Virus record (IMG/VR): IMGVR_UViG_3300043119_000443
DNA length: 64,000 nt
Reading direction: 5' to 3' (one strand)
Source of the DNA: a virus
Lineage: Duplodnaviria > Heunggongvirae > Uroviricota > Caudoviricetes
Part shown: piece after piece, positions 1-64,000 of the stretch
Layout: each line of letters begins with the position of its first letter
Numbering within the stretch: position 1 is the stretch's first letter
Made by a program: the position numbers and the translations under genes
Notes under the pieces: generated by a model
Told to the model about the DNA's origin: nothing
Seen by the model: the letters and a program-made list of their open reading frames with translations, nothing else
The model's database searches: none

Positions 1-91
1 TCCCGCCCCGCCTACCATTACCGCATTCGGTAATAACATGGCCCGGATACCCGCATCCGTACCCGATTTTACCCAAAGCGTAAAATAGTCC

Positions 92-120
92 TTGACGATG
101 TGGCACGACCCCTGCATAAC
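92..120 (+). promoter_or_regulatory. possible sigma70-like promoter (TTGACG-N17-CATAAC) ahead of first early gene
   Basis: TTGACG at 92-97, 17-nt spacer, CATAAC at 115-120, about 35 nt upstream of ATG 156; -10 is weak. Confidence 0.2.
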
Positions 121-155
121 CGGGTCAGGACCAAACAACAGCAAGGACTGACCAA

Positions 156-455
156 ATGAAGATCGAAGGTTTCGAGAAGCCCAAGCGCTCCGGTATCGGG
201 CGCTCCGGCTCGGACATCTATGGCCTGCGTGCAATGGCCGTGGGTGAGAGCGCTTTCCATGGCGCGCGTGTCACCGATGACATCAGCGGCGAGATGGAGA
301 CGGTGATCAAGACGGCGCGTCGCCTGTCCAACGCGATCGCGTTCGTGCAGAAGTCGAAGGGCATGAAGTTCTCGACGAGCACGGTCCGCGGCGACACCAC
401 ATATGGCAACTGGACTGCGCCGTCGGATGGCGTGGTCGTGACGCGGACGGCCTGA
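156..455 (+). CDS. hypothetical protein (99 aa)
   Basis: ORF with ATG start, abuts next gene; no recognisable motif. Confidence 0.4.
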   Translation: MKIEGFEKPKRSGIGRSGSDIYGLRAMAVGESAFHGARVTDDISGEMETVIKTARRLSNAIAFVQKSKGMKFSTSTVRGDTTYGNWTAPSDGVVVTRTA

Positions 456-457
456 TC

Positions 458-1006
458 ATGGTCAAGGTCGTACACGTCAAGAAGTCGCGCGGCCCCGTTC
501 CGCAACTCGATCTCCCCGCCGGAAGCTCCTACTACCACTGGAGCCTGATGTCTGGCGGGCGCGGCGTAAAGCGTTTCAGCAAGACGCCGCCGCGGCGATC
601 GCAGCTCACCAATTCCGAATTCAAGGCGGCGCTCTACGATATCGAGGACGCGCTGGAAGCCTTGTCGGACGCGGATGATCTGGACGGCATCATTGAAGAC
701 ATCCGTCAGCTCGGCTCCGAACAGGAAGAGAAGCACCAGAACCTCCCGGACAATCTCCAATACTCCGGCACGGGCGAGCTTCTTGAAGGCCGCGCTCAAG
801 CCTGCGAAGAGTGGGCGAGCGAGCTGGAGCAAGTCGAGAAGCCCGAAGAAGTCTCGGACAGCGATGTCGATGACTACATCTCGGACAACTACGAGGAAGA
901 CGAGGTCCAGCACGCGAACCGTGAAGAGATCATCGGCCTCTTGGAAGGTGAACGCTTCGACGAGTTCAAGGAAGCTGTCTCCAACTGCCAGTACGGCGGC
1001 GAGTGA
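458..1006 (+). CDS. highly acidic hypothetical protein (182 aa), candidate DNA-mimic/anti-restriction-like
   Basis: Asp/Glu-rich C-terminal half (SDSDVDDYISDNYEEDEVQ...), early-region position; function inferred only from composition. Confidence 0.45.
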   Translation: MVKVVHVKKSRGPVPQLDLPAGSSYYHWSLMSGGRGVKRFSKTPPRRSQLTNSEFKAALYDIEDALEALSDADDLDGIIEDIRQLGSEQEEKHQNLPDNLQYSGTGELLEGRAQACEEWASELEQVEKPEEVSDSDVDDYISDNYEEDEVQHANREEIIGLLEGERFDEFKEAVSNCQYGGE

Positions 1007-1185
1007 TGATACAGCTCACCATCGACACCCCGCGCTTCAAGTACGAAGTGCAGGTAAAGGAATGGCCGAATACGACCGAGTTCGGCGAACGCATGGTCCG
1101 CATCCAGTACAAGGTCGGCGACAACGTGGTGATCAAGTACCTGTCCACCGACGGGCTCGACATCGACATGCGGCGAGTTGCGTGA
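1003..1185 (+). CDS. small hypothetical protein (60 aa)
   Basis: ORF overlapping neighbours by 4 nt at both ends (ATGA / TGATG). Confidence 0.35.
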   Translation: MMIQLTIDTPRFKYEVQVKEWPNTTEFGERMVRIQYKVGDNVVIKYLSTDGLDIDMRRVA

Positions 1186-1577
1186 TGGCAGCATACCACT
1201 ACATGACGGAGGCACAGCGGCGCGAGATGTTGGCCGCTCGTGTCAAAGCAGCACGCGAGGCGATCGAGAACGGCATGAAGTTGTACGACTTCGCTGCCGA
1301 ACTCGGCGTCGCGCCCGGCGGGCTCCAGCGCTATTTCGAGCGCAACGGGCACAAGGCCATAGTGGAAGGGTTCAAGCACAACCCGAAGCACAACACGATC
1401 AAGGGCGAGGAAGCCGTCCGGCGGCTAACGATCATCATTGAGGAACAGGCCAAGGGGGATAAGTTCTTTTCTCGCTCCGCGAAACGCCTCGGCATGTCGC
1501 GTCAAGGGGTCAATGGTTGGCTCCGTCGCATCGCGCCCGATGGCGCGCACAACGCTCTTATGGATTTTGCAGAATGA
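1185..1577 (+). CDS. putative HTH DNA-binding protein (130 aa)
   Basis: In-frame tail of ORF 675..1577 starting at ATG 1185 (TGATG coupling to upstream stop); HTH-like segment SAKRLGMSRQGVNGWLRRI. Confidence 0.45.
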   Translation: MAAYHYMTEAQRREMLAARVKAAREAIENGMKLYDFAAELGVAPGGLQRYFERNGHKAIVEGFKHNPKHNTIKGEEAVRRLTIIIEEQAKGDKFFSRSAKRLGMSRQGVNGWLRRIAPDGAHNALMDFAE

Positions 1578-1765
1578 TCAGTCGAGAAGACATCCGCGCG
1601 TTCTTGGCCTCCGGCATGTACGGCGGTCCGCCGATCCACGAATCTCACCCTGACGCGATCTGCGTGGCGGTGAACCCTCATGACTACGAGTGCCCGGCGT
1701 GCAAGGCGCGTGGCACAGCACTTGCACTCCCTTGCTCATCAACTCAGCACAAGGAACCAAAATGA
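1574..1765 (+). CDS. small Cys-containing protein (63 aa)
   Basis: ATGA-coupled start at 1574; CPAC motif (DYECPACKARG). Confidence 0.3.
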   Translation: MISREDIRAFLASGMYGGPPIHESHPDAICVAVNPHDYECPACKARGTALALPCSSTQHKEPK

Positions 1766-2661
1766 CCTACGAAGAACAACAAAAAGAAGAACGTGCCGAA
1801 TCAATGAAGCTCGCCAAGACCATCGCCAAAGTCGTCTTTGGAGTGCTCGGTCTTCTCACTCTCACCGTCGCCGGATGCACATCCTTCTACACCGTCGGCG
1901 AAGGCGAACGCGCTGTCCACACTCGCACCGGCGCGCTCGTCGGCATCACCAAGCCCGGCCTGAACTTCAAGGTGCCCTTCATCGACGACGTTCGCATGAT
2001 GGACGTGCGCGAGCAACCGATCCAGTGGGCCAACACGGAAGACGGCGACAGTCGCATGAACTCCTACTCGCGCGACCAACAGCCCGCGGAGATCGCCATC
2101 AACGTGGCGTGGTCCATCCCCTCCGACGACGCGACGATCTCGGACATCTACCAGACCTACGGATCGCGCGAGCGCTTCCGCACAACGGTCATCGTCCCCA
2201 AGACGGTCGAGGCGGTCAAGAACGTGTTCGGCGGCTACGACGCGGTGACGGTCATCCAGCAACGGTCGAAGTTCAACGCGGATGTCCGCGTCGCTCTCGA
2301 CGCGCTGCTGAAGGGCTACCCCGTCATGATCAGCGCCGTGCAGGTTCAGGACATCTCGTTCTCTGACGCCTACGAGAACGCGGTCGAGGCTCGCATGATG
2401 GCACAGGTCGAAGTGCAGAAGCGCGAGCAACAGAAGCAGACCGCACAGATCGACGCCGACATGCTCGTCATCCGCGCCGAAGCTGACGCCAAGCAGACCC
2501 GCCTCCGCGGCGACGCTGAAGCGGCGGCGATCCGGGCTCGCTCGGAAGCTATCGCCTCGTCGCCCAAACTCGTCGAGCTGACGCTCGCTGAGAAGTGGGA
2601 CGGCAAACTGCCCACGACGATGGTGCCGGGCCAAGCTGTGCCCTTCATCAACGTCAAGTAG
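1762..2661 (+). CDS. SPFH/band-7 (prohibitin/HflK-like) membrane protein
   Basis: N-terminal TM helix (VVFGVLGLLTLTVAGC) followed by SPFH-type core (TRTGALVGITKPGLNFKVPFIDDVRMMDVREQ...), C-terminal coiled-coil (QKREQQKQTAQIDADMLVIRAEADAKQ). Confidence 0.75.
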   Translation: MTYEEQQKEERAESMKLAKTIAKVVFGVLGLLTLTVAGCTSFYTVGEGERAVHTRTGALVGITKPGLNFKVPFIDDVRMMDVREQPIQWANTEDGDSRMNSYSRDQQPAEIAINVAWSIPSDDATISDIYQTYGSRERFRTTVIVPKTVEAVKNVFGGYDAVTVIQQRSKFNADVRVALDALLKGYPVMISAVQVQDISFSDAYENAVEARMMAQVEVQKREQQKQTAQIDADMLVIRAEADAKQTRLRGDAEAAAIRARSEAIASSPKLVELTLAEKWDGKLPTTMVPGQAVPFINVK

Positions 2662-2703
2662 GTCGAACCTCCGTCGCGTTATAGCGGCGGTCAGTAGAGA
2701 GCG

Positions 2704-2740
2704 GAGGCCCGTCAGCAATGGCGGGCCTCTTGCCATTTAG
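2704..2740 (+). terminator. candidate rho-independent terminator after SPFH gene
   Basis: 8-bp GC stem GAGGCCCG / CGGGCCTC (2704-2711 / 2722-2729), 10-nt loop, then TTGCCATTT. Confidence 0.35.
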
Positions 2741-2755
2741 TAGGAGGAACATTTC

Positions 2756-3178
2756 ATGCCGACAGCATCACCTGAAGTTCGCAAACCGTGGCACGACAAG
2801 CGCAGGCTCGTGCATATCGCCAAGGAAGCCCGTGACGGCATTCCCAACTTCTTCGGTTGGGCGCTCGTGCCGAACGGCGACGGCGCGGCGATGGACTACC
2901 TGCTGAAGCGCGGCTACATCGATCACCGCTACACGTGGTATCGCCCCAAGGCCTCGCTCCTGATCGCGGAGCCGGAGAAGTGGACGCCTACGGAGAAGGA
3001 AACGTCGGCGCTGCGGTATCTCTCGGAAGAGTGGGACCAGAGCTACGATCTGCGCGGGCACCGCGCGATCCTCGCCGAAGAGCGCAAGCGGGTCATCGAC
3101 GCTATGCCGATGTCCCAGAGGGAAGTCGATAGCTGGCTTGTCCGGTACACGACCATGGTCCGGGTGTTCCTCCAGTGA
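2756..3178 (+). CDS. hypothetical protein (140 aa)
   Basis: Strong RBS AGGAGG at 2743-2748 then ATG 2756. Confidence 0.5.
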   Translation: MPTASPEVRKPWHDKRRLVHIAKEARDGIPNFFGWALVPNGDGAAMDYLLKRGYIDHRYTWYRPKASLLIAEPEKWTPTEKETSALRYLSEEWDQSYDLRGHRAILAEERKRVIDAMPMSQREVDSWLVRYTTMVRVFLQ

Positions 3179-3242
3179 TCCCACGTTGGGCTAAGGTTCT
3201 GTTTTGGGCGCTGATGGTAGGCGCGCTGATTATGGGTGCGTG

Positions 3243-3596
3243 ATGACTGTCTGGTATCGGGCCGTTGAGAAGAAACACTACGACTGGGTCAACATTTCCG
3301 GCGACGAGGAAAGCACTCCGTTGTTCCGCGAGGCGACGGTTGAATTGGTCGAGTACGAGGTGATCAAGGTCACGCCCCAAGGGGTGAAGATCGCGGACCC
3401 TCTGCACTGGCGCGGCTATCGCTTTGTGCTGAAGGACGCGCGCAAGCGCTTCGCCTGTTCGACCAAGCACGAGGCCATTGAAAGCTTCCGCGCCCGCAAA
3501 CTTCGGCAACTCTCCATCTTGCGTTCGCAGGCGCGTGTGGTAGAAAGTGCTATGCGATCGCTCGACAAGAAACCCGCGGGAGACTTATTCTCATGA
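3243..3596 (+). CDS. hypothetical protein (117 aa; alternative start 3204)
   Basis: ORF 3204..3596; internal ATG 3243 (MTVWYRAVEKK...) preferred, start uncertain. Confidence 0.4.
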   Translation: MTVWYRAVEKKHYDWVNISGDEESTPLFREATVELVEYEVIKVTPQGVKIADPLHWRGYRFVLKDARKRFACSTKHEAIESFRARKLRQLSILRSQARVVESAMRSLDKKPAGDLFS

Positions 3597-3697
3597 AGAA
3601 AGACGACTACGTGCAGGAAGGCCTCGCCTTCATAGCCATAATGATTATGGCCGTCGCCATGCTCTTCGCCGGATTGTTCATCGGGCTTGCCGTATGA
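3593..3697 (+). CDS. small hydrophobic peptide (34 aa)
   Basis: MKKDDYVQEGLAFIAIMIMAVAMLFAGLFIGLAV; ATGA-coupled at both ends (3593 and 3694). Confidence 0.3.
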   Translation: MKKDDYVQEGLAFIAIMIMAVAMLFAGLFIGLAV

Positions 3698-4542
3698 TCA
3701 AGGCTCACAACTTCAACGTCGTTCGCCCGCTCCCCAAGCGCATTCGCATCGGCGTTCCGCCCGGCGTCGGCGACACCTATTGGGCTCTCTGCAAGCTTGA
3801 GAGCTTCAGGGAGAGGCACGGAATCGAGCACGTGACGTTGTGCGTCAAGAAGGCGGAACTGAAGCGTGCGCTCGCGTGGCCCTCTATGGTGGACTGCGTA
3901 GACGCTGCGGAAGAGTTCGAGTTCGGCACGAACCCCGGCATCCGCGAGACAGGCTTCTCCTGCCGCAAGCCCGGCGTCGATGTCGTGATGTGGCCCAACG
4001 CGGTGATAGATCGCGGCGAACATCTGCGCAACTGGATGCCGGAGTACGAGCTGAACCTCGATATCGAGATCAAGACCCCGCCGATCTGGTCCAAGTTTAT
4101 GAATCGTCACGTGATCTACGCCAGCTCCGAAGGCGTGAACCGCGAGTGGTTTCCGGACCGCGGCCCCGGCTTCTGGCGTCACCTGATCAACGAGATCGCG
4201 GACCAGACGGGCGAACGTCCGCTGCTGATCGGCGCTGGATGGGACAAGGATTTCTTCCGCGCGATCGAGCCGGTCGAGGCGGATAGCCTGATCAGCGAGA
4301 CGACGCTCCCGGAAGTCGCGGGCTTGATCAAACACGCGAAGTCGCTTACAGGAATGATCTCCGGCATGACGATCCTCGGGAACCATTTCCGCACACCCAC
4401 TGTCGCGATATACCCGGATCGCTTCATGCCGGGGTTCCTCACATCATGGATCAAACCCGACACGCCCTACGTGCCGCTGATGGCGTCGCTAGTTCCGGCG
4501 TCGAAAGTCGTGGCCCGCATCACAAAAGATTTGGCAGGATGA
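3694..4542 (+). CDS. glycosyltransferase family 9-like (heptosyltransferase-like) protein
   Basis: N-terminal IRIGVPPGVGDTYWALCKL resembles the GT9 GDxxxxxP motif; C-terminal MISGMTILGNHFRTPTVAIY resembles GT9 G-D-S-G-x-x-H-L-A...P...L-F-G block. Confidence 0.55.
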   Translation: MIKAHNFNVVRPLPKRIRIGVPPGVGDTYWALCKLESFRERHGIEHVTLCVKKAELKRALAWPSMVDCVDAAEEFEFGTNPGIRETGFSCRKPGVDVVMWPNAVIDRGEHLRNWMPEYELNLDIEIKTPPIWSKFMNRHVIYASSEGVNREWFPDRGPGFWRHLINEIADQTGERPLLIGAGWDKDFFRAIEPVEADSLISETTLPEVAGLIKHAKSLTGMISGMTILGNHFRTPTVAIYPDRFMPGFLTSWIKPDTPYVPLMASLVPASKVVARITKDLAG

Positions 4543-4709
4543 AGAAGTTCAAGTATAACGGCGTGCGGGAGCTTGACTTCGAACGAGCCGCAGGCGAGTT
4601 CGAAGTCGAAGAAAGCGAGATACCTCCGTCGTGCCAGCGGGAACGAAGTTACCGCTGGCAAGACGATCCACGCCGTTACGACCCTCCGAAGGAAAAGAGA
4701 CGCAGATGA
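4539..4709 (+). CDS. small hypothetical protein (56 aa)
   Basis: ATGA-coupled ORF MKKFKYNGVRELDFERAAGEFEVEESEIPP... Confidence 0.3.
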   Translation: MKKFKYNGVRELDFERAAGEFEVEESEIPPSCQRERSYRWQDDPRRYDPPKEKRRR

Positions 4710-5134
4710 AACTGGAAGTCGGCAAGGTCTACCTGATGAACAATGGCGAGCGAGTCGCCATCGAACAGGCTGTGACAGTCAGCGGTCAGACGTGGTTCTA
4801 TCGCGGCGTCACGCAGCGCGGCAAGTCCATCTCGTACGATGCGAACGGCGTCGGCCAATTCATCCTCGGCGAGCGCCCCCTGTTCAACATCAAAGAACTG
4901 GCCGGGATGGAGAAGGACGAGTTCAAGGCTTTCCACAAGGGATCGCTCTGGGTCACGCACGGCGGTCGCGTCTGGGAAGTGCTGACGGTCTATACGACTG
5001 TGCCGGACGATTTCCCGGTGATCGCGAATGAGGTGTTGCCAGATGGCACGCTTCATGCAAATATCAAACGGTTCAACTGGGACGGCAAACCGCACGACGG
5101 ATCGTCCACTGTCTTGGTGAGGAATTGCACATGA
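4706..5134 (+). CDS. hypothetical protein (142 aa)
   Basis: ATG 4706 preceded by AAGGAAAAGAGA; ATGA-coupled. Confidence 0.5.
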   Translation: MKLEVGKVYLMNNGERVAIEQAVTVSGQTWFYRGVTQRGKSISYDANGVGQFILGERPLFNIKELAGMEKDEFKAFHKGSLWVTHGGRVWEVLTVYTTVPDDFPVIANEVLPDGTLHANIKRFNWDGKPHDGSSTVLVRNCT

Positions 5135-5259
5135 CGGACGGTATCATCAAAGTTATGGTGTTGATCACCATGTTCGCGTTTATGATATGGGCGACGTTGT
5201 CGTCCGTGTCGTGCGCGATCGGCGCTGGCGTGGAGCTGGTCGAGAAGGTCAGCACGTGA
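5131..5259 (+). CDS. small membrane peptide (42 aa)
   Basis: MTDGIIKVMVLITMFAFMIWATLSSVSCAIGAGVELVEKVST; ATGA overlap with upstream gene. Confidence 0.3.
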   Translation: MTDGIIKVMVLITMFAFMIWATLSSVSCAIGAGVELVEKVST

Positions 5260-5414
5260 TATTCCAGAAAGAAGACAGCACGCTTGTTCGGGTTCTCATC
5301 ATGACCCCGGCGCTGATAGTCACTCTGGTGATGATCTTACTACTTCTGCCCCCAGAGCGTACGGCGACGCGTCAAGATGAAGTTCAACAGCCGGTAAAGG
5401 CCGCGCCAAGATGA
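5256..5414 (+). CDS. small membrane peptide (52 aa, GTG start)
   Basis: GTGA overlap with upstream stop; hydrophobic stretch LIMTPALIVTLVMILLLLPP; ends in ATGA with next gene. Confidence 0.25.
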   Translation: MIFQKEDSTLVRVLIMTPALIVTLVMILLLLPPERTATRQDEVQQPVKAAPR

Positions 5415-5899
5415 CACGGTTCGAGCTTCGGGATGAAGTTCTGAAGGCGATCTTCTGGATAAGGGCGGTCCAGCTCAAATGCTATCCACGTCGGAATCAT
5501 CTGGTCGCCCCGCCTCTCCGCACGCTCAACCAGTTAGCGGAGTTGGGCATCGCGAAGGTGTTCCGTCCGAGATACACGCGCGCGGGCGAAGTGTGGTCCC
5601 TTACGCGACAGGGCCTCGATCTGATCAACGAGATCATGACCTATGAGGAAGAGAACCCGCGCTACAGCACTGAAGAAGGGCCTTCCGCTCTACTTCACCG
5701 GGGTAACTTGCTCACGTGGTCACATCGCACAGCGGTACACGAGATCGAAAACCTGCGTCGAATGCGACAGGGAAACGAAGAGCGCGCGGCCAAGAGGGCG
5801 GGCCGCACAGGATGCCATGAAACGCGCCTCCGGGCGCAACCGCGCCCCAAGGTGGCTATCTGCGTCGATGGTTGCGGAGATCGAAAGCGTATACGCTAA
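5411..5899 (+). CDS. putative winged-helix DNA-binding protein; 3' extent uncertain
   Basis: First ~85 aa protein-like (...RTLNQLAELGIAKVFRPRYTRAGEVWSLTRQGLDLINEI); no in-frame stop until 5899, downstream part is Arg-rich and overlaps the HNH gene out of frame. Confidence 0.4.
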   Translation: MTRFELRDEVLKAIFWIRAVQLKCYPRRNHLVAPPLRTLNQLAELGIAKVFRPRYTRAGEVWSLTRQGLDLINEIMTYEEENPRYSTEEGPSALLHRGNLLTWSHRTAVHEIENLRRMRQGNEERAAKRAGRTGCHETRLRAQPRPKVAICVDGCGDRKRIR

Positions 5900-6119
5900 T
5901 GCAGCTTACCTCACCAGAGAAACGGGCGAGCTTCATCGCGTCGATCATATCATCCCTCTTAATGGGGTGGACTGTTCGGGCCTGCATGTCCCTTGGAACC
6001 TCCAGATACTTACTGAGGTTGACAACGTCGCCAAGAGCAATCGCTATCGCCAAGAAGACGCGCTGGCACGTCCATTGCAATGTCTGATGGACATTCCCTT
6101 TCCGGAGCACGGCCCATGA
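5643..6119 (+). CDS. HNH endonuclease with N-terminal zinc-finger-like module
   Basis: YFTGVTCSRGHIAQRYTRSKTCVECD N-terminus; HNH core GELHRVDHIIPLNGVDCSGLHVPWNLQILTEVDNVAKSNRY; in-frame TGA (5637-5639) immediately upstream fixes the start. Confidence 0.8.
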   Translation: MRKRTRATALKKGLPLYFTGVTCSRGHIAQRYTRSKTCVECDRETKSARPRGRAAQDAMKRASGRNRAPRWLSASMVAEIESVYANAAYLTRETGELHRVDHIIPLNGVDCSGLHVPWNLQILTEVDNVAKSNRYRQEDALARPLQCLMDIPFPEHGP

Positions 6120-6517
6120 AAGTCTATGTCCCCGCTGGCATGATCAAGTACGTCCACGTCTATGAGCCGCACGGCTACATCGACGACGGCAGGAAAGACT
6201 TCATGGTCTGCATCGACGCGGAGTACATGAAGGGCTTCTCGGAGCTGAACGATTATTTCGCCAAGACGCCCCACCTCGCGGGCAAGACCGTCGTGAAGAT
6301 CAGCTCGCGCAAGCGTCCCGAAGTGAAGGCGAAGGACATCGACTTGCTGATGTACGAGCTGGACTGTCGCGTCGCCCGCAACGTCGGCAAGGACGACCTG
6401 TTTCGCGAGAAGCCGGTTATCGTCGAGTTCGAGATGAAAGAGATCAGCCCCAACATGGCCGGGTACAAGGGCTTCTATCTCGCCCTCGTCAGCGTCGAGG
6501 TGTTCTTCAATGACTAA
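6116..6517 (+). CDS. hypothetical protein (133 aa)
   Basis: ATGA-coupled to HNH gene; no confident motif. Confidence 0.45.
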   Translation: MKVYVPAGMIKYVHVYEPHGYIDDGRKDFMVCIDAEYMKGFSELNDYFAKTPHLAGKTVVKISSRKRPEVKAKDIDLLMYELDCRVARNVGKDDLFREKPVIVEFEMKEISPNMAGYKGFYLALVSVEVFFND

Positions 6518-7436
6518 GCTTTTCATCCGCGCCATGGTAGGGATTGGCGACAATCTCTACGCGCGCCCGTTCATCAAGGACTTGGCGCTGCACCATCAGG
6601 TTTCGCTGATGACAGGCTTCCCGCAGTTGTTCGGGGACATCCGTGGCATCCGTCTCGTGCGCGCCCAGACATCGCTGCCCTATGTGAAGAAGAACATCCG
6701 CGACTGGGGTGTTGACAACGACTGGCGCGGCGCTCCGCGCGAGAAGCCTGATGACGAGCACCAAATGGAGCCCGTCTTCATGGCGTACGACCCGAACGAT
6801 CCGGCCAATGTCACAGAACAGATCGAACGGGCTTTCCCGATTCGGCACCTGTACCAATTCGATCTGCCGCCCCCGGACTTCCGCGGCATCAACTCGTACC
6901 TGACGACGCTGTTCCAGACACGCAAGAAGTACGTCGTCATTCGCCCTGTCGTGGTCCGTGAGGGCTTCGGAACGTCGGCGCGTAACTGTAAGGCCAAGTA
7001 CGTCCACGAGGCTGTAGAGACGTTGAAGTCACACGGTATCCTCACGATCAGCGTGGCCCGCATCGGCGACGGTGAGACGGGGGAGGCTCCGCTCCCAGAA
7101 TGCGACATCAGCTACATGGACGGGGTGCTCAGTTTCCCGGAGATGATCGAACTGGTCCGCCATTCGGCTGGCGTCGTATCTGGCCCCGGCTTCGCTATGC
7201 CTATGGCCGTGGCGGCGAAACGTCCGCTGCTGGCGATCTGGGGCGCGCGGGGAAGGCTCGACAACCCGGAGCGTATCTTCGACCGGCGCATGGACCTTTC
7301 GCAAGTCGTCAATTCCATACCAGATAATTTCTGTAGGCACTCGACAGGGGAGTGCGCTTGCGATAAGACCATTTCCCGCTTCGGCTCGGACCTGATGAAA
7401 TTCGTGAACAAGGTACACCATGCTCTCCCCGTCTGA
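6510..7436 (+). CDS. glycosyltransferase family 9-like protein (second copy, divergent)
   Basis: MVGIGDNLYARPFIKDL (GDxxxxxP-like) and VVSGPGFAMPMAVAAKRPLLAIWG (GT9 C-terminal block-like). Confidence 0.55.
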   Translation: MTKLFIRAMVGIGDNLYARPFIKDLALHHQVSLMTGFPQLFGDIRGIRLVRAQTSLPYVKKNIRDWGVDNDWRGAPREKPDDEHQMEPVFMAYDPNDPANVTEQIERAFPIRHLYQFDLPPPDFRGINSYLTTLFQTRKKYVVIRPVVVREGFGTSARNCKAKYVHEAVETLKSHGILTISVARIGDGETGEAPLPECDISYMDGVLSFPEMIELVRHSAGVVSGPGFAMPMAVAAKRPLLAIWGARGRLDNPERIFDRRMDLSQVVNSIPDNFCRHSTGECACDKTISRFGSDLMKFVNKVHHALPV

Positions 7437-8091
7437 TCTTCTCTCTTGGAATGCTGAACTCGGCTACGGCTTCTACCCGGTTGATCAAGCCGAGTGGCCC
7501 TACGATGAGGCCTACCGCGCCAAGTACGCGGAGATGGCGGTGACGCCGATGGCGAAGCGCCTGAACATGCATCGCGTGTCGCTGGCCCTGTACGCCGCGA
7601 GCCGGGTCAGCCAAGAGGGCAAGGCGTCCACATACATCGACATCGGCCCCGGCGACGGCGCGTTCATGCGTGAGCTGTCGCGCGGTCTTCCCAAGGGTGA
7701 GGACATGGTGTTCGGGTTCGATGTCAATCCGGCCATGGTCGAACGCCTGAAGGAACAATTCCGATTTGCCAAGCCGTCCATGCCAGACATCGGCGGTAAG
7801 CCGTGGCGGTGGAGCGTGATGACGTTCTGGGACAGCTTCGAACACATCCATCGTCCGGACAAGACGATCGTGGACGCGGACAGCGTCGTGATGTCGATCC
7901 CGATCTTCCGCAACAAGGCGCACGTGCTGGAGAGCAAGCACTTCCGGCCCGACGAACACGTCTGGTACTTCACGCACGAAGGCATCGTTGCCTTCATGCA
8001 GAAGTGCGGGTTCCGCCTCATGGTGTGGGACCAAGTCGAGACAACCATCGGGCGCGAGGATATCCGCTCCTACGTCTTCTTGCGCGACTAA
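7420..8091 (+). CDS. class I SAM-dependent methyltransferase
   Basis: Motif I YIDIGPGDGAFMREL; downstream GFDVNPAMVERL and FWDSFEHIH typical of Rossmann-fold methyltransferases. Confidence 0.7.
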   Translation: MLSPSDLLSWNAELGYGFYPVDQAEWPYDEAYRAKYAEMAVTPMAKRLNMHRVSLALYAASRVSQEGKASTYIDIGPGDGAFMRELSRGLPKGEDMVFGFDVNPAMVERLKEQFRFAKPSMPDIGGKPWRWSVMTFWDSFEHIHRPDKTIVDADSVVMSIPIFRNKAHVLESKHFRPDEHVWYFTHEGIVAFMQKCGFRLMVWDQVETTIGREDIRSYVFLRD

Positions 8092-8170
8092 TCGTTAGGA
8101 AAGATTAAAGACGATGTTGACACCCATGATACTGTCTGGCACCTTCATCCCATGCAAATGGGAGGATAAA

Positions 8171-8380
8171 ATGAAGAAGCTCGAACTCAGCGATATCAAG
8201 CCCGGCACGTGGCTGGTCAACGGCGACGCCACTCCGCGGTATCGGCTGATCTGTTCGTGTGGCGAGCCCCGCAAGCTGTCGGCTGTTTCGGACACGGGGT
8301 ACATGATGTACGGCCCGACTTCGGCGGATGACCTGTTCGACTTCTATGCCAACGACGGCTGGCGCGTGGTTGAGCGCTGA
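8171..8380 (+). CDS. hypothetical protein (69 aa)
   Basis: Strong RBS GGGAGG at 8158-8163 before ATG 8171; longer ORF from 8114 lacks an RBS. Confidence 0.45.
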   Translation: MKKLELSDIKPGTWLVNGDATPRYRLICSCGEPRKLSAVSDTGYMMYGPTSADDLFDFYANDGWRVVER

Positions 8381-8694
8381 TGCTGTTCTCATTCCCCAAG
8401 CTAACGGATGACAAGGCGCGGCGCACGAAAGCCACGTGGATCATCGTCTTCCATGGGTACGATGAATCTTCGTACACGAAGAAATTCGAGATCATCATCG
8501 GCTGGTGCGCCGACCTGATGCATCCGCGTCTGGACAAGGGCAGGCTGATCCCCGCGCTGCTCGCATTGCAATGGCGGTGGGCGACGTACGAGGCTGGTTG
8601 GCCTCACGCCAAGACCTACTTCCACTGGCGCTCCGACTGGAAGGAAATCTTCCGTCGCATCAACGCCCGTCGTCTGGCCGCGGCTGACGCATGA
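8380..8694 (+). CDS. hypothetical protein (104 aa)
   Basis: TGATG coupling to upstream gene. Confidence 0.45.
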   Translation: MLFSFPKLTDDKARRTKATWIIVFHGYDESSYTKKFEIIIGWCADLMHPRLDKGRLIPALLALQWRWATYEAGWPHAKTYFHWRSDWKEIFRRINARRLAAADA

Positions 8695-8840
8695 AGTACG
8701 TCGCGCAAGTCGTGCTCTACATCTCGTTGATCGTGCTCGTCTGGATTTCGATCGGCGCGATCAAGAAGACATCCAACCTTCTCGACACCTTCGACAGCTT
8801 CGCGATCATTTCCGAAGCGATGGAAAAGGCGATCCGATAA
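8691..8840 (+). CDS. small membrane peptide (49 aa)
   Basis: MKYVAQVVLYISLIVLVWISIGAIKK...; ATGA / TAATG coupled. Confidence 0.35.
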   Translation: MKYVAQVVLYISLIVLVWISIGAIKKTSNLLDTFDSFAIISEAMEKAIR

Positions 8841-9205
8841 TGTATAGTGGATACCTGATCGGCGGTCCGTGCCACGGCAGTCGCATCTCTGCCAACCGCC
8901 CGCACTACACTGTCGCCAATGCGAGGCTGGCCCCTATTCCGCTTTGCGCGGAAGACGCGGCCAGCGCTTCCATCCGCACCGAGGACATCAAACATTACAC
9001 GTACGTCCACTCCGAAGAATATACGGAATGGGGCAACGCGGTAGCGGTGTTCATTTTGGATCGCATGGGCGCGCTGCCGCGGTTCGAGCGCGAGAAGTTC
9101 ATCCGTGCCGCGCTGACCGGCGATGGCAAGGTTCGTGCAGTGACGAAAGCAAATCAAAAGATCATCTGGCCGGAGTGCCCGGATGACTGGTGGGAAAACT
9201 TCTGA
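8840..9205 (+). CDS. hypothetical protein (121 aa)
   Basis: Coupled ORF. Confidence 0.45.
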   Translation: MYSGYLIGGPCHGSRISANRPHYTVANARLAPIPLCAEDAASASIRTEDIKHYTYVHSEEYTEWGNAVAVFILDRMGALPRFEREKFIRAALTGDGKVRAVTKANQKIIWPECPDDWWENF

Positions 9206-10110
9206 TGGCTAACATAGGGACATTGATAAAAGCGTCATCGATAGGGAAAAAGCTCGCGCCCGATTTCAAGTACCTGAAGTTCGATGACACAGCAATTGGT
9301 ATGCTGAAGAACATCGGCAACTTGCCTATCGGCGCATGGGGACCACTCGCGTTACGTCCATTCGATGACTATGTCATAGAACTGCTGGACAAAACTTCTG
9401 ATGTCACTATCGCGGCGGTGGGGTACGGGCCTTACACCTTTTTCTATTTTGACATAAAAAACTCCGCGGGCAAAATCATCGGAGTGAGGTCGGCGGGGTT
9501 TCGGTTCTTCTGGTGTGACCCAGAGGACGATTACGAAACCCAACAGATTCTAGCTGAAGAACTCGCTGTCATGAAGAAAGCGGGGATTGACTGGGAACAG
9601 ATTCAGCGCGAAGCGTGGGGCCTCAACAACAAAGACCAAAATTTTCCCATGATCATGGTCATCCCAGAAAGCGTGGACTTTGTTGCGCACTCAAAATCCG
9701 AACCCGGATATGCGCGTGACATGCTCGCGGCATTTGCGCTCCTGTCCATCGAACGTGAAGTGATAGAAATCCCAGCATCGTTCCGTTCGGGTCGCGCGTT
9801 TATCAATACCGACAGCGTACCCTCTTACGAGCCGGTCACGGTTTTCATTCGGCCCAACGCTCCCCGCGTCATAATCCAGAAAGCGGAAGATGCAGCGAAA
9901 CAAGAGCGCCTACTTCGTGAGCACGACGTTCGCTCGCATTGGCGTATTCTCAACAGGGGCACGCCTGCGGAACGACGCGTGCCTGTAAAATCACACAAGC
10001 GAGGTGACCCTGAATTGGGTCGCGTCGAAAAATCGTACGTGGTCGAACTGGACCCACTTGCCGAAGTGCGCGCGAGCACGGCAAAGAAACTTATCAAGGA
10101 AGACGCATGA
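9205..10110 (+). CDS. hypothetical protein, compositionally atypical (AT-richer) gene
   Basis: ATG 9205 overlaps upstream stop (TGATGG); ORF tool start is a GTG at 9190. GC visibly lower than flanks (~50% by eye). Confidence 0.5.
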   Translation: MANIGTLIKASSIGKKLAPDFKYLKFDDTAIGMLKNIGNLPIGAWGPLALRPFDDYVIELLDKTSDVTIAAVGYGPYTFFYFDIKNSAGKIIGVRSAGFRFFWCDPEDDYETQQILAEELAVMKKAGIDWEQIQREAWGLNNKDQNFPMIMVIPESVDFVAHSKSEPGYARDMLAAFALLSIEREVIEIPASFRSGRAFINTDSVPSYEPVTVFIRPNAPRVIIQKAEDAAKQERLLREHDVRSHWRILNRGTPAERRVPVKSHKRGDPELGRVEKSYVVELDPLAEVRASTAKKLIKEDA

Positions 10111-10955
10111 CCATCTCAGCAAAAGTAATTCTCTGTTCGCAGCTCAAAGAGCCGAATGGAGCCCCGCCCATCTGGACGCTCCAGCTCCGCTACCCACGGT
10201 TGATCCACGCGGAGTTCATGACGCACCGCGTCTTCTCGCGCAACGCGTCATCGTCGCGCGCGATCCCGGTCAAGAAGATGATCGAGGACATCCGCCTTGA
10301 CCCGGCGATGCTCGTACACTGGGGCCGCAACCAACCGGGTATGCAGGCTGATGTCGAGCTGTCGCCCGAAGAGATGAAGCTGGCGAAGCTCGAATGGCGC
10401 GCGTCCATGGAGAGCGTGATCGGGCATGTCGAGAAGCTGATTGCGCTTGGCCTTCACAAGCAGGCGGCGAACCGCCTGCTCGAACCGTACAGCCACATCA
10501 ATGTGATCGTGACGGCGACGGAGTGGGACAACTTCTTCCAGCTCCGCGATCACCGCGAGGCACAGCCGGAGATCAGGGCGCTCGCGGTGAAGATGCGCGA
10601 GGCGATGACCGACGTGTACTGGGACGAAAAGATCAATCTGCTTGAGCCCGGCCAATGGCACCTGCCCTACGTGCGCGCGAGCGAGTACGAGTACAGCGAC
10701 GTGATCAAGCAGAAGATCAGCGCCGCCCGCTGCGCCCGCGTGAGTTATATGACCCACGAGGGCAAGCCCAGCACAGTGGACGAGGACGTGGCGCTGTATG
10801 ACAAGCTGATCGTCATGAAGCCCGCCCACGCCTCTCCTATCGAGCATCAGGCCATGGCCCATGGCTTGAACAGCCTCGGAAAGTATGGCAGGTATGCGAA
10901 CTTCGTCGGTTGGCAATCGCTGCGCAACCAGATGGAACAACGAGGTGAACTGTGA
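10107..10955 (+). CDS. thyX: flavin-dependent thymidylate synthase ThyX
   Basis: ThyX signature RHRxxSxxxxSxR present as HAEFMTHRVFSRNASSSRAIP. Confidence 0.85.
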   Translation: MTISAKVILCSQLKEPNGAPPIWTLQLRYPRLIHAEFMTHRVFSRNASSSRAIPVKKMIEDIRLDPAMLVHWGRNQPGMQADVELSPEEMKLAKLEWRASMESVIGHVEKLIALGLHKQAANRLLEPYSHINVIVTATEWDNFFQLRDHREAQPEIRALAVKMREAMTDVYWDEKINLLEPGQWHLPYVRASEYEYSDVIKQKISAARCARVSYMTHEGKPSTVDEDVALYDKLIVMKPAHASPIEHQAMAHGLNSLGKYGRYANFVGWQSLRNQMEQRGEL

Positions 10956-11440
10956 AACACTTGGACGCGAAACGCTCGATGCCTTCAGCGATGATGCGGC
11001 GTTTCCGCAAGCCCAAGTCCAAGGACACGCACGTCGCGATCGCGATCAGCGCGGACCGGACCAACATCATCCTGAAGGTGGACAGCAACGTCCTGAAGGG
11101 CCGCGGCTCCGTCCAGCGCTTCAGCTTGAAGAAGCTTGGCGGCGAGGCGGCGATCAAGCGTGTGCTCATGATCTCGTCGGCGATGCTGGCCCAGAGGCAG
11201 AACGAACTCTGGAAGGACAACCACGATATCAAGGAAGTCCAGCTCAAGGCGATCGAATCGTGGAACGCCATCCTGAAAGACAACAAGCTCATCCACGGCT
11301 TCGGCACGCTCACGCCCTACTCGGCGTACTCGCCCGGCAACGAGGACAAGCCCGCTGATCGCGTCTCGCGCGCGTCGGCTGATGATCCACTTACCCGTGA
11401 TCTATTGAGGGGCAAGGGTAGCGACTGGGGTCTGGACTAG
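10952..11440 (+). CDS. hypothetical protein (162 aa, GTG start)
   Basis: GTGA overlap with thyX stop. Confidence 0.4.
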   Translation: MKHLDAKRSMPSAMMRRFRKPKSKDTHVAIAISADRTNIILKVDSNVLKGRGSVQRFSLKKLGGEAAIKRVLMISSAMLAQRQNELWKDNHDIKEVQLKAIESWNAILKDNKLIHGFGTLTPYSAYSPGNEDKPADRVSRASADDPLTRDLLRGKGSDWGLD

Positions 11441-11446
11441 ACAGGC

Positions 11447-11455
11447 GTTAACCAT
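11447..11455 (+). promoter_or_regulatory. GTTAACCAT motif (CtrA half-site-like) upstream of packaging genes
   Basis: Exact TTAACCAT 11448-11455, 22 nt upstream of TerS-candidate ATG 11477. Confidence 0.35.
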
Positions 11456-11476
11456 TGTGCCATCTTGCATGGCGCA

Positions 11477-12103
11477 ATGATGACCATGCCTGATCTCCCC
11501 GTCCCTGAACACCTGAAGTTCACGATGGACAAACTGCCCAAGCTACTCCTAGCTCTGGGTGAAGAGCCCGTGGAGATTCGAGCGTGCAAGAAGGCGAGCA
11601 TCCATCCGGTCGCGCTGGCGTTCGCCCGCAAGGCCGACCCCCAGCTCAACGAGATGATTGAATTCGCGATACAGATTGGCTTCTCTGTAGTCGAAGAGCG
11701 TATCTACGCCCGGAGCATGGGTGAGAACCGCACGCCGAAGTATTTCGAGGGCAAGCCCCTGACCTACATCGATCTGGAGACGGGCGACACGCGGTACGTC
11801 TACGAGGAAAGCCAGAGCGATTCGCTGCTGAAGAAGTTCGCGGAGCGTATCCGGCCCGACCTGTACGGCGACCAAATCCAAGTCAAGGTGGACAACCGCA
11901 CGACCCTCTATCTGCCGGAGGAAGTCATGGCTGACCAATTCGAGAAGCTTCTCGCCGCACAGGCGGACAAGACCCGGCTTATCCAGTCGGAAGGCCTGCA
12001 AGGCATGATGGACCGAATTGACGCCGCTGGTCGCACTCCCCCTATTGACGCGGAGTTCCACGAGGTCCATGAAGAGGATGACGATCTCGCGGGGCTGACC
12101 TAA
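11477..12103 (+). CDS. putative terminase small subunit
   Basis: Immediately upstream of and TAATG-coupled to the large terminase; ORF tool start TTG 11465, first ATG 11477; call is by position only. Confidence 0.45.
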   Translation: MMTMPDLPVPEHLKFTMDKLPKLLLALGEEPVEIRACKKASIHPVALAFARKADPQLNEMIEFAIQIGFSVVEERIYARSMGENRTPKYFEGKPLTYIDLETGDTRYVYEESQSDSLLKKFAERIRPDLYGDQIQVKVDNRTTLYLPEEVMADQFEKLLAAQADKTRLIQSEGLQGMMDRIDAAGRTPPIDAEFHEVHEEDDDLAGLT

Positions 12104-13536
12104 TGGTGACCATGGTTGCTGATGCTGTGATGCCCCAACCGGGCTCACAAACGCTGTTCCTCCAGTCCAGCAAGATCAAGGAAGTCCTGTTCGAAGGCGA
12201 GCGCGGCCCCGGCAAGACGTGGTCCATGCTGTTCGCATTCGCCCAGCACACCGGCAAGGGATACGGCTCACACTGGCGCGGCGTGATCTTTCGTCGCGAG
12301 AGCGGCGACCTCGACGACATCATCGAAAAGTCGAAGCGGGAATTCGGGCGGATTTACCCGGACGCGATCTACAACAAGACCGAGAAGACGTGGGTCTGGC
12401 CGGGCGGCGAGATGCTGACCTTCGCACACTTCTTCGACGAGAACGATTACTGGTCGTGGCACGGTCAGGAATTGCCCTTCATCGGATGGGAAGAGTTGAC
12501 GACGTGGCCCTCGAACAAGGGCTATCTCAGCATGTTCTCGTGCAACCGTTCCGCCGGTCCGATTAACATGCCGCGCATCATTCGATCGACCACGAACCCG
12601 TACGGCGTCGGCAAGAACTGGGTCAAGCGCCGGTTCAAGCTCCCAAGCCATCGGTACAAGGTCTGGCAGGAAGTCGAGGACGATGGGCTGATGTCCCCGC
12701 CCCGTCTCGCCATTCCAGGATTTCTTATTGAAAACAAGATACTACTTCGCACTGACCCGCGTTATGTGCAGACGCTTAAGCAGTCTGCGGCAGGCAACCA
12801 AGAGAAGCTGAAAGCTTGGCTCTTTGGTGACTGGGACGCGGTGTCGGGCGGCATGTTCGACGACATCTGGAACGCTGGCGTCCATGTCGTCAAGCCCTTC
12901 TATATCCCGAACACATGGACGATCCGACGGGCGTATGACTGGGGCGGTGCCAAGCCCGGCTCGTACGGCCTATGGGCGGAAAGTAATGGTGACTGCGTCG
13001 AGGTTGGGCCGGGCAAGTATCACGGCCTCGTGCCCGGCGATAGCTTCCGTATCGGCGAATGGTACTCGACTAGCGGCCAAGAGGATGAGGGCCTGAACCT
13101 CACGCCTCTGGAGATCGCCAAATGCATGGTCGAGTGCGAGGAACGGGCGGGCGTCCGCGGTCGCGTCACGGCTGGCCCGGCTGACGTGAACATATTCGAC
13201 AAGAGCCACGGGCGATCGATTTACGATACGCTCCGGGCCGACCCGTTCCATCTCCGATTCGACATGGCGGACAAGGGTCCGAACAGCCGGAAGATGGGCT
13301 GGCAAGTCGCGCGCGAGCGTTTGCTGAACTCCATTCCGGGTGAATTCGGAACACGTGAGCGCCCCGGATTGTTCATCTTTAGCACATGCACTCACTTCAT
13401 TGATTTGGTGCCTACGCTGCCGCGAGACTTGAAAGACCCAGATGATGTTGATACAAAGAGCGAGGATCACATCGGCGACGAACTCCGTTACTACCTGCGG
13501 AGGGCTTCACGTCGCGCCGGACGACAGCGAGGATAA
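12103..13536 (+). CDS. terL: terminase large subunit
   Basis: Walker A GERGPGKT near N-terminus, 477 aa, followed by portal gene. Confidence 0.9.
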   Translation: MVTMVADAVMPQPGSQTLFLQSSKIKEVLFEGERGPGKTWSMLFAFAQHTGKGYGSHWRGVIFRRESGDLDDIIEKSKREFGRIYPDAIYNKTEKTWVWPGGEMLTFAHFFDENDYWSWHGQELPFIGWEELTTWPSNKGYLSMFSCNRSAGPINMPRIIRSTTNPYGVGKNWVKRRFKLPSHRYKVWQEVEDDGLMSPPRLAIPGFLIENKILLRTDPRYVQTLKQSAAGNQEKLKAWLFGDWDAVSGGMFDDIWNAGVHVVKPFYIPNTWTIRRAYDWGGAKPGSYGLWAESNGDCVEVGPGKYHGLVPGDSFRIGEWYSTSGQEDEGLNLTPLEIAKCMVECEERAGVRGRVTAGPADVNIFDKSHGRSIYDTLRADPFHLRFDMADKGPNSRKMGWQVARERLLNSIPGEFGTRERPGLFIFSTCTHFIDLVPTLPRDLKDPDDVDTKSEDHIGDELRYYLRRASRRAGRQRG

Positions 13537-13540
13537 CCAT
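13533..13540 (+). promoter_or_regulatory. ATAACCAT variant of TTAACCAT motif overlapping portal start codon
   Basis: ggATAACCATGg, ATG 13539 is the portal start. Confidence 0.25.
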
Positions 13541-15203
13541 GGTTTCGCAACGCGATAAAGAGAATCCGGCGACACCGGGACTGTTTCACACGGTCATGGA
13601 TGAGCGCTGGGACTTGGTCAATTCGCTGCTCGGCGGAACCGAGGCGATGCGTCTGGCCGGTACGCTGTACCTCCCGCAGCACAGCCGCGAGTACGATGAA
13701 GACTATCGCGAGCGCCTGAAGCGTTCGATCCTGATCAACTATTTCGACCTGACCGTGGCGACGCTGTCGGGTAAGCCGTTCACCGAAGCCCTGCAATTCG
13801 GCGACGACGTGCCGGAGCAAATCCGCGGCGTGCTCGTCAAGGACGAGTCCGAGAAGAGCGAGAGCGCGGAGAAGGACGTTCTCCTGACTGGCGGCTGGAT
13901 CGAGGACATCGATCTGGAAGGCAATCACATCGACCAATTCGCGGCGCGCGTCTTCCGGGATGGTGTCTCGAAAGGGTACACTCACATTCTGGTGGACACC
14001 CCGGCGAAAGACCCGTCCCGGACGTACACCCTCGCTGACGAGAAGGCAGAGGGCATCCGCCCCTACTTCGTTCACATCCATCCCGAAAACGTGATCGCGG
14101 CCAACTGCGTCCGCCAAGACGGCGTCGAGCTGCTGACCCACATCCGCTGGTACGAATCGACCACGAAGCGCGACGGCTTCGCGGAAGTCGAAGAGCTGGT
14201 CATCCGCGAGATGACGCTGAAGACTAACGCGGAAGGCAAGCGCTACGTCGAGACGGGCATGTACCGGAAGCTGGAAGGCAAGACCGGCGCGTCCGCTAAG
14301 TCGTGGCAGAAGGTCGATGCCAAGCCCACTGACCTTGATTACATTCCGATTTTCACGTTCTACGCGCGCCGTGACGGCTTCATGGTTTCGAAGCCCCCGC
14401 TGCTTGATCTGGCGCACATGAACGTGCTGCACTATCAGCGTTATTCGGACCACATGAACGCCCTGACCGTGGCTTCGTTCCCGATCTTGGCCGCGTCCGG
14501 CGTCGCCCCGGAGGACGCGGGAAGCGTCACGATCGGTCCGCGCAACGTGCTCACGCTGGAAGACCCGAACTCCAAATACTACTACGTCGAGCATCAGGGT
14601 CTTGCCCTTACGTCATCCAAGGAAAACCTCGCCGATCTGGAGAACCAGATGGGTCTGTACGGCGCGTCGCTCCTGCGCAAGCGCCCGGACCGCGAGACGG
14701 CCACGTCGCGTTCTATCGAAGAGAAGAACACGTCGTCGGACCTTCAGCGTATGGCGTTTGGCTTCAAGGACACTCTCGAAAACTGCTTCAAGGCGATGGC
14801 CCAGATGGGCGGCGTCGGCACCGAGGGCGGCACCATCATGATCCACACCGACTTCGCGTTCGAAGGCGGCGACGTGGTCGATCTGCAAACGCTGCAAGTC
14901 GCGTACGACAAGCGCGCGATCTCGCGCGTCGGCTTCATCAACGAGCTGAAGCGCCGCGGTATTCTCGCGGAAGACTTCCACTCGGATGAAGACTTGGCCC
15001 ACCTCGTCAAAGAAAAGCAGGAACAGATGGGCGCGTTCTACAATCCGAAGATGGCCGAGATCGGCGAACAGACCAAGGGTCAGCTCGCCGTCGCGGACAA
15101 GACCAAGGAAACGCAGCTCGAACTCGCGGACAAGAACGCGGAAGTCGCCAAGGAAGTCGCCAAGAATGGCCCGGTTAAGGCCGGGATCAAGAAGAAGGAA
15201 TAA
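13539..15203 (+). CDS. portal protein
   Basis: 554 aa, directly after terL and before scaffold/capsid; acidic with Lys-rich C-terminus. Confidence 0.75.
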   Translation: MVSQRDKENPATPGLFHTVMDERWDLVNSLLGGTEAMRLAGTLYLPQHSREYDEDYRERLKRSILINYFDLTVATLSGKPFTEALQFGDDVPEQIRGVLVKDESEKSESAEKDVLLTGGWIEDIDLEGNHIDQFAARVFRDGVSKGYTHILVDTPAKDPSRTYTLADEKAEGIRPYFVHIHPENVIAANCVRQDGVELLTHIRWYESTTKRDGFAEVEELVIREMTLKTNAEGKRYVETGMYRKLEGKTGASAKSWQKVDAKPTDLDYIPIFTFYARRDGFMVSKPPLLDLAHMNVLHYQRYSDHMNALTVASFPILAASGVAPEDAGSVTIGPRNVLTLEDPNSKYYYVEHQGLALTSSKENLADLENQMGLYGASLLRKRPDRETATSRSIEEKNTSSDLQRMAFGFKDTLENCFKAMAQMGGVGTEGGTIMIHTDFAFEGGDVVDLQTLQVAYDKRAISRVGFINELKRRGILAEDFHSDEDLAHLVKEKQEQMGAFYNPKMAEIGEQTKGQLAVADKTKETQLELADKNAEVAKEVAKNGPVKAGIKKKE

Positions 15204-15206
15204 GCC

Positions 15207-15734
15207 ATGACGCCGAACTTCGAACGCATCTTCGAACGTATGCTGGCTCATGAAGGCGGCTACGTCGATCACCCCAAAGACCCCGGCGGCGCGACCAATC
15301 TTGGCGTGACGCAACGGGTCTTCAACGAGTATCTGGCCGCGTCCGGCATCGCGCCGTACAGCGTCAAGATGATCACGCGCCAACAAGCCAAGGCGATCTT
15401 CAACGTCAAATACTGGATGGCCGTCAAGGGCGACAAGCTCCAGCACGGCTGGGATTATGCGGTCGTGGACTTCGCCTATAACTCCGGACCGGGGCGCGCG
15501 GTGCGCGTTCTTCAGACCGTTCTGGGACTGACCCCGGATGGCGTTGTTGGTCCGAAAACCGTTGCCGCGGTGTTCCACGCACCGAAGGAAAAACTGGCTG
15601 AATACAACGCGAAGCGCCTCGAATTCATGAAGTCGCTTGACCACTGGCCGACCTTCAAGAACGGCTGGACGGCGCGGGTTCAGGAAGTCGATGGGAAGTC
15701 CCAGATCGACTGGGAGCGCGGGCGCGGGGCTTGA
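15207..15734 (+). CDS. glycoside hydrolase family 108 lysozyme-like protein with C-terminal peptidoglycan-binding domain (putative endolysin / virion-associated lysin)
   Basis: N-terminal HEGGYVDHPKDPGGATNLGVT (GH108 catalytic block); C-terminal LGLTPDGVVGPKTVAAV PG_binding-like segment. Confidence 0.8.
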   Translation: MTPNFERIFERMLAHEGGYVDHPKDPGGATNLGVTQRVFNEYLAASGIAPYSVKMITRQQAKAIFNVKYWMAVKGDKLQHGWDYAVVDFAYNSGPGRAVRVLQTVLGLTPDGVVGPKTVAAVFHAPKEKLAEYNAKRLEFMKSLDHWPTFKNGWTARVQEVDGKSQIDWERGRGA

Positions 15735-15737
15735 CGC

Positions 15738-15746
15738 GTTAACCAT
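15738..15746 (+). promoter_or_regulatory. GTTAACCAT motif adjacent to TTGAC, upstream of scaffold gene
   Basis: cTTGACgcGTTAACCATgttctgCCATTTTGG directly after GH108 stop. Confidence 0.35.
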
Positions 15747-15841
15747 GTTCTGCCATTTTGGGGTCACTCGAAAGGCGTGAGGCCGGTCGGGGATCGTGGC
15801 GAGAGGCCACAGCACTACCCCAAAGCGCGAGGCAAAGGGAC

Positions 15842-16678
15842 ATGGAATACGAATTTGATTTCGACAATGGCATCGATTCACTCGATGGCGTTCCGGACGA
15901 CCTGAAGCATTTCTACACCAAGGAAGGCTCAGTCTACAAAGTGGCCCCGACGATGGTCGGCGCGGCCAAGCGTATCAACGGTCTTTCGACGAACCTGAAG
16001 ACCGAACGCACCAAGGTCACCAACAAGAACAAAGAAGCTCAAGAATTCCGCATGTCGGCGTCCGGCTTCAAGTCTATCGTCGAAGCTCTCCCCGATCTCC
16101 CGGAAGACCAGCGCACGCCTGAAGGCCTGAAGGCCTATCTCGACGCGCTCGCCGTCAAGGCAACCGCCGGTGGCAAGAAAGGCGACGACGCCGTGCGCCA
16201 GATCGAGGCCGTCAAGGCTGAGATGGCTCGCGACAAGGCCGAAGCCCTGAAGGCCAAGGACGGCGAACTCGCCCAGATGCAGGGCTCGCTCTTCAACTAC
16301 ATGGTCGGCGATGTCGCCAACTCGGCGCTGTCGGAGCACAAGGGCAACTCGCTCTTCCTGCGTCCGCACATCGATCGCCAGACCAAGGTCGTCAAGCAGG
16401 ACGACGGCACGTACGCCGTCCGCGTTCTCGACGACAAGGGCGAGATTCGCTACAACGGCCAAGGCGATCCGATGACTGTTCCGCAGCTCGTCGAAGCCAT
16501 GAAACGTGACGACAAATTCGCTCCCGCATTCGAGGGGCGAGTTGCAAGTGGGGGCGGCAATACGTCGTCCAAGAAGACCGACCAACGTCAAGCGAATACC
16601 GTCGATCCGACCCAGAAATCTTCGAAACAGAAGATCGCTGACGGCCTCCGTGCTCGACAGGCGGCGCGGGGCAGATAA
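15842..16678 (+). CDS. putative scaffolding protein
   Basis: Charged, Ala/Lys/Glu-rich predicted coiled-coil protein between portal and capsid; ATG 15842 (ORF tool start 15758). Confidence 0.5.
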   Translation: MEYEFDFDNGIDSLDGVPDDLKHFYTKEGSVYKVAPTMVGAAKRINGLSTNLKTERTKVTNKNKEAQEFRMSASGFKSIVEALPDLPEDQRTPEGLKAYLDALAVKATAGGKKGDDAVRQIEAVKAEMARDKAEALKAKDGELAQMQGSLFNYMVGDVANSALSEHKGNSLFLRPHIDRQTKVVKQDDGTYAVRVLDDKGEIRYNGQGDPMTVPQLVEAMKRDDKFAPAFEGRVASGGGNTSSKKTDQRQANTVDPTQKSSKQKIADGLRARQAARGR

Positions 16679-16684
16679 GCTCTG

Positions 16685-16697
16685 CCATTAACCATGG
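16685..16697 (+). promoter_or_regulatory. CCATTAACCATGG motif + TTGACA-like element upstream of capsid gene
   Basis: gCCATTAACCATGGACTTGACagtccatcaatgg, 130 nt upstream of capsid ATG 16826. Confidence 0.35.
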
Positions 16698-16825
16698 ACT
16701 TGACAGTCCATCAATGGCTTGGTACAAGAAGGGCATCGGTGCTTAGTGGCATTGGTGCCCTTTCCATTTTGGAGGGCCACACCGGCACTCCACGCCCTTA
16801 AGGGCACAGACAAAGGAATACAAAC

Positions 16826-17797
16826 ATGGCTGTTCTGTCAGAAGTTCAAGCAGGCCTCCTGACCCAAGACGAACTCGTCGCGGGCATCATCGAAGACATC
16901 ATCACCGTGAACCAGATGTATCAGGTTCTCCCCTTCGACAACTACGAAGGCACGGGCCTGACGGTCAACCGCGAGAACGTCCTCGCTGGTGCTGGTCTTG
17001 CCGCGGTTGGTGCATCGCTGGCGGGCGCGGTCCCGGCCAACGGCATTCCGTCCATCGCCGGTGTCGGCGCGGGTACGAACTTCAAAGACCCCGCGACTTG
17101 GACGCAGGAAACCTTCACCCTGAAGACCATCATCGGCGACGCCGAAGTGAACGGTCTGGTGCAGGCTCAGCTTTCGGATATGACCGACCAGACGGCTTCG
17201 CAGATCGCCGCGAAAGCCAAGCAGGTTGGCCGTATCTACCAAGACCTTCTGATCAACGGCAACGAGAGCGTTTCCTCGCTCCAGTTCGACGGCCTGCTCG
17301 TCCTCGCGGACAGCCAAGTCGATGCGACTGGCGGCGGCGCTCTGTCCTTCATCGACATGGATACCGCCATGGATGAAGTGAAGGACAAGGATGGTGTCGT
17401 GGATTACATCGTCATGGCGTCCCGCACGCGCCGGGCCTACAAGGCCCTGCTCCGCGCTCTCGGCGGTGCCGCGATCGACGACGTTGTCACGCTCGAAAGC
17501 GGCGACATCGTGATTGCCTACGAAGGCGTCCCGATCTTCCGCAACGAGTACATGCCGACGGACCTCGGCGAAACTGCCGCCCAGACGGACACTGCCGTGA
17601 TCTTCGGCACGTTCGACGACGGCACTCGCCAGTACGGTGTCGCCGGTCTGACCTCCCGCTCCAACGGCGGCATCATGGTCGATGAGATCGGCGCGCTGGA
17701 AGGCTCCGATGCCACGCTGACCCGCGTCAAGTGGTACGCTGGCCTCGCGCAGTTCTCGCGCAAGGGTCTGACGATCCTCGCCAACGTGACGAACTAA
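16826..17797 (+). CDS. major capsid protein
   Basis: 323 aa after scaffold, strong terminator downstream, Gly/Ala-rich N-terminal region; call is by position only. Confidence 0.7.
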   Translation: MAVLSEVQAGLLTQDELVAGIIEDIITVNQMYQVLPFDNYEGTGLTVNRENVLAGAGLAAVGASLAGAVPANGIPSIAGVGAGTNFKDPATWTQETFTLKTIIGDAEVNGLVQAQLSDMTDQTASQIAAKAKQVGRIYQDLLINGNESVSSLQFDGLLVLADSQVDATGGGALSFIDMDTAMDEVKDKDGVVDYIVMASRTRRAYKALLRALGGAAIDDVVTLESGDIVIAYEGVPIFRNEYMPTDLGETAAQTDTAVIFGTFDDGTRQYGVAGLTSRSNGGIMVDEIGALEGSDATLTRVKWYAGLAQFSRKGLTILANVTN

Positions 17798-17820
17798 TCT
17801 TCGCCACAGACTTGACAAAT

Positions 17821-17861
17821 CGAGCCCGGAGGGTTTACCTTCCGGGCTCGATCCGTTTTTA
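17821..17861 (+). terminator. rho-independent terminator after capsid gene
   Basis: CGAGCCCGGA-GGGTTTACCT-TCCGGGCTCG hairpin (17821-17850) followed by ATCCGTTTTT. Confidence 0.6.
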
Positions 17862-17878
17862 GCCCAAGGAACCTGACC

Positions 17879-18409
17879 ATGAAATCCGTGCCATTCGAAA
17901 CCCGCGCCTTCTACGCCTACGGCCATCCGAAGAACCCCCGGACCCCGGCGAACAGCAAGATCGACCTGTCCGGCATTCGGATGATCGGCGGGTTCAAGTT
18001 CACCGATGGAGCCATGTCGCTCTATCTCCCTGCTCTGAAGTCGGAGCGCAATGCCGCCTACCTCGAACGGTTGTTCGGCATTCATAACGAGGTACTTCAA
18101 CGTGTGGATGTTCCTACGCGGTCGCGCACCTTCTCACCGCAATCCGAATCTCAAGGCGTACTCGGCCTCATTGACGCGGGTGCTCCCGTCGCCGAAGGAC
18201 AACCGACCGAGGGGAGCGGACCTGCTAAAGCCAGCGGTCCCGACGGAGCTGCACTGGAAGCCATCCGGGGGCAACGTGGAGTCAGTGGCGCGAAGAAAGG
18301 TTCCAGTGTCGCCACCCCGACAAAACTGGACGCCGCCCAACGGGCCGCGCTCTTAGGCAATGGTCCGGGCGCGGACAAGCTCAACATCAACGCCGACGAT
18401 CTGACGTAA
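17879..18409 (+). CDS. hypothetical head-associated protein (176 aa)
   Basis: Position between capsid and adaptor; Gly/Ala/Pro-rich C-terminus. Confidence 0.4.
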   Translation: MKSVPFETRAFYAYGHPKNPRTPANSKIDLSGIRMIGGFKFTDGAMSLYLPALKSERNAAYLERLFGIHNEVLQRVDVPTRSRTFSPQSESQGVLGLIDAGAPVAEGQPTEGSGPAKASGPDGAALEAIRGQRGVSGAKKGSSVATPTKLDAAQRAALLGNGPGADKLNINADDLT

Positions 18410-18523
18410 GCTTCGACGCCTGATCAACGTCACGCAAGGCCTGCCCTCACCGGCGGGCCTTGCACTTTACGGTCCCAACATGATACAGAGAGCTTGCCCG
18501 CATCCGGGCCGGAGGAACGTGAA

Positions 18524-18709
18524 ATGAAAATGAATTGGCCGTATATCTTCGACCGTCTCAAGGAACTCAGCACGTGGCGTATGCTCGCCGCGGTCGCCGC
18601 TGGTGTTGGTGTCGTCGTCACCGCTGGACAAGTCCAGATGGTGTTCGGCGCTTTCACGGCGGTCGTCACCCTGATCGAAGCGTTCCAACCGGACGCCCCG
18701 AAAGCCTAA
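18524..18709 (+). CDS. small membrane protein (61 aa)
   Basis: RBS GGAGG 18511-18515 then ATG 18524; TM helix LAAVAAGVGVVVTAGQVQMVFGAFTAVVTLI; followed by hairpin 18716-18743. Confidence 0.4.
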   Translation: MKMNWPYIFDRLKELSTWRMLAAVAAGVGVVVTAGQVQMVFGAFTAVVTLIEAFQPDAPKA

Positions 18710-18760
18710 GTGACTGCAAGGCCCATCGAAAGATGGGCCTTGCGCTTCACAGGGCTAGAT

Positions 18761-18773
18761 GGTAACCATATGG
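18761..18773 (+). promoter_or_regulatory. GGTAACCATATGG motif upstream of adaptor gene
   Basis: Variant of TTAACCAT motif 25 nt upstream of ATG 18798. Confidence 0.25.
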
Positions 18774-18797
18774 TCGCACAATCGGAGCCCCACCCTC

Positions 18798-19310
18798 ATG
18801 GCCTTCACAGTTCAGGACGACAACGGTTCGGTCGCTGACGCGAACGCCTATATCTCGGTCGCCTTCTTCACGACCTATCACGCCGATCGCGCCCAGACTT
18901 ACACGGGCGATACCGCGGCGATCCAAGCGGCCATCGTCCGCGCCACCCAGTATCTCGATACCCGCTTCACCTTCGTGGGCTATGTCCCGAACGTCGATCA
19001 GACGACCAAATGGCCGCGCCTGTCCGCGCGCGACAACAACGATCGCCTCCGCTACGACATCCCCCGCGAGATCAAGAACGCCACGGCAGAGTACGCGCGT
19101 ATCGCGCTCGCCGCCACGCTCAACCCGACGCCCACGCGCGACGAATACGGTGTGTCGATCAAGTCGCGGTCGAGCCGCGCCGGGCCAGTGTCCGAATCAT
19201 TCGAGTACGCTGATGGCGCTGTCTTCAAGATGCCGAAGTACCCCATCGCGGATCAATGGCTGATCGCTTCCGGCCTCGTTGAGCGCAGTGGCCGAATCAA
19301 CAGGGGGTAA
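18798..19310 (+). CDS. putative head-tail adaptor (gp6-like connector)
   Basis: N-terminus YISVAFFTTYHADRAQ...AAIQAAIVRATQYLDTRF resembles the head-tail connector ISVAEAKAHLR...AAREYAE pattern; position after head genes. Confidence 0.45.
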   Translation: MAFTVQDDNGSVADANAYISVAFFTTYHADRAQTYTGDTAAIQAAIVRATQYLDTRFTFVGYVPNVDQTTKWPRLSARDNNDRLRYDIPREIKNATAEYARIALAATLNPTPTRDEYGVSIKSRSSRAGPVSESFEYADGAVFKMPKYPIADQWLIASGLVERSGRINRG

Positions 19311-19312
19311 GA

Positions 19313-19726
19313 ATGTCCGACCATTCGTCATTCGTCACCCTAGCTTCACGACTTCTCCAGAAGAACGGGCGATCGTCCACCCTAACGATCCGGACGACTA
19401 CGCCCGGCGCGAACCCTTGGGACATCGCGGTCACGACCGACATCCCCCTTACGGTGATCATGATGTTCGTCCCGACCACGGTCAAGGACGATAAAGGCAC
19501 GATCATCCCCGGCAACTTCCAGCGCTGCTATTTCGCTTCCGCGGATGCCGAAGCGGCTTACGCTGACTGGGTGCTGACCAATGCCCCGTCGCTGGATGAC
19601 AGCTTGCCCATCCTGACGACCAAGGATGTGATCACGGACGGCGATCGCGAGTACCGCATCGTCCGCCTCGGTCAGCTCAAGCCGGGCGACCAATCCATTC
19701 TGTATGATCTTCTGGTCGCGGGGTAA
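19313..19726 (+). CDS. hypothetical structural protein (137 aa)
   Basis: Position in head-tail joining region. Confidence 0.4.
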   Translation: MSDHSSFVTLASRLLQKNGRSSTLTIRTTTPGANPWDIAVTTDIPLTVIMMFVPTTVKDDKGTIIPGNFQRCYFASADAEAAYADWVLTNAPSLDDSLPILTTKDVITDGDREYRIVRLGQLKPGDQSILYDLLVAG

Positions 19727-19729
19727 GCC

Positions 19730-20179
19730 ATGTCCATGAACTCTGCACAGGCACGCGTCGCGATCTACGAGCTTTGGGATGACGCATGGCAAGATGTCAC
19801 CGGATGGGCCGCGCTGCCCGGCGTGACCGTTGAGCCCCCTGTCTACTACGACAATATCGCCCCTGACGCCGCGCCCCGGTCGGACGCTATCAAGGTGGAA
19901 GTCAGTGTGATCCATACTGACAAGCCCATGGATAGCTTTGGGAACGGTCGCCCCAACTACAGGGCCACTGGAATAGTGGTCGTGAAGTTCTACGTTCCCA
20001 AGGATCAAGGATTGACTTTGGCAGACAGTATGGTTAATATCGCCCGGCGAGCACTGCAAGGTGTCCGCGGTTCTTCGGGGCTGGTGCTCCGGGGTATGTC
20101 AAGCAACGAGGAAGGCGCGGCGGATCGCTGGTTTGTGGTTCGCACTGTCACCCCATTTGAATACGAGGATGCAAGTTAA
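19730..20179 (+). CDS. hypothetical structural protein (149 aa), possibly neck/tail terminator
   Basis: Position; ATGA/TAATG coupling into the tail gene. Confidence 0.4.
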   Translation: MSMNSAQARVAIYELWDDAWQDVTGWAALPGVTVEPPVYYDNIAPDAAPRSDAIKVEVSVIHTDKPMDSFGNGRPNYRATGIVVVKFYVPKDQGLTLADSMVNIARRALQGVRGSSGLVLRGMSSNEEGAADRWFVVRTVTPFEYEDAS

Positions 20180-21744
20180 TGCCTTCCAATAAGATCGACA
20201 GCAATTTCACCGGCCTCCGCTTCGCTCCCGAAGCGGTCGGCTACATCGGCTATCTGCCGGGCGAAACCCATCCTGACGACGGCGTTCTGCCGGGCGGCAC
20301 GCCCGAGTGGAAACCCCTCGAACCGAACTCGTACAGCGACTTCGGTGGACAGATTTCGACCGTTGCCCGCACGCCGATCACGGCGAGCCGTCAGCGCTCC
20401 AAAGGCGTGACGACCGATCTCGACGCCTCCGCTGGCTTCCAGATCGACTTCACGGAAGACAACATTCAAGACCTGATGCCCGGCTTCTTCTTCGCTGACT
20501 GGCGTCTGGCCGCGACCCCGCTCTACACCGGCGAGAACGCCGCGATCACGGGTACGGCTGTTATCGGCGGTGTCGCCCAGTCATTCATCGACGGCATCGA
20601 CACCTTCTACGCTGTCGGCGATCTCATCCGCACGTCGGGCTTCACGAACGACGCCAACAATGGCGTGTTCGTCGTCTCGAACGTCAGCACGCCCGACCAG
20701 ATCACGGTCACGAACCTTGCCAGCGGTGCGCCCGGCCTCGTGGTCGAAGCCAACAACGCCAACGTCAAGGTCCGCAAGGTCGGTCGTCGCTTCGCTTCTG
20801 CCGATCTCTCGGTCGATGTGAGCGGTGGCTTCCCGGCTCTCGACAGCGCCGCGTTCACGATGACCGGCCTGAACCTCGTGCCCGGCCAGTGGATTTACAT
20901 CGGTGGCGACGCCACGGCGAACCAATTCGCGAACGCCAACAACAACGGCTTCGCGCGCGTCCAGTCCGTTACGGCGGGCTCGATCTTCCTCGACAAGACG
21001 CAGAACACGATGACCACGGACGCGGGAACGGGCAAGCTCATCACCCTGTTCTTCCCCGACCTGATCAAGAACGAAAACGACCCGACCCTGATCCTCACGA
21101 AGTCCTTCCAGTTCGAGCGTTCGCTCTCGACGGCGGGCTACGAGTACGTTAAGGGCGCGGTTGGCAATACGCTGGCGATCAACGTCGCGACGGCTGACAA
21201 GGTCAACATCGACCTCGCGTTCGTCGCCACGGATCACGTCGCTCAGGTTGGCCGCAAGTCGGGCACGTTCCCGGACATCGCGACTTCGGCCACGGCTTTC
21301 AACACGTCGTCCGACTTCTCCCGCATCCGCACCGCGGAAACGGGCGTCGCGGCTGACCCGCTGTTCGCCTTCATCACCGACCTGACGCTCAGCATCAACA
21401 ACAACGTCACACCGGCCAAGGCCGTCGGCGTGCTCGGCGCGTTCGACATGACCGTCGGCGACTTCGTTGTCGAAGGCAACATCACTGCCTACTTCAGCGA
21501 CGTGGCCGCGGTCAACGCCGTCCGCGACAACGCTGACGTGACGGTTGACTTCGCCCTGTCGAAAGACAACGCGGGCTGGGTGTTCGACATCCCGCTCCTG
21601 ACCCTCGGCGAAGGCCGTCTCGCGGTCGAGAAAGACGCGCCGATCACTCTGCCCGTCTCGCTCGCCGGTGCGAAGCACGAAACCCTGCTTACCACGCTCA
21701 TCGCGTGCTACTTCAACTACCTGCCGGATGCGGCAGCGGCATAA
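20179..21744 (+). CDS. putative major tail protein (521 aa)
   Basis: Large Thr/Ala/Gly-rich protein upstream of chaperone-like genes and tape measure; terminator follows. Confidence 0.45.
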   Translation: MPSNKIDSNFTGLRFAPEAVGYIGYLPGETHPDDGVLPGGTPEWKPLEPNSYSDFGGQISTVARTPITASRQRSKGVTTDLDASAGFQIDFTEDNIQDLMPGFFFADWRLAATPLYTGENAAITGTAVIGGVAQSFIDGIDTFYAVGDLIRTSGFTNDANNGVFVVSNVSTPDQITVTNLASGAPGLVVEANNANVKVRKVGRRFASADLSVDVSGGFPALDSAAFTMTGLNLVPGQWIYIGGDATANQFANANNNGFARVQSVTAGSIFLDKTQNTMTTDAGTGKLITLFFPDLIKNENDPTLILTKSFQFERSLSTAGYEYVKGAVGNTLAINVATADKVNIDLAFVATDHVAQVGRKSGTFPDIATSATAFNTSSDFSRIRTAETGVAADPLFAFITDLTLSINNNVTPAKAVGVLGAFDMTVGDFVVEGNITAYFSDVAAVNAVRDNADVTVDFALSKDNAGWVFDIPLLTLGEGRLAVEKDAPITLPVSLAGAKHETLLTTLIACYFNYLPDAAAA

Positions 21745-21782
21745 GGGCCTAGCCCGCGGGCTCTCAGAAGAAAGGGCGGCTA

Positions 21783-21818
21783 GGGGCCGGAGAGAAATCT
21801 CCGGCCCCTTTCATTTTG
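21783..21818 (+). terminator. rho-independent terminator
   Basis: GGGGCCGGAGA-gaaa-TCTCCGGCCCC hairpin then TTTCATTTTG. Confidence 0.6.
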
Positions 21819-21848
21819 TCTATTGACCATAATCCGGCCCGGTGGTAG

Positions 21849-21862
21849 CCATTAACCCTAAC
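21849..21862 (+). promoter_or_regulatory. CCATTAACCCTAAC motif upstream of 21889 gene
   Basis: Same 14-mer core recurs at 23191 and 62484. Confidence 0.35.
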
Positions 21863-21888
21863 GCTTCACAGCCAAGGGAATACCAACC

Positions 21889-22347
21889 ATGTCCATGTAC
21901 TCTGCCTTCAAGACCGACGCCAAGAAAGAGGCCGAAGGCATTTTCGTTGAATTCGGCGAGTTCCGGGTTCTCATCCGTCGCGCCGGTGGGGCGAACAAGC
22001 TCTACGCCAAGACGATGGAAAAGCTGGTCGCGCCGCACCGGCGTATGCTTCAGCTCGGGCAACTGGCCGAAGGCGTCATGAAGTCCATCCTCGCCGAAGG
22101 CTACGCCAAGGCGGTCATCATCGACTTCCAGTACAAGGTCGAGGATGTCGGCGACGGCCTGTCCGAACCGACGATGGAATGGAAGTCCGGCATCGAACTC
22201 GCCGACGGCACCATGGGCGAAGTGACCGAAGAGCGGGTCAAGGAAATCCTGCTCGACGTGCCGTTCATCTTCGACACGATCAAGGACGCCGCGGAATCGA
22301 TCGCGTCCTTCAAGTTCGAGGGTGACGAGGCCGCAGTAAAAAACTAA
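21889..22347 (+). CDS. acidic protein, putative tail assembly chaperone-like (152 aa)
   Basis: Acidic small protein between major tail candidate and tape measure. Confidence 0.4.
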   Translation: MSMYSAFKTDAKKEAEGIFVEFGEFRVLIRRAGGANKLYAKTMEKLVAPHRRMLQLGQLAEGVMKSILAEGYAKAVIIDFQYKVEDVGDGLSEPTMEWKSGIELADGTMGEVTEERVKEILLDVPFIFDTIKDAAESIASFKFEGDEAAVKN

Positions 22348-22367
22348 CCGACGTTCTCACCTACCAT

Positions 22368-22724
22368 ATGGTCCATGGTGAGAACGAGGTTCAGATCGCC
22401 ACGGCAGCGGCCAAACGCCGTGGCGACATCCCCGACTTCCTGAAGAATTGCCCCCAACTGGAAGAGGGGCTTGAAATCTATTGGGACGCCTTCGGTGTCC
22501 TGACCACTACGCGTCTGATGGGACAGGGTTTTATCGGCCCTATCCCGTGGACTGCTATCATCCAGTATTGCGATCGCTACGAGCTGGACTTCGAACAGAG
22601 CGAGCGCATGATTGCTTATTTGCGGGCTTTGGATAAAGTGTATCAAGAACACTTCCACAGTCGGATAAAGGCATCATGGCAAAAAACCTCGCCCCCAGCC
22701 CCCTCGCCAGCTTCCAAGTCCTAG
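22368..22724 (+). CDS. tail-assembly-chaperone-like ORF (candidate G of a G/GT pair)
   Basis: Ends 40 nt after an A6 run; next ORF overlaps in -1 frame. Confidence 0.4.
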   Translation: MVHGENEVQIATAAAKRRGDIPDFLKNCPQLEEGLEIYWDAFGVLTTTRLMGQGFIGPIPWTAIIQYCDRYELDFEQSERMIAYLRALDKVYQEHFHSRIKASWQKTSPPAPSPASKS

Positions 22725-23182
22725 CCGACAATCTCCAGATTCTCAGCGACCGATTTCGGAATAACGTGGCCGTGATGGCGAAGAAGGCGGCTATCGTGGT
22801 CGTCGAGGCTGGCGCTGTCCGCACGCCTGTCGATACCTCGGAAGCCCGGTCCAACTGGACGCTCGGAACCTCCACGGTGACCGTCGTACGCCCACCCTAC
22901 GTCTCGGGCAAGCGCAATCTGGGGATAGGGGAGCGCACGGCTTACCAGTCGGTCGTGTCCGCCGCTCAGCGCAACGCCAGAGCGATATCCACGTCGGCGG
23001 TGGTCAACGGTCGCCCGATCAACGTCAGCAACCCTACGCCCTATATCGGCCTCCTGAACGCTGGTTCTTCGCGTCAGAACCCGGAGGGAAACTTCGACGC
23101 GATTGCTATCCAGCTCGCGAAGGGGTACATCGAATCGTATGTGCGTACAGGCAAGCTATTGACTAATTTCGACGCAGTGTAG
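22676..23182 (+). CDS. ORF in -1 frame overlapping previous by 49 nt (candidate T part / independent protein)
   Basis: ATG 22676 followed by AAAAAAC (22681-22687); immediately upstream of tape measure gene. Confidence 0.4.
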   Translation: MAKNLAPSPLASFQVLADNLQILSDRFRNNVAVMAKKAAIVVVEAGAVRTPVDTSEARSNWTLGTSTVTVVRPPYVSGKRNLGIGERTAYQSVVSAAQRNARAISTSAVVNGRPINVSNPTPYIGLLNAGSSRQNPEGNFDAIAIQLAKGYIESYVRTGKLLTNFDAV

Positions 23183-23190
23183 ATTGTGCG

Positions 23191-23206
23191 GCATTAACCC
23201 TAACGG
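23191..23206 (+). promoter_or_regulatory. GCATTAACCCTAACGG motif 10 nt upstream of tape measure start
   Basis: Repeat of the 21849 and 62484 core. Confidence 0.35.
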
Positions 23207-23215
23207 TGCTTAACG

Positions 23216-26119
23216 ATGGCTACCCAGCCTATTGTCATTTCGGTCACGGTGAACGGCGCGAACAACGCCGCTCGCCAGATCACGAATGTCGGCACCGCCG
23301 CCGGTCGCGCGGAGCGTTCCGTCTTCAATCTGCGCAACCTGCTTCTCGGCTTCTCGGTCGTCTCGCTCGCCAAGGGTCTTCTGGCGATCACGGACGTTGC
23401 GACCCGACTGGACAACCGCCTCAACGTGCTGACCGGCTCACAAGCCCGGTCGAACGAACTCTTCCGCGAGCTGCTGAAAGTCTCGAACGATACGCGATCC
23501 GATCTGGAAGAGACGGTCAACAACTACGCGCGCCTCGAACGCTCTACGCAGGGGTATAACCTCACGGGCCGCGAGCTGCTTGATCTCACCAAGGGCATCA
23601 ACCAGTCGTTCAAGATTTTCGGTAACACGTCGGCGGAATCCGCGGCGGCGCTGGTCCAGTTTACACAGGGCCTTAGCGTGGGCGTGTTGCGCGGCGACGA
23701 ATTGCGCTCCGTTTTGGAACAGGCCCCGCGTTTGGCGAAGGCGATCGCGGACGGCTTGAATGAAATCCCGGAGGGTCAAGAACTCGCGGGCAAGTTCGGT
23801 CGTCTGTTCAAGGACTTCGAATCGGGCGCGATCTCGTCGGAGCTTCTGTCGGGTAGCTTGCGCCAGCTCGGCGCGACCGGCAAGCTGACCGGCGAGCTGA
23901 TCACCAAGGCGCTGCTCACCCAGTTGGGCAAGCTCAACGAAGAGTTCGAGCGCACGACGCCCACGATTGAAGACAGCATCACGATCGTCAAGAACAACTT
24001 CATCGCCCTCGCGCGCGATCCGTCGTTCCGTCTTTTCGCCAAGTCGGTGGCGACGGCGCTGATCAACTTCGCGGAAGAAATCCCGAAGGTAGTGGACGCG
24101 ATCAGGCCCTTCATCGTTATTCTGGCTGAAGGTGTCGGCCTTTTCTCGGACCTCATTTCGATCGGCGCGGAATTCGTCGGTGCCATCTCGGAGTTGTTCG
24201 TTAGTCTGGCTGAAACGGCGCTTGGCGCTTTCGGTGTCGTTGCAACCGCGGGTGAAGACTCGGGCGTCACGTTCTCGAAAGTGTTCGTCAACGCTTTCGG
24301 TATCATCTTCAATTCGTTCAAGACGGTCATAGACACTCTTGTCCGGGGTGCCGCTTTCATCGGCGGTTTCATCGCGGGTGTGGCTAAGGACATTTTCCTC
24401 GCATTCGACGTTGCGTTCGACGCTATCTCCGGTGCCGCGGAAGGCCTGATCAACTTCCTGATCGACGGCCTAAATGTGTTCAAAGGCGAAAGTGAAAAGA
24501 TCGCCAAGGTCAATTTCACTTCGGACAACGACCAGTTCAAGAACGAATTCCTCAACCCTCTTGAAGCGGGTACTGATGCCGCGAACAAGATGAGCGCTGC
24601 GGTGGACAAGGTGTTCGCGCCGTTCGAAGTCGCGGGCGAGAAAGCTGGCAATGCGATCGTGGCTTTCAGCCAGCGTTCCGCGGACGCCCTCGCGAAGATC
24701 AGGTCGGAAGTCCAAGAAGTCGCCGACACCGTTAATGAAATTACCGGCGATGCTGAAGCACTGCCGGTAGAAACGCAGTTGAATGCGAATGACCAGCGCC
24801 GTCTGGACAGCTTCCTCGATCGTCTTGCCGATCTGCGCGAAGGCGCGGATAGCGGTGTAGAAGGTCTGCGCGAGCTGAAGCGCGCCCAAGAACAGTACGA
24901 CAAGCTCGCGGGCAACGACGAGATCGCGAAGAAGCTGCAAGGCCGGTCCAAACAGGAAGAAGAATTCGCGGCGCTTCGCACGAAGTACAGCCTGCAAGCC
25001 GTGGCCGACCTCATGCAAGAAAGCATGGCGCAGGAAGACGCCGCGCAATCTTCACTGGATCACTATCGGGCGTATCGTCTGCTTACGAAAGCGCTCAAGG
25101 ACGGCGACGACGTTACGCAAGCGCAGATCGACACGCTCGCCGCCCAGCTTAAGGTCGAGCGCGATGTCATCGACGCTCAGCGTGAGAAGGACAACATCCT
25201 CGACAGCCTGACGCGCAAAGCGGACCAGTACAACGCGGTCCTGAAGGCGACCAACGAGCTGTTGGGCAAAGGCACGATCACCGAACAGCAACAGGCTCAA
25301 TTCCTGAAAGAGACGGACGTTGGCCGCGGCGTGGAAGACGCGAAGCAATTCGTCGCTGATGAATCGTTGAACCCTGAAGACAAGATCGCTCGCGAGCTGG
25401 AGCTGCTTCAGGCAGAAGAAGACGCGCGTATCGCTTTCATTGACGAGGCCGCACTTCTGAACCAAGAGAGGCTGGTGGAGTACGAACAACTCCGTCTCGA
25501 CACGATCGAAGCGTACTCCAAAAAGGAAACGGAAATCCGTCTGGCGGCGCAAAGCCTCCAGTACCAGAACGCATCTTCGGCGTTCGGCGATCTCGCGGAG
25601 CTGTCGAAAGGCTTCGTGAAGGAAAGCTCGGGCGTATACAAAACGCTGTTCGCCGTGTCCAAGGCATTCGCGATCGCTGACGGCTTCGTGAAGCTGAACC
25701 AAGCCATCATGAACGCGTCCGTGTCCCTGCCCTTCCCGGCGAACCTCGCGGCCATGGCGCAAGTCGGTGCGGCTGGCCTCGGACTGCTGGCGTCTATCAA
25801 GGGCGCAGTGGCCCCTGACGTGGCCCTGAAGGACGGTGGCTTCGTTGTCGGCCCCGGCGGTCCGCGAGATGACGCGGTCAACGCGGCGCTCTCGAACGGC
25901 GAATTCGTCGTGCGCGCGGACGCCGCGGCCCGTAACGCGGACTTGCTGGAGGCGATCAACTCTGGCCGATTTAATTCTGGACAAGGCGGCGGTTTGACGC
26001 TAAACCTGACCCAGAACGTGAACGGCGTGACGGACGCGCAAGGCTTCCGCGCATCTGGCCGTCAAGTTGCACAGGATACGGCTCGCGTCGTCGAGCGCGC
26101 CATCGCGAGGAATAGTTAA
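23216..26119 (+). CDS. tail tape measure protein
   Basis: 967 aa, Ala/Leu/Glu-rich coiled-coil, hydrophobic Gly/Ala/Ile/Phe-rich stretches (GAISELFVSLAETALGAFGVVA..), position before distal-tail genes. Confidence 0.85.
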   Translation: MATQPIVISVTVNGANNAARQITNVGTAAGRAERSVFNLRNLLLGFSVVSLAKGLLAITDVATRLDNRLNVLTGSQARSNELFRELLKVSNDTRSDLEETVNNYARLERSTQGYNLTGRELLDLTKGINQSFKIFGNTSAESAAALVQFTQGLSVGVLRGDELRSVLEQAPRLAKAIADGLNEIPEGQELAGKFGRLFKDFESGAISSELLSGSLRQLGATGKLTGELITKALLTQLGKLNEEFERTTPTIEDSITIVKNNFIALARDPSFRLFAKSVATALINFAEEIPKVVDAIRPFIVILAEGVGLFSDLISIGAEFVGAISELFVSLAETALGAFGVVATAGEDSGVTFSKVFVNAFGIIFNSFKTVIDTLVRGAAFIGGFIAGVAKDIFLAFDVAFDAISGAAEGLINFLIDGLNVFKGESEKIAKVNFTSDNDQFKNEFLNPLEAGTDAANKMSAAVDKVFAPFEVAGEKAGNAIVAFSQRSADALAKIRSEVQEVADTVNEITGDAEALPVETQLNANDQRRLDSFLDRLADLREGADSGVEGLRELKRAQEQYDKLAGNDEIAKKLQGRSKQEEEFAALRTKYSLQAVADLMQESMAQEDAAQSSLDHYRAYRLLTKALKDGDDVTQAQIDTLAAQLKVERDVIDAQREKDNILDSLTRKADQYNAVLKATNELLGKGTITEQQQAQFLKETDVGRGVEDAKQFVADESLNPEDKIARELELLQAEEDARIAFIDEAALLNQERLVEYEQLRLDTIEAYSKKETEIRLAAQSLQYQNASSAFGDLAELSKGFVKESSGVYKTLFAVSKAFAIADGFVKLNQAIMNASVSLPFPANLAAMAQVGAAGLGLLASIKGAVAPDVALKDGGFVVGPGGPRDDAVNAALSNGEFVVRADAAARNADLLEAINSGRFNSGQGGGLTLNLTQNVNGVTDAQGFRASGRQVAQDTARVVERAIARNS

Positions 26120-26124
26120 CCATG
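26115..26124 (+). promoter_or_regulatory. GTTAACCATG overlapping start codon of distal tail gene
   Basis: aataGTTAACCATGtcg; ATG 26122. Confidence 0.3.
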
Positions 26125-26739
26125 TCGTTCCATGACGTGCGCCTCCCCGTAGACGTTGAGCGCGGAGCCAGAGGTGGCCCCGGCTTCAACACTGGCGTTT
26201 CCGCGCTCGCTTCAGGCAAGGAACAGCGCAACATTAATTGGGCGCAACAGCGGTGTGCATACGATATTTCTTATGGCATTGGCTCGAAACAGCTCTACCG
26301 GGAAATCCTCAACTTCTTCTATGTGCGCCGTGGCCGGGCGTACGGCTTCCGGTTCAAGGATTGGGCGGATTATACGCTGACCGATGAGAACATCGGCACG
26401 GGCAATGGCGTGTTGACGGCGTTCCAGATCACCAAGACATACAGCGACGCCGCGGCATCGTACGTTCGCAACATCTACAAGCCGGTCAGCGGAACCATTC
26501 AAGTTTACAAAGCAGGCGTTTTGCAAACCGTGACTACGCATTACACCATTAACCATTCGACCGGCGTCATCACGTTCTTGGTCGCGCCGACGGGCGGACA
26601 GGCGATCACGGTCACCGGCGAGTTCGACGTTCCGGTCCGATTCGACACCGACAGTCTGGACGTGACCCTCCAGTGGGTCGAGGCCGGTCAGGTGCAAGGC
26701 ATCCCCCTCGTTGAACTTCGCCCGGAAGATTTGGCCTAA
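26122..26739 (+). CDS. distal tail protein, DUF2460 (RcGTA g12-like)
   Basis: N-terminus MSFHDVRLPVDVERGARGGPGFNTGV... and size/position after TMP match the GTA-type conserved phage protein family. Confidence 0.75.
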   Translation: MSFHDVRLPVDVERGARGGPGFNTGVSALASGKEQRNINWAQQRCAYDISYGIGSKQLYREILNFFYVRRGRAYGFRFKDWADYTLTDENIGTGNGVLTAFQITKTYSDAAASYVRNIYKPVSGTIQVYKAGVLQTVTTHYTINHSTGVITFLVAPTGGQAITVTGEFDVPVRFDTDSLDVTLQWVEAGQVQGIPLVELRPEDLA

Positions 26740-28424
26740 TGCGTCTTGTCCCAGCCCTACTCGCAACGCACCTCGATCAAGAGGTCACGTCGCTCGCGAC
26801 GGTGTGGAAGATCATCCGTCAGGACAACGTCACGTTCCGCCTGACGGATTGCGACGTGCCGCTGACAGTGGCCGGGGAGGTCTATTCCTCGGTCAACTCG
26901 TATCAGCGTACCGCCATTGATACAGCGCTTGGCCTGCGATCCGACAACATGGAAATCAACGGCTTCTTTGATAACGCATCGATCACGCAACAGGACATCG
27001 ACAACGGCCTGTTCGATGGCGCGGAGCTGCGCATCTGGATCGTCAACCATCTCGATACGTCGCAAGGCGTCATCGCGCTCATGCGCGGTAAGCTCGGAGA
27101 ATTCGAACACACCGAAGAAGGCCTGTTCAACGCCACCTTCCGGTCGATCGCGGAAGCTTTTCGCAACCGTATCGGCAACAAGTCGTCTGCCACATGCAGG
27201 ACCGAACTCGGCTCGCTGAAGTGCAAGGTGCCCGTCCAGCCGCCGCTCGTTCAACGTGGCCGGTCTTATGCCGTCGGCGACTTCGTGCGCGTCTTGACCA
27301 ACGCTTCTGGCATCACTCGATACGCGGTTCCGTTCGTCAACCCCAGCTTCGAAAGCGCTCTCGGCGCGGAGTGGGATGTCGTCCAAGGCTTCGTGACGCG
27401 CAGTACCAACCTTGAAGGCATCGGCCCGTACGTCGGCTCCCAGCTTCTTCGTGGCGACACCAACGGCGCGACCAATCAAGTCGAACAGGTAGTCGATCTC
27501 GACACCATCGTGGGCCTCGATCTCGATCTCATCGACACGGGCCGTGCGACGATCTCTGGTGGGGCTCGCGCCCTGTCCGGCACGCTGACATCAGTCCCCA
27601 AGGGGCGCGTCGTGTACGAGCTTCTGGATGAAGCTGACGACGTGACGGCGGTCCTGCTCGACACCGACTTCATCACCTTCTACCCGCAACTGACGTGGGT
27701 CCAGCAAACCTACGCCGACAAGCCTATCCCGCCGCTGTCGCGCAAGCTTCGCGTCACGCTCTGGATGCAGCGCGACCCAGCGACGCTTTACGCCCGGATC
27801 GCGTTCGACGACATCCTGTCCGAGATCACGACCTACGCCAGCGGCTACGGGTTCCAGACATCGTTCGAGAACCGTATCTACGAATGCACCACGGCGGGCG
27901 CTACGGCGACTTCCGCGCCGACCTATGACACTGTCGTAGGCAACCCCACCACGGACGGCACAGCGGTCTTCACGGCCCGCGAGGCGTTCATGAGGCACGC
28001 CACGATCGCGACTGTCACAGACCGCAGGACTTTCACGATCACTGTGACAGAGAGCCGGGCGGTGGACGCATGGTTCGCCGACGGCTCAGTCACCATTGAG
28101 AGCGGGGCCAATCTGGGTAAGACCATTGAAGTCAAAACGTGGACGGATGCAGGGAACATTGTGCAGTGCTTCCTGCCCTTCGCTTTTGACCTTGCGCCGG
28201 GTGACCAGTTGCGCATCTCTCCGGGGTGTGACAAAACCAGACCGACGTGTCGTGACAAGTTCGTGATCACCGGATCGACCGACTTTGCTCTCGGGAATGT
28301 GAAGAACTTCCGCGGTGAACCTGACGTGCCTATCCAAGAAACGCTCCAACTGAAAACCGCCACTTCGGTCCAGCCGCGCGCACCGGCATCGTCCACGCCG
28401 CGCTCCGGCAGCAAATACGGATAA
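26739..28424 (+). CDS. tail hub protein, DUF2163 + phage BR0599-type C-terminal domain (RcGTA g13-like)
   Basis: N-terminus TSLATVWKIIRQDNVTFRLTDCD; C-terminus CDKTRPTCRDKFVITGSTDFALGNVKNFRGEPDVP (Cys-rich BR0599-type motif). Confidence 0.75.
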   Translation: MRLVPALLATHLDQEVTSLATVWKIIRQDNVTFRLTDCDVPLTVAGEVYSSVNSYQRTAIDTALGLRSDNMEINGFFDNASITQQDIDNGLFDGAELRIWIVNHLDTSQGVIALMRGKLGEFEHTEEGLFNATFRSIAEAFRNRIGNKSSATCRTELGSLKCKVPVQPPLVQRGRSYAVGDFVRVLTNASGITRYAVPFVNPSFESALGAEWDVVQGFVTRSTNLEGIGPYVGSQLLRGDTNGATNQVEQVVDLDTIVGLDLDLIDTGRATISGGARALSGTLTSVPKGRVVYELLDEADDVTAVLLDTDFITFYPQLTWVQQTYADKPIPPLSRKLRVTLWMQRDPATLYARIAFDDILSEITTYASGYGFQTSFENRIYECTTAGATATSAPTYDTVVGNPTTDGTAVFTAREAFMRHATIATVTDRRTFTITVTESRAVDAWFADGSVTIESGANLGKTIEVKTWTDAGNIVQCFLPFAFDLAPGDQLRISPGCDKTRPTCRDKFVITGSTDFALGNVKNFRGEPDVPIQETLQLKTATSVQPRAPASSTPRSGSKYG

Positions 28425-28436
28425 CGAGAACCACAT

Positions 28437-31400
28437 ATGGGACTTCGGTTAGGCCTCGCGAAACAGAACATAGAAGTCGGCAAAGTCGAAGAGTTTGCTG
28501 GCGGCGGATCGTATGGGAAAAACATCCCGTACGTGTTCGGCTCGCGCGTGGTCGAGGGTATGCCGCTCTGGTTCGCGCCAATCGAAGAGCGCGTTACCAA
28601 GAAGTCCAAGAAGAAAGGCCAAATCCTCGGCATCGGCGGCACAAAGGTCACCACGACCACGTACGACTACTACGCGTCATTCGCCATGTGGTTTGGCGAA
28701 GGCCCGGCCACCAAGCTCGTGCGTCTCTGGATGGACGATCTTCTGGTGTTCGACGGCGCGGAAGTCGATCTCACTGACCCGGACATCGCCCCGTTCACCG
28801 TGTTTCAGACGCGCTTCGGCAGGCGTCAGATAGTCAACGAACAGTTCAAGATACAGCAAGAGAACCGTATCCCCTACACGGTCTATCTCGGCTCGGAAGA
28901 CCAAGACCAAGACCCGACCATCGTAGCGACCGAAGGCGCGGCTAACACTCCCGCGTATCGCGGGATGTGCTACATCGTGTTCAATCGCGTCAAGCTCGAA
29001 CAGTTCGACAACAAGATTCCGAAAGTCCGTGCGGAGTTCATCTTCGATGTCGGCGGCTCGGACATCAGCATCAGCGAGACGACGCTTGCGGTCGAAGTGA
29101 ATGACCGCGCGCAATTGCAGATCGACTACAAGCGCGGCCTGATCTACACGATGAACGACGGCGTGAACGAAGTCAGCCTCGTCACGCTCGGCTTGGATGG
29201 CACGCTCATCCGCAGCGTGACGTACCCCGATTCGCTGGACGAGGGTTCCGTCGTGATCGACATGGAATTCAACCAGCACTACTCGCGCCGGGGTACGGGT
29301 GGCATCAGACATAACTCGTTCACCGGCGCTGCGGAATACACGGACCATACCAACACCAAGCCACTCACGGGTCGTTTCGGCGGCACGATGCTGTACGCTT
29401 CACCGGGCAGCACGACGCGTTTCCTTTTCACGTCGGGCAGGACATCGTCCTCGATCCACAGGGACATCGCGTCCCACAACATTGAGGTCGGCCAGATCGC
29501 CAACATCTCCGTCTCCACGACTGGAGGCATGACTTCATATGTAACTCCGACTGCCCCGAACGACGCGCGCTTCGGCTTCGCTTACTACATCACCGGCGGT
29601 GTACTTTCCATGGTACGTTGCGACGGTGCGAACGGCACGTTCAAGTCCGACTATGCGACGATGCTCCCCGCCGCGTTCAACCTCGACAGCTTCGACGTAT
29701 CGAGCGCTGCGAAGATCGGCTGGGACGATGGCAATGACCGCGTTGTCGGATTTGTCGCCGGTATCAAGAACAGCGTGTCGGTTGTCCGCATCTTCGCGTG
29801 GTCGGAAGCGACAGGCCTTGCGTGGGTGACCGAAGTTCCGTTCGGCCTGTTCTCCACTGAAGAATACAACATGACCTTCCCGCGCCTGAATGGTGGGCGA
29901 TGGGCGTGGACCAATGGCTCGCAAATCTGCGCCGTCGAGCTTACGGATGGGAAGATCACGACGCAATACGACGGCGTCAACAACGGGTACGTCGGCATCA
30001 GCGGCACAACGCTGTCGCAGGCGTATGACGACAGCACGAACAAACTGTATATGCTCCAGCGCAACGCTGCTGCACCGGACGATCTGCAAGTCATCCAGCT
30101 TTTCCTCGGTGAACAGACGGGCTCTTCGCTGTCGAGCATCGTCCGTAAAGTCGCGAGCGAGTGCGGCTTGGTCGAGGGATATGACTTCGATGTCAGCGCC
30201 ATCGACGACATCCCTGTCCCCGGATACCTGATCTCCAAGACGGATGAGGGCAAGAAGCATCTCGATCCGCTGCTGGAGTTCTTCCAGATCAACGTGGTCG
30301 AGCGCGACCATCGTATCTATTTCGAGGAACGTCAGACCGTGTCGCTCGACACGCTGACCACGGATGACATGCTGTCCGGCAGCAAGGGACAGGTGTTCAA
30401 GCGCGATCGCCAAGAAGAGAGCGCGCTCCCCCAGACCTACGAAGTCGAGTACGTGGACCGCATCCGCGACTACGAGAAAGGCATCCAGCGCGCCAGCCGC
30501 GTGAAGTTCCCTATCCCAACGACGGCGTCTACGAACACCGAGAACTTTGCGATCGACATCGCGCTCAATCCGTCCGATGCCAAACAGCAAGTCGAGAAGC
30601 TGATGTACGCCTCGTGGATCGAGCGTAACGCGTATGAGTTCGGCCTGCCTCAACGGTGGCTCGCCTTTACACCGGGCGATCTCGTGACCTTCGTACAGCC
30701 TTCGGGCTATACGAGCGATATCATGTTCGACAGGCTCGCTATCGGCGCGGACTTCACGATGAAGGCGAACACCGTCGAGCAATCGACCGGGATGTACGTT
30801 TCGTTCGCTACCAGCACCACGGGTAGCTGGAACGATCCGCCCATGTACCTGTCCGCCCCGTCCGAACCGTTCCTGCTCGACATCCCGTTCCTGACGGATG
30901 ACGACGTGCCGACGACCGACAACCTGTCCATCGGATATTGGGCGGGCTCGGACTATGGCGCAGAAACAAACTCTTGGCCGGGCGCGTTCATTCACCGCTC
31001 GTACGATAACCTGATCTATACGCAGTTGGACGCGCGTGTGAACCGCTCCAACTGGGGAATCCTCACGTCGGCGCTCGCCGCGCCCGACAGCCCGTGGGTC
31101 ACCGACAATACCAACGTGGTCAGCGTCTTCATGAACTCCGGCTATCTGGCCGCGTCCGAGTACACGATCTCGAAAGACGACATGCTGACCGGGCTCTACA
31201 ACCGCGCCGTTATCTGCCATGCGGATGGCACGTTCGAGCTGATCTACTTCTCCGAAGTCGTCGAAGTCAGCGATCGTGCGCTGGAGCTTCATTCGCTTCT
31301 CCGTGGCCGTCGTGGGACCGACACCAATCTGGTCGCCGCGGCTGGCGATCGTATCGTCTTCCTGTCGGATGGACTGTACGACGACGACATTTCGACCTAT

Positions 31401-31865
31401 GGCATCTTCGCCCAGCCCATCGCCCAGACGCTCGCTGATGACCAGTTCTACAAGGTCGTGACGCGCGGCCTTCTGGTCAGCGAGACGCTGGCTGAAACGA
31501 CCAAATACACGTGCGCCGATCTCAAGCCGTATGCCCCGGATCATGTCACTGCGTTCCTTGACACCATTGGCGATATCGTCATCAACTGGGAGCGCCGTAC
31601 CCGCATCGGCGGCGAGATGGAAGACTTGATTGACGTACCACTGTCCGAAGAGACTGAGGCGTACGAGATTGACATCTACAACGTCGCGGGTACAACTGTC
31701 CTCCGGACGTTGACTTCGACGGTGTCTCAGGTGGATTACCTCGCCGCCAACGTCCTTACGGATCAACTGACTGCAACTCCGGCCACGCTCAAGGTCGGGG
31801 TCTACCAAATGAGCGCAACAGTCGGACGCGGCTTTGGCCGCATAATCACGGTCGAGGTCGGATAA
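28437..31865 (+). CDS. large tail host-specificity protein (RcGTA g15 / gpJ-like)
   Basis: 1142 aa; N-terminal segment KKKGQILGIGGTKVTTTTYDYYASFAMWFGEGPATKLVRLWMDD resembles the conserved N-terminal core of GTA g15-family proteins; follows g12/g13-like genes. Confidence 0.7.
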   Translation: MGLRLGLAKQNIEVGKVEEFAGGGSYGKNIPYVFGSRVVEGMPLWFAPIEERVTKKSKKKGQILGIGGTKVTTTTYDYYASFAMWFGEGPATKLVRLWMDDLLVFDGAEVDLTDPDIAPFTVFQTRFGRRQIVNEQFKIQQENRIPYTVYLGSEDQDQDPTIVATEGAANTPAYRGMCYIVFNRVKLEQFDNKIPKVRAEFIFDVGGSDISISETTLAVEVNDRAQLQIDYKRGLIYTMNDGVNEVSLVTLGLDGTLIRSVTYPDSLDEGSVVIDMEFNQHYSRRGTGGIRHNSFTGAAEYTDHTNTKPLTGRFGGTMLYASPGSTTRFLFTSGRTSSSIHRDIASHNIEVGQIANISVSTTGGMTSYVTPTAPNDARFGFAYYITGGVLSMVRCDGANGTFKSDYATMLPAAFNLDSFDVSSAAKIGWDDGNDRVVGFVAGIKNSVSVVRIFAWSEATGLAWVTEVPFGLFSTEEYNMTFPRLNGGRWAWTNGSQICAVELTDGKITTQYDGVNNGYVGISGTTLSQAYDDSTNKLYMLQRNAAAPDDLQVIQLFLGEQTGSSLSSIVRKVASECGLVEGYDFDVSAIDDIPVPGYLISKTDEGKKHLDPLLEFFQINVVERDHRIYFEERQTVSLDTLTTDDMLSGSKGQVFKRDRQEESALPQTYEVEYVDRIRDYEKGIQRASRVKFPIPTTASTNTENFAIDIALNPSDAKQQVEKLMYASWIERNAYEFGLPQRWLAFTPGDLVTFVQPSGYTSDIMFDRLAIGADFTMKANTVEQSTGMYVSFATSTTGSWNDPPMYLSAPSEPFLLDIPFLTDDDVPTTDNLSIGYWAGSDYGAETNSWPGAFIHRSYDNLIYTQLDARVNRSNWGILTSALAAPDSPWVTDNTNVVSVFMNSGYLAASEYTISKDDMLTGLYNRAVICHADGTFELIYFSEVVEVSDRALELHSLLRGRRGTDTNLVAAAGDRIVFLSDGLYDDDISTYGIFAQPIAQTLADDQFYKVVTRGLLVSETLAETTKYTCADLKPYAPDHVTAFLDTIGDIVINWERRTRIGGEMEDLIDVPLSEETEAYEIDIYNVAGTTVLRTLTSTVSQVDYLAANVLTDQLTATPATLKVGVYQMSATVGRGFGRIITVEVG

Positions 31866-32587
31866 TGACTACCCCCATTCTCAGCATTGCTGAAGTCTCA
31901 CAATCGCAGTCCAACAAGGAAGTGACGATCAACGAGGCCATCCGTGCGCTTGAAGAAGCAATGCAGGCAACTCGCACCGCCGCGATCGTGGCCGCAACGA
32001 CGCTGACGACCGCGCAGTTCACCGACTTCTTCCGGCATGTCTTCACTGGCACGTTCGGCGCGACGACGGTCACCGTCCCGAACACTCAACGCCTGTTCTA
32101 CGTCCTGAACAACACCAACGGAAACCTGACGATACGTGCAGGGTCGTTTGCTGTTACGGTTGTGATCGAGCCCGGTCAGGGGCGGTTGCTGCATTGCGAC
32201 GGGTCGGATGAGATCACCGAAGTCGGCGGATCGAGCGCTGGCGGCAACGACCATCTCGTCTCGCTGTTCCTCGCGGGCGCGGGCGTGGACGAGAGCAAAG
32301 ACCTGACGTACATCTTCACACGGGCTGTCGATTTCCCGTTGAACCTGACGGACTCGCGCGGTCACGCGGCCACTGTCCACACTGGTTCGTTCGATGTCAC
32401 TATAACCCTCAAGAAGAACGGCGTGGCCTTCGGGTCGGTCGAATTCTTCACCAGCATCAGCACCGCCCACTTCGCTGGCTCGGCCACGAGCTTCGCCGCT
32501 GGGGATCGCCTTACCTTCTCATGCCCGGCGGCGTTCGAAACTCTGGCGGGCATTGCCATCACTCTCGTTGGTGAGATCGTAGCCTAA
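31865..32587 (+). CDS. DUF2793-like tail fibre/spike protein
   Basis: N-terminus MTTPILSIAEVSQSQSNKEVTINEAIRALEEA matches the DUF2793 N-terminal consensus (..L.LP.i...Q.qKhVThNEal..LDal). Confidence 0.5.
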   Translation: MTTPILSIAEVSQSQSNKEVTINEAIRALEEAMQATRTAAIVAATTLTTAQFTDFFRHVFTGTFGATTVTVPNTQRLFYVLNNTNGNLTIRAGSFAVTVVIEPGQGRLLHCDGSDEITEVGGSSAGGNDHLVSLFLAGAGVDESKDLTYIFTRAVDFPLNLTDSRGHAATVHTGSFDVTITLKKNGVAFGSVEFFTSISTAHFAGSATSFAAGDRLTFSCPAAFETLAGIAITLVGEIVA

Positions 32588-33855
32588 TGGCCGCTGGTGT
32601 ATTTTCCAAAGTTGTCCACTTCACTACGCCCGCTTCGACGGGCGACTATGATGTTACGGACGTAGGCATCACAGAGACGCCGAAGCTGGTGATCCTGATC
32701 GGTGGCGCGTCTGGAGCTGGCGAAACCATCGACGCGCGCTTCACCATAGGTGCGTACGATGGCACGGATCAAAACTTCAACGCGGTGTTCGCCCAAGATG
32801 GCGTGCCCGCATCCAACACCGACCGTCGTCGCAACACAGGGCAGATTTACCGCAACGTCGAGAACACTGCGTTCCTCGCCGCTTCCGCTGTGTCCTTCCT
32901 ATCGAATGGCGTGCGTCTCAATTTCGCAACGACGACGGTTGGCCGTCGCATCATGGCTATCTTTTTCTGGGGAGATGACTTCTCCGGGAAAGTCGGCACG
33001 ATCGCTTACGGCACCGGCACTTCGGCGATTGCGGTAACGGGCCTCGGCTTCCAGCCTAACGCTGTGCTATTCCACGCCATCGGACAGGGCGCGGCCAACA
33101 CGGCACTCGGCCTCGGTGTGATGACGCTCGGCATGGCCGCGGACAACAGCGGGGGCATCCAACGTCGAGGCTTCTTCCTGTTCTCGACAGAACCGCGAGG
33201 CGCTGGCCCCGGTCCGTCGTTGTTGATCGACGACACAGTCGCCAACGGCGAACTCTACGGCTCCAACAACACCGGAGACGCCGACCCCGGCCTTGTCATC
33301 GCGTTCAACTCGTTCGACGCAGGCGGGTTCACCGTCACTCCGGCGATAAGCACCGGCAGCGTGACTGGGGCTTATATTGCAATGAGGTTCGGCGGGCGCG
33401 ACGTGACTCTGACGAGCATAGCTTCGCGCACGACGGTAGGCATAGACACCATCTCTCTTGGCTACCAACCCGAATTCTGTTTCGGTGTATCGACACGTCT
33501 TCCGAGTTTCAACAGCGTGGTCGAGCTTGGGAACGACGCTTCCAACTGGAGCGTGTTCGCTGCGGATGGAGACAATGTCCAAGGCGCACAGGCGCTCGCC
33601 GAAAGATACAACACGGACCCGACCCAGTGTAACGAGTGGCTGGATCAAGACAACATGATCCGCATCGGATCGTTGTCCGATCCGGGCATAGAAACGAACC
33701 CGCTCGTGGTAGCCCAGATGACAGCCGTGGCCGATGGTATCGAGCTGAACTACACGACGGTGAATGCGACCGCTCGCCAAAGCTGGATGTTCTCCGTCGA
33801 AGGTGAAGCACCTCCCGCATCCCTCTACGCCGCCAGCCGATTCTTCTTCAACTAA
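32587..33855 (+). CDS. putative tail fibre protein (422 aa)
   Basis: Gly/Thr/Ala/Ser-rich, coupled (TAATG) to previous fibre gene. Confidence 0.4.
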   Translation: MAAGVFSKVVHFTTPASTGDYDVTDVGITETPKLVILIGGASGAGETIDARFTIGAYDGTDQNFNAVFAQDGVPASNTDRRRNTGQIYRNVENTAFLAASAVSFLSNGVRLNFATTTVGRRIMAIFFWGDDFSGKVGTIAYGTGTSAIAVTGLGFQPNAVLFHAIGQGAANTALGLGVMTLGMAADNSGGIQRRGFFLFSTEPRGAGPGPSLLIDDTVANGELYGSNNTGDADPGLVIAFNSFDAGGFTVTPAISTGSVTGAYIAMRFGGRDVTLTSIASRTTVGIDTISLGYQPEFCFGVSTRLPSFNSVVELGNDASNWSVFAADGDNVQGAQALAERYNTDPTQCNEWLDQDNMIRIGSLSDPGIETNPLVVAQMTAVADGIELNYTTVNATARQSWMFSVEGEAPPASLYAASRFFFN

Positions 33856-33865
33856 CGAGACGGAC

Positions 33866-34549
33866 ATGCCGAAGCCTATGGATCGACCCGGACGCGCATT
33901 GTGGGCAGCTCAGCCGGACCCTGACTACGAGGGTAAGGCGGTCATATGCATCGGCGGCGGTCCGTCGCTCAAGGGCTACGATCTGGAGCCTTACCGGCAC
34001 ATTCCGACTATATCGGTAAACCAGTCGTTCGAGATCGCGCCGTGGGCCAAGTACCATCTGTTCGCTGACCGCCGCTGGTATATGTGGAACCAACAGGCCG
34101 TGGACGCGTCGCCGTCGATCAAGGTGACCGTCGGCAAATCGCTGTTCCCGGACGGGCTCGACTTCCGCCGCATGATCCGCGACAAGGACGCCGGGCTCTG
34201 CCACGAGCGGACGCATCTGGCGGGCATCGACAGCGGTTGCGTGGCCGTCAATCTGGCGTTCCACCTTGGCGCTTCCCGGATCATCCTGCTCGGATATGAC
34301 AGTGGGTACAGCGAGACGGGCGAAAGCCACTACCACAACAAGCACCAGACGCCGTCGAATCCGATGTACTATACCGACCGCTACGGTCCACGCCTGTCCG
34401 GCCTCTGCCAGAGGCTCAGGGACGTGGGCGTGCCCGTGGTGAGGGCAACACCGCCCGGACGGCCAGATATCCCCTACGTGGCTCTCCCAGAGGCTCTGAC
34501 GGCCCCTCTGCCCCCATGCGAAGGGCTCATCTCGACTTTTGTGCCTTAA
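33866..34549 (+). CDS. DUF115/Maf-like (MptE-like) protein, possible glycosyltransferase
   Basis: ICIGGGPSLKGYDL...ISVNQSFEIAPWAKYHLFADRRWY resembles the GxGPSL...VN...D signature of motility-accessory-factor type enzymes. Confidence 0.4.
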   Translation: MPKPMDRPGRALWAAQPDPDYEGKAVICIGGGPSLKGYDLEPYRHIPTISVNQSFEIAPWAKYHLFADRRWYMWNQQAVDASPSIKVTVGKSLFPDGLDFRRMIRDKDAGLCHERTHLAGIDSGCVAVNLAFHLGASRIILLGYDSGYSETGESHYHNKHQTPSNPMYYTDRYGPRLSGLCQRLRDVGVPVVRATPPGRPDIPYVALPEALTAPLPPCEGLISTFVP

Positions 34550-34880
34550 GGTAGGAAATAGCAGCTTCCAGAACGACCGGAGTTCTTAGGTATCCGATTC
34601 CGAGATTGCACTTGCGGCACAGCAATCCCCTGACAACCCCAGTATCATGGTCGTGATCAATGCATGGCTTGGTTTCTTCAAGTTCAAAGGGCGTGTGGCA
34701 TATCGCGCAAGATGAATTTTGGCGGGCCATCATGCCGTCGTATTGGACTCGGGTCAGCCCGTACTGCCGGAAGAAGTTCTTTGATCTCCACTTCGCCTGA
34801 TACGCGTTGTACTTCTCGCGGTTATTGACCCGCCAAGCGGTTATCGCGGCCTTGTTCTTTTCTGGATCGGCGAAGGGCAT
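34527..34880 (-). CDS. recombination endonuclease VII family (HNH-like) nuclease
   Basis: CAICHTPF...CIDHDHDTGVVRGLLCRKCNLGIG (Endo VII zinc-binding/catalytic signature); start taken at first ATG (ORF tool start is TTG at 34928); AT-richer than surroundings; opposite strand to neighbours. Confidence 0.7.
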   Translation of the reverse strand: MPFADPEKNKAAITAWRVNNREKYNAYQAKWRSKNFFRQYGLTRVQYDGMMARQNSSCAICHTPFELEETKPCIDHDHDTGVVRGLLCRKCNLGIGYLRTPVVLEAAISYLKAQKSR

Positions 34881-34933
34881 TCGGGCTCTGTACCATGCTT
34901 GACCTTTTGGGTCAACGAGTATATTCAACGACC

Positions 34934-35194
34934 ATGATTTCCAAGGATGACAGACACCATTGGTTGTTCCGTCGGCGTTACCTGTTTGTGGTAACGGCGT
35001 TCATCATGCTTTTGATGGGCTGGTCAGCCCTTGGCATGGCCGGAGATAGCCTCGGTGAAGTCATCCTGACCAACGGCTTCTGGACGCTCGCGGCCCTGAC
35101 CGGCACCTACGTTTTCGGTGCCACGTGGGACCATGCGAACCAGCGGAAGTTCGGAAAGACCAACGAACCGGCCAGCGAACCGGCCAAGGGATAG
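34934..35194 (+). CDS. putative holin-like membrane protein (86 aa)
   Basis: Two predicted TM helices (FVVTAFIMLLMGWSALGMAG; FWTLAALTGTYVFGATW) directly upstream of spanin pair. Confidence 0.4.
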   Translation: MISKDDRHHWLFRRRYLFVVTAFIMLLMGWSALGMAGDSLGEVILTNGFWTLAALTGTYVFGATWDHANQRKFGKTNEPASEPAKG

Positions 35195-35200
35195 ACCATC

Positions 35201-35641
35201 ATGCCTATGTGGATCATCAATATCGGCTTATGGATCAAGGGTAACCCGATCCAAGCCCTGCAAATGCTTGCCGTTACGGCGCTTATAGGGCTTGCGACAT
35301 GGTGGTATTTCGACTATACAGGGACCAAGCGTGAAAACGCGGACCTGAAGGCGAAAGTCGAGCAAGTCGAAGCCAACTACGAAGCGGCCAAGACCCGGAT
35401 CGATGACTTCGTTTTAGCCCAAGAAAAGTTCGATGCTGATCTGGAAAAGCTCCGGCAATCTTCGATCCAAATTCGCGGCCAAGTTCGTGACGCACTGAAA
35501 GGCCTGAAAGCCGCGGAGATCGAAAGTGAGTTTGCAAATGATCCCTCTGGCGCTGAAGCCGCTCTTAATCGGCGCGTTGCTGACCTGTTCAGCATGTTCG
35601 AGTCTGTCACCGGCTCCCGCGCCGCTTCCGACCCCCGCTAA
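35201..35641 (+). CDS. i-spanin (Rz-like)
   Basis: N-terminal TM (ALQMLAVTALIGLATWWYF) then coiled-coil (ENADLKAKVEQVEANYEAAKTRIDDF...). Confidence 0.55.
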   Translation: MPMWIINIGLWIKGNPIQALQMLAVTALIGLATWWYFDYTGTKRENADLKAKVEQVEANYEAAKTRIDDFVLAQEKFDADLEKLRQSSIQIRGQVRDALKGLKAAEIESEFANDPSGAEAALNRRVADLFSMFESVTGSRAASDPR

Positions 35642-35858
35642 GGCCATCCTCCCCCTTCCGGAGCCCGTCATCACGCAGGACGTGAAATCCTATCTGCGCG
35701 TCGGCCCCAACGACATCCCGAACTCCGGCGGTGACGTGTTCGTCGTCTACCCGGCTGGCGAGCACGAAAAGCTGATGGAGAACATCGCCGAACTATACCG
35801 CTGGGTGGCCGAAGCCATGGCTCAGCTCGAATTCTACCGCCAGCGAGAGGGATCGTAA
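35538..35858 (+). CDS. o-spanin (Rz1-like lipoprotein) overlapping i-spanin out of frame
   Basis: Signal peptide MIPLALKPLLIGALLTCSAC with lipobox-like LLTC, Pro-rich mature N-terminus; embedded 104 nt into the i-spanin gene. Confidence 0.5.
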   Translation: MIPLALKPLLIGALLTCSACSSLSPAPAPLPTPAKAILPLPEPVITQDVKSYLRVGPNDIPNSGGDVFVVYPAGEHEKLMENIAELYRWVAEAMAQLEFYRQREGS

Positions 35859-36115
35859 TGTCCGAAGAGCCTGAACAATCCGCCAGCTTCGTTGAGCGGC
35901 ATCTCCAGACGATGATCATGGCCGCGCTCGGCGCTGTCTGCGCGTGGATGGCTATGACCACGCAAGGCCTGACCGTGAGCGTCGCCACGCTGACAGAGAA
36001 GGTATCGAACCTTCAGGCGCAAATAAGCGAACAGGGTGACAACAATTTCGAGTCCGAGATCGCCGACTTGAAGGCCCGCGTGTTCGTTCTGGAAAAGTCG
36101 CTCGACGCCAATTAA
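35858..36115 (+). CDS. membrane/coiled-coil protein (85 aa), possible lysis regulator
   Basis: TM segment IMAALGAVCAWMAMTT then coiled-coil; TAATG-coupled to o-spanin. Confidence 0.4.
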   Translation: MSEEPEQSASFVERHLQTMIMAALGAVCAWMAMTTQGLTVSVATLTEKVSNLQAQISEQGDNNFESEIADLKARVFVLEKSLDAN

Positions 36116-36119
36116 CTAT
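36112..36119 (+). promoter_or_regulatory. TTAACTAT motif next to TTGACTTGCGACTTTGAC
   Basis: aaTTAACTATTGACTTGCGACTTTGACgcag upstream of 36174 gene. Confidence 0.2.
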
Positions 36120-36173
36120 TGACTTGCGACTTTGACGCAGTCATGGTGCGCCGAAGTCAAACAGGAGCCGACA

Positions 36174-37823
36174 TTGGGATCGACGACCAATTTACGCGTG
36201 CTGAGTGAAACTCGCGCGCTGATGGACCAGCACGGCTCAACGGACAAAGTCGCAGAGATCATGGGCGTGTCGCGCCGCGCGATCCGGGAACGCCTCGCCC
36301 AGTCCGCCGACCTGAAGGTCAAGCCCATGTGGGGCGGCTCGAAAGAGGGCAAGGTCAAGATCGAGAAGAAGGCGCTCCCCAAGGGCTCCAATATCAGCCG
36401 GTACATCGTCACCAGCGCCCAGAACAATACCGCGATCCACGACGGCTTGTGGGCCAACCTTGAAGCGTACGCGGATGATCTTGGCGCGGAGATCATGATC
36501 TCCACCTTCACGTACAACCACAACGCGTTCGGCGAGATGTCCGTCAAGAAGGGCACGAAGGTCGAACACCAAGACCGGCTCTGGTATGACCCCCGCATCG
36601 TCCCCTTCATCGTCGATCGCCGCGTAGAGCTTGCTCCGGGCCTCGCGTGGTGCGGCGAGACGAACATCCTCCCCACCAAGGTCCATCCTCTCACCGGCTA
36701 CGAGACGTACACTGGACGCAAGTCGGGCATCATCCCGCACGCCAAGGTCGCCATGCAGTCGATCGCGTCCAGCAAGCACGAGCCGACCAAGTTCATGTAC
36801 TCTACCGGCGCTCTGACGCTGAAGAACTACATCCACAAGGACGCCGGGCTCAAGGCCGAATTCCATCACAGCTTCGCCGCCCTGATCGTCGAAGTGGACA
36901 GCGACGGCGACTGGTTCGTTCGCCAGCTCTCCGCTGACGACGATGGCAACTTCCAAGACCTGAACAAAGTGGTCGCCGATGGCAAGGTCCGCACGATCAA
37001 GCCGACCAAGGCTGACCCCAACATCGTTCTCGCCCTCAACCCCGGCGATGTCCACCACGCGAAGCTGGAAGACTGGATGAAGTCCCTGTTCTGGGGCAAG
37101 AACGGGATCAAGGACCAGCTCCGTCCGGCTTACGAGTTCGAGCACGATCTGTTCGACATGGACCGGCGATCGCACCACGATATGAAAGACGCTCACCAGA
37201 TGTACGACAAGTACATCCGCGGCAAGGACAAGGTTGAGGATGAGGCGCGCGAGTGCGCCCTGTTCCTCGCCAACGAGGTCTATCGCCCATGGTGCGAGAC
37301 AGTGGTCGTCGATAGCAACCACGATGAAGCGCTCGAACGGTGGCTTCGCGAAGCTGATTATCGTACCGACCCGCCGAACGCCCTGTACTTCCTGAAGCTC
37401 CAGCTCGCCAAGTATGAGGCGATCTCGCGCGGAGACGATGACTTCCACCTTCTCGAATACGCGCTGAATCAAGTCTGCGACACCAAGGCCCGCTTCCTCC
37501 GGGAAGACGAGAGCTTCGTTATCGCACGCGAGTTCGGCGGCGGTATCGAGTGCGGCAACCATGGGCACCGAGGCTCGAACGGGGCGCGCGGCGGCACCGC
37601 TAACCTTTCCAAGATCGGACGCAAGGCCAACTACGGCCACATCCATGGCGCGGTCATCATGCTAGGCGCGTGGTGGGCTGGCGTTATGGGTGCGCTCGAT
37701 CAGGGCTATAACAAAGGCCCGTCCAACTGGTCGCACAGCTTTATCGTGACCTACGCCAACGGCAAGCGCGCGATGATCACGATCTGGAACGGTAAGCCGT
37801 GGGCAGGATTCAAGCAGCGGTGA
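36174..37823 (+). CDS. calcineurin-like metallophosphoesterase with N-terminal HTH
   Basis: Phosphoesterase motifs LNPGDVHH, VVVDSNHDE (GNHE-like), ECGNHGHRG, YGHIHGAV (GHxH); N-terminal VAEIMGVSRRAIRERL; TTG start 36174 after AGGAG (alternatives: TTG 36132, ATG 36222). Confidence 0.5.
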   Translation: MGSTTNLRVLSETRALMDQHGSTDKVAEIMGVSRRAIRERLAQSADLKVKPMWGGSKEGKVKIEKKALPKGSNISRYIVTSAQNNTAIHDGLWANLEAYADDLGAEIMISTFTYNHNAFGEMSVKKGTKVEHQDRLWYDPRIVPFIVDRRVELAPGLAWCGETNILPTKVHPLTGYETYTGRKSGIIPHAKVAMQSIASSKHEPTKFMYSTGALTLKNYIHKDAGLKAEFHHSFAALIVEVDSDGDWFVRQLSADDDGNFQDLNKVVADGKVRTIKPTKADPNIVLALNPGDVHHAKLEDWMKSLFWGKNGIKDQLRPAYEFEHDLFDMDRRSHHDMKDAHQMYDKYIRGKDKVEDEARECALFLANEVYRPWCETVVVDSNHDEALERWLREADYRTDPPNALYFLKLQLAKYEAISRGDDDFHLLEYALNQVCDTKARFLREDESFVIAREFGGGIECGNHGHRGSNGARGGTANLSKIGRKANYGHIHGAVIMLGAWWAGVMGALDQGYNKGPSNWSHSFIVTYANGKRAMITIWNGKPWAGFKQR

Positions 37824-37884
37824 TACAAACTGTCGGCACAGTGACTAACATTGCCGACGAATAGTAACACTGTGACTGTTAGTG

Positions 37885-38223
37885 TCAGGCCGGACGGTTA
37901 AACTGCTTCAGCGGATGGCCGTTCGGCAGCATTTGAACCTGCTCATCCACGTTCGTCCTCGCCGCCATGTACCGATGGAAGCCTTGGCCGCGGCTGGTCA
38001 CGCACCGTATGTTCACGAAGTCGGGGTCGTCGATCGTGTCTGCGACGTGCAACAGGCCTGCGTAGCTGAGAATGATCATGGAATTGTGGGCTACCCGCCC
38101 CCTGACGCGACGCGTCTTCTCGCCCCGGCTGGTTTCATCCACAATGGCGAACAGGATGAGCTTTTCCTCCGGGCGAAGGACTTTGTATTGCTCGGCATAG
38201 GGTAGAGGCGGATTGCGTTTCAT
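37885..38223 (-). CDS. hypothetical protein (112 aa)
   Basis: Convergent with previous gene; first ATG used (ORF tool start is TTG at 38259). Confidence 0.3.
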   Translation of the reverse strand: MKRNPPLPYAEQYKVLRPEEKLILFAIVDETSRGEKTRRVRGRVAHNSMIILSYAGLLHVADTIDDPDFVNIRCVTSRGQGFHRYMAARTNVDEQVQMLPNGHPLKQFNRPA

Positions 38224-38267
38224 AAACGAATGGAAGCATGAACCATGCCAAGCCGTCAAGCCTAAAC

Positions 38268-38301
38268 GCGAAACGCCCCTCCGACCGGGGCCAGAGGGGC
38301 G
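38268..38301 (-). terminator. candidate terminator downstream of RNR gene (minus strand)
   Basis: CGCCCCTC / GAGGGGCG 8-bp stem (38274-38281 / 38294-38301), then TTTCGCGTTT on minus strand. Confidence 0.3.
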
Positions 38302-38333
38302 AGCGCAAGGGCTACGAGGACCAGTCGCAGCGC

Positions 38334-38342
38334 GTTAACCAT
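38334..38342 (+). promoter_or_regulatory. GTTAACCAT motif between RNR stop and downstream gene
   Basis: gcGTTAACCATatccggg. Confidence 0.25.
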
Positions 38343-38350
38343 ATCCGGGA

Positions 38351-40261
38351 TTAGCGGATTTCGCAAGCCCCGCCAGCGCACGCCAGCTCTTGACTTCCGA
38401 CGGTCATGTCATCTTCCTCGACCATATCGTTCCAGACGACGCCGACCGGCTGTTGACTTACCAGTCTGTCATAACGGTCCTTGGTGATCGATTCGTAAGG
38501 CATTTGCTTGTAAGTCCCGCCATCGTGGGGCAGGAAGCTCAGCCCGCCGCAGATGTCGAAGTTCTTGTAGACCCAAGCGCCGACCGCCAGCCATTCGTCT
38601 TCCCGGATATAGACCGTGGTCGAAGGATTGTGGTCACACCAGTTTACAGCGTACGTCTTCCAGAATTCGAGCTGTTCGATGGCCGTCATCTTGGGCTTGT
38701 CCGCCGCCGGGGATTTGATCGGGAATTCGATCACCATGGCGGCAGGGTTCATCTGGTCAGCTTCCATCATGAAGTTCTTGTCGAACATGAACTTCGTGAG
38801 GGGGTCTTTAGCGTCATTGCGGACGCGCCTGACGTAGTATTCGGAGTGCCGCTCGTGGATGCCGCTCGCGCTGTCAACGAGCTGGGAGACGGTCCCAGAC
38901 GGCTTCACGCACGTGATGGCGGCAGAGGGATTGATCCCGATCGCGGCAGCTTCCGCCTTGTTGGTGTCGCGAGCCAGACGACGCAGCGCGCCCAGCATCC
39001 CGGCGAGGAACGTATTGTCCGGCGACAGGATCGCGGCATCGTGGATGCCGGTGATCGACACGCCAAGCAGACGTTCTTCCTCGGCGTTCTCCTGCCACTT
39101 CTTCCGGATGTAGCGGTAGTTCGTCAGCGTCGATTGCCACGTCCCAAGGATGGTCGCGAGGCGGACCTTGCGCTCCAGAGACATTTCCGAATCGTCGGCG
39201 CGGGCGACCACTTCCGTCAGGTTGCAGAAGCCCATCGATCGCAGGATGATCTCGCCGCAAGGGTTCGTGCCGAACTCATGCTTCTCATCACGCCCAGTCT
39301 CACGGCACTTGGCCTTGGCAGCGGCGCGGTTGAAGATGCCACGCTCGCCAGACTTGGACTTATACAGCGCCATCCATTCGTCCATGAACAGCGCCATCTC
39401 GGGCTTGTCCTTATAGGCGACGGAGTTGTTGGCGAGCTGACGGTGGCCGGTCTTCTCCCACCATGCGCCAGACTTGGCCTCGCGCATACGAAGGTCGGAC
39501 AGGTTCGAGAGCGAGATCAGGGCCGACCGGCGGACGCCCCCAACGACGACCACGTCAGCGATATAGCAGACGATGTCATGGACTTCGATGCTTTCGAGCT
39601 GGCGACCGGCGGCGTTCTTGAACATGGCGACGGTGAAGTCATACAGGCGACGCAGCGGAGCGGGGCCGGAGGCGCGACCGCCGAAGGTCTTCAGACGGGC
39701 TCCAGCAGGGCGTACGCCGCTGTCATCCCATTCCGGTATCTCGCCTGCCCAGAGCGCAGCGATGAGCTGCTTGTAGGCCTTGGCCCAGCCAAGCTTGCTG
39801 TCGCCGACTTTGATCGCGTAACCGGCGGGATGGAATTCCTCCGGCACGGCGGGGAGCTTGCTGACGTGCTGACGCTCAACGGAGAAGCCGACGCCAGTGC
39901 CGCACATGAGGATGTATAGAATTTCGTCGAAGGCGCGCGGATGATCGACGGCGATGTACGAGCAATTGAAGCCCGCAATGTGGTCGCGATCAAGCGCTTC
40001 GCCAGCGGTCATCAGCGCCCGCATCGACGGCATGATCTCCAGCTTCAGGATCGCCATCGTGATCTCGGCGACAACGAACGGATCGGCAGTGTAGCCGTGT
40101 TGCTTGTGCAGGTGCGAAACCATATACTCCATATAGCGTACGACGGTTTCACCCCAGCTCTCCCGACGTTTCTTGTCATCGAGATACCGGGCGTATCGCG
40201 ACTTGTGAATAAAAGCTTGGTAGTCCGTTGGGAGTTCAACGGAGGTGATGTCGTTCTGCAT
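38351..40261 (-). CDS. nrdJ: ribonucleotide reductase, class II (adenosylcobalamin-dependent, NrdJ-like)
   Basis: 636 aa; active-site block NPCGEIILRSMGFCNL; RBS AAGGAA before ATG. Confidence 0.8.
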   Translation of the reverse strand: MQNDITSVELPTDYQAFIHKSRYARYLDDKKRRESWGETVVRYMEYMVSHLHKQHGYTADPFVVAEITMAILKLEIMPSMRALMTAGEALDRDHIAGFNCSYIAVDHPRAFDEILYILMCGTGVGFSVERQHVSKLPAVPEEFHPAGYAIKVGDSKLGWAKAYKQLIAALWAGEIPEWDDSGVRPAGARLKTFGGRASGPAPLRRLYDFTVAMFKNAAGRQLESIEVHDIVCYIADVVVVGGVRRSALISLSNLSDLRMREAKSGAWWEKTGHRQLANNSVAYKDKPEMALFMDEWMALYKSKSGERGIFNRAAAKAKCRETGRDEKHEFGTNPCGEIILRSMGFCNLTEVVARADDSEMSLERKVRLATILGTWQSTLTNYRYIRKKWQENAEEERLLGVSITGIHDAAILSPDNTFLAGMLGALRRLARDTNKAEAAAIGINPSAAITCVKPSGTVSQLVDSASGIHERHSEYYVRRVRNDAKDPLTKFMFDKNFMMEADQMNPAAMVIEFPIKSPAADKPKMTAIEQLEFWKTYAVNWCDHNPSTTVYIREDEWLAVGAWVYKNFDICGGLSFLPHDGGTYKQMPYESITKDRYDRLVSQQPVGVVWNDMVEEDDMTVGSQELACAGGACEIR

Positions 40262-40275
40262 GGTGAAGTGGTTCC

Positions 40276-40725
40276 TTAGAAGCTGATGCCCGCCGCGGCC
40301 CGTAGAATATCTTCGGGTTTTGCGTTCGGTGCGATGACGGAGATGTCCGACAGATGCCGTTCGTTGGTCCGCCAGATCGACTTTTCGCCGTCTAACCGGA
40401 GCTTCCCGATGTCACATCCACGGATGAGGTAGACTTTCATCTTAGCCGCCATCCCAGTTTTGATCAAGACCCAAGCGTTGCCGCCAGCGTTCCAGCGCGA
40501 CTTCAGCCAGCCCGGCTGTGCCTTGCGGAAGGTGATCTCGACTTCATCGCTCGTCTTGAAGGTGACGCCGCGTTTCAGCTCGATCTTGAACGCCGATCCT
40601 TTGTAGCATCCGTCAACGTCAGGCGTACCCGACCCAACGCTGTTCTCCACACGTTCGGCGTGCAGTTCCTTGATCGTTTTCCAGACGGGCTGAATCCAAG
40701 CCCATAGTCCTGCGTCAATTGCCAT
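40276..40725 (-). CDS. VRR-NUC / PD-(D/E)xK family nuclease
   Basis: GTPDVDGCYKGSAFKIELK...AQPGW matches the VRR-NUC G-x-PD...E-x-K...Q..W pattern. Confidence 0.55.
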   Translation of the reverse strand: MAIDAGLWAWIQPVWKTIKELHAERVENSVGSGTPDVDGCYKGSAFKIELKRGVTFKTSDEVEITFRKAQPGWLKSRWNAGGNAWVLIKTGMAAKMKVYLIRGCDIGKLRLDGEKSIWRTNERHLSDISVIAPNAKPEDILRAAAGISF

Positions 40726-40734
40726 GTGGTTCCC

Positions 40735-41280
40735 TTACTGCGGTTTGTGGAATGCGAGGCCGTACACCGTCTTGCACAGTTCGGTGATCGTGCCGTCGTT
40801 GGTGACTTCATAGTGGACGGGGAGATGGGGGATGTCCCGCTCGCTCGGGTGAAGGTCCGGCCACGTGTCGGGATGCGGATCGGTGGCCGGGCGGCGGATA
40901 CGGATGAGGATGCCGTTGTTACGCTCGACGATCGCCGCTTCATTGAAGAAGCGCATGTCGGCGGTGACCACGAGGCGCTTGCCTTGGCAGCGAGCGGCCC
41001 ACAGGCTTGTCCAGAGTTCGTCGGCAATCAGGTTGCGACCCCATTCGGTGCCAAGCTTCTGCATCGCGTAGCGGGGCGAGCGGCCACAGAGAAGCGGGTG
41101 GGGCTCTTCCTTGAGCTTGCGGTCCTCGATCTCTTCGGTCGTCAGGCCGATGGCACGCATCATGTCCTTCAGACCGTCAGCGAATTTGATGCCCTTGAAG
41201 CCGTAGTTCTGGATGAGGTATTCGGCGGCAGTGTCCTTGCCCGATCCGATGAACCCGGTGATTCCGACGATGTGGGTCAT
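40735..41280 (-). CDS. deoxynucleoside monophosphate kinase
   Basis: P-loop GITGFIGSGKDT at N-terminus; start at ATG 41280 with RBS AAGGAAGA (ORF tool start is TTG at 41337). Confidence 0.6.
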   Translation of the reverse strand: MTHIVGITGFIGSGKDTAAEYLIQNYGFKGIKFADGLKDMMRAIGLTTEEIEDRKLKEEPHPLLCGRSPRYAMQKLGTEWGRNLIADELWTSLWAARCQGKRLVVTADMRFFNEAAIVERNNGILIRIRRPATDPHPDTWPDLHPSERDIPHLPVHYEVTNDGTITELCKTVYGLAFHKPQ

Positions 41281-41304
41281 GTGGTCTTCCTTCTTGCTTG
41301 GGGA

Positions 41305-41313
41305 ATGGTTAAC
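41305..41313 (-). promoter_or_regulatory. TTAACCAT motif (minus orientation) about 25 nt upstream of dNMP kinase start
   Basis: plus strand ggaATGGTTAACgcgg. Confidence 0.3.
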
Positions 41314-41342
41314 GCGGCCTCGCGACGGCGTCAACAACTATT

Positions 41343-42860
41343 TCAAATCAGGCCGCGCATTTCGATGATCGTTTTCAGACCAAGCCCGGCCACTTGCTCA
41401 CGAATATCAATCTTGAACTCTTGAGCTTCTAGGATGTACCCGAACACTGAGTTCTCGACTTCAAAGTCAATGATGTCGATCGTCTTGCCGCCGACCTTGG
41501 TCGCGCGCTCGTCGGCCTGTTCGCGCACGACGATGTCGAACGTGTGCGACATCCAGATAATAACATCGGCAGAGGACAGGTTGAGGCCGATGCCTCCACT
41601 CTTCGGCTGGCCGATGAAGACCGCGATTTCGGGATTGTTCATGAAGCTGTCGATCGCCGACTGCTTCTCTTGCTTGCTCATCCCCGTGCCGAAGTACGTC
41701 ACGTGCGGGATATCGGCCTTTGTCAGAACCGCGGCCATCAGTTCGAGATCGTGGGTGTAGTTGGCCCAGATGATATACTTCTTGCGCTTGATCTCGCCTT
41801 TGACCGGCCCGTCCTCTTTCGTGACCGGCGATCTGCCTTCGGACACTTCGTTGAGGATCGCTTGCACGAGCGGGTTCTGGCCGGGCTCGATAATGTCATG
41901 AGCAACGCTATGCTCGTCGTAATACCAACCGCCCGCGATCTGCGCGAGCTTGCTGAGAAGTCCAGCGCCGCTGACTTCGTACTCGTTTAGCAGACCGTCC
42001 TTCTCGACCTTCTTGTAGAGGTTCTTCTGCTTGTCGGTCATCTCGACCACGCGCCGGATGCGATTGAGCTTCGGCATGTCGTCGCAATCTTCGCGTCGCA
42101 CGATGGACGTGTACTTAGCCTGACGCATGGCTAGGTCTTCAAGGTTCTTGTACCCGGTGATCTCTTGGTAGCTTCGACCGTCACGCGTGTTGCGCGTTAC
42201 CTCGGTCGCGATATGCGCCTTGAATGCGCCGTGCGTCTTGAACCCTAGCGCCGACGGTTCGAGGATTTCATACTGGCCCCAGATGCGGAGCGGCGTGTTA
42301 CCGCCAATCGATCCGGACATGATCCGGACCCAGTTGCACGCCTTGCCCAGCGCACGGGCGACGCGCCCACGCGACGATGATGGCGATCCGAACATATGGC
42401 ATTCGTCGATCACCAGAAGCACGCGGCCATGGCGTGCGCGAATCATGTCGGTCAGGTACTTCTTGCCATTCTCGGTGCGGATGCTGTCCGACCCGATGGC
42501 GAAAATCTGGAGGCGACCGTTGTATACCTTGGTCGTCATAGTCTGTGCGAATCGGGCCTTGTAGCCCTGATTGCCAGCGGCGGCGGGATTGTAGATGAAG
42601 GTCGAAGCGTTGCCAGCGAAGTGGACGGGAAGCTCGCGCTTGATCCAGTTCGTCTGGACGCCATCGGGAGCGATGACTATCATCGCCTCGATCTCACGCC
42701 CACGGTGCAGGTAGTCGGCAAGATCGAAGATAGCCTTCGTCTTTCCAGTCCTCATCGACCAAGCCATCGCACGCTTGCGCTCGTTGCGGTTCTCTTCGAA
42801 CTCGCGAGCTTGGTGCTTGTATGGCTTGGTCTTAGAGCGGTATGGAGGCTCTGTAATCAC
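41343..42860 (-). CDS. SNF2/DEAD-like superfamily 2 helicase
   Basis: PYKHQ N-terminal motif, DECH box (VIDECHMFGS), helicase C-terminal motifs; GTG start 42860 in GTGA overlap with upstream stop (ORF tool start 42941 would overlap by 85 nt). Confidence 0.7.
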   Translation of the reverse strand: MITEPPYRSKTKPYKHQAREFEENRNERKRAMAWSMRTGKTKAIFDLADYLHRGREIEAMIVIAPDGVQTNWIKRELPVHFAGNASTFIYNPAAAGNQGYKARFAQTMTTKVYNGRLQIFAIGSDSIRTENGKKYLTDMIRARHGRVLLVIDECHMFGSPSSSRGRVARALGKACNWVRIMSGSIGGNTPLRIWGQYEILEPSALGFKTHGAFKAHIATEVTRNTRDGRSYQEITGYKNLEDLAMRQAKYTSIVRREDCDDMPKLNRIRRVVEMTDKQKNLYKKVEKDGLLNEYEVSGAGLLSKLAQIAGGWYYDEHSVAHDIIEPGQNPLVQAILNEVSEGRSPVTKEDGPVKGEIKRKKYIIWANYTHDLELMAAVLTKADIPHVTYFGTGMSKQEKQSAIDSFMNNPEIAVFIGQPKSGGIGLNLSSADVIIWMSHTFDIVVREQADERATKVGGKTIDIIDFEVENSVFGYILEAQEFKIDIREQVAGLGLKTIIEMRGLI

Positions 42861-43399
42861 CTGCCGTAGTGAGCCTTCACAGCACGAATGGAATGAGAGA
42901 CGGTTGTGTGATGAATTGCATGACCGCCGCTGCCAATCCACTCACGGATGTTTTGTTCAGCATCATCCACCAGCAAATTTGGGGCGTCCACGAAACCATT
43001 TCGCGTAGCATAGTTCACCTTGTCCTTCCGCTGGCAGATGATGACACGCTCATGCGGAATGTGCAGAGTGTTCCGGGCGTATTCCAGCTTGACGCGGCGG
43101 ATCATGTCTTGGGTTTCGTCATCCTTCGCGAAGGACGGAAGCGCAGTGAGAAGATACGTTTCATCTCGCGCGAACGCGGCGGCGATCAGCTCGTGAGCGC
43201 CCGGCGTGACCGGCATCGTCAGCCAGAACTTCTCTGTCCGCATGATGTCATTGGTGGCTTTCTGGATGTCCTTCTGTTCCTGCGTCCACGTCGCCGGATC
43301 AGTTGTGTACCATGACCCCTCCCATGGCGGCACGCCAAGGTCGATCGCGTGGCCGCGGAAGTCACCGAGAGTATCGTCAACGTCGAGAAAAATGGTCAT
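42857..43399 (-). CDS. HAD-family 5'(3')-deoxyribonucleotidase
   Basis: HAD motif I FLDVDDTLGDF at N-terminus; size ~180 aa. Confidence 0.6.
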   Translation of the reverse strand: MTIFLDVDDTLGDFRGHAIDLGVPPWEGSWYTTDPATWTQEQKDIQKATNDIMRTEKFWLTMPVTPGAHELIAAAFARDETYLLTALPSFAKDDETQDMIRRVKLEYARNTLHIPHERVIICQRKDKVNYATRNGFVDAPNLLVDDAEQNIREWIGSGGHAIHHTTVSHSIRAVKAHYGR

Positions 43400-43404
43400 G
43401 GCGT

Positions 43405-43755
43405 TTAGCCCCTTGCTTGATCGTATACTATTCCGGTTTCGAGGTCGTAGTCAACCATCTTCCACTCGCGCCGGTTCTCAACGCGGAGGCCGTAACAATC
43501 AGCCCACGCGAGAGCCCCGTAGAACAGACGACGGGTGTATTTGAACTTCGCACCACTTGCGGTCCATGACAATCCATCATCTATCGGCCAGTCTTCACCA
43601 ATGCAAAACTTCATAGTGTCGCTGAGATGGTTGAAGTTGTCCTTCACAAAGATACCCAGAGCATCGTATTCGTGGTCGCTCATGACGTTCGTGCTGAATT
43701 CATAGTACAGCAACGCGGCCATGAGCAATCTGCGAGCGGCGAGATCGGGGGTCAT
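43405..43755 (-). CDS. hypothetical protein (116 aa)
   Basis: ATGA-coupled to DNA polymerase stop; LLMAALLYYEFSTNVMSDHEYDAL N-terminus. Confidence 0.4.
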   Translation of the reverse strand: MTPDLAARRLLMAALLYYEFSTNVMSDHEYDALGIFVKDNFNHLSDTMKFCIGEDWPIDDGLSWTASGAKFKYTRRLFYGALAWADCYGLRVENRREWKMVDYDLETGIVYDQARG

Positions 43756-46016
43756 TTGCGATACCGATGCAGGATGTCAGCTTCAGATTTCAGCGGGAAG
43801 CCCGCGGCCCAAGGTGGCAATTGTTCCATGATCTTCTCGAACTCTTTCGCGTCGCCCTTGCTTCGCAGAACTTCGGCGATCAGCTCGTCATGGACGGTCA
43901 GGATCGGATGATATTTGCCGGTGCGATGACACTCGACCATGGCGTACGCCATCAGGTCGCGACAGATGCCTTGCACGATGTTCTCGACCAGCGCGCCGCC
44001 GTACGTGTGGGTCTTGCCCCACTGCTTAGTCAGGCCGTCAACGGCGTAGTATCGAATCGTCGGCTTGAAGACCGGGTCGCCGTTCCTGTCCTTGAACTTG
44101 GTTTCTTCCATCTTCAGGTATGCGAACGGGTACGACAGCATCCGGGCCGAAGGCAGACGGCAGAACAGGAAGTTGCCGACCTTCTTCCAGTGCAGTTTCT
44201 TGTTGCAGCACGGAACCCACTGACCGGGCTTCTGAAGCGCAGCGATCGCGGCGTTCTCGACTTCACGCCACGTCTTCTTCACCTCGTCATACTTGCCGCG
44301 ATAGCGATCGACGATGTACTTCGCCATGATCAGCGGGGGCAAAGTCTCTTCGCTGATGAAGTAGCCGGGCGCGTAGATCGCCGCCTGTTTGGGATCACGG
44401 AACAGCTCTTCCAGTTCCGCCCAGTCAGCCTCCGGCACGAGGGCTCGCGCCATCTCTTCGGTGAAGAAGATTTTGTACTTCGCACACGTCTCAAGGAACT
44501 TCACCGCGCCCATGCCGTAGCCAAGACCGAGGATCGCCTGCTTGCCTAGCTGGCGTTCTTTCTCGTCGGCCTTCGTGAGATGGCGGCGATAAATCTCCAT
44601 GGCGATGTCGAGATAGATGTCCTTGCCGCTCGCGAAGATGTCGAGGGCGATCTGGCAGTCCGCCAGCCACATGACGCCGCGCGCTTCGACAGCCGCGTAG
44701 TCGCCGACGGCCAGCTCGTATCCCATACGCGGAATGATCAGGCCGCGGATAACATCCGACAGAAAGTTGATCGGCATGTCGGACAAGCGCATCAGCTCAT
44801 CCACGGACATCAGTTTGATGTCGGCGGCGAGCTTGTCCATGTCCAGCTTGCCCTTGGCGGTACGATAGTTCTCGTGCGGCTTGCCGGGACGTTTGAGGTT
44901 GTGGAGCTGTAGACCCTTGCCGGACCAGCGCCCGGTTTGGGCTCCCCAGTACATGAGGTTCGAGCGGGCGAGATGATCCTCAAGACAACGGGCGACGGCC
45001 TTCTTGTACTTGGACGTGGTCGTGCGGTTGATATCCCGCACCAGCTCGACCACGCGACGCACGTGTGAGCTGATCTCCGGGTCTTCAAGCACCTTGTCCA
45101 GCGTCTCGCCTTGAAGGTCGTCCAGCTCTTTGTAAGCCAGATCGAGATGCTGTTTTATGCGATCCCGCGCGCCGCCGGTGACCGTCGGGTCTTGCATCAG
45201 CTCGCGCAATTCAGTGTTCATCACGTGCTTGGCGTCTTCAGCAAGACGCATAGCCGCTTCGGCAAGTTCCATGTCGATCTTGACGCCGCGTTCGTTCATC
45301 TCTTGATCGACGAACCAGATTTCCCATTCGAAGGGTATCAGGTCGGGCAGCTCTTTCGAGACATCGTATTCCGCCCGCACGTCCTGCTTGTTATATTCGG
45401 CGCAACGCAGGAACGTGGCCGTGTCACCGGGCCATCGGCGGGGATTGTCCTTGGTGGGATCACGGGGCTTGTAGAGCGACTTCAGCGCGTTGCTGCCCTC
45501 GCCCACGTCTTTCTGATGTTTGACGCTCAGAACCTTCGCCAATCGCTCCAGATCGCGCGGTAGTGCGTATGCCGCGCCTTTAGCTGCGGAGCATCGCCAC
45601 TGACGGATAGGTATCTGGGGCCAGCCCCATTTGCGTACGCAGATGCACGTCCACACAGCACGCTCGAACTCAGCGTTGTGTGCTTCGAAGATCAGGCCAT
45701 CAGCGATCGCCTTGACCAGAGACGGCGGACAGACCGGAAGGCCGGTCAGTTCATCCAGATCAGGCTTGGGCACCTCAATGGCGGGCACGAGAACGCGCGG
45801 CTGGCCTTTGCGTTCGCCGACCTTGTACGGCTCCCCCAGCACCGCCGGTTGAGCGACGGTTGGTCCCCAGAAGATGTCGGGATTTTCGATGGCGTCGCCG
45901 ATGGCCCACGCCAGCATCATCACCTCCGTAGAGGGATCGCCAGCGTAGCGCCAAGCGCCGACATCGATACCGACTTCAGATCGGGTTTCGAAGTCTAGGG
46001 TTACGTGCTTAGACAA
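43752..46016 (-). CDS. family A DNA polymerase with 3'-5' exonuclease domain
   Basis: Exo I LDFETRS; pol motif B RQLGKQAILGLGYGMG; motif C TVHDELI; apparent TTG start overlapping stop of upstream gene. Confidence 0.85.
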   Translation of the reverse strand: MSKHVTLDFETRSEVGIDVGAWRYAGDPSTEVMMLAWAIGDAIENPDIFWGPTVAQPAVLGEPYKVGERKGQPRVLVPAIEVPKPDLDELTGLPVCPPSLVKAIADGLIFEAHNAEFERAVWTCICVRKWGWPQIPIRQWRCSAAKGAAYALPRDLERLAKVLSVKHQKDVGEGSNALKSLYKPRDPTKDNPRRWPGDTATFLRCAEYNKQDVRAEYDVSKELPDLIPFEWEIWFVDQEMNERGVKIDMELAEAAMRLAEDAKHVMNTELRELMQDPTVTGGARDRIKQHLDLAYKELDDLQGETLDKVLEDPEISSHVRRVVELVRDINRTTTSKYKKAVARCLEDHLARSNLMYWGAQTGRWSGKGLQLHNLKRPGKPHENYRTAKGKLDMDKLAADIKLMSVDELMRLSDMPINFLSDVIRGLIIPRMGYELAVGDYAAVEARGVMWLADCQIALDIFASGKDIYLDIAMEIYRRHLTKADEKERQLGKQAILGLGYGMGAVKFLETCAKYKIFFTEEMARALVPEADWAELEELFRDPKQAAIYAPGYFISEETLPPLIMAKYIVDRYRGKYDEVKKTWREVENAAIAALQKPGQWVPCCNKKLHWKKVGNFLFCRLPSARMLSYPFAYLKMEETKFKDRNGDPVFKPTIRYYAVDGLTKQWGKTHTYGGALVENIVQGICRDLMAYAMVECHRTGKYHPILTVHDELIAEVLRSKGDAKEFEKIMEQLPPWAAGFPLKSEADILHRYRK

Positions 46017-46296
46017 GGCCGTCCAGACCGTCGATCGCCGTCTCGTAGGTTTCGAGAATTGCGTCCGCTTCTTCCCGCTCTTGGCGGTCCATGCGGCGGC
46101 GACGGATCACAGCGCGAAGCGCCTTCGTGTCATAGCCCATCGACTTCGCTTCGGCGTAGATGTCTTTCTGCGCGCCCTTGTGCTCGTCGATGTCCTCTTG
46201 GACGCGTTCGATCCGGGCAACCATATTGCGGAGCGCCTTCTTGGCGTTGTCGCCGAGGTTCGTGGCGACCGCATCGACGTTGATTTCGTCTTCCAT
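46009..46296 (-). CDS. DUF2312 / GapR-like nucleoid-associated DNA-binding protein
   Basis: RIERVQEDIDEHKGAQKDIYAEAKSMGYDTKALRAVIRRRRMDRQEREEADAILETY closely resembles the GapR core (...VYAEAKGNGFDVKVLKKVVRIRKQD...EEDAILDLY). Confidence 0.6.
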   Translation of the reverse strand: MEDEINVDAVATNLGDNAKKALRNMVARIERVQEDIDEHKGAQKDIYAEAKSMGYDTKALRAVIRRRRMDRQEREEADAILETYETAIDGLDGLV

Positions 46297-46586
46297 CAGA
46301 CCAGTCCTTCAAGTGAAACTTCAGGCGCATAGACGCGCACTTCGATGGTCGCCATCATACCCGTGATCATCTTCAGGTCAAGCGAATACTCGCTGCGACC
46401 GATGGCGTATGCGATCGTCTCGATCACACCGTCCATAGTTGTTTCATGGGCGAGGAAGATGACTGTGTCTCCGGCGCGCGACGTATCGTGGACGACCAAA
46501 TTCTTGTTGTGCCAGAGAAGGTCGCCGACGATGATCTTGTGCAGATCATCGCGTAGCTGGGTCAGTTCGTTCTTCGCGTGTTTCAA
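46296..46586 (-). CDS. hypothetical protein (96 aa, apparent TTG start)
   Basis: TTGA overlap with MazG stop; ATGA overlap downstream. Confidence 0.35.
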   Translation of the reverse strand: MKHAKNELTQLRDDLHKIIVGDLLWHNKNLVVHDTSRAGDTVIFLAHETTMDGVIETIAYAIGRSEYSLDLKMITGMMATIEVRVYAPEVSLEGLV

Positions 46587-47236
46587 CGGTTGTCACCTGA
46601 TCCGCTCAGCGTGCCCTTGGCTTTCCGGGCAGCGAGCTTTTTGATGTTGATCTCCATAGCCATCTGGAGCGAGAAGCTGAGATCGTTGCTGATGAACATC
46701 AGCGATTCGATCGCCTCGTGCATGTGGCGGATGATCTTGCCGCGGCGATCGGCGGTAAGTGTCAGGCTCGATACGGAGCCGTTGCCCGCGTCGCCGACGC
46801 GGAGTTGACCGGGCACGAAGTCGAGAGGCATCCCGTAGCCGTCGTCGCGCATCGCCTTGCCGAGTTGTTCGGCGATCTGGCCGACGATCGCGTTGAGCTT
46901 CAGCGCTTCCCTGTCGATGTTGCCGGTGCCTTTGACAACGATCACAGGCTCCCTGCCGAAGATCGAATAGAGATCGGTTTCGAGTTCGTCGGCCATGGCG
47001 GCGAGATACCACATCACGTCGCCGATTTCCTTGACGATGAGTTCGACCCTGCCGGGGCGAAGGCCGAAGTGGCGGGGCTCGTAGTTCTCCGTCATGAATG
47101 CAGTGTGGACGTGGTCAGCAAGCTCACCTGCTTCGCCGTTCATCTTGAGGGCACAGTACATCATGCCATGGGGGCTCATTCGCCCCGGATAGATCGCGGT
47201 GCCACTGGCCTCGCGCTGATAGGCGTTCAAATTCAT
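46583..47236 (-). CDS. mazG: MazG-like nucleotide pyrophosphohydrolase
   Basis: YCALKMNGEAGELADHV and DIGDVMWYLAAMADELE (EExxE/D MazG-type helices); start at ATG 47236. Confidence 0.7.
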   Translation of the reverse strand: MNLNAYQREASGTAIYPGRMSPHGMMYCALKMNGEAGELADHVHTAFMTENYEPRHFGLRPGRVELIVKEIGDVMWYLAAMADELETDLYSIFGREPVIVVKGTGNIDREALKLNAIVGQIAEQLGKAMRDDGYGMPLDFVPGQLRVGDAGNGSVSSLTLTADRRGKIIRHMHEAIESLMFISNDLSFSLQMAMEINIKKLAARKAKGTLSGSGDNR

Positions 47237-47252
47237 TGGACTGGTCCTCCTA

Positions 47253-47283
47253 CAAAAAGGGCCGCTCGTGAGAGCGGCCCTTT
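47253..47283 (-). terminator. rho-independent terminator after SSB-like gene (minus strand)
   Basis: GGGCCGCTC-gtgag-AGCGGCCC hairpin (47259-47280) with A5 on plus strand = T5 after the hairpin on minus strand. Confidence 0.5.
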
Positions 47284-47331
47284 CCATCTGGCACCAAGCC
47301 CCAGCGGGCTACGACCCTACAGTCGCTATTC

Positions 47332-47973
47332 CTAGAACAGACCGCCGCCGCCTTCGTTCGCGGCTTCATCGAAGCCGAGTTCCGAGGCGTCGAGGCCAGC
47401 GCCGCCGGAGAACGCTTTCGAAGCGTCCTCGGTGCCGCCGCCGAGACGTTCGCCGTCGCGGATGAAGGCGAGAGAGCGAAGGCCGAAGCTGACACCCTTG
47501 TTGCCTTTGGCTTCATAGGCGAAGCAGTTCAGCTTGGCTTGGACTTGCGCGCCGCTGTAGAACAGCGAATTGTCGTCCACGTCGATCACAGTGGCAACGC
47601 CGTTCTGGACGACGTACTTGCCCAGCGTCGGTTTCTGTTCCGTGGAAGCACGGAAGAAAATCTTGCCGGGTTCGAAGCCTTTGTGTTTCGACAGGTCCGC
47701 AGCGTCGCGGAACGGCCACTTGTAGTTCCCCTTCGGATTGCCGCTGGCGTCGAGGCATTCCGGGCCGAACTTCGCCACGAGGGTTTTCTTGGCGACATCC
47801 TTCATGGCGGCGAGCCGCTTCTGGTCGGAGGCCGACAGCTTCTTCGGGTCGAAGATGAAGGTGGAGCTGAACTTCATCACACCGTTGTCGTCAGGGCGGG
47901 CCTTATCGACGTTGATGAAAGAAGCGGTCACGATGGGGGACGTGACGATTTCGTTGACAGGTTTGGTAGACAT
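47332..47973 (-). CDS. putative ssDNA-binding protein (phage SSB-like, DUF2815-like)
   Basis: N-terminus MSTKPVNEIVTSPIVTASFINVDKARPDDNGVMKFSSTFIFDPKK and acidic Gly-rich C-terminal tail ...DASELGFDEAANEGGGGLF; RBS AAGGAAGG. Confidence 0.55.
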   Translation of the reverse strand: MSTKPVNEIVTSPIVTASFINVDKARPDDNGVMKFSSTFIFDPKKLSASDQKRLAAMKDVAKKTLVAKFGPECLDASGNPKGNYKWPFRDAADLSKHKGFEPGKIFFRASTEQKPTLGKYVVQNGVATVIDVDDNSLFYSGAQVQAKLNCFAYEAKGNKGVSFGLRSLAFIRDGERLGGGTEDASKAFSGGAGLDASELGFDEAANEGGGGLF

Positions 47974-48034
47974 AGTTTGTGCCTTCCTTGGCAGAGATGT
48001 TCGCTGAACGACATTGGACAGCGATAAGTAGTTC

Positions 48035-48412
48035 TTACTCGTCTTCTTCGGAGATAGCAAGTGCGGCATTATAGGCCGTCAGGGATGGCATCCGTCCATC
48101 CTTGAATGCTTTGCGCCAGTAGTCAGGCACGTTCGAGTGGTCGCCAGACTGCTTCGCCATGATCAGTTTGCGCGCCGCGGCTCGCACCTGCTCAGGTTCA
48201 TATGCAGCGGCTTCGCACGTCGCTTCGAATTCTTCCTTGTACTTCTTGTCGTAGAACCACAAGCGCGCTTCCGTCACGCACTTATGCTTGTCTTTCGCCT
48301 TCATGCCAGCGCCGACGAACCCCAGAGCGTCGCACAACATACGGAAGACTTTCGCTTTCCATAGCTGCGCCTCTGGCGATTGATCGTCATAGTCATTCGA
48401 GTTCGCTGGCAT
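48035..48412 (-). CDS. hypothetical protein (~125 aa)
   Basis: Start set at first ATG (MPANSNDYDD...) by residue count from ORF end 48499. Confidence 0.35.
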   Translation of the reverse strand: MPANSNDYDDQSPEAQLWKAKVFRMLCDALGFVGAGMKAKDKHKCVTEARLWFYDKKYKEEFEATCEAAAYEPEQVRAAARKLIMAKQSGDHSNVPDYWRKAFKDGRMPSLTAYNAALAISEEDE

Positions 48413-49862
48413 CCAGTTCGTCGCCTTCGAAAGCGTCCGATGCGGTGGCCTTCGCGGCTTCGCGCTTGTCGGTAGATTTGACGAGCACAAGAGCACCATC
48501 CGGACGCTCGGTCAACCCCTTGACGAGCTTCGCGGCTTCCGGGCTCATCTCTTCAATGTCCGTGAAGCTCTTCAGCTTGCGCGGCTGGTAGAGAACTTCC
48601 TCGTCGTCGAAGAACATGCCAAGCGTTTCCGCGATCTCATTCTGGTCACCAGCCCAGCAGCGCTTGGTCGCCTGACGCACCAGCTTGTAGTCCGGCAATG
48701 CCGTACCTTGGCTGACCATGTTGAACGCCTGAAGTCGCACAGCCTTCGCGAATTGCTCGATCAGGTCGGCGGCATTCAAGAGGCGCTTCAGCGTCTCGGG
48801 GTCTTGCTTCAATGCAACCAGCTTCGCCATCTCGTTGGCCTTCGTTTTCGTCCACTCGTTGATCAGCTTGGCCGACGGAGAACCTTTGTTCGCGCCGGAC
48901 TTGGTGACCATGTCCTTCGTGGCTTCAGCCGCGAGATCGCCCAGCTCTTCAATGGACAGGCCATCGTCAGCGAAGCCAGCGGCCATCGCCCGTTGCGCTT
49001 CCTGACGGAAGGCGGGGCACACAGTCTTGGCCTTGCAGAAGCCGCACCAGTCGCCGACAGCGAATGCATCGGCGGGGTACGCTGCATCGACGCCAGCGGC
49101 TTTGGCCGCGTCAGCGATGGCGTTCATCGCATCGACTCGGGTCGCAGCGTCTTTCAGCTCAGCGACAAAATCTTCGATCAGTGCAGTCGGGTCAATCTTC
49201 CACGGGCGCACCGGCCCGTCGGCGTGGAACGCACGCGGCTGGCCGACGAACAGCTCGATCTCTTCCGGCATCAGGTCTTCATCGAACCAGCCGATAATGT
49301 CATCCCAGCAAACCTCGATCAGCTTGCCGAGGGCGTAATACTTGAGCTGCGGATTGTCCTCAACTTCCACGACCTTTCCACGGCCATGTTTGTAATCGAA
49401 CACGCCGAGATAGACCTTCGGCACGAATACCGAGGTGTCGTTGGTGCCGAACATATCATCGCGGCCCAGCGCCTTGGCGAGCGAGAAGCCCGTCTCGACG
49501 CCGACTTGGACGGTGTGGCCCAACAGCTCCAGCTCGAAAATCTTGTTGTTGATCGCGTCGAGATAAACCTGTACGGCCTTCGCCATCTCTTCGGTGACTT
49601 CGAATTCGAGACGCGTGCGCTTCTTGGGCTTCGCGTACAGCGGCTCATCCTTGTGCGCCTCCGATCCGTCGCCCCACATGCCGATGAAGGCAGACGCGGG
49701 CTTATCGGCCTTCGTGGCTTCTTCGCAGACCATGTGCGCAACGGTGCCTTCGGCAGCGTACGTCGATGTGGTGTTCGGGAACGGCGCGGATAGCGGGACC
49801 GATGCCGGGCACTTCATCCAGCGCTCGGACGACGATGCGCCAAGGATTGCGTGTACGGTCAT
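48393..49862 (-). CDS. DUF2800-type PD-(D/E)xK (Cas4/RecB-like) nuclease
   Basis: N-terminus HAILGASSSERWMKCPASV...EGTVAH, DYKHGRG, C-terminal Cys cluster CGFCKAKTVCPA. Confidence 0.65.
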   Translation of the reverse strand: MTVHAILGASSSERWMKCPASVPLSAPFPNTTSTYAAEGTVAHMVCEEATKADKPASAFIGMWGDGSEAHKDEPLYAKPKKRTRLEFEVTEEMAKAVQVYLDAINNKIFELELLGHTVQVGVETGFSLAKALGRDDMFGTNDTSVFVPKVYLGVFDYKHGRGKVVEVEDNPQLKYYALGKLIEVCWDDIIGWFDEDLMPEEIELFVGQPRAFHADGPVRPWKIDPTALIEDFVAELKDAATRVDAMNAIADAAKAAGVDAAYPADAFAVGDWCGFCKAKTVCPAFRQEAQRAMAAGFADDGLSIEELGDLAAEATKDMVTKSGANKGSPSAKLINEWTKTKANEMAKLVALKQDPETLKRLLNAADLIEQFAKAVRLQAFNMVSQGTALPDYKLVRQATKRCWAGDQNEIAETLGMFFDDEEVLYQPRKLKSFTDIEEMSPEAAKLVKGLTERPDGALVLVKSTDKREAAKATASDAFEGDELDASELE

Positions 49863-50077
49863 ACTACGATCTCCACGGACCAGCCTCGGTTCTCGATAAA
49901 AGAAATAACCTCGTCACGGGTGTCCCACAATTTTTCCCCGGTGATCAGCCATTCACGGCCATTGTCATCCCTGAAGACCTTCCATTGTCCATCAGTTCTC
50001 TCGACAATGTCGATGAGAATTCGTTTGCCTGATGGACTCGTGATGACAGCGGTGCAATCCGGAGGGGACGTATCCAT
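49859..50077 (-). CDS. small hypothetical protein (72 aa)
   Basis: ATGA/TAATG-coupled. Confidence 0.4.
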   Translation of the reverse strand: MDTSPPDCTAVITSPSGKRILIDIVERTDGQWKVFRDDNGREWLITGEKLWDTRDEVISFIENRGWSVEIVV

Positions 50078-50316
50078 TACGCGATCCTCGCCGACTGCCA
50101 GCCCTTCGTTTCATGCAGCACGCGCACGGTCCTGCCGAATTTCTCGGTCGGGCGTTTCATGCGCCGCATCTGCGCCTTGAGCTGGTGGAAGTGCTTGCGC
50201 ACGTTGGCGCGCGACTGGAGGAAGCCGACCGGGTTTGCTTCAGTCTGGCCGAAGAAACGGGTGGGGCGGATGCCCGACGGGCCGGGAACCTTGACGTGGT
50301 CTTTGTGCTTACGCAT
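50077..50316 (-). CDS. small basic protein (79 aa), possible DNA-binding
   Basis: RBS AAGGAA; Lys/Arg/His-rich. Confidence 0.4.
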   Translation of the reverse strand: MRKHKDHVKVPGPSGIRPTRFFGQTEANPVGFLQSRANVRKHFHQLKAQMRRMKRPTEKFGRTVRVLHETKGWQSARIA

Positions 50317-50338
50317 GAGAATTTCCTTGGCAGGCGCG

Positions 50339-50371
50339 GTTACACTACGGGAACCATTCCCGTAGTGTAAC
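50339..50371. promoter_or_regulatory. perfect 33-bp palindrome (15-bp arms, 3-nt centre)
   Basis: GTTACACTACGGGAA-cca-TTCCCGTAGTGTAAC between genes ending 50390 and starting 50316 (minus strand). Confidence 0.5.
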
Positions 50372-50389
50372 GGAGCGCAACAGATAGAG

Positions 50390-51058
50390 TTAGCTGATGA
50401 CCATCAGCGCCGTGAGCTTCGCAAGAGCCGCGCCGTATTGGGCGGGGCTCAGCTCGCTCCACTTCTTGACACCGAATTCGGCAGCGACGGCCTTCACTTC
50501 GGCGATCTTGCCAGCGGCGACGGCGTTGGCACCGGCGGCGCGGAGATCGGCCTCGGTGATCTCAGCCGACGGCTTGTGGGCGGGGGCTTCAGCCGGAGCG
50601 GGAGCCGGGGCTTCAGCCGGAGCGGGCGTTTCAGCGGGCGCTGAAACCGGGGCATCCGGTGCATCGCCGCCGAGGGACGCCTTGAACGACTGCGGATCGC
50701 CATAGACGGTCTGCGCGCGGAAAGCTTCCGCTTCCTCGATCGTCAGGCCAGCGGCGTTCTCTTCCTTCGTGCGACGGATGCGCTTGGCATCGGACGAGCC
50801 GCCGCCCGCACCTTGGGCGCTGACCGTGATGGTTTCCGGAACTTCGCCGACGAACTTCTTGGTAATCTCAGGAACCGACGGCGGCGAATAGGTGTTAACC
50901 ACTGCGGGCGCACCGGCGATGGCGGCACCAGCGAGAAGGGCGGCGAGGTTGCCGCCGGAGATCGTGATGTTGAATTCGGCTGATGGTTGTGAAGAGCCGA
51001 GTACGGCGAGAGCGGAAGCAAGCTCCGGCCCGGCGGTGGAAATGTGAAGGGTGTTCAT
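50390..51058 (-). CDS. hypothetical protein with Pro/Ala-rich linker
   Basis: Start at ATG 51058 (M62 of longer ORF); PAPAEAPAPAPAEAPAHKP linker; C-terminal helical domain. Confidence 0.4.
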   Translation of the reverse strand: MNTLHISTAGPELASALAVLGSSQPSAEFNITISGGNLAALLAGAAIAGAPAVVNTYSPPSVPEITKKFVGEVPETITVSAQGAGGGSSDAKRIRRTKEENAAGLTIEEAEAFRAQTVYGDPQSFKASLGGDAPDAPVSAPAETPAPAEAPAPAPAEAPAHKPSAEITEADLRAAGANAVAAGKIAEVKAVAAEFGVKKWSELSPAQYGAALAKLTALMVIS

Positions 51059-51137
51059 GAGGGCGTTGATCCTTTTTCTGAAGCGCTCGAACGTGTCATG
51101 CCAGAGACGTGCCACGGGGTCAACAACTTTTTTGTGG

Positions 51138-51166
51138 TTGACTTGGTCCGTACCCGGACGTATGAA
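51138..51166 (+). promoter_or_regulatory. sigma70-like promoter for primase-helicase gene
   Basis: TTGACT (51138-51143), 17-nt spacer, TATGAA (51161-51166), 27 nt upstream of ATG 51193; overlaps near-palindrome GTCAACAAC-ttttttg-TGGTTGAC. Confidence 0.4.
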
Positions 51167-51192
51167 GGCGATCGACCAAAGCGCGAGAACAC

Positions 51193-53769
51193 ATGACCCA
51201 ACCCGTCCCCAATGCGAAGTGGCTCCGACAATATCAGCCACTCGGGAACCGACTTATTCCTCTCTGTGATTATCGTGCGCTGTCCAAACAGGGCAAGCCT
51301 CTTGGTAAGACGCCATCCGTAAAGGACTGGACTAAGGACACATTCGAACACGCCAATATGGTTAAGTGGATGGAGGATGGCAATAACGTCGGCTTCCGTC
51401 TAGGCGACGGCTGGGGCGTTCTCGATTACGACCCAAGGCGCGATCCAGTCATTATGAAGTTGAAGCAAGAGAACGTCCACGATGATGTTCTCAGACTGCG
51501 TGAAACCGTCGGGCAGCGGAGCATCGACAGGCTTCTTGCTGACGTTGGTATTCAGCACGGCCAATACGCATTCGTCGAGACGGGCGGGCGCGGCCTGCAC
51601 ATCTACCTGAAAATCCCGGTGGGGTTCCGCGGGCGCGAACAGCTCAAGGAATATCCGGGCGTCGAATTCAAGCACAGCAACCGCCGCTACGTCGTCGCCA
51701 TGGGGTCAATCCATCCCGGCGATGAGAAGGAAGGCATTGCGCCGGGCAACTATTACAAGCCGGGCGACCAGTCGTTCGCGCTTATGAACACGATCTCATC
51801 GCCGCCGAAGCTCACGGAGCTTTTCAGCCACATCGATCCACCAGATTACGTCAAGCAAGCAGGAGAAGAGAGCTTTGGTCGGTTTTCGTCTTTCCAGCTT
51901 GCCGACACGCTCGCGTTGATTCCGCCGGAGACATTCCGGTCGGGGTCAGACCCATCATGGGAACAGTTCATGATGGCGTGCCACTGGATGACAGGCGGCA
52001 CGGGGCGTGAAGAATTCACTGACTGGTCCATCAGCGACCCGATGTACTCGGACCAAGATGAGATCATCCGCAGGCGTTGGGACAGTCTCACGCCGAAGGT
52101 GGACAGCCTGAAGACCGGGCTTGTCTTCAAGGTGCTCGCCCAGCTCAACATACCGCGCAGCAAATGGCCGACGGAAAGCGCGAGCGTCATGTTCGCGTCC
52201 GATCTGGACGACTTTTCGGCGCAAGAGCTTGAGGGCGAGATCATGCCCGAAAGCGCTGAAGCCAAGATCGTCAAGGCGATGAACGATGAGCACGCTCTCG
52301 TCATGATGACGACCGAACCCTTCTACATGGGCAACACCTATCACACGCTGTCCGGCACCGTTATTCCGGTGTTCCGCAAGCGCAGCGCCATGGTGGAGAT
52401 ATACGCGAACAAATCGCTGATAACCTCTGTCGCACAAGCGGGCGGTGAGAAGAAGATGGAGATGACCCACTTCGATTTCTGGCGTCGCCACCCCCAGCGC
52501 CGTCAATACATGGGCGTCGATTTCGCACCGGGCAGCGATCCGGAATTCATGACGCCCACTGGCATGTACTATAACACATGGCGCGGCTGGCCGTTCGATC
52601 CGGAGTTCCGCGGCAACGGAAACTGGGACAGGCTGAAAGAGATATTTTTCGAGAACATCTGCGACCGCGACAGAGAGATGTTCGACTACGTCATGAAGTG
52701 GATGGCGTACTCCGTCCAGCATCCGGCGGGCGCGCAGCGCGTGGCGTTCGTCATGCAGGGCGACAAAGGTCTTGGCAAGTCGATGTTCGCGAACGCATGG
52801 CGCGATATGTTCGGCAAGCACGGCCTGACGACCGATGAGAAGGACGACGTGTTCGGTCGCTTCAACAACCAGATGTCATCGACGCTCGCGCTCTTCCTTG
52901 ACGAAGCCCTGTTCGCCGGTGACAAATCCATCGACGGCAAGGTCAAGCAGCGTATCAACTCTCCGACGATCCGCGTCGAAGAGAAGTACATGCCCCAAGT
53001 CAATATCAAGAACCATCTGAAGTTCATGATCGCGTCCAACGATCAGCACGTGGTCGCGGCAACGCAGGGCGAGCGCCGTTACGTCGTGACGGATGCCAAG
53101 ATGAACATCCGCAAGCCGAATGCGATCTATGAGAAGGCGCATGAAGACCTGTACGGCACGCGCCAGCGCCCGCACACCGACGGCATTCAGGCGATGTTCT
53201 ATGACCTGATGCACCATGAGATCGGCGACTTCGAACCGGAGCGCGATCGCGTCACCTCGTCGGCGCTTCGCCGCCAAGTCCGTATCGAGTACGGCGACCG
53301 GGCCGAATGGTGGATCGAACGCATCGTCAACGAATCGATGCCGATGATGTTTGACCCCTCACCGACATACCGGGCGACTAAGGGCGTTGTAGCTAACTGG
53401 CATAAGCGACCGATTGCAGTGCCCGTCACTGCATTGCGTGAATCCATGAAGCTGTTTATGGGTGATCGGCTCAAGGGCGAACTACTGTTCGACTTCAAGG
53501 CGCGCTTCCTGACCGCCATCCAGTTCATGCTCCCGGAGACGACGGAGAGCAAGCGTCGGATGAAGCTCCCGGAAGGGATCGACTTCATGGGCGTCGATGC
53601 CGCAGAGAACGGGATGGCCGAATGCATCGTTCTGCCGCCGCTCCCCGTGTGCCGGGCGCACGTCGAAAACCTGTTTGGCAATCTCACCGGCGAAGTGATG
53701 CAGGATTTCGAGGCCGATGATCGATATGGTGTGGATGACATCGGCGACGATCTGGATGGTCTTGTCTGA
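51193..53769 (+). CDS. bifunctional primase-polymerase / D5-P4-type SF3 helicase
   Basis: N-terminal prim-pol-like region (GFRLGDGWGVLDYDPRRD...GRGLHIYLKIP), C-terminal Walker A GDKGLGKS and D5_N-like region. Confidence 0.8.
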   Translation: MTQPVPNAKWLRQYQPLGNRLIPLCDYRALSKQGKPLGKTPSVKDWTKDTFEHANMVKWMEDGNNVGFRLGDGWGVLDYDPRRDPVIMKLKQENVHDDVLRLRETVGQRSIDRLLADVGIQHGQYAFVETGGRGLHIYLKIPVGFRGREQLKEYPGVEFKHSNRRYVVAMGSIHPGDEKEGIAPGNYYKPGDQSFALMNTISSPPKLTELFSHIDPPDYVKQAGEESFGRFSSFQLADTLALIPPETFRSGSDPSWEQFMMACHWMTGGTGREEFTDWSISDPMYSDQDEIIRRRWDSLTPKVDSLKTGLVFKVLAQLNIPRSKWPTESASVMFASDLDDFSAQELEGEIMPESAEAKIVKAMNDEHALVMMTTEPFYMGNTYHTLSGTVIPVFRKRSAMVEIYANKSLITSVAQAGGEKKMEMTHFDFWRRHPQRRQYMGVDFAPGSDPEFMTPTGMYYNTWRGWPFDPEFRGNGNWDRLKEIFFENICDRDREMFDYVMKWMAYSVQHPAGAQRVAFVMQGDKGLGKSMFANAWRDMFGKHGLTTDEKDDVFGRFNNQMSSTLALFLDEALFAGDKSIDGKVKQRINSPTIRVEEKYMPQVNIKNHLKFMIASNDQHVVAATQGERRYVVTDAKMNIRKPNAIYEKAHEDLYGTRQRPHTDGIQAMFYDLMHHEIGDFEPERDRVTSSALRRQVRIEYGDRAEWWIERIVNESMPMMFDPSPTYRATKGVVANWHKRPIAVPVTALRESMKLFMGDRLKGELLFDFKARFLTAIQFMLPETTESKRRMKLPEGIDFMGVDAAENGMAECIVLPPLPVCRAHVENLFGNLTGEVMQDFEADDRYGVDDIGDDLDGLV

Positions 53770-53783
53770 ACTTGACTTCTTTG

Positions 53784-53792
53784 GTTAACTAT
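53784..53792 (+). promoter_or_regulatory. GTTAACTAT motif next to TTGAC after primase gene
   Basis: aaCTTGACttctttgGTTAACTATGGctactg. Confidence 0.25.
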
Positions 53793-53825
53793 GGCTACTG
53801 ATAGGGGTGTAGAGGTCACACCCCC

Positions 53826-54155
53826 ATGGCAGTTCAAATTCGTGTATCCAAAGATGGACAGTTCGTCGGCGAGTCCATCAAGGGCGCACCGGCGATCGAC
53901 GAGGATGTTACCCCGGCAACGAGCCCTTCGTGGAGCGCGGCTTTTCCCGTTTTGACCAACTCCGGCCAAGAGCGGCTGGTTGAGTTCATCGTCGATGAAG
54001 ACGTTGAAATTGCTGTAGTTCGTGGCAACCGCAGCGTCAACACCGTCACCCCTATTCGTTTGATCCTGCCCGTCGCGGGTACGATGATTCACACTTTGCT
54101 GCTCAGCCTGCCGGGCGAGACGACAACGTGGAACTTCTATTTCAGGACACCATAA
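53826..54155 (+). CDS. hypothetical protein (109 aa)
   Basis: ORF directly upstream of giant gene. Confidence 0.4.
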   Translation: MAVQIRVSKDGQFVGESIKGAPAIDEDVTPATSPSWSAAFPVLTNSGQERLVEFIVDEDVEIAVVRGNRSVNTVTPIRLILPVAGTMIHTLLLSLPGETTTWNFYFRTP

Positions 54156-54158
54156 TAC

Positions 54159-57100
54159 ATGACAACGAAGTTTTATCCCGATCCTGTATCGACTGGCGTT
54201 CTCCCTAACTCGATCACCAACAACGATCTGGTTCAGGTTCCCGCCCTGACGGTTAAGGGTAACCAGACGAACGCGACCGCCGATGTCAACGACATCGCAG
54301 CGTCCACGAACGATCGCCTGTTCGCGCGCGTCTCGGACGTTCTGGCGTTTACCCAGCTCACCAACGGCATGGTCGCGACCAACACCATTGGCCTCGACAA
54401 GCTGGCTGACGCCGCTGCGGTGTCCGTCCTTGGCCGTTCGGCTGGCACCGGCGGTGCTCGCGCCGACATCACGGCAAGCGCCAACGGACAGTTCCTTGGC
54501 CGCTCGGGCGGTACTCTGTCCTTCCAAGCCATCACCGGCGCTCTCGTCTCGAACACTCCGGCGGGCAACCTCATCGCGACTGACGCACAAGGCGCGATCA
54601 ACGAACTTGATTCCGAGAAGGCCGGGCTCACGCTCGCCAACACCTTCACCCAAGACAACACGTTCAACGGGTACGTCTCCGCTGCGTCGCTCCGCATCGG
54701 CGCGAACGAAGTCGTTGACGCGAACCGTATCTTCCGTCCGCGCTCTTATACCATCTCGACTGTCCCCAGCGTCACCGCGACGGGCCTCATCCACGTCTCC
54801 GATCTCGGCGGCGGTGGTGCCACGCTTCAGTCGAACGGCTCCGAGTGGAACCGTGTCAAGGAAGAAGGCACGATCAACGTCACTGTCGATGCCAACCTCA
54901 CTTTCACGTGGGATCGCCTGACCGACGCTCCGGTGACCCGTGCTAACGTCGCTCTTACCGCTGACCGCACTGTCACGCTCTCCACGACTGGATGCGCCAA
55001 CGGTGACCGCGCCGCGTTCGTGCGTTCTGCCGCAGCGACCGGCGCGTTCAACTGGAACATCGCGGGCAACACCACGACGGCTCTGGCCGCGGCTCTGGAC
55101 TGGGTCGTGTACGAGTTCGACGGCACGCAATGGAACATGATCCAGAAGTTCAGCGCGGGCGGCGGTGGCGGCGGCACGTACACCGCTGGCGCTGGCCTCG
55201 ACCTCGTTGCGGATGAGTTCTCTATCGAGACTGGCGGCGTTGTCGAAGGTATGCTCGCCAACGATGCGGTCACGTTCGCGAAGATGCAGAACATCGCGAC
55301 CGACCGACTGATTGGCCGCGATACGGCTGGCACGGGTGATCCGGAAGTGATCACTGTTGGTGGTGGCCTCGAATTCACCGGCTCTGGTGGCATCCAGACT
55401 TCAGCCTTCACGGGCGATGTCACGAAGTCCGCTGGGGGCACGGCCCTCACGATCGGCAACGATGCCGTCAGCTTCGCGAAGATGCAGAACATCGCCAGCG
55501 ATCGTCTGATCGGTCGCGACACCGCCTCGACCGGCGATCCCGAAGAGATCACTGTCGGTGGCGGTATCGAGTTCACGACGACTGGCGGCATCCAGACTTC
55601 GGCCCATACGGGCGATGTCACGAAAGCCGCTGGCGGCACTGCGACTACGATCGCCGCCAACGCCGTGTCGGATGCCAAGTTCCGCCAGAGTGCGGCGCTG
55701 TCCGTCGTTGGCCGTTCGGCCAACTCTACCGGCAACGTCGCTGATATCGCAGCGGGCGCAAACGATCGTCTTCTGACGCGCGTCGCGGACGTTCTCGCCT
55801 TCACGCAGATCACCAATGGCATGATCCCTGTCAACACCGTTGGCGTTGACAAGCTCGCTGTGTCCGCTACGGACCGCCTCGTTGGCCGTGATACGGCTTC
55901 CGCTGGCGCAGGCGAAGAGATCACTGTCGGCGGTGGCCTCGAATTCACCGGCTCTGGCGGTATCCAGACGACGGCCTTCACGGGCGATGTCACCAAGACC
56001 GCGGGTGGCACTGCGCTGACGATCGCTAACGACGCGGTGTCGTTCGCGAAGATGCAGAACATCGCTACTGACCGACTGATTGGCCGTGACACGGCATCGA
56101 CGGGCGACCCCGAAGAGATCACTGTCGGTGGTGGTATCGAGTTCACGACGACTGGCGGCATCCAGACTTCGGCCCATACGGGCGATGTCACGAAAGCCGC
56201 TGGCGGCACTGCGACCACGATCGCCAACGACGCGGTGACGAACGCGAAAGCCGCCAACATGGCCGCGCGTACCGTCAAGGTCAACGCGACCAACGCTTCT
56301 GCCGACCCGCAAGACCTTCAGGGCACGACGGCTCTCCACGTTCTGCGCGTCAACGCCGCTGGTGATGGACTTGAATTCGGTGCTGTGACCAGCGGAACGA
56401 CTTACACGGCTGGCGCGGGCCTCGACCTTGTCGCCGATGAATTTTCTATCGAGGCGGGCGGCGTGGTTACGACCATGCTCGCCAACGACAACGTCACGTT
56501 CGCGAAGATGCAGAACATCGCCAGCGATCGCCTGATTGGCCGTGACACTGCATCGACGGGCGATCCGGAAGAGATCACTGTCGGTGGCGGTATCGAGTTC
56601 ACGACGACTGGAGGCATCCAGACTTCGGCCTTCACCGGCGATGTCACCAAGACCGCTGGCGGAACGGCCCAGACGATTGCCAACAACGCCGTCTCCGACG
56701 CGAAGTTCCGCCAAAGTGCGGGCGTGTCCGTCGTCGGTCGTTCTGCCAACTCTACCGGCAACGTCGCGGATATTACCGCTGCGGCCAACGATCGTATCCT
56801 GACGCGCGTCTCTGACGTTCTTGCGTTCACTCAGCTCTCGGACGGGATGGTGCCGACCAACACCATCAGCGCGACTAAGATGGCCCTGACCGCGACTGAC
56901 CGTCTTATCGGTCGCGACACCGCTTCCGGCGGTGCGGGCGAAGAGATCACGGTCGGTGGTGGCCTTGTGTTCACCGGCACCGGCGGTATTCAGACGACGG
57001 CCTTTACCGGCGATGTCACCAAGACGCTTGGGGGCACGGCCCTCACGATCGCGAACAACGCTGTCACCGACGGCAAGTTCCGCCAGAGCGCGGCCACGTC

Positions 57101-58475
57101 TGTCGTTGGACGTTCGGCTGGCACGACTGGCGACGTTGCGGATATCGCCGCGGCGACCAACGGTCACTTCCTCGGTCGCTCGGGCGGCACGCTGTCGTTC
57201 CAAGCAATCACCGGCGCGCTCGTCACCAACGTCGCAGCGGGCAACATCGTCGCGACCACTGTGCAGGATGCGATCAACGAGCTGGATGGCGACAAGGCCG
57301 GGCTCACCCTCGCTAACATTTTCACTATCGGTCAATTTATTCGCACGACTACGGCTGTTGCGCTCAACTTGGATGGCGACGGGGCCTCTCCCGCAATCCG
57401 TCAAACCCGTTATGGTGCGGTAAGCGGCGCTTCGAACTTCGACCAGCGTAAGGCGCGCGGTTCGTTCGCCTCACCGACGGCGGTGCTTACCAACGACATC
57501 CTCTCGCAGAACATTTCGTCAGGGTACGGCGGAACGACGTTTCAACAGGCGTTTGTAGCGGCAGTTACGGTCATCGAGACTACTCCGTCCGACACGGCGA
57601 TGGGCTCGCGATGGACGGGCGAACTTTCGGCTATTGGTAGCGTCACGCCGACCGAGATTTTCAGGTGGGAAGTCGCTACCGGCTTCTCAATGTACGGTGC
57701 CAACCCCGTTATCGACAACAACCGTATCTTCCGTCCGCGGTCCTACACCGTCTCGACGCTCCCGACTGTCACCACGACGGGTATCATCCACTGCTCCGAT
57801 CTCGGCGGCGGTGCCGGTACGCTCATCTCGGACGGCACGGGCTGGACGCGTGAAGACACCACTGGCACGATCACGATCGCGACCGACGCCGGACACACCT
57901 TCACGTGGGATCGCCTAACGGACGCTCCGGTCACGCGCGGCAACGCTACGCTGACTGCGAACCGCACTGTTACGCTGTCCGGAACCGGATGCCGCAACGG
58001 CGACCGCGCCATGTTCGTCCGACTCGGTGGCGGTGCGTTCAACTGGAGCATCGCGGGCGGCACGACCTTCGACCTGACCGCCGCGAACCAGTTCTGCACG
58101 TTCGAGCACGACGGCACGTCTTGGAACATCATCGACGCGGGCAACATCTCCATCTCTGGCGGTAGCTCTGGCGTGGCCGTGGAAGAAGAAGGCGGTGCCG
58201 TCGCCACGGCGACCACTTTGAATTTCATCGGCTCCGGCGTTACCGCTACCAACGCAGGCGGCGGACAGGTGGATGTCACTATCTCTGCGGGCGGTGGTGT
58301 GGACGTGGAAGACGAGGGCGCTGTCGCTCTCGCCGCGGCCACTACCTTGAATTTCGTCGGTGCTGGTGTTACTGCTACGAACGCTGGCGGCGGACAGGTG
58401 GATGTCACCATTCCGGGGAACTCCGGACCTTCTCTTGGTCTGTATCTCGGTATCCGTAGCTCAATGTACTTTTAA
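54159..58475 (+). CDS. giant repeat-rich fibre-like protein (1438 aa)
   Basis: Gly/Thr/Ala-rich; ~8 tandem ~63-aa units (DRLIGRDTASTGDPEEITVGGGIEFTTTGGIQTSAHTGDVTKAAGGTATTIANDAVSFAKMQNIA...) and duplicated N-/C-proximal domains. Confidence 0.7.
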   Translation: MTTKFYPDPVSTGVLPNSITNNDLVQVPALTVKGNQTNATADVNDIAASTNDRLFARVSDVLAFTQLTNGMVATNTIGLDKLADAAAVSVLGRSAGTGGARADITASANGQFLGRSGGTLSFQAITGALVSNTPAGNLIATDAQGAINELDSEKAGLTLANTFTQDNTFNGYVSAASLRIGANEVVDANRIFRPRSYTISTVPSVTATGLIHVSDLGGGGATLQSNGSEWNRVKEEGTINVTVDANLTFTWDRLTDAPVTRANVALTADRTVTLSTTGCANGDRAAFVRSAAATGAFNWNIAGNTTTALAAALDWVVYEFDGTQWNMIQKFSAGGGGGGTYTAGAGLDLVADEFSIETGGVVEGMLANDAVTFAKMQNIATDRLIGRDTAGTGDPEVITVGGGLEFTGSGGIQTSAFTGDVTKSAGGTALTIGNDAVSFAKMQNIASDRLIGRDTASTGDPEEITVGGGIEFTTTGGIQTSAHTGDVTKAAGGTATTIAANAVSDAKFRQSAALSVVGRSANSTGNVADIAAGANDRLLTRVADVLAFTQITNGMIPVNTVGVDKLAVSATDRLVGRDTASAGAGEEITVGGGLEFTGSGGIQTTAFTGDVTKTAGGTALTIANDAVSFAKMQNIATDRLIGRDTASTGDPEEITVGGGIEFTTTGGIQTSAHTGDVTKAAGGTATTIANDAVTNAKAANMAARTVKVNATNASADPQDLQGTTALHVLRVNAAGDGLEFGAVTSGTTYTAGAGLDLVADEFSIEAGGVVTTMLANDNVTFAKMQNIASDRLIGRDTASTGDPEEITVGGGIEFTTTGGIQTSAFTGDVTKTAGGTAQTIANNAVSDAKFRQSAGVSVVGRSANSTGNVADITAAANDRILTRVSDVLAFTQLSDGMVPTNTISATKMALTATDRLIGRDTASGGAGEEITVGGGLVFTGTGGIQTTAFTGDVTKTLGGTALTIANNAVTDGKFRQSAATSVVGRSAGTTGDVADIAAATNGHFLGRSGGTLSFQAITGALVTNVAAGNIVATTVQDAINELDGDKAGLTLANIFTIGQFIRTTTAVALNLDGDGASPAIRQTRYGAVSGASNFDQRKARGSFASPTAVLTNDILSQNISSGYGGTTFQQAFVAAVTVIETTPSDTAMGSRWTGELSAIGSVTPTEIFRWEVATGFSMYGANPVIDNNRIFRPRSYTVSTLPTVTTTGIIHCSDLGGGAGTLISDGTGWTREDTTGTITIATDAGHTFTWDRLTDAPVTRGNATLTANRTVTLSGTGCRNGDRAMFVRLGGGAFNWSIAGGTTFDLTAANQFCTFEHDGTSWNIIDAGNISISGGSSGVAVEEEGGAVATATTLNFIGSGVTATNAGGGQVDVTISAGGGVDVEDEGAVALAAATTLNFVGAGVTATNAGGGQVDVTIPGNSGPSLGLYLGIRSSMYF
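55180..57070 (+). repeat. in-frame tandem coding repeats inside giant gene (approximate bounds)
   Basis: ttcgcgaagatgcagaacatcgc recurs at 55273, 55471, 56053, 56497; unit ~190 nt, nested in larger ~440-580 nt super-repeats. Confidence 0.7.
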
Positions 58476-58487
58476 GGAAACGCAACC

Positions 58488-58901
58488 ATGGTCGCCAACG
58501 TCGAACCGATTTTCACCCACATCCCGAACATCGGGATCGCGGACGCATGTACCGCCGCCAACACGACGAAAGACCTCACGTCGGGCACGAGCTATCTCGC
58601 GTTCACGGCGGGCGCAGACGGGGCGTTCCTTCAGAAGCTCACCATCAGGCCGAAGGGTACGAACGCGGTCACGGTTATGCGCGTGTTCCTCAACAACGGC
58701 GGTGCGACGACTACGGCCACGAACAACGTGCTGTTTGCAGAACTCAGCTTGCCCGCCACGACCAACGTCGAAAACGCTTCGATCGTGGGCTACGAGTTGC
58801 CGATGAACATCGCTCTCCCGGCTGGCTGGCGCGTCTACGTCACGCTCGGCTCGGTCGTCGTCGGTGGCTACGCAGTGTCGGGTGTCGGTGGAGACTACTA
58901 A
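58488..58901 (+). CDS. hypothetical protein (137 aa)
   Basis: TAATG-coupled to first Gly-rich gene. Confidence 0.4.
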   Translation: MVANVEPIFTHIPNIGIADACTAANTTKDLTSGTSYLAFTAGADGAFLQKLTIRPKGTNAVTVMRVFLNNGGATTTATNNVLFAELSLPATTNVENASIVGYELPMNIALPAGWRVYVTLGSVVVGGYAVSGVGGDY

Positions 58902-59749
58902 TGCTCTCCAACACACTAAACATCCGTAACGAGAAGCGGACGTTCAAGTTCTTCTCTCGCGGGGTGGACTACCAACCGTATAGTCCGTCGCCGGAAGCCG
59001 TCGCTATTCAGATTTTCGCAGTCGGAGCTGGCGGCGGCGGCGGACGAGGCTTCACGGGCATCGCGGGCGCGGCTCGCGGTGGTGGCGGCGGGGGCGGCGG
59101 GGGTGGTATCCTCCGGGCTGTCCTGCCGACGTTCCTGCTCCCCGATACAATCTTCCTGAAGCCGGGCATAGGCGGTGCGACTACCGTCGCAGGTAGCGCC
59201 TCCGTCATCAGCCTTCGCCCCATCGACGCAACGGCCAACAATATCTATACGGTCGGCGGTGGCGGTGCAGGCGGTACTGGTACGGGCGCTGCGGCGGGCT
59301 CTGCGGGCTCCGCAGGCGTCATCGGTACCAACGGCATATTCTCGGACCTCGGTGTGTTCCTGTCGATCGCTGGCCTCGCTGGCGTGGCAGGCGGCGGTGT
59401 TGCTGCTGCCGGTGTCAGCATCACACCGACGCGTATCGTCTCGGGCGGCGCGGGCGGCGCGGGCTGTACCGGCGCGGACCTCGCGGGTGGCAACATCACC
59501 GCATCGGGCTTCTTCCCCCTTATCTCCGGTGGGGGCGTCTCTGGCGGCGAAGGCTTCAGCGGTATCACGTCTTGGAAACCATTCTTCGCATCGGGCGGGT
59601 CGGGTGCTGGTTCGTTCAACGCTGGCCCCGGTGGGCGTGGTGGCCCCGGCGGCATAGGTTCCGGTGGCGGTGGCGGCGGCGCGGGCACAACCGGCGGCGA
59701 CGGCGGACGTGGCGGCGACGGCATCATCTTCATCACCGAACTCTTCTAA
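58901..59749 (+). CDS. glycine-rich protein (282 aa), paralog 1
   Basis: KRTFKFFSRGVDYQPYSPSPEAVAIQIFAVGAGGGGG...GGDGGRGGDGIIFITELF; long poly-Gly tracts. Confidence 0.55.
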   Translation: MLSNTLNIRNEKRTFKFFSRGVDYQPYSPSPEAVAIQIFAVGAGGGGGRGFTGIAGAARGGGGGGGGGGILRAVLPTFLLPDTIFLKPGIGGATTVAGSASVISLRPIDATANNIYTVGGGGAGGTGTGAAAGSAGSAGVIGTNGIFSDLGVFLSIAGLAGVAGGGVAAAGVSITPTRIVSGGAGGAGCTGADLAGGNITASGFFPLISGGGVSGGEGFSGITSWKPFFASGGSGAGSFNAGPGGRGGPGGIGSGGGGGGAGTTGGDGGRGGDGIIFITELF

Positions 59750-59765
59750 TCGACGGGAGACAGTA

Positions 59766-60620
59766 ATGTTCTACGATCCGTCGAACATGCGCCAAACCAA
59801 GCGCACGTTTAAGTTCGTCTCTCGCGGTGTGGACTGGCAGGCGTTCCTTCCCTCGCCGGAAGCCGTCGCGCTTGAAATCTTCATGGTCGGTGGCGGCGGC
59901 GGTGGCGGCAATGGCTTCTCACGGGGCGCGGGCGCTCCGGGCGGTGGTGGCGGCGGCGGTGGTAGCGGCGGTATCTTCCGGGCTGTAATCCCGACCATTC
60001 TTCTGCCAGATACGATCTTCCTGAAACCGGGCATAGGTGGCGCTGCTGTCACTGCGGGTAGCGCCTCCATCATCGGTCTGCGCGCGGCTGACTCCACTAC
60101 TTCCAACATATACACGGTGGGTGGAGGTTCTAATGGTGGTACGGGCACGGCAGCGGCAGCGGGCACTCTAGGCAACGGGGGCGCGGTCGGCACCAGTGGC
60201 CTGTTCTCTGACTACGCTGACTTCCTCGCGATCGCTGGTCAGGCTGGCGTAGCCGGGGGCGCGCAGACTGGTGCAGTGGGAGCCAGCGTGACACCGTCGC
60301 GTATCGTGACGGGCGGCGCTGGCGGTGCTGGTTGCACCACAACCGACTTCGCGGGTGGCAACATCACCGCGACCGGGCTTATCCCCCTAGTGTCGGGCGC
60401 TGCGGGCGGCACTGGCGAATCGGGCAGCAACGGCCTTTCGAACTTCAAACCCTTCCTGTCCTGCGGCGGTGCGGGCGGTGGCTCGCGCAACACCTTCAGC
60501 GCTGGCGCGGGTGGTCAAGGTGGCCCCGGCTCTGGCGGCGGTGGCGGTGGTGCGGGTGTCACCGGCGGCGCGGGTGGACGTGGCGGCGACGGCGTGATAT
60601 TCATAACTGAAATCTTCTAA
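59766..60620 (+). CDS. glycine-rich protein (284 aa), paralog 2
   Basis: Same architecture as 58901..59749, colinear along whole length (KRTFKFVSRGVDWQAFLPSPEAVALEIFMVGGGGGG...GGAGGRGGDGVIFITEIF). Confidence 0.55.
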   Translation: MFYDPSNMRQTKRTFKFVSRGVDWQAFLPSPEAVALEIFMVGGGGGGGNGFSRGAGAPGGGGGGGGSGGIFRAVIPTILLPDTIFLKPGIGGAAVTAGSASIIGLRAADSTTSNIYTVGGGSNGGTGTAAAAGTLGNGGAVGTSGLFSDYADFLAIAGQAGVAGGAQTGAVGASVTPSRIVTGGAGGAGCTTTDFAGGNITATGLIPLVSGAAGGTGESGSNGLSNFKPFLSCGGAGGGSRNTFSAGAGGQGGPGSGGGGGGAGVTGGAGGRGGDGVIFITEIF

Positions 60621-60634
60621 GGGAAGGAACCCCC

Positions 60635-61132
60635 ATGGCCTTTACTGAAACGACCCACTCGACGACGTTCTACGCCCAGATGTACGATCCGGCCAAACCG
60701 GAGCGTGGCTTCGGCGCGTTCGTCAATCGCGTCACGGTCAAGGAATACGAGGATGGCACTCGCGTCGTCGAGCCGGAAGTCCAGAAGGACATGGCCGTCG
60801 CCGTGAAAGAGGGTATCACCCTCCCGTCGGTGCTGGCCGAATTCAACATGATCTCCGCGGCGCGCGTCGTGGAGCTGGAAGCGATCGTCAAGGTTGAAGA
60901 TGACGAGAAAGCCGCTCTCAAGTCTCAGGTTGAGCGTATGACCGCCCAGATCGTCGAGCTGCGCGAAGTCCTGATCGAGACGGCGCAGGCATTGCGCGAC
61001 GCCACGAACGGTGCTGAAGTCGCTCGGGTGGACGCCTCCCTGATGTCCAGCGCAGACGCGATCGCCACGGTTGATGCGATCAAGGCCGACAACAACAAGT
61101 CGATCTGGAACCCGCTTAGCTGGTTCCGTTGA
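60635..61132 (+). CDS. hypothetical protein (165 aa)
   Basis: Follows Gly-rich paralogs; coiled-coil segment. Confidence 0.4.
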   Translation: MAFTETTHSTTFYAQMYDPAKPERGFGAFVNRVTVKEYEDGTRVVEPEVQKDMAVAVKEGITLPSVLAEFNMISAARVVELEAIVKVEDDEKAALKSQVERMTAQIVELREVLIETAQALRDATNGAEVARVDASLMSSADAIATVDAIKADNNKSIWNPLSWFR

Positions 61133-61139
61133 TACAAAC

Positions 61140-61167
61140 CCTCGGTACTTGGCCGTAAGTACCGAGG
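61140..61167. terminator. bidirectional terminator hairpin between convergent genes
   Basis: CCTCGGTACTT-ggccgt-AAGTACCGAGG perfect 11-bp stem. Confidence 0.5.
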
Positions 61168-61169
61168 AA

Positions 61170-61616
61170 TCACTTCTTCAGCTTGACCCAACGGACCTTG
61201 CCGCCGGTCTTGGTGTCGTACTTGCACGCGATCCGAACGGCCTGTTGGGGTGTCGCCCCCATTTCGAGCGCGCCCAGCGCCACGTCAGCGCCCGTGCCAG
61301 CGACAAAGAAGTCACCCTCGACGACGTGATAGCCAAACAGATCGTGGAACTCGACGTTACCGTCCGGCCTGACGAGGATCGCTTGCGCCTCGCGCCCTTC
61401 GACGCCGAAACCGGGGCGGTCCCCATATTCCTCATCGTTCATGAACCAGTCAACGATCCGGGTCGCTAGGGAGGCCGTCCCAGCCACGCCTATGAGCGCG
61501 CCGTCCTTGGCACGTCGGAATACCTTCCGCATCGACATCTCTCTTGTAGTGCCATAGGTGAGCTGGGAATCGCCCGCCATCACCCCATGCTTCCGAGAGA
61601 AGACAATCGTGGTCAT
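61170..61616 (-). CDS. HslV-like N-terminal-nucleophile peptidase (proteasome beta-type fold)
   Basis: MTTIVFSRKHGVMAGDSQLTYG...KVFRRAKDGALIGVAGTASLA...GTGADVALGALEMG parallels the HslV Thr1-TIV..R..G.V..GD.Q.T.G.......KV.RL...V..GFAG and GSG...A.GA blocks. Confidence 0.6.
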   Translation of the reverse strand: MTTIVFSRKHGVMAGDSQLTYGTTREMSMRKVFRRAKDGALIGVAGTASLATRIVDWFMNDEEYGDRPGFGVEGREAQAILVRPDGNVEFHDLFGYHVVEGDFFVAGTGADVALGALEMGATPQQAVRIACKYDTKTGGKVRWVKLKK

Positions 61617-62005
61617 ATCAACCCGTCCAATTCATCATCAGGCGTTAAATCTGCAATGATGCAATCGTGCTTGTCATCGACGATTTGGTCAAGATCGACG
61701 GGGGTGTCATCCCCCAGATCGTCCTGTTCGATGGGGGTACTATCCCCTTTCTTGGAACGCCTTTTCGACTGGGTGCCATGCCCCGTATCTATGAGCCCGG
61801 CCCGTGTGTCATTTATGTCGCCGACGTAGGTGTCGATCGTCTTGCCGCCGCGTTTGCTGTCAAGGTACTTTCGCACCTTGGCCTGAATTTCCTTGGAGGG
61901 GCACCGGATGGTGAGGATGTCGGAGCCGCCGTATTCCTTCACGGCTTGGTCGCAAACTTCCCTGATCTGTTCGTCGGTCGAAAGCCAGTTGTCCGCCATG
62001 TGCAT
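61613..62005 (-). CDS. hypothetical protein co-transcribed with HslV-like gene (130 aa)
   Basis: 4-nt ATGA overlap with HslV-like gene; acidic C-terminus. Confidence 0.4.
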   Translation of the reverse strand: MHMADNWLSTDEQIREVCDQAVKEYGGSDILTIRCPSKEIQAKVRKYLDSKRGGKTIDTYVGDINDTRAGLIDTGHGTQSKRRSKKGDSTPIEQDDLGDDTPVDLDQIVDDKHDCIIADLTPDDELDGLI

Positions 62006-62192
62006 CTCGATTGCATGAATTCGCGATTTCGAGGCTTATCAGACTGTCAGATAAATGTCCACATTTTTCTGACGGAGTGTTTGCGGCCCAGCTTCGACCT
62101 CGCTTTTGGCGCGTCTATGGCCGGGCCGCGTCACACTATCCGGATGTCGCGCTTGGGGCAGGGGTGCCAAGACGGGAGGGACGTGGAATTCG

Positions 62193-62321
62193 AATTTGGA
62201 TGAGGCCGCGGAAAAAGTCAATCTTGAAATGCTGGGAGGCCGCGGGGGACTTCAGACTCGGGACGCTGGGAGGCCGCGGGGGACTTCAGACTCGGCCATG
62301 GTTTGCATGAAATTTGGATGA
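62193..62321. repeat. tandem 31-bp direct repeat (x2, 34-bp period) flanked by 11-bp direct repeats AATTTGGATGA
   Basis: GCTGGGAGGCCGCGGGGGACTTCAGACTCGG at 62231-62261 and 62265-62295; AATTTGGATGA at 62193-62203 and 62311-62321. Confidence 0.7.
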
Positions 62322-62334
62322 AAAATCCGGCGCG

Positions 62335-62560
62335 GCGTTATGGTTAACGCGAATTAAGGTTAATGAAACGAAACCGCCGTTAGGGTTAATAGCAACGATC
62401 GCTGTTAATCTTAACACGTGGCGGTGGTCGCGTTAAGGAATCGCGTTAATCTTAACAGGTCGTACCCTATGTGATGTGGGCCGGGGTAGGGAATTAACCC
62501 TAACTCCCGGCCCGGTGTAAAAATCGGCCGATTTGCCATTAACTATCCGCCATTGGACAT
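62335..62560. promoter_or_regulatory. AT-rich intergenic cluster of TTAA / TTAAC boxes (iteron-like), candidate origin or regulatory hub
   Basis: ATGGTTAAC (62340), TTAA x2 (62354, 62360), GGTTAAT (62384), GTTAATCTTAACA x2 (62404-62416 and 62445-62457), TTAACCCTAAC (62484-62494), CCATTAACTAT (62537-62547). Confidence 0.45.
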
Positions 62561-63219
62561 GGTCGCCTCCATTGCAGCGCCCCAGTCGGGTCGGGGCCGG
62601 GGGTGAGATTTTGGATCACCTCCTTTCGTCCGGCATGACGCCGGGATGTCTTCAGCGTTGCACGATCCGGGCCACGCTTCAAGCCCGCCGCCAGTACGGG
62701 GAAGGTTTTCGAATTCCGAGCCGCCACGGATCGCGGATCATGGTCCACATGAAAAGCGTCCAGTGATCCGCAAAGCGCCCCCATTGAAAGACTCGGATAG
62801 GCTCTAGCCCGGTCCTGCGTCGCCAGTGGGCGAGGGGTTCGCCATGGCGGGCCGGTGGGGAGCCCGGCGGCAGGCGATCTTGCCAGCGACCGCCGTACGC
62901 GCGCCGGTTCCGTCTCAGGCTGGCATGGCGGCAGGGCATGTCAATGCTCTCCGTCGGGGTGAAGCTTGCGCAGACGCGCGCGTTGGCGGGAGCGCGATTT
63001 GCTCGCCGCCTTCTTCTTTGCGTCCGGAACGATGACCGGGCGAAAGATAGGGAGCGCAAGGTTGCGCGCCGGGACGTTGCGGGGCTTAGGGGGTTCTCTC
63101 TTCTTCACGGTCCACCTGTCGGTTGATGATCCGCTTTTCATGCAAGGGCAATGCCGCCCAGTTCCATCCGTGATAATCGACCCAGTCGCCGCGCGTGGTG
63201 AGATGTTGCCGGACCTTGA

Positions 63220-64000
63220 TCATGCCGCCACACGCGCCTTGGGAGCGTCCACAAGCCGGTCGCTCTCGACGATGACCAGCGCCGACTTGGCGCGCGTCAC
63301 AGCGACGTAACACAGGTTGCGTTCCTGCTGCTGCTGCCACGGTTGCGTGGCCCATTTGGACGGGCACAGGGAGCGGTCCAGCCAGAAGACGCGGTCAGCC
63401 TCCAGACCCTTCGCCTTGTGGATCGTGCAAAGCGTGGTCGCGTTGCGCACGTCTTCAAACAGCGTCCGGATGATGTCCAGAAGCGCCGGGATGGTCCGCG
63501 CGTTTTCGTCCAGCGAGTCGATCAGGCAAAGGATCGCGTCCACCTTGTCGGCGACTGCCGCCGCCTTGGCCGGTTGCTTCGCAGCGGTCGCTTTCTCGAC
63601 CTCACGGTCGCGGAACGCCGAAAGCTTTTCGACCAGCCGGTCGATGCCTTTCGCGCGCTGCTTTTCGATCAGCTTCACCAGACCCTCGCCGATCTCTTTT
63701 CCGAGAATGCGGACCGGCTTGCGCGCCTTCAGCATTTTGTAGCCGAGGGCGATCAGGGGCTTGGTATTGCGGCAGACGACAAGGTCAGCCGGGGCGAGCA
63801 TGTCCAGCGACCAGTCCGCCATAGTGTCAACCGTGCCTTCCGGGGCCGTGGACGCGGGCAGGATGTGGCCGACCCACTGGCGCGCGTAGTTCACCACGGA
63901 TTGCGCACAGCGATAGGACACGCTCAGGGGGAGCGTGGACGCGTTGAATTCCGAGGCGATCATGCCGAGGCTTTCCGAGTCCGCGCCGCGAAAGCCATAG
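63220..64000 (-). CDS. UvrD/Rep-like SF1 helicase, C-terminal part (5' end outside window)
   Basis: Motif VI YVAVTRAK, TIHKAKGLE; translation upstream of first Met continues open to window edge with YGFRGAD (UvrD motif III). Confidence 0.65.
   Translation of the reverse strand, partial: YGFRGADSESLGMIASEFNASTLPLSVSYRCAQSVVNYARQWVGHILPASTAPEGTVDTMADWSLDMLAPADLVVCRNTKPLIALGYKMLKARKPVRILGKEIGEGLVKLIEKQRAKGIDRLVEKLSAFRDREVEKATAAKQPAKAAAVADKVDAILCLIDSLDENARTIPALLDIIRTLFEDVRNATTLCTIHKAKGLEADRVFWLDRSLCPSKWATQPWQQQQERNLCYVAVTRAKSALVIVESDRLVDAPKARVAA

What the first reader, a model, noticed from the sequence alone, without database searches (positions are those of the whole stretch)
61170..62005. Phage-encoded HslV-like Ntn peptidase in a two-gene operon
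A 148-aa protein begins MTTIVFSRKHGVMAGDSQLTYG, i.e. a Thr1 nucleophile after Met removal and the HslV/proteasome beta-subunit block order. It is translationally coupled (ATGA) to an upstream 130-aa acidic protein of unknown function. No HslU-like ATPase is nearby, and the operon lies beside the iteron-like region, far from the head genes, so it is unlikely to be the prohead protease. It could be a regulatory or anti-host protease module.
Basis: partly seen in the sequence, partly recalled or inferred. Interest (0 to 1): 0.65.

Follow-up and report, generated by a model that had tools for sequence, protein, structure and literature searches.

The report
Phage proteasome-like peptidase (PPH family)
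The gene is a real phage copy of a small proteasome/HslV-like threonine peptidase from a family named in 2021 whose function is untested, and the acidic protein upstream looks like a DNA-replication accessory protein, not the peptidase's dedicated partner.

Summary
Two minus-strand genes, 61170-61616 (148 aa) and 61613-62005 (130 aa, more likely 128 aa starting at 61999), overlap by ATGA. A strong terminator hairpin follows them.

The 148-aa protein is a proteasome-fold Ntn hydrolase. It matches PHROG 1040 at E=8e-32, its AlphaFold model has pLDDT 90, and Foldseek aligns it to HslV, BPH and 20S beta subunits at TM about 0.7. Thr1, Asp17, Lys33 and Gly47 equivalents are conserved. [quoted passage not shown] 2021). 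It fails the HslV and Pfam Proteasome score cut-offs. Similar genes occur in 257 phage records. No experimental study turned up.

The "two-gene module" reading is weak:
- The upstream protein belongs to a very narrow family.
- In sister phages the peptidase slot holds an SPFH/Band_7 gene instead, or is separated from the upstream gene by a homing endonuclease.
- The upstream protein's acidic tail ends in ...DELDGLI. The phage's gp2.5-type SSB, primase, GapR-like protein and a 96-aa protein carry the same C-terminal tip.

That points to a T7-style replisome docking peptide. This is a new member of a known kind, of modest interest.

The parts
61170..61616 (-). PPH-family proteasome-like N-terminal-threonine peptidase, 148 aa
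   Evidence: PHROG 1040 E=8e-32. AF2 model pLDDT 90.1, pTM 0.86. Foldseek to HslV, BPH and 20S beta at TMq about 0.7, E about 1e-8. Family profile against PDB HslV E=1.7e-9. Conserved M1, T2, D16, K31, G46 and G107-x-G109. HslV helix H2 region deleted.
61613..62005 (-). Upstream acidic protein, 130 aa (probably 128 aa starting at 61999). It has a conserved ~62-aa N-terminal domain, a basic linker with GDxTP motifs, and a disordered acidic tail ending ...DDELDGLI-COOH.
   Evidence: ORF. Homologue alignment with an invariant N-domain and an invariant G-L before the last residue. No hit in Pfam, PHROGs, NCBIfam or PADLOC. Only 3 clusters among 1.84 billion representative proteins. AF2 gives a low-confidence alpha-beta-alpha-beta N-domain with the rest disordered.
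61613..61616 (-). ATGA stop/start overlap, indicating translational coupling
   Evidence: Read from the sequence. The same 4-nt overlap is present in L001, L004, L016 and L019.
61139..61168 (-). Intrinsic-terminator-like hairpin that ends the operon. It sits between this operon and the oppositely oriented, converging gene 60635-61132.
   Evidence: 12-bp stem with 6 GC pairs, followed by TTTGTATCAA.
62235..62295 (.). Two exact copies of a 27-nt element at 34-nt spacing, about 230-290 bp upstream of the operon. Candidate regulatory or origin element.
   Evidence: 2 exact matches against 0 expected by chance. The core of the element is kept at the same relative position in L001-3, L010-13 and L016-18.
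47332..48069 (-). T7 gp2.5/Enc34-type SSB ending ...NEGGGGLF-COOH (same class of C-terminal tip)
   Evidence: Pfam PF10991 E=1.4e-22. PHROG 112 'Gp2.5-like ssDNA binding protein' E=4e-31. Tip seen and conserved in L026.
51193..53769 (+). Primase (PrimPol/DUF5906 type) ending ...DDIGDDLDGLV-COOH
   Evidence: PHROG 1156 DNA primase E=2e-56. Tip seen. Relatives' primases end DLDGLV, DIDGLV, MSGLF, TSGLF or FGGLF.
46009..46296 (-). GapR-like DNA-binding protein ending ...IDGLDGLV-COOH
   Evidence: Pfam PF10073 E=5.8e-24, covering residues 18-89 of 95. Tip seen and conserved in L026.
46296..46586 (-). 96-aa protein of unknown family ending ...EVSLEGLV-COOH
   Evidence: Tip conserved in L026.

Best explanation
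[quoted passage not shown] PPH proteins are compact relatives of HslV and BPH with the proteasome-beta fold.

Proposed mechanism for the peptidase. Host methionine aminopeptidase removes Met1 and exposes Thr2 as the nucleophile. Thr2 works with the Asp17, Lys33 and Gly47 equivalents (D16, K31, G46 here) to hydrolyse peptide bonds. The gene is the last one in a leftward transcription unit. That unit lies among the replication genes and starts behind a conserved repeat region. I infer that the protein is an accessory, dispensable peptidase that assembles on its own, as HslV and BPH do, and acts on host or phage proteins during the replication phase. I infer that it has no dedicated phage ATPase.

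Proposed role for the upstream protein. The upstream 128/130-aa protein is most likely not a protease subunit. It carries the same acidic C-terminal tip, ...[DE]x[DG]-G-L-[VIF]-COOH, as the phage's gp2.5-type SSB, its primase, a GapR-like protein and a 96-aa protein. I infer that it docks on the same replisome hub as they do. The precedent is T7, where the acidic tails of gp2.5 and gp4 both bind the T7 DNA polymerase.

Shown: the fold, the catalytic residues, the operon anatomy, the family distribution, the swappable downstream slot and the shared tip. Inferred: peptidase activity, oligomeric state, the target, the timing of expression, and what the tip binds.
For: Family and fold:
- PHROG 1040 E=8e-32.
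- AF2 model pLDDT 90.1.
- Foldseek PDB top hits are 20S beta, HslV and BPH, TMq 0.66-0.78.
- In BFVD the best match is a 146-aa Caulobacter phage protein, TM 0.88.
- The family profile hits HslV at E=1.7e-9.
- Catalytic positions are invariant or nearly so across 13 homologues.
- The alignment to HslV places a 14-residue HslV insertion at helix H2, and the model has only a 5-residue helix there. The PPH description in PMC8665760 gives about 140 residues, no H2, and occurrence in Caudovirales.

Accessory status and loose link to the upstream gene:
- 257 phage records hold a homologue. The six contexts inspected had varied neighbours and no annotated ATPase or counterpart of the upstream protein next to it.
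- The upstream protein's family has only 3 clusters in 1.84e9 representative proteins and none in 185,579 genomes.
- In L005, L006, L014 and L021 the slot after the upstream gene holds an SPFH/Band_7 gene and no PPH.
- In L018 an HNH/endonuclease VII gene sits between the two genes.
- The upstream protein's N-domain is 78-97% identical to the window's whatever lies downstream.

Shared tip:
- Six of 541 ORFs end in G-L-[VIF] against 0.65 expected. Five have acidic tails; the sixth, the helicase (...EMRGLI), does not. All six are replication-module genes or, for the upstream protein, lie beside that module.
- The tips are conserved in relatives.
- Roseobacter phage RDJL6 shows the same principle with a different tip, DFPDDL, on its primase and on a 119-aa protein.
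- The acidic tails of T7-type SSBs are implicated in binding to the polymerase and the primase-helicase (PMC5686142).
Against: - No activity, oligomer or substrate has been shown for any PPH, so 'peptidase' rests on conserved residues and fold alone.
- Translational coupling of the two genes is conserved in at least four sub-lineages whose peptidases are only 48-50% identical. That is what a functional pair would also show.
- An acidic linker ending in hydrophobic residues is also how HslU and proteasomal ATPases dock on their peptidases, so a tip-peptidase contact is not excluded.
- Only 3-12 kb around the SPFH variants could be read, so a peptidase gene elsewhere in those genomes is not excluded.
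- The hub that binds the tip is not identified.
- The upstream protein's structure model is poor (pLDDT 53).
Confidence: 0.6

Rival explanations
1. The pair is a two-component protease. The upstream protein is an activator or adaptor whose flexible acidic tail inserts its C-terminal ...LDGLI into the peptidase ring, in the way the HslU C-terminal tail activates HslV or HbYX tails open the 20S proteasome. It might also tether the peptidase to the replisome.
For: The ATGA coupling is conserved in several sub-lineages. The tail architecture is an acidic linker followed by a hydrophobic C-terminus. No ATPase is encoded in the window.
Against: The same tip sits on the SSB, primase, GapR-like and 96-aa proteins. 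The upstream protein keeps its tip and its N-domain where the peptidase is replaced by SPFH. No relative of the upstream protein turned up outside this clade, while the peptidase occurs in 257 phage records. A homing endonuclease can separate the two genes.
Confidence: 0.12
2. The phage peptidase replaces or mixes with host HslV and uses host HslU (ClpY) as its unfoldase, redirecting host ATP-dependent proteolysis.
For: HslV is the best natural sequence match among solved structures. The N-terminus MTTIV is the same as in HslV. The phage encodes no ATPase of its own for it.
Against: Helix H2 is deleted; from textbook HslVU and 20S architecture, not tested here, H2 lies on the HslU-facing apical side. 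HslV model scores are far below cut-off: 17.8 against 157.75 bits and 21 against 137 bits. HslV Lys28, which from my recollection of the literature pairs with the HslU C-terminus, appears to align by eye (no tool result) to a variable, non-basic position here.
Confidence: 0.13
3. It is a morphogenetic (prohead or virion-maturation) protease.
For: No canonical prohead protease was recognised between the portal and major capsid genes. In Sinorhizobium phage phiM5 the homologue lies between the terminase and portal genes.
Against: The gene lies about 44 kb from the head genes, in a unit of opposite orientation that ends with its own terminator. The head module has a separate scaffold protein, and the capsid protein aligns end to end with its family, which leaves no room for a cleaved prodomain. 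Sister phages with the same gene layout around this locus carry SPFH in its place. Most homologues lie among early or accessory genes.
Confidence: 0.05
4. It is not a degradative protease. It could be a specific ligase or transpeptidase (as connectase is within the proteasome-like family), a small-molecule amidase, or a catalytically silent binding protein.
For: The proteasome-like family includes the non-degradative enzyme connectase (PMC8665760). The lack of H2 could prevent closed ring assembly. No PPH has been characterised.
Against: The full proteasome-type catalytic set is conserved, and the closest folds are the degradative HslV, BPH and 20S beta subunits.
Confidence: 0.1

Closest known systems
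[quoted passage not shown]
   Same: About 140-150 residues. Proteasome-like beta-sandwich with Thr1/Asp17/Lys33/Gly47. No propeptide, no helix H2 and no C-terminal S12/H5 elements. Encoded by a tailed phage.
   Different: At most 36% identical to any protein in the phage record collection. Here it is coupled to a clade-specific upstream gene. I could not compare it directly with the paper's representative, WP_042125023.1.
HslV (ClpQ), the peptidase of the bacterial HslUV protease
   Same: Homologous fold, an identical N-terminal MTTIV, the same catalytic residues, and the best natural sequence match among solved structures.
   Different: About 27 residues shorter, with helix H2 deleted. Fails the NCBIfam HslV and Pfam Proteasome cut-offs. 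No hslU gene adjacent or anywhere in the window.
BPH (beta-proteobacterial proteasome homologue, PDB 5OVS/5OVT)
   Same: A group I proteasome homologue with no known ATPase partner. Foldseek E=1e-8, TMq 0.71.
   Different: BPH is about 185-200 aa with full helices and is a cellular protein. Sequence identity is 17-18%.
Acidic C-terminal tails of T7 gp2.5 (SSB) and gp4 (primase-helicase), and the bacterial SSB C-terminal tip
   Same: The comparison concerns the upstream protein. A disordered acidic tail ends in hydrophobic residues, and the same tip is carried by the SSB and the primase of one phage.
   Different: The tip sequence is G-L-[VIF], not ...DF or DDDIPF. Here it is also carried by a GapR-like protein and two small proteins. 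The binding partner is unknown.
HslU C-terminal tail and proteasomal HbYX/GQYL activator tails
   Same: A flexible tail with a hydrophobic C-terminus, encoded next to a proteasome-like peptidase.
   Different: The upstream protein has no ATPase domain. The tip is shared with replication proteins and is kept in relatives that lack the peptidase at this locus.

Membership tests
PPH (Fuchs et al. 2021) | Proteasome-like Ntn-hydrolase fold (beta-sandwich core S1-S11) | tested here: met
   AF2 model pLDDT 90.1. Foldseek to 20S beta, HslV and BPH with probability 1.00 and TMq about 0.7.
PPH (Fuchs et al. 2021) | Catalytic Thr1, Asp17 and Lys33 plus the oxyanion Gly47; no propeptide | tested here: met
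   M1-T2, D16, K31 and G46 are invariant or nearly so in 13 homologues and align to HslV T1, D17 and K33.
PPH (Fuchs et al. 2021) | Compact, about 140 residues, lacking helix H2 and the C-terminal S12/H5 | tested here: met
   148 aa. The DSSP assignment on the model shows H1 at 48-60, only a 5-residue helix at 72-76, then H3 and H4. HslV has a 14-residue insertion at H2 relative to the family profile.
PPH (Fuchs et al. 2021) | Encoded by tailed phages, or prophage regions, of Proteobacteria | tested here: inconclusive
   The phage context is clear: terminase, portal, capsid, tape measure, DNA polymerase and primase genes. The host is not known. The GapR-like gene and the best hits in Caulobacter and Brevundimonas phages suggest an alphaproteobacterium.
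PPH (Fuchs et al. 2021) | Clusters by sequence with the PPH representative WP_042125023.1 and not with AAH, CPH or RPC | not testable with these tools
   That sequence could not be fetched. As a surrogate, PHROG 1040 matches at E=8e-32, and the closest viral structures are 131-146-aa phage proteins at TM 0.88-0.89.
HslV (ClpQ) proper | Scores above the curated HslV and Proteasome model cut-offs | tested here: not met
   NF003964: 21 against 137 bits. TIGR03692: 17.8 against 157.75 bits. Pfam PF00227: 19.3 against 22.4 bits.
HslV (ClpQ) proper | Operon partner HslU (an AAA+ unfoldase) | tested here: not met
   No HslU-like match. The strict Walker A pattern occurs only in the terminase and the primase. 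The upstream gene has no ATPase features.
T7-type replisome docking tail (for the upstream protein) | Disordered acidic C-terminal tail with a hydrophobic terminal residue, shared by the SSB and the primase of the same phage | tested here: met
   The tail (residues 89-130) has pI 4.05. The tips are ...LDGLI (upstream protein)...LDGLV (primase) and ...GGGLF (gp2.5-type SSB). Six ORFs carry the tip against 0.65 expected.
T7-type replisome docking tail (for the upstream protein) | The tail binds the phage DNA polymerase or another replisome hub | not testable with these tools
   This needs a binding assay or multimer modelling. Only single chains can be modelled here.

The most novel reading that the evidence does not exclude
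The upstream protein is a replisome-tethering adaptor. Its N-terminal domain holds the product of the gene downstream of it (the proteasome-like peptidase, or SPFH in sister phages). Its SSB-like C-terminal tip brings that cargo to the phage replication machinery. The peptidase would then remodel or clear host or phage proteins at replication forks. This would be the first function assigned to a viral proteasome homologue and a new way of targeting a protease.
Probability: 0.07. Interest if true: 0.75.

Novelty: new member of a known kind. Interest (0 to 1): 0.33.

Why it matters
PPH is described as the first truly viral branch of the proteasome family. It is widespread, present in 257 records of the phage collection used here. 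I found no experimental work on it in the searchable literature. This window adds three modest points about the family:
- The gene sits in an accessory slot that sister phages fill with an SPFH/Band_7 gene. This argues that it is dispensable and has no morphogenetic role.
- It needs no conserved phage-encoded partner.
- Its operon mate belongs to a set of replication proteins that share a C-terminal docking peptide. This shared tip is a testable, T7-like organising principle in a poorly studied group of siphoviruses, and a distant relative (RDJL6) uses a different tip in the same way.

None of this overturns current understanding. The main value is to classify the finding correctly and to name cheap experiments.

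Tried and rejected
- DNA-level searches of the locus and of 24 kb around it against 50,697 phage records found nothing. The phage has no close cultured relative; its primase is at most 31% identical to those of Roseobacter, Pseudomonas and Xanthomonas phages.
- Single-sequence phmmer against the PDB gave only weak N-terminal HslV hits, plus spurious hits to designed helical repeat proteins. The family profile was needed.
- Pfam, PHROGs, NCBIfam and PADLOC gave nothing for the upstream protein.
- An exhaustive profile search with the upstream protein's N-domain found only its own narrow clade, plus low-complexity repeat proteins that I regard as spurious.
- No prophage copy of the upstream protein exists in 185,579 reference genomes.
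- The upstream protein's AF2 model was poor (pLDDT 53), and its Foldseek hits (E of 0.4 or worse) are meaningless.
- No sigma-70-like promoter was found upstream of the operon.
- I considered the tip to be a beta-clamp-binding motif (QL[SD]LF). I rejected this as unsupported, because the Gln and the spacing of hydrophobic residues do not fit; this rests on my own knowledge and was not tested.
- I considered the tip to be a PPH-docking peptide. I consider it unlikely because the tip persists in relatives that lack the peptidase at this locus.
- Literature searches for any experimental work on phage HslV-like or PPH proteins returned none.
Full report
**1. The observation**

One is 61170..61616 (148 aa, MTTIVFSRKHGVMAGDSQLTYG...). 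The other is 61613..62005 (130 aa). The stop of the upstream gene and the start of the downstream gene overlap as ATGA at 61613-61616.

Homologues of the upstream protein begin MADNW or MSDNW, and an identical database protein is 128 aa. Its true start is therefore probably the ATG at 61999.

Directly after the peptidase stop there is a 12-bp hairpin followed by a T-run, at 61168..61139 on the minus strand. The next gene, 60635-61132, lies on the other strand and converges on this point. The peptidase gene is therefore the last gene of its transcription unit.

**2. What the 148-aa protein is**

Sequence evidence:
- It matches PHROG 1040, 'peptidase HslV family', at E=8e-32 over its whole length.
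- It scores below the curated cut-offs of Pfam Proteasome (19.3 against 22.4 bits).
- It scores far below the NCBIfam HslV models (21 against 137 bits, and 17.8 against 157.75 bits).
- A profile of 13 homologues hits solved HslV structures at E=1.7e-9.

Structure evidence:
- The AlphaFold2 model is confident (pLDDT 90.1, pTM 0.86).
- Foldseek places it with 20S beta subunits, HslV and BPH, at E about 1e-8 and TMq 0.66-0.78. No solved structure is more than 24% identical.
- Among predicted viral structures, the best matches are 131-146-aa Caulobacter phage proteins at TM 0.88-0.89.

Catalytic residues: in the homologue alignment M1-T2, D16, K31, G46 and G107-x-G109 are invariant or nearly so. 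They align to HslV T1, D17, K33 and the glycine-rich loops.

Helix H2: relative to HslV there is a 14-residue gap exactly where helix H2 lies. The model has only a 5-residue helix there, in a region of lower confidence.

These features are about 140-150 residues, a full catalytic set, no propeptide, no H2, no C-terminal extension, and a tailed-phage origin. Together they are the description of PPH in Fuchs, Alva & Lupas 2021 (PMC8665760). It is therefore a relative of HslV but not an HslV. I could not fetch the paper's PPH representative for a direct comparison.

**3. How common it is**

A tblastn search finds homologues in 257 phage records, all below 36% identity. The hosts include Caulobacter, Brevundimonas, Xanthomonas, Escherichia, Vibrio, Pseudomonas and Rhizobium. 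The records annotate these genes as 'HslV family peptidase', 'nucleophile aminohydrolase', 'proteasome subunit beta' or 'putative protease'.

The neighbouring genes differ from phage to phage:
- next to the terminase and portal genes in Sinorhizobium phage phiM5;
- before the holins in Escherichia phage Ivi;
- among small hypothetical genes in OP1, Medea1, Caulobacter phage C2 and a Vibrio phage.

None of these contexts has an annotated ATPase or a counterpart of the upstream protein. Five literature searches found no experimental work on these proteins.

**4. The phage and the position of the locus**

The window is a siphovirus-like phage genome of about 60% GC. It encodes:
- terminase, portal, scaffold, major capsid protein and tape measure on the plus strand at 12-26 kb;
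- ribonucleotide reductase, a helicase, a family-A DNA polymerase, a DUF2800-type exonuclease, a gp2.5-type SSB and a PrimPol-type primase at 38-54 kb.

There is no DNA-level match to any phage record. The primase is at most 31% identical to those of Roseobacter, Pseudomonas and Xanthomonas phages.

A GapR-like gene, together with best peptidase hits in Caulobacter and Brevundimonas phages, hints at an alphaproteobacterial host.

The head module has its own scaffold protein, and the capsid protein aligns end to end with its family. A prohead protease is therefore not required.

A strict Walker A pattern occurs only in the terminase and the primase, and an HslU probe found nothing.

**5. Is the pair a module?**

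In favour of a module: close and intermediate relatives keep the two genes coupled with the same 4-nt overlap. These are L001-3 and L010-13, and L004, L016, L019 and L020. Their peptidases are 86-92% and 48-50% identical to the window's.

Against a module:
- In L018 an HNH/endonuclease VII gene sits between the two genes.
- In L005, L006, L014 and L021 the gene after the upstream protein is a 184-aa SPFH/Band_7 protein, again overlapping the stop. No peptidase is found in the 3-12 kb that could be read.
- The upstream protein's N-terminal domain is 78-97% identical to the window's regardless of what follows it.
- The upstream protein's family is tiny. It has three clusters at 50% identity among 1.84 billion representative proteins, two IMG/VR contigs, four metagenome contigs (two of which are the IMG/VR contigs again), and none in 185,579 reference genomes.

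The peptidase is thus widespread without this partner, and the partner exists without the peptidase. The position after the partner behaves as a swappable accessory slot.

**6. What the upstream protein looks like**

It has three parts:
- a conserved domain of about 62 residues, predicted at low confidence as alpha-beta-alpha-beta, with two invariant cysteines;
- a basic linker carrying repeated G-D-x-T-P motifs;
- a disordered acidic tail (pI 4.05) that always ends [DE]-[LI]-x-G-L-[VI]-COOH.

Scanning all ORFs of at least 60 aa in the window, six of 541 end in G-L-[VIF], against 0.65 expected. All six are real genes, in or next to the replication region:

| Gene | Coordinates | C-terminus |
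|---|---|---|
| Upstream protein | 61613-62005 | ...DDELDGLI |
| Primase | 51193-53769 | ...DDLDGLV |
| gp2.5/Enc34-type SSB | 47332-48069 | ...NEGGGGLF |
| GapR-like protein | 46009-46296 | ...IDGLDGLV |
| 96-aa protein | 46296-46586 | ...SLEGLV |
| Helicase | 41343-42941 | ...EMRGLI (not acidic, less convincing) |

The tips are conserved in relatives. The primases of L004, L005, L014, L017 and L021 end DLDGLV, MSGLF, TSGLF, DIDGLV and FGGLF. The SSB, the 96-aa protein and the GapR-like protein of L026 keep theirs.

In the distantly related Roseobacter phage RDJL6, the primase and a 119-aa protein share a different tip, DFPDDL-COOH.

T7-type SSBs have acidic C-terminal tails. In T7 these tails are implicated in contacts with the polymerase and the primase-helicase (PMC5686142). 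The simplest reading is that the tip is a lineage-specific docking peptide for a common replisome hub, and that the upstream protein is one of its clients. The identity of the hub is unknown. Naming the family-A polymerase as the hub is an inference by analogy only.

**7. How the peptidase most likely works**

Shown: the fold, the catalytic set, Thr directly after Met1, the operon position, and the apparent absence of the gene at this locus in sister lineages.

Inferred: Met1 is removed by methionine aminopeptidase (Thr is a permissive second residue), and Thr2 then acts as the nucleophile, as in HslV.

Helices H3 and H4 are present. From textbook 20S and HslV architecture, not tested here, they build the ring-ring contacts. 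H2, on the apical ATPase-facing side, is missing. I therefore favour a self-assembling peptidase that does not dock HslU in the canonical way. I cannot test this.

Its targets, whether host proteins or phage proteins during the replication phase, remain open.

I put about 0.9 on 'PPH-family Ntn hydrolase'. I put about 0.6 on the whole picture, that is, an accessory stand-alone peptidase plus a replisome-tip protein that is not its obligate partner.

**8. Rivals**

- **Two-component protease, with tail docking as for HslU or HbYX tails (0.12).** The conserved coupling keeps this alive. The shared tip and the SPFH swap weaken it.
- **Hijack of host HslU (0.13).** HslV homology and the lack of a phage ATPase keep this alive. 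The H2 deletion weakens it.
- **Morphogenetic protease (0.05).**
- **Non-degradative enzyme or inactive protein (0.10).**

**9. Verdict**

The protein is a new, divergent member of a family that was already described. The family is experimentally uncharacterised. The new information concerns context: the swappable slot, and the shared replication tip on the operon mate. Interest is modest.

Noticed in passing
window 41343-42941(-), 46009-46296(-), 46296-46586(-), 47332-48069(-), 51193-53769(+), 61613-62005(-): Six replication-region proteins end in G-L-[VIF]-COOH, five of them after an acidic stretch, against 0.65 expected by chance. They are the helicase, a GapR-like protein, a 96-aa protein, the gp2.5-type SSB, the primase and the peptidase's upstream neighbour. 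This looks like a shared docking peptide.
   Followed up: yes
L025 (Roseobacter phage RDJL6) 19989-22400(+) and 15356-15715(-): The primase and a 119-aa hypothetical protein both end in DFPDDL-COOH. This is the same principle of a shared C-terminal tip, with a different sequence, in a distant relative.
   Followed up: partly
L005 6423-6977, L006 6423-6977, L014 462-1016, L021 1321-1875: In sister phages the slot after the upstream gene holds a 184-aa SPFH/Band_7 protein (Pfam E=2.6e-12) instead of the peptidase. In cells, SPFH proteins often partner with proteases, so the swap may not be random.
   Followed up: partly
L018 1129-1575: An HNH/endonuclease VII-type gene (PHROG 3322, E=2e-28) is inserted between the upstream gene and the peptidase gene. 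L017 has a gap of similar size there.
   Followed up: partly
window 62235-62295: Two exact copies of a 27-nt element (GGAGGCCGCGGGGGACTTCAGACTCGG) lie 34 nt apart. The core is conserved at the same place upstream of the operon in ten related loci. It may be an operator, a phage promoter or an origin element.
   Followed up: partly
window 62335-62510: An AT-richer stretch is dense in GTTAA(T/C) motifs, with direct repeats (GTTAATCTTAACA, twice) and inverted repeats (GTTAGGGTTAAT / ATTAACCCTAAC).
   Followed up: no
window 61700-61790 (upstream protein residues ~73-102): The linker carries three G-[DH]-x-T-[PQ] motifs whose G, T and P residues are conserved across homologues. Their meaning is unknown.
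   Followed up: no
window 15207-15734(+): A GH108 lysozyme with a peptidoglycan-binding domain (endolysin PHROG 315, E=6e-48) lies between the portal and scaffold genes. This is an unusual place for an endolysin.
   Followed up: no
window 54159-60620(+): A 1438-aa protein with DUF5907 repeats and two tandem paralogous glycine-rich proteins lie between the primase and the peptidase operon, far from the main tail module. The paralogues share ...KRTFKF.SRGVD.Q...SPEAVA..IF.VG and have a weak 'minor tail protein' hit. Relative L004 lacks this block.
   Followed up: no
window 63220-64000(-): A UvrD-like helicase gene (PHROG 1967, E=6e-49) appears to be open to the end of the window. Only its C-terminal half is present; the full gene is about 496 aa in relatives.
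   Followed up: partly
window 46009-46296(-): The phage encodes a GapR-like DNA-binding protein (PF10073, E=6e-24). As far as I know, this family is typical of alphaproteobacteria and their phages, which gives a clue to the host.
   Followed up: no

Follow-up and report, generated by a model that had tools for sequence, protein, structure and literature searches.

The 64-kb stretch of DNA that we analysed as a whole, hereafter called the window, belongs to an uncultured siphophage with a G+C content of ~60% that probably infects an alphaproteobacterium. Relatives of its helicase and portal proteins are found in Sphingomonas, Bradyrhizobium, Caulobacter and Brevundimonas phages, and GANTC is depleted five-fold in the window (71 observed versus 369 expected), which fits a host with GANTC-specific methylation or restriction; in alphaproteobacteria the corresponding enzyme is CcrM. 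A region of direct repeats and TTAA-containing boxes lies in a gap that has a UvrD-type helicase gene on one side and a small operon on the minus strand on the other. The gene-poor gap extends over ~1.2 kb (62006–63219), which replaces the 370 bp of non-coding DNA given in an earlier note on this region, and it probably contains one real ORF of 66 aa (62941–63141, minus strand).

The operon (61170–62005, minus strand) begins with a gene for a 130-aa protein (61613–62005, likely true start at 61999), whose N-terminal domain of 65 aa is conserved and whose tail is acidic. Its second gene encodes an HslV-family peptidase (61170–61616, minus strand), and an intrinsic terminator 3′ of the peptidase gene (61168–61139, minus strand) closes the unit. 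In relatives, the second position is taken by an HslV-like, a Band_7 or a 140-aa protein. Searches with the 130-aa protein gave no match in PHROG, Pfam, NCBIfam, PDB or the phage collection, and no Rep or wHTH match; its AlphaFold model (pLDDT 53) was too poor for a structure search. A scan of 185,579 genomes for the 130-aa protein family found no relative and no prophage or host clue, and a metagenome scan with the HslV-like protein returned the same two contigs only.

The layout upstream of the 130-aa gene recurs in at least eight related metagenomic contigs. Read along the minus strand, it runs from TTAACC-type boxes through two or three ~34-bp repeats, a TTGACA −35 hexamer, leader hairpins and a palindrome with a second promoter to the gene itself, and this full order is kept in loci L001, L002, L009, L010, L013, L014, L016 and L018. 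The 130-aa protein is only 52–81% identical among the loci that keep the layout.

TTAA boxes and tandem repeats

Eleven of the 45 TTAA tetramers in the window fall within 199 bp (62344–62542), which is 0.3% of its length. Uniform placement predicts 0.14 (Poisson P ~9e-18), and no 200-bp stretch received more than 5 TTAA in 20,000 uniform placements; window-wide, the tetramer is under-represented (45 observed versus 67 expected from shuffles). The earlier note, which had counted at least eight boxes and a duplicated 13-mer, GTTAATCTTAACA, was right on both points, the 13-mer lying at 62404–62416 and 62445–62457. The lowest-GC 150 bp of the window begins at 62306 (0.44 versus a mean of 0.60), although it is only marginally the lowest.

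An array of dyad boxes spans 62337–62460 on the minus strand, with the consensus TTAAC(C/A/G)N(T/C/A)TAAY, and its members are candidate host CtrA sites of the half-site or ungapped type. It comprises two copies of GTTAAGATTAAC (62456–62445 and 62415–62404), CCTTAACGCG (62438–62429), ATTAACCCTAAC (62390–62379), ATTAACCTTAAT (62364–62353) and GCGTTAACCATAAC (62350–62337). On the plus strand, ATTAACCCTAAC recurs at 62493–62504 inside a hairpin described below (hairpin C), and CATTAACTATCC lies outside the main array at 62537–62548. The dominant unit is a dyad of 6-bp period (TTAA-N2-TTAA, TTAACCNTAAY), unlike the 11-bp-spaced CtrA dyad. No canonical TTAA-N7-TTAA occurs in the window, and none occurs in the cluster even with one mismatch; the two one-mismatch matches in the window both lie outside the cluster, in which the closest spacing is TTAA-N6-TTAA.

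Alignment of the loci revealed that the box columns are invariant over eight loci. The box core (62331–62420) is 95.6% identical to L001 and L002, whereas between the window and its closest relatives the flanking genes are 77–89% identical and the neighbouring spacers ~40%. Judged from these alignments, the boxes are under strong purifying selection. An inverted repeat noted earlier, GCGTTA-tggt-TAACGC, is present at 62335–62350, but its palindromic flanks vary in relatives and the conserved part is the core TTAACC(N)TAAY only.

The box motifs are also over-represented across the window: TTAACCNT occurs 17 times versus 1.8 expected, with 4 of the 17 inside the cluster, and GCGTTAACCAT occurs 5 times versus 0.5 expected, no shuffle reaching either count. 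In the cluster, TTAACCAT occurs once in exact form and otherwise as variants. Across the window, promoter regions of late genes carry 8–11-mers of the same kind (TTAACCAT, GCGTTAACCAT, ATTAACCCTAAC), with boxes at the −35, spacer, −10 or +5 of promoters at 11448, 15739, 16688, 21852, 23194, 36112 and 53785; the 12-mer ATTAACCCTAAC is found at 21851 and 23193, just 3′ of late-gene −10-like elements.

Next to the boxes lies a tandem repeat (62231–62295, minus-strand unit CCGAGTCTGAAGTCCCCCGCGGCCTCCCAGCNNN), for which Tandem Repeats Finder reported a period of 34, 1.9 copies and a 100% match. The period is made up of 31 identical bases and a 3-base spacer, in agreement with the tandem 31-bp direct repeat first described. 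The repeat sits at approximately −45 to −110 relative to the promoter-like element P1 (see below) and is a candidate activator-binding or architectural site. Within the window the 34-bp unit is unique to this locus, and in all eight loci listed above it is present in 2–3 copies, always directly 5′ of the TTGACA −35. The full 31-mer was absent from IMG/VR in an exact search, and its 16-base core was found there in two known relatives and in chance matches within coding sequence, and nowhere else. Both copies of the 11-mer AATTTGGATGA that had been said to bracket the repeat are present (62193–62203 and 62311–62321), but the pair is not retained in relatives, and its left member overlaps the −10 of P1, which varies. 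GANTC is rare in the genome, yet both repeat units (62255, 62289) and the boxes (62438) contain it; we rejected these CcrM sites as functional elements because relatives do not keep them.

Promoter-like elements, leader and operator

A sigma-70 scan of the window returned no promoter in 61000–64000, P1 and P2 scoring below threshold, and the promoter calls are based on conservation and on scans of relatives. Closest to the boxes, the element TCATCCAAATTTCATGCAAA (62302–62321, minus strand), which is 97% identical to L001 and contains the right copy of the 11-mer, may be the −10/start region of a box-overlapping promoter, P0, with the second half of the last dyad box as its possible −35. At the homologous place in L010, a consensus promoter scan identified TTAACG-18-TAAAAT; in L013 and L014 the element is missing and a third repeat unit occupies its place. 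Downstream of the repeats, the promoter-like element P1 (62193–62221, minus strand) combines a −35 TTGACT (62221–62216), a 17-nt spacer and a −10 CAAATT (62198–62193). The TTGAC of its −35 is invariant in 9 of 9 loci and the spacer and −10 vary; as P1 scores below the scan threshold, the evidence for it is comparative only.

A structured leader follows (62083–62180, minus strand), consisting of a C-rich motif, CCCTCCCGTCTTGG (62180–62167), a small hairpin (62171–62152) and a 10-bp GC hairpin (62129–62083). RNAalifold on eight loci yielded 20 pairs, of which 12 carry compensatory changes, and in the big stem 7 of the 10 pairs showed compensatory changes and none was broken. The G-U pairs of the stem would be A-C on the other strand and are valid only on the minus strand, which supports minus-strand transcription. 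Beyond the leader, a palindrome, CCGTCAGAAAAATGTGGACATTTATCTGACAG (62075–62044, minus strand), overlaps the promoter-like element P2 (62033–62061, minus strand; −35 TGGACA at 62061–62056, −10 region at 62041–62033), and the two (62033–62075) form a candidate operator and proximal promoter of the 130-aa gene. Promoter scans in L010 and L018 identified TAGACA-17-TATGGT at the site homologous to P2, and the palindrome half-sites TGTCAGAAA/TTTCTGACA recur 5′ of the helicase promoter in relatives. The scan calls of P0 and P2 in relatives likewise favour the minus strand as the transcribed direction. Transcription starts on this strand are predicted near 62647, 62295, 62186 and 62028.

The sigma-54-type unit

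On the helicase side of the boxes, a sigma-54 unit (62543–62674, minus strand) starts with a sigma-54-type promoter, TGGCCCGGATCGTGCA (62674–62659), followed by a 5′ hairpin (62644–62630). Next come an extended and perfect SD-like sequence of 16 nt, GAAAGGAGGTGATCCA (62627–62612), with no start codon after it, a hairpin (62597–62579), and a second SD with a mini-ORF, GGAGGCG-N5-ATG...TAG (62570–62543), that encodes MSNGG*. The GC-rich hairpin C (62478–62513, minus strand; 8-bp stem, with a TTAA box in its upper part) is likely the 3′ end of a short sigma-54-driven transcript. The promoter agrees with the −24/−12 pattern TGGCAC-N5-TTGCW and its GG-N10-GC is invariant in seven loci, all of which also keep the SD and mini-ORF (MK*, MRK*, MSNGG*); hairpin C has two compensatory pairs and none broken over six loci. 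The motif class is enriched in the window (10 versus 1.8 expected). L010 and L014 carry an HNH gene between hairpin C and the boxes, an insertion that marks the sigma-54 unit as a separate module.

No Sigma54_activat-type activator was present among the scanned window proteins, a subset of the ORFs, and the window lacks ~15 kb of the genome. On neither strand did 62470–62700 fold more stably than shuffled sequence (z = −0.1, −0.7), and a U-tract follows neither hairpin C nor the leader hairpin. Rfam gave sub-threshold matches only, to CC2171 (RF01867) and others. The alphaproteobacterial sRNA CC2171 and the phage element both have a 5′ CGAAAGGAGGUGAUCCA-N3-UCUCA and a terminal GC hairpin, and cmscan matches to RF01867, full-length in three loci, scored 17.9, 18.4 and 20.1 bits against a gathering score of 75. 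The bacterial copies present in viral contigs include a small ORF that starts with GTG (MSHCH...) and has no counterpart in the phage element. We rejected membership in RF01867 because the scores are far below 75 bits and the common part is the perfect SD; the resemblance is one of convergence. Our literature search turned up no lytic phage described as basing its gene expression on promoters of the host sigma-54.

A probable CtrA-type control region and its alternatives

Gap regions dense in CtrA sites have been described in the Brevundimonas phage vB_BsubS-Delta and the Sphingomonas phage vB_StuS_MMDA13, both LPEG phages (Mascolo et al. 2022, PMC9437464). As in those phages, the window has a ~1-kb gene-poor, low-GC gap with most of the TTAA boxes (here the 11 of 45 TTAA in the cluster), TTAA-N2-TTAA dyads and the identical box types GCGTTAACCAT, TTAACCTTAAY and TTAGGGTTAAY, and its boxes lie 5′ of a small gene of no assigned function, in a siphophage with Pol I-type replication genes. 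Its GCGTTAACCAT equals the MMDA13 repeat, reported as the 12-bp TGCGTTAACCAT (Marmo et al. 2020, PMC7472734), which overlaps matrix-predicted CtrA sites in PMC9437464. Of the LPEG signature, the skewed positional distribution is seen in the counts of TTAA and TTAACCNT, a measure other than the published entropy statistic, and the intergenic, promoter-proximal location is seen in the boxes within 62006–62940, 5′ of the conserved −35s and the 130-aa gene.

Full TTAA-N7-TTAA sites number 0 in the window, whereas Delta has 6 by pattern count and 12 as given in PMC9437464, which also lists 3 sites predicted by the published matrix in the MMDA13 gap; Delta has 30 TTAA versus 11 here. The gap lies inside a co-directional gene block, whereas those of Delta and MMDA13 lie between divergent blocks. 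Tandem 34-bp repeats abutting a −35 and a sigma-54-type promoter are found here, a motif search of the Delta gap found no sigma-54-type motif, and the available portions of PMC9437464 and PMC7472734 contained no mention of such repeats or promoters. The window has no detectable DNA in common with Delta or MMDA13, and no homologue of its 130-aa protein is present in the phage collection.

We conclude that the region most likely controls gene expression, like the gaps already known from alphaproteobacterial phages, and is not an origin or packaging site; we give a probability of roughly 0.6 to its being the cis-regulatory control region of the 130-aa/HslV-like operon with boxes bound by host CtrA. 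The proposal of a regulatory region built from CtrA-type boxes, first made in the earlier note, is supported at the sequence level by purifying selection, conserved promoter elements and box types of Delta and MMDA13. Both the ungapped motif TTAACCAT and the single TTAA half-site are recognised as CtrA motifs (PMC6180460), and the presence of the same dyads and of GCGTTAACCAT in the gaps of the mutually unrelated Delta and MMDA13 suggests that these phages have a host factor in common. In Delta, a gap fragment was bound by CtrA, which repressed expression from it (PMC9437464). At CtrA promoters, a full site at −35 activates and a half-site at −10 represses, and the ungapped TTAACCAT is also in use (PMC6180460); similarly, boxes of the TTAACCAT type lie on or right beside the −35, spacer or −10 of late promoters in the window, and the last dyad overlaps the candidate −35 of P0, although most cluster boxes are far from any −35 and the dyad period is 6 bp.

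In the model that we propose, five or six TTAACC-type dyads form an array whose last member would overlap the −35 of the possible promoter P0, two tandem 34-bp units adjoin the invariant −35 of P1, a leader RNA with conserved hairpins comes next, and a palindromic operator would overlap the proximal promoter P2. The boxes would most likely be bound by the phosphorylated form of CtrA, a response regulator of the host, and the 34-bp units probably serve a second DNA-binding factor, either for activation from upstream or in an architectural role. Binding by CtrA would tie the operon and the box-carrying late genes to the cell-cycle or motility state of the host, a logic equivalent to the ‘lytic deferment’ proposed for phages Delta, phiCbK and MMDA13. 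The anatomy, its conservation, the leader covariation and the agreement of the box types with those of the published gaps are observed; the activity of the promoters, the binding by CtrA and the sign of the regulation are inferred. Several points speak against this model: the lack of canonical sites in the cluster, the position of most boxes 120–290 bp 5′ of P1, too far for classic class I/II control, the sub-threshold scores of P1 and P2, and a 130-aa protein of no recognisable fold or family. An additive refit of the published CtrA matrix on 180 site–score pairs (Supplementary Table 6, PMC9437464) was dropped in favour of explicit patterns, as its RMSE was 0.89 bits in training and 1.25 in cross-validation; genome-specific backgrounds or two-strand scoring probably make the refit inexact, and selection bias shrinks its weights.

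The boxes of such a regulatory region might instead be read by a factor other than CtrA, either a phage regulator such as the HTH_3 protein encoded at 675–1577 or another conserved alphaproteobacterial protein that binds TTAACC-type sequences, the likeness to CtrA half-sites being coincidental or only partial. The 6-bp dyad period, the absence of full CtrA sites and the presence of a phage HTH protein fit this alternative. We consider it unlikely, if worth keeping in view: the same dyads recur in the gaps of Delta and MMDA13, phages with almost no sequence in common with each other or with this phage (PMC9437464), a phage-specific regulator would not be expected to have the same site in unrelated phages, and the Delta gap probe was bound by CtrA (PMC9437464).

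Small RNAs could also be the main products of the locus, a ~170-nt sigma-54 RNA ending at hairpin C and a ~110-nt P1 RNA ending at the leader hairpin, with boxes and repeats serving chiefly as their promoters or enhancers. The conserved −24/−12 promoter, followed by hairpins with compensatory changes, an ORF-less 16-nt SD-like sequence and a 2–5-codon mini-ORF, favours this possibility, as do the C-rich CCCTCCCG motif and strong hairpin of the leader and the modular behaviour of the sigma-54 unit around the HNH insertions. It is rather doubtful, given hairpins that lack U-tracts, a folding energy not better than shuffled, and Rfam matches far below threshold that the SD explains; it complements the CtrA control-region reading rather than opposing it. 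Comparably tentative is a two-tier switch in which CtrA would act through the dyads and late boxes, and sigma-54 with an enhancer-binding protein through the −24/−12 promoters, the 34-bp repeats being the linking enhancer. The −24/−12 family would then drive early or accessory genes and the short RNA with its RBS look-alikes and 2–5-codon mini-ORF, and the cell-cycle and flagellar hierarchy of the Caulobacter type would be read by the phage at each of its two levels.

A replication origin is improbable. In this alternative, 34-bp iterons would flank an AT-rich unwinding region, or a T7-type origin would be activated by transcription, with gating by CtrA as at the Caulobacter crescentus origin, Cori. 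Direct repeats next to the lowest-GC 150 bp and several promoters are compatible with it, as are a T7-like replisome (Pol I, gp2.5-like SSB, primase) and, in relatives, a Prim-Pol primase gene within ~1 kb of the locus. At Cori, five full CtrA sites (TTAA-N7-TTAA) occur together with DnaA boxes and an IHF site. The region resembles it in having AT-richer non-coding DNA, clustered TTAA-containing boxes and promoters, but it has neither full CtrA sites nor DnaA boxes (TTATCCACA occurs 0 times in the window, and TGATCCACA occurs twice, neither time in 62300–62560), and it has instead tandem repeats, a structured leader and a downstream gene. With no adjacent initiator gene and no Rep-like features in the 130-aa protein, the analogy to the Caulobacter origin drawn in the earlier note fails. 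Iteron origins and autoregulated rep promoters (lambda ori, P1 oriR) likewise place direct repeats by an AT-rich stretch, 5′ of a promoter and a palindromic operator; here, however, the units are long (34 bp) and few (1.9 copies, 2–3 in relatives, versus the at least 3–4 with an initiator gene that define iterons), and their spacing from the promoter is typical of activator sites. The repeats keep a fixed distance from the −35 hexamer, as would suit a role in promoter control. Other spots in the window are almost as low in GC, and GC skew, proposed as a check for an origin, is uninformative because it tracks gene orientation, with no switch at the region beyond that effect.

A pac or cos site or genome terminus, also raised earlier, is hardly credible: several metagenomic contigs of the same phage do end inside the region, and the helicase gene is near the record end in distantly related NP1- and PaMx25-type records, but the contig ends are scattered (62260, 62363, 62409) and fall on exact repeats, the breaks of the Logan contigs L009 and L019 lying in the 31-bp exact repeat, as expected of assembly breaks (assembler words of ~31 bp) and not of fixed ends, and the region is internal to the 64-kb window and to L010, L013 and L016, far from terS (11465–12103) and terL (both within 11465–13536), in a window without a terminal repeat.

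If CtrA binds the boxes, the locus would be a further independent case of phage expression wired to a host cell-cycle or motility regulator, and would strengthen ‘lytic deferment’ as a general strategy of alphaproteobacterial phages. Relative to the published cases, it adds direct evidence of purifying selection on individual boxes. The fixed architecture of boxes, tandem repeats, −35, structured leader and operator pinpoints the fragments for footprinting and mutation, and the 6-bp-period dyad, common to three unrelated phages and here present in the absence of full sites, raises the question of how such sites are recognised by CtrA or by another factor. The sigma-54-type promoters are an unexpected addition and, if confirmed, would be the more surprising finding.

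A conserved region in a gene-poor gap

The repeats and TTAA boxes at 62190–62560 lie in a gene-poor gap (62006–62940) of a minus-strand block that runs from beyond 64000 down to 61170 and holds a UvrD-type helicase gene (63220 to beyond 64000), a probable 66-aa ORF between helicase and gap, a 130-aa ORFan (61613–62005), an HslV-family peptidase gene (61170–61616) and, behind it, a terminator (61168–61139, −). By PHROG and Pfam scans, the gene content of the window is that of a tailed phage, with terS, terL and portal genes at 11.5–15.2 kb (+), structural genes after these up to ~37.8 kb (+), a T7-like replication block at 38–50 kb (−; RNR, dNMP kinase, helicase, Pol I, MazG, gp2.5-like SSB and exonuclease) and Prim-Pol primase and tail-fibre genes at 51–61 kb (+). 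No cultured phage is close to it; helicase DNA is ~67–75% identical to that of NP1-, PaMx25- and MMDA13-type phages, and YuA-like phages have portals ~40% identical to the one encoded here. A 1438-aa tail-fibre-like protein (54159–58475, +) with internal repeats of 198, 372 and 129 bp is followed by two glycine-rich minor-tail-like paralogues (58899–60620, +; 72–74% mutual identity); the related contigs L009 and L010 lack this tail-fibre/minor-tail block, and their 130-aa operon adjoins the Prim-Pol primase gene.

The repeats, duplicated 13-mer and inverted repeat described in the earlier note were all found where it had placed them. Tandem Repeats Finder returned a perfect repeat at 62231–62295 (period 34, 1.9 copies), the unit of which occurs only at this locus within the window; the 11-mer AATTTGGATGA starts at 62193 and 62311, GTTAATCTTAACA at 62404 and 62445, and GCGTTA-tggt-TAACGC occupies 62335–62350. 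The box cluster is likewise real: TTAA is depleted in this ~60% G+C window (45 versus 67 in dinucleotide-preserving shuffles), 11 of the 45 fall within 62344–62542, where a uniform distribution would place 0.14, and 20,000 random placements yielded at most 5 per 200-bp window. GANTC (the CcrM/HinfI site) is five-fold depleted throughout the window (71 observed, 369 expected); three of these sites fall within 62255–62442, at positions not kept in relatives.

Relatives were found through the HslV-like and 130-aa proteins, in IMG/VR (L001 and L002) and among Logan and JGI contigs (L007–L019, with 130-aa homologues 52–100% identical). Identity to L001 and L002 differs sharply by segment: 95.6% in the box core (62331–62420), 97% (L001) and 84% (L002) in a conserved element at 62299–62330, 77–89% in the flanking genes, and 39% and 45% in the spacers at 62421–62477 and 62514–62560. 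At 62691–62940, between the 66-aa ORF and the sigma-54-type promoter described below, ~250 bp of 73–76% G+C have an equally long, unrelated counterpart in L001 and L002 (about 40% identity) and are missing from L013; this segment resembles an insert that is hypervariable or can be exchanged. Eight loci share one order of elements: TTAACC-type boxes; in some loci only, an element ...AAATTTCATGCA; two or three tandem units of ~34 bp with the core TCTGAAGTCCCC-N3-GGCC; an invariant TTGAC(A/T); a variable 17-nt spacer and weak −10; a conserved C-rich motif; two hairpins; a palindrome, TGTCAGAAA...TTTCTGACA; and the 130-aa gene. The 11-bp 'bracket' around the tandem repeat and the palindromic flanks of GCGTTA/TAACGC did not hold up as features, neither being conserved in relatives.

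Candidate promoters and a structured leader

Between TTGACA and the palindrome, RNAalifold gave a 20-pair leader in which 12 pairs show compensatory changes; the 10-bp GC stem has seven pairs with both partners replaced in one or more loci, and all its pairs stay intact. Several leader pairs are G-U, for which the opposite strand would give A-C. Together, these changes and G-U pairs argue that the leader is read as RNA from the minus strand, toward the 130-aa gene. A sigma-70 consensus scan called no promoter at this region in the window itself. In relatives it called P0 (TTAACG-18-TAAAAT), which takes the second half of the last dyad box as its −35, and P2 (TAGACA-17-TATGGT), which overlaps the palindrome. 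P1 (TTGACT, 17 nt, CAAATT; 62221–62193, −) is a candidate promoter on the basis of a −35 invariant in nine loci. In every case the tandem units stop ~9 nt ahead of this −35 and thus span roughly −45 to −110, where upstream activator sites usually lie.

A separable sigma-54-type unit

To the right lies a separate conserved unit (62674–62478, −). It comprises a sigma-54-type promoter, TGGCCCGGATCGTGCA (62659–62674, −), with GG-N10-GC invariant in seven loci; a 5′ hairpin after it, with compensatory changes; a perfect SD-like 16-mer, GAAAGGAGGTGATCCA (62612–62627, −), complementary to the 16S rRNA 3′ end and not followed by a start codon; a second SD with a mini-ORF of 2–5 codons kept in all loci (62543–62570, −; MSNGG* here, MRK* and MK* in relatives); and a GC hairpin, hairpin C (62513–62478, −), with two compensatory pairs. 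In L010 (5034–5483, −) and L014 (75–530, −), an HNH-type endonuclease gene of 149–151 aa, on the opposite strand, sits between hairpin C and the boxes, so that unit and box module are separable; the arrangement resembles the insertion of a homing-endonuclease gene into the regulatory gap. The phage element aligns weakly, though over its full length, with the sRNA family CC2171; membership was rejected because the likeness is the shared SD only and the bacterial copies, unlike the phage element, possess a GTG start and a small ORF.

The −24/−12 motif TGGCAYG-N4-NTGCA is enriched in the window (10 versus 1.8 expected), and five near-consensus copies (101–116, 1711–1726, 5044–5059, 6064–6079 and 9124–9139, all +) precede plus-strand ORFs at 0.1–9.2 kb, 50–90 nt upstream of their starts. 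L010 (nine copies), L001, L013 and L016 are also rich in the motif, always along the direction of transcription. This pattern-level observation suggests a set of phage genes dependent on the sigma-54 of the host. The window proteins scanned included no enhancer-binding protein, and the searchable literature yielded no account of a phage based on sigma-54 promoters. Beyond the window's right end, L016 (250–320), L001 (2626–2693), L010 (2569–2636) and L013 (182–246) carry sub-threshold YrlA (Y RNA-like) matches (E = 1e-4 to 0.03) with a tRNA-like T-arm and D-arm, directly 3′ of a sigma-54-type promoter and just upstream of the helicase gene; behind them come CGTTTCAC repeats and the TGTCAGAAA/TTTCTGACA palindrome also seen at the 130-aa gene.

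TTAA boxes and the function of the region

The conserved box core is TTAAC(C/A/G)N(T/C/A)TAAY, a pair of TTAA-like halves at a 6-bp distance. The window has 17 copies of TTAACCNT (1.8 expected) and five of GCGTTAACCAT (0.5 expected), counts that no shuffle reached, and four of ATTAACCCTAAC, counting both strands. Many copies precede plus-strand late genes (terS, ORFs 15758 and 16826, tape-measure, ORF 36132 and tail-fibre), with no fixed placement with respect to TTGAC-type −35 elements. Single TTAACC-type boxes (GCGTTAACCAT, ATTAACCCTAAC and TTAACTAT, +) lie at or beside such −35s of terS, head, tail, tape-measure and tail-fibre genes (11445–11455, 15736–15746, 16688–16695, 21851–21862, 23193–23204, 26116–26123, 36112–36119 and 53785–53792), and through them late genes may come under the control of the same factor.

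CtrA-site-dense gaps are published for the phages Delta (Brevundimonas) and MMDA13 (Sphingomonas). Mascolo et al. (PMC9437464) report skewed site distribution also in phiCbK-like phages, MMDA13 and others, binding of CtrA to probes of Delta, phiCbK and a Mesorhizobium phage, and CtrA-dependent expression, repressed for Delta and activated for the others; a 12-bp repeat, TGCGTTAACCAT, is described in the MMDA13 gap (PMC7472734). Accepted CtrA motifs include TTAACCAT and single TTAA, sites near the −35 activating and half-sites over the −10 repressing (PMC6180460). Read directly, the MMDA13 gap (L004:18720–18990) holds GTTAACCTTAAT, TTAGGGTTAAC and GTTAACCAT, and the 1312-bp gap of Delta nine TTAA-N2-TTAA dyads and six full sites. 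TTAACCNTAAY is common to the window phage, Delta and MMDA13, which share almost no sequence; a conserved host factor is thereby favoured over a phage-specific one.

Judged from its sequence, the region is genuine and conserved, and its several parts together make up a transcription-control region. Because its boxes belong to the published CtrA-dense-gap family, the CtrA-type regulatory hub proposed in the earlier note is the best-supported reading (probability about 0.6). Full CtrA sites were not found: TTAA-N7-TTAA is absent from the window, one mismatch admits two matches, both outside the cluster, and the closest arrangement within it is TTAA-N6-TTAA. The region thus shares clustering, location and box identity with the CtrA-gap class, but has a cluster devoid of full sites. 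Most boxes also lie >100 bp from P1, which counts against a simple CtrA reading; given a hub, CtrA itself is about as likely as not to be the factor that binds.

That the region is instead a replication origin is improbable: DnaA boxes were not found, there are only two or three repeat units, AT-richness is only marginally exceptional, GC skew is uninformative and no initiator-like gene is present, the 130-aa protein matching no family, known structure or phage protein and giving a poor structure model. Four independent metagenomic contigs (L007, L008, L009 and L019), from this phage or near relatives of it, end within the repeat/box region, each at its own point, equivalent to window 62260–62409. 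A packaging site (pac or cos) is very unlikely, as terS is far away, the window has no terminal repeat and the contig ends are scattered (62260, 62363 and 62409) inside exact repeats, for which assembly breaks are the simplest explanation.

As a transcription-control region, the element is of a type already known, here newly seen in an uncultured lineage. Its extras, namely 34-bp tandem units at the −35, a predicted structured leader, a putative operator and a candidate sigma-54-driven short RNA, recommend it as a starting point for experiments.
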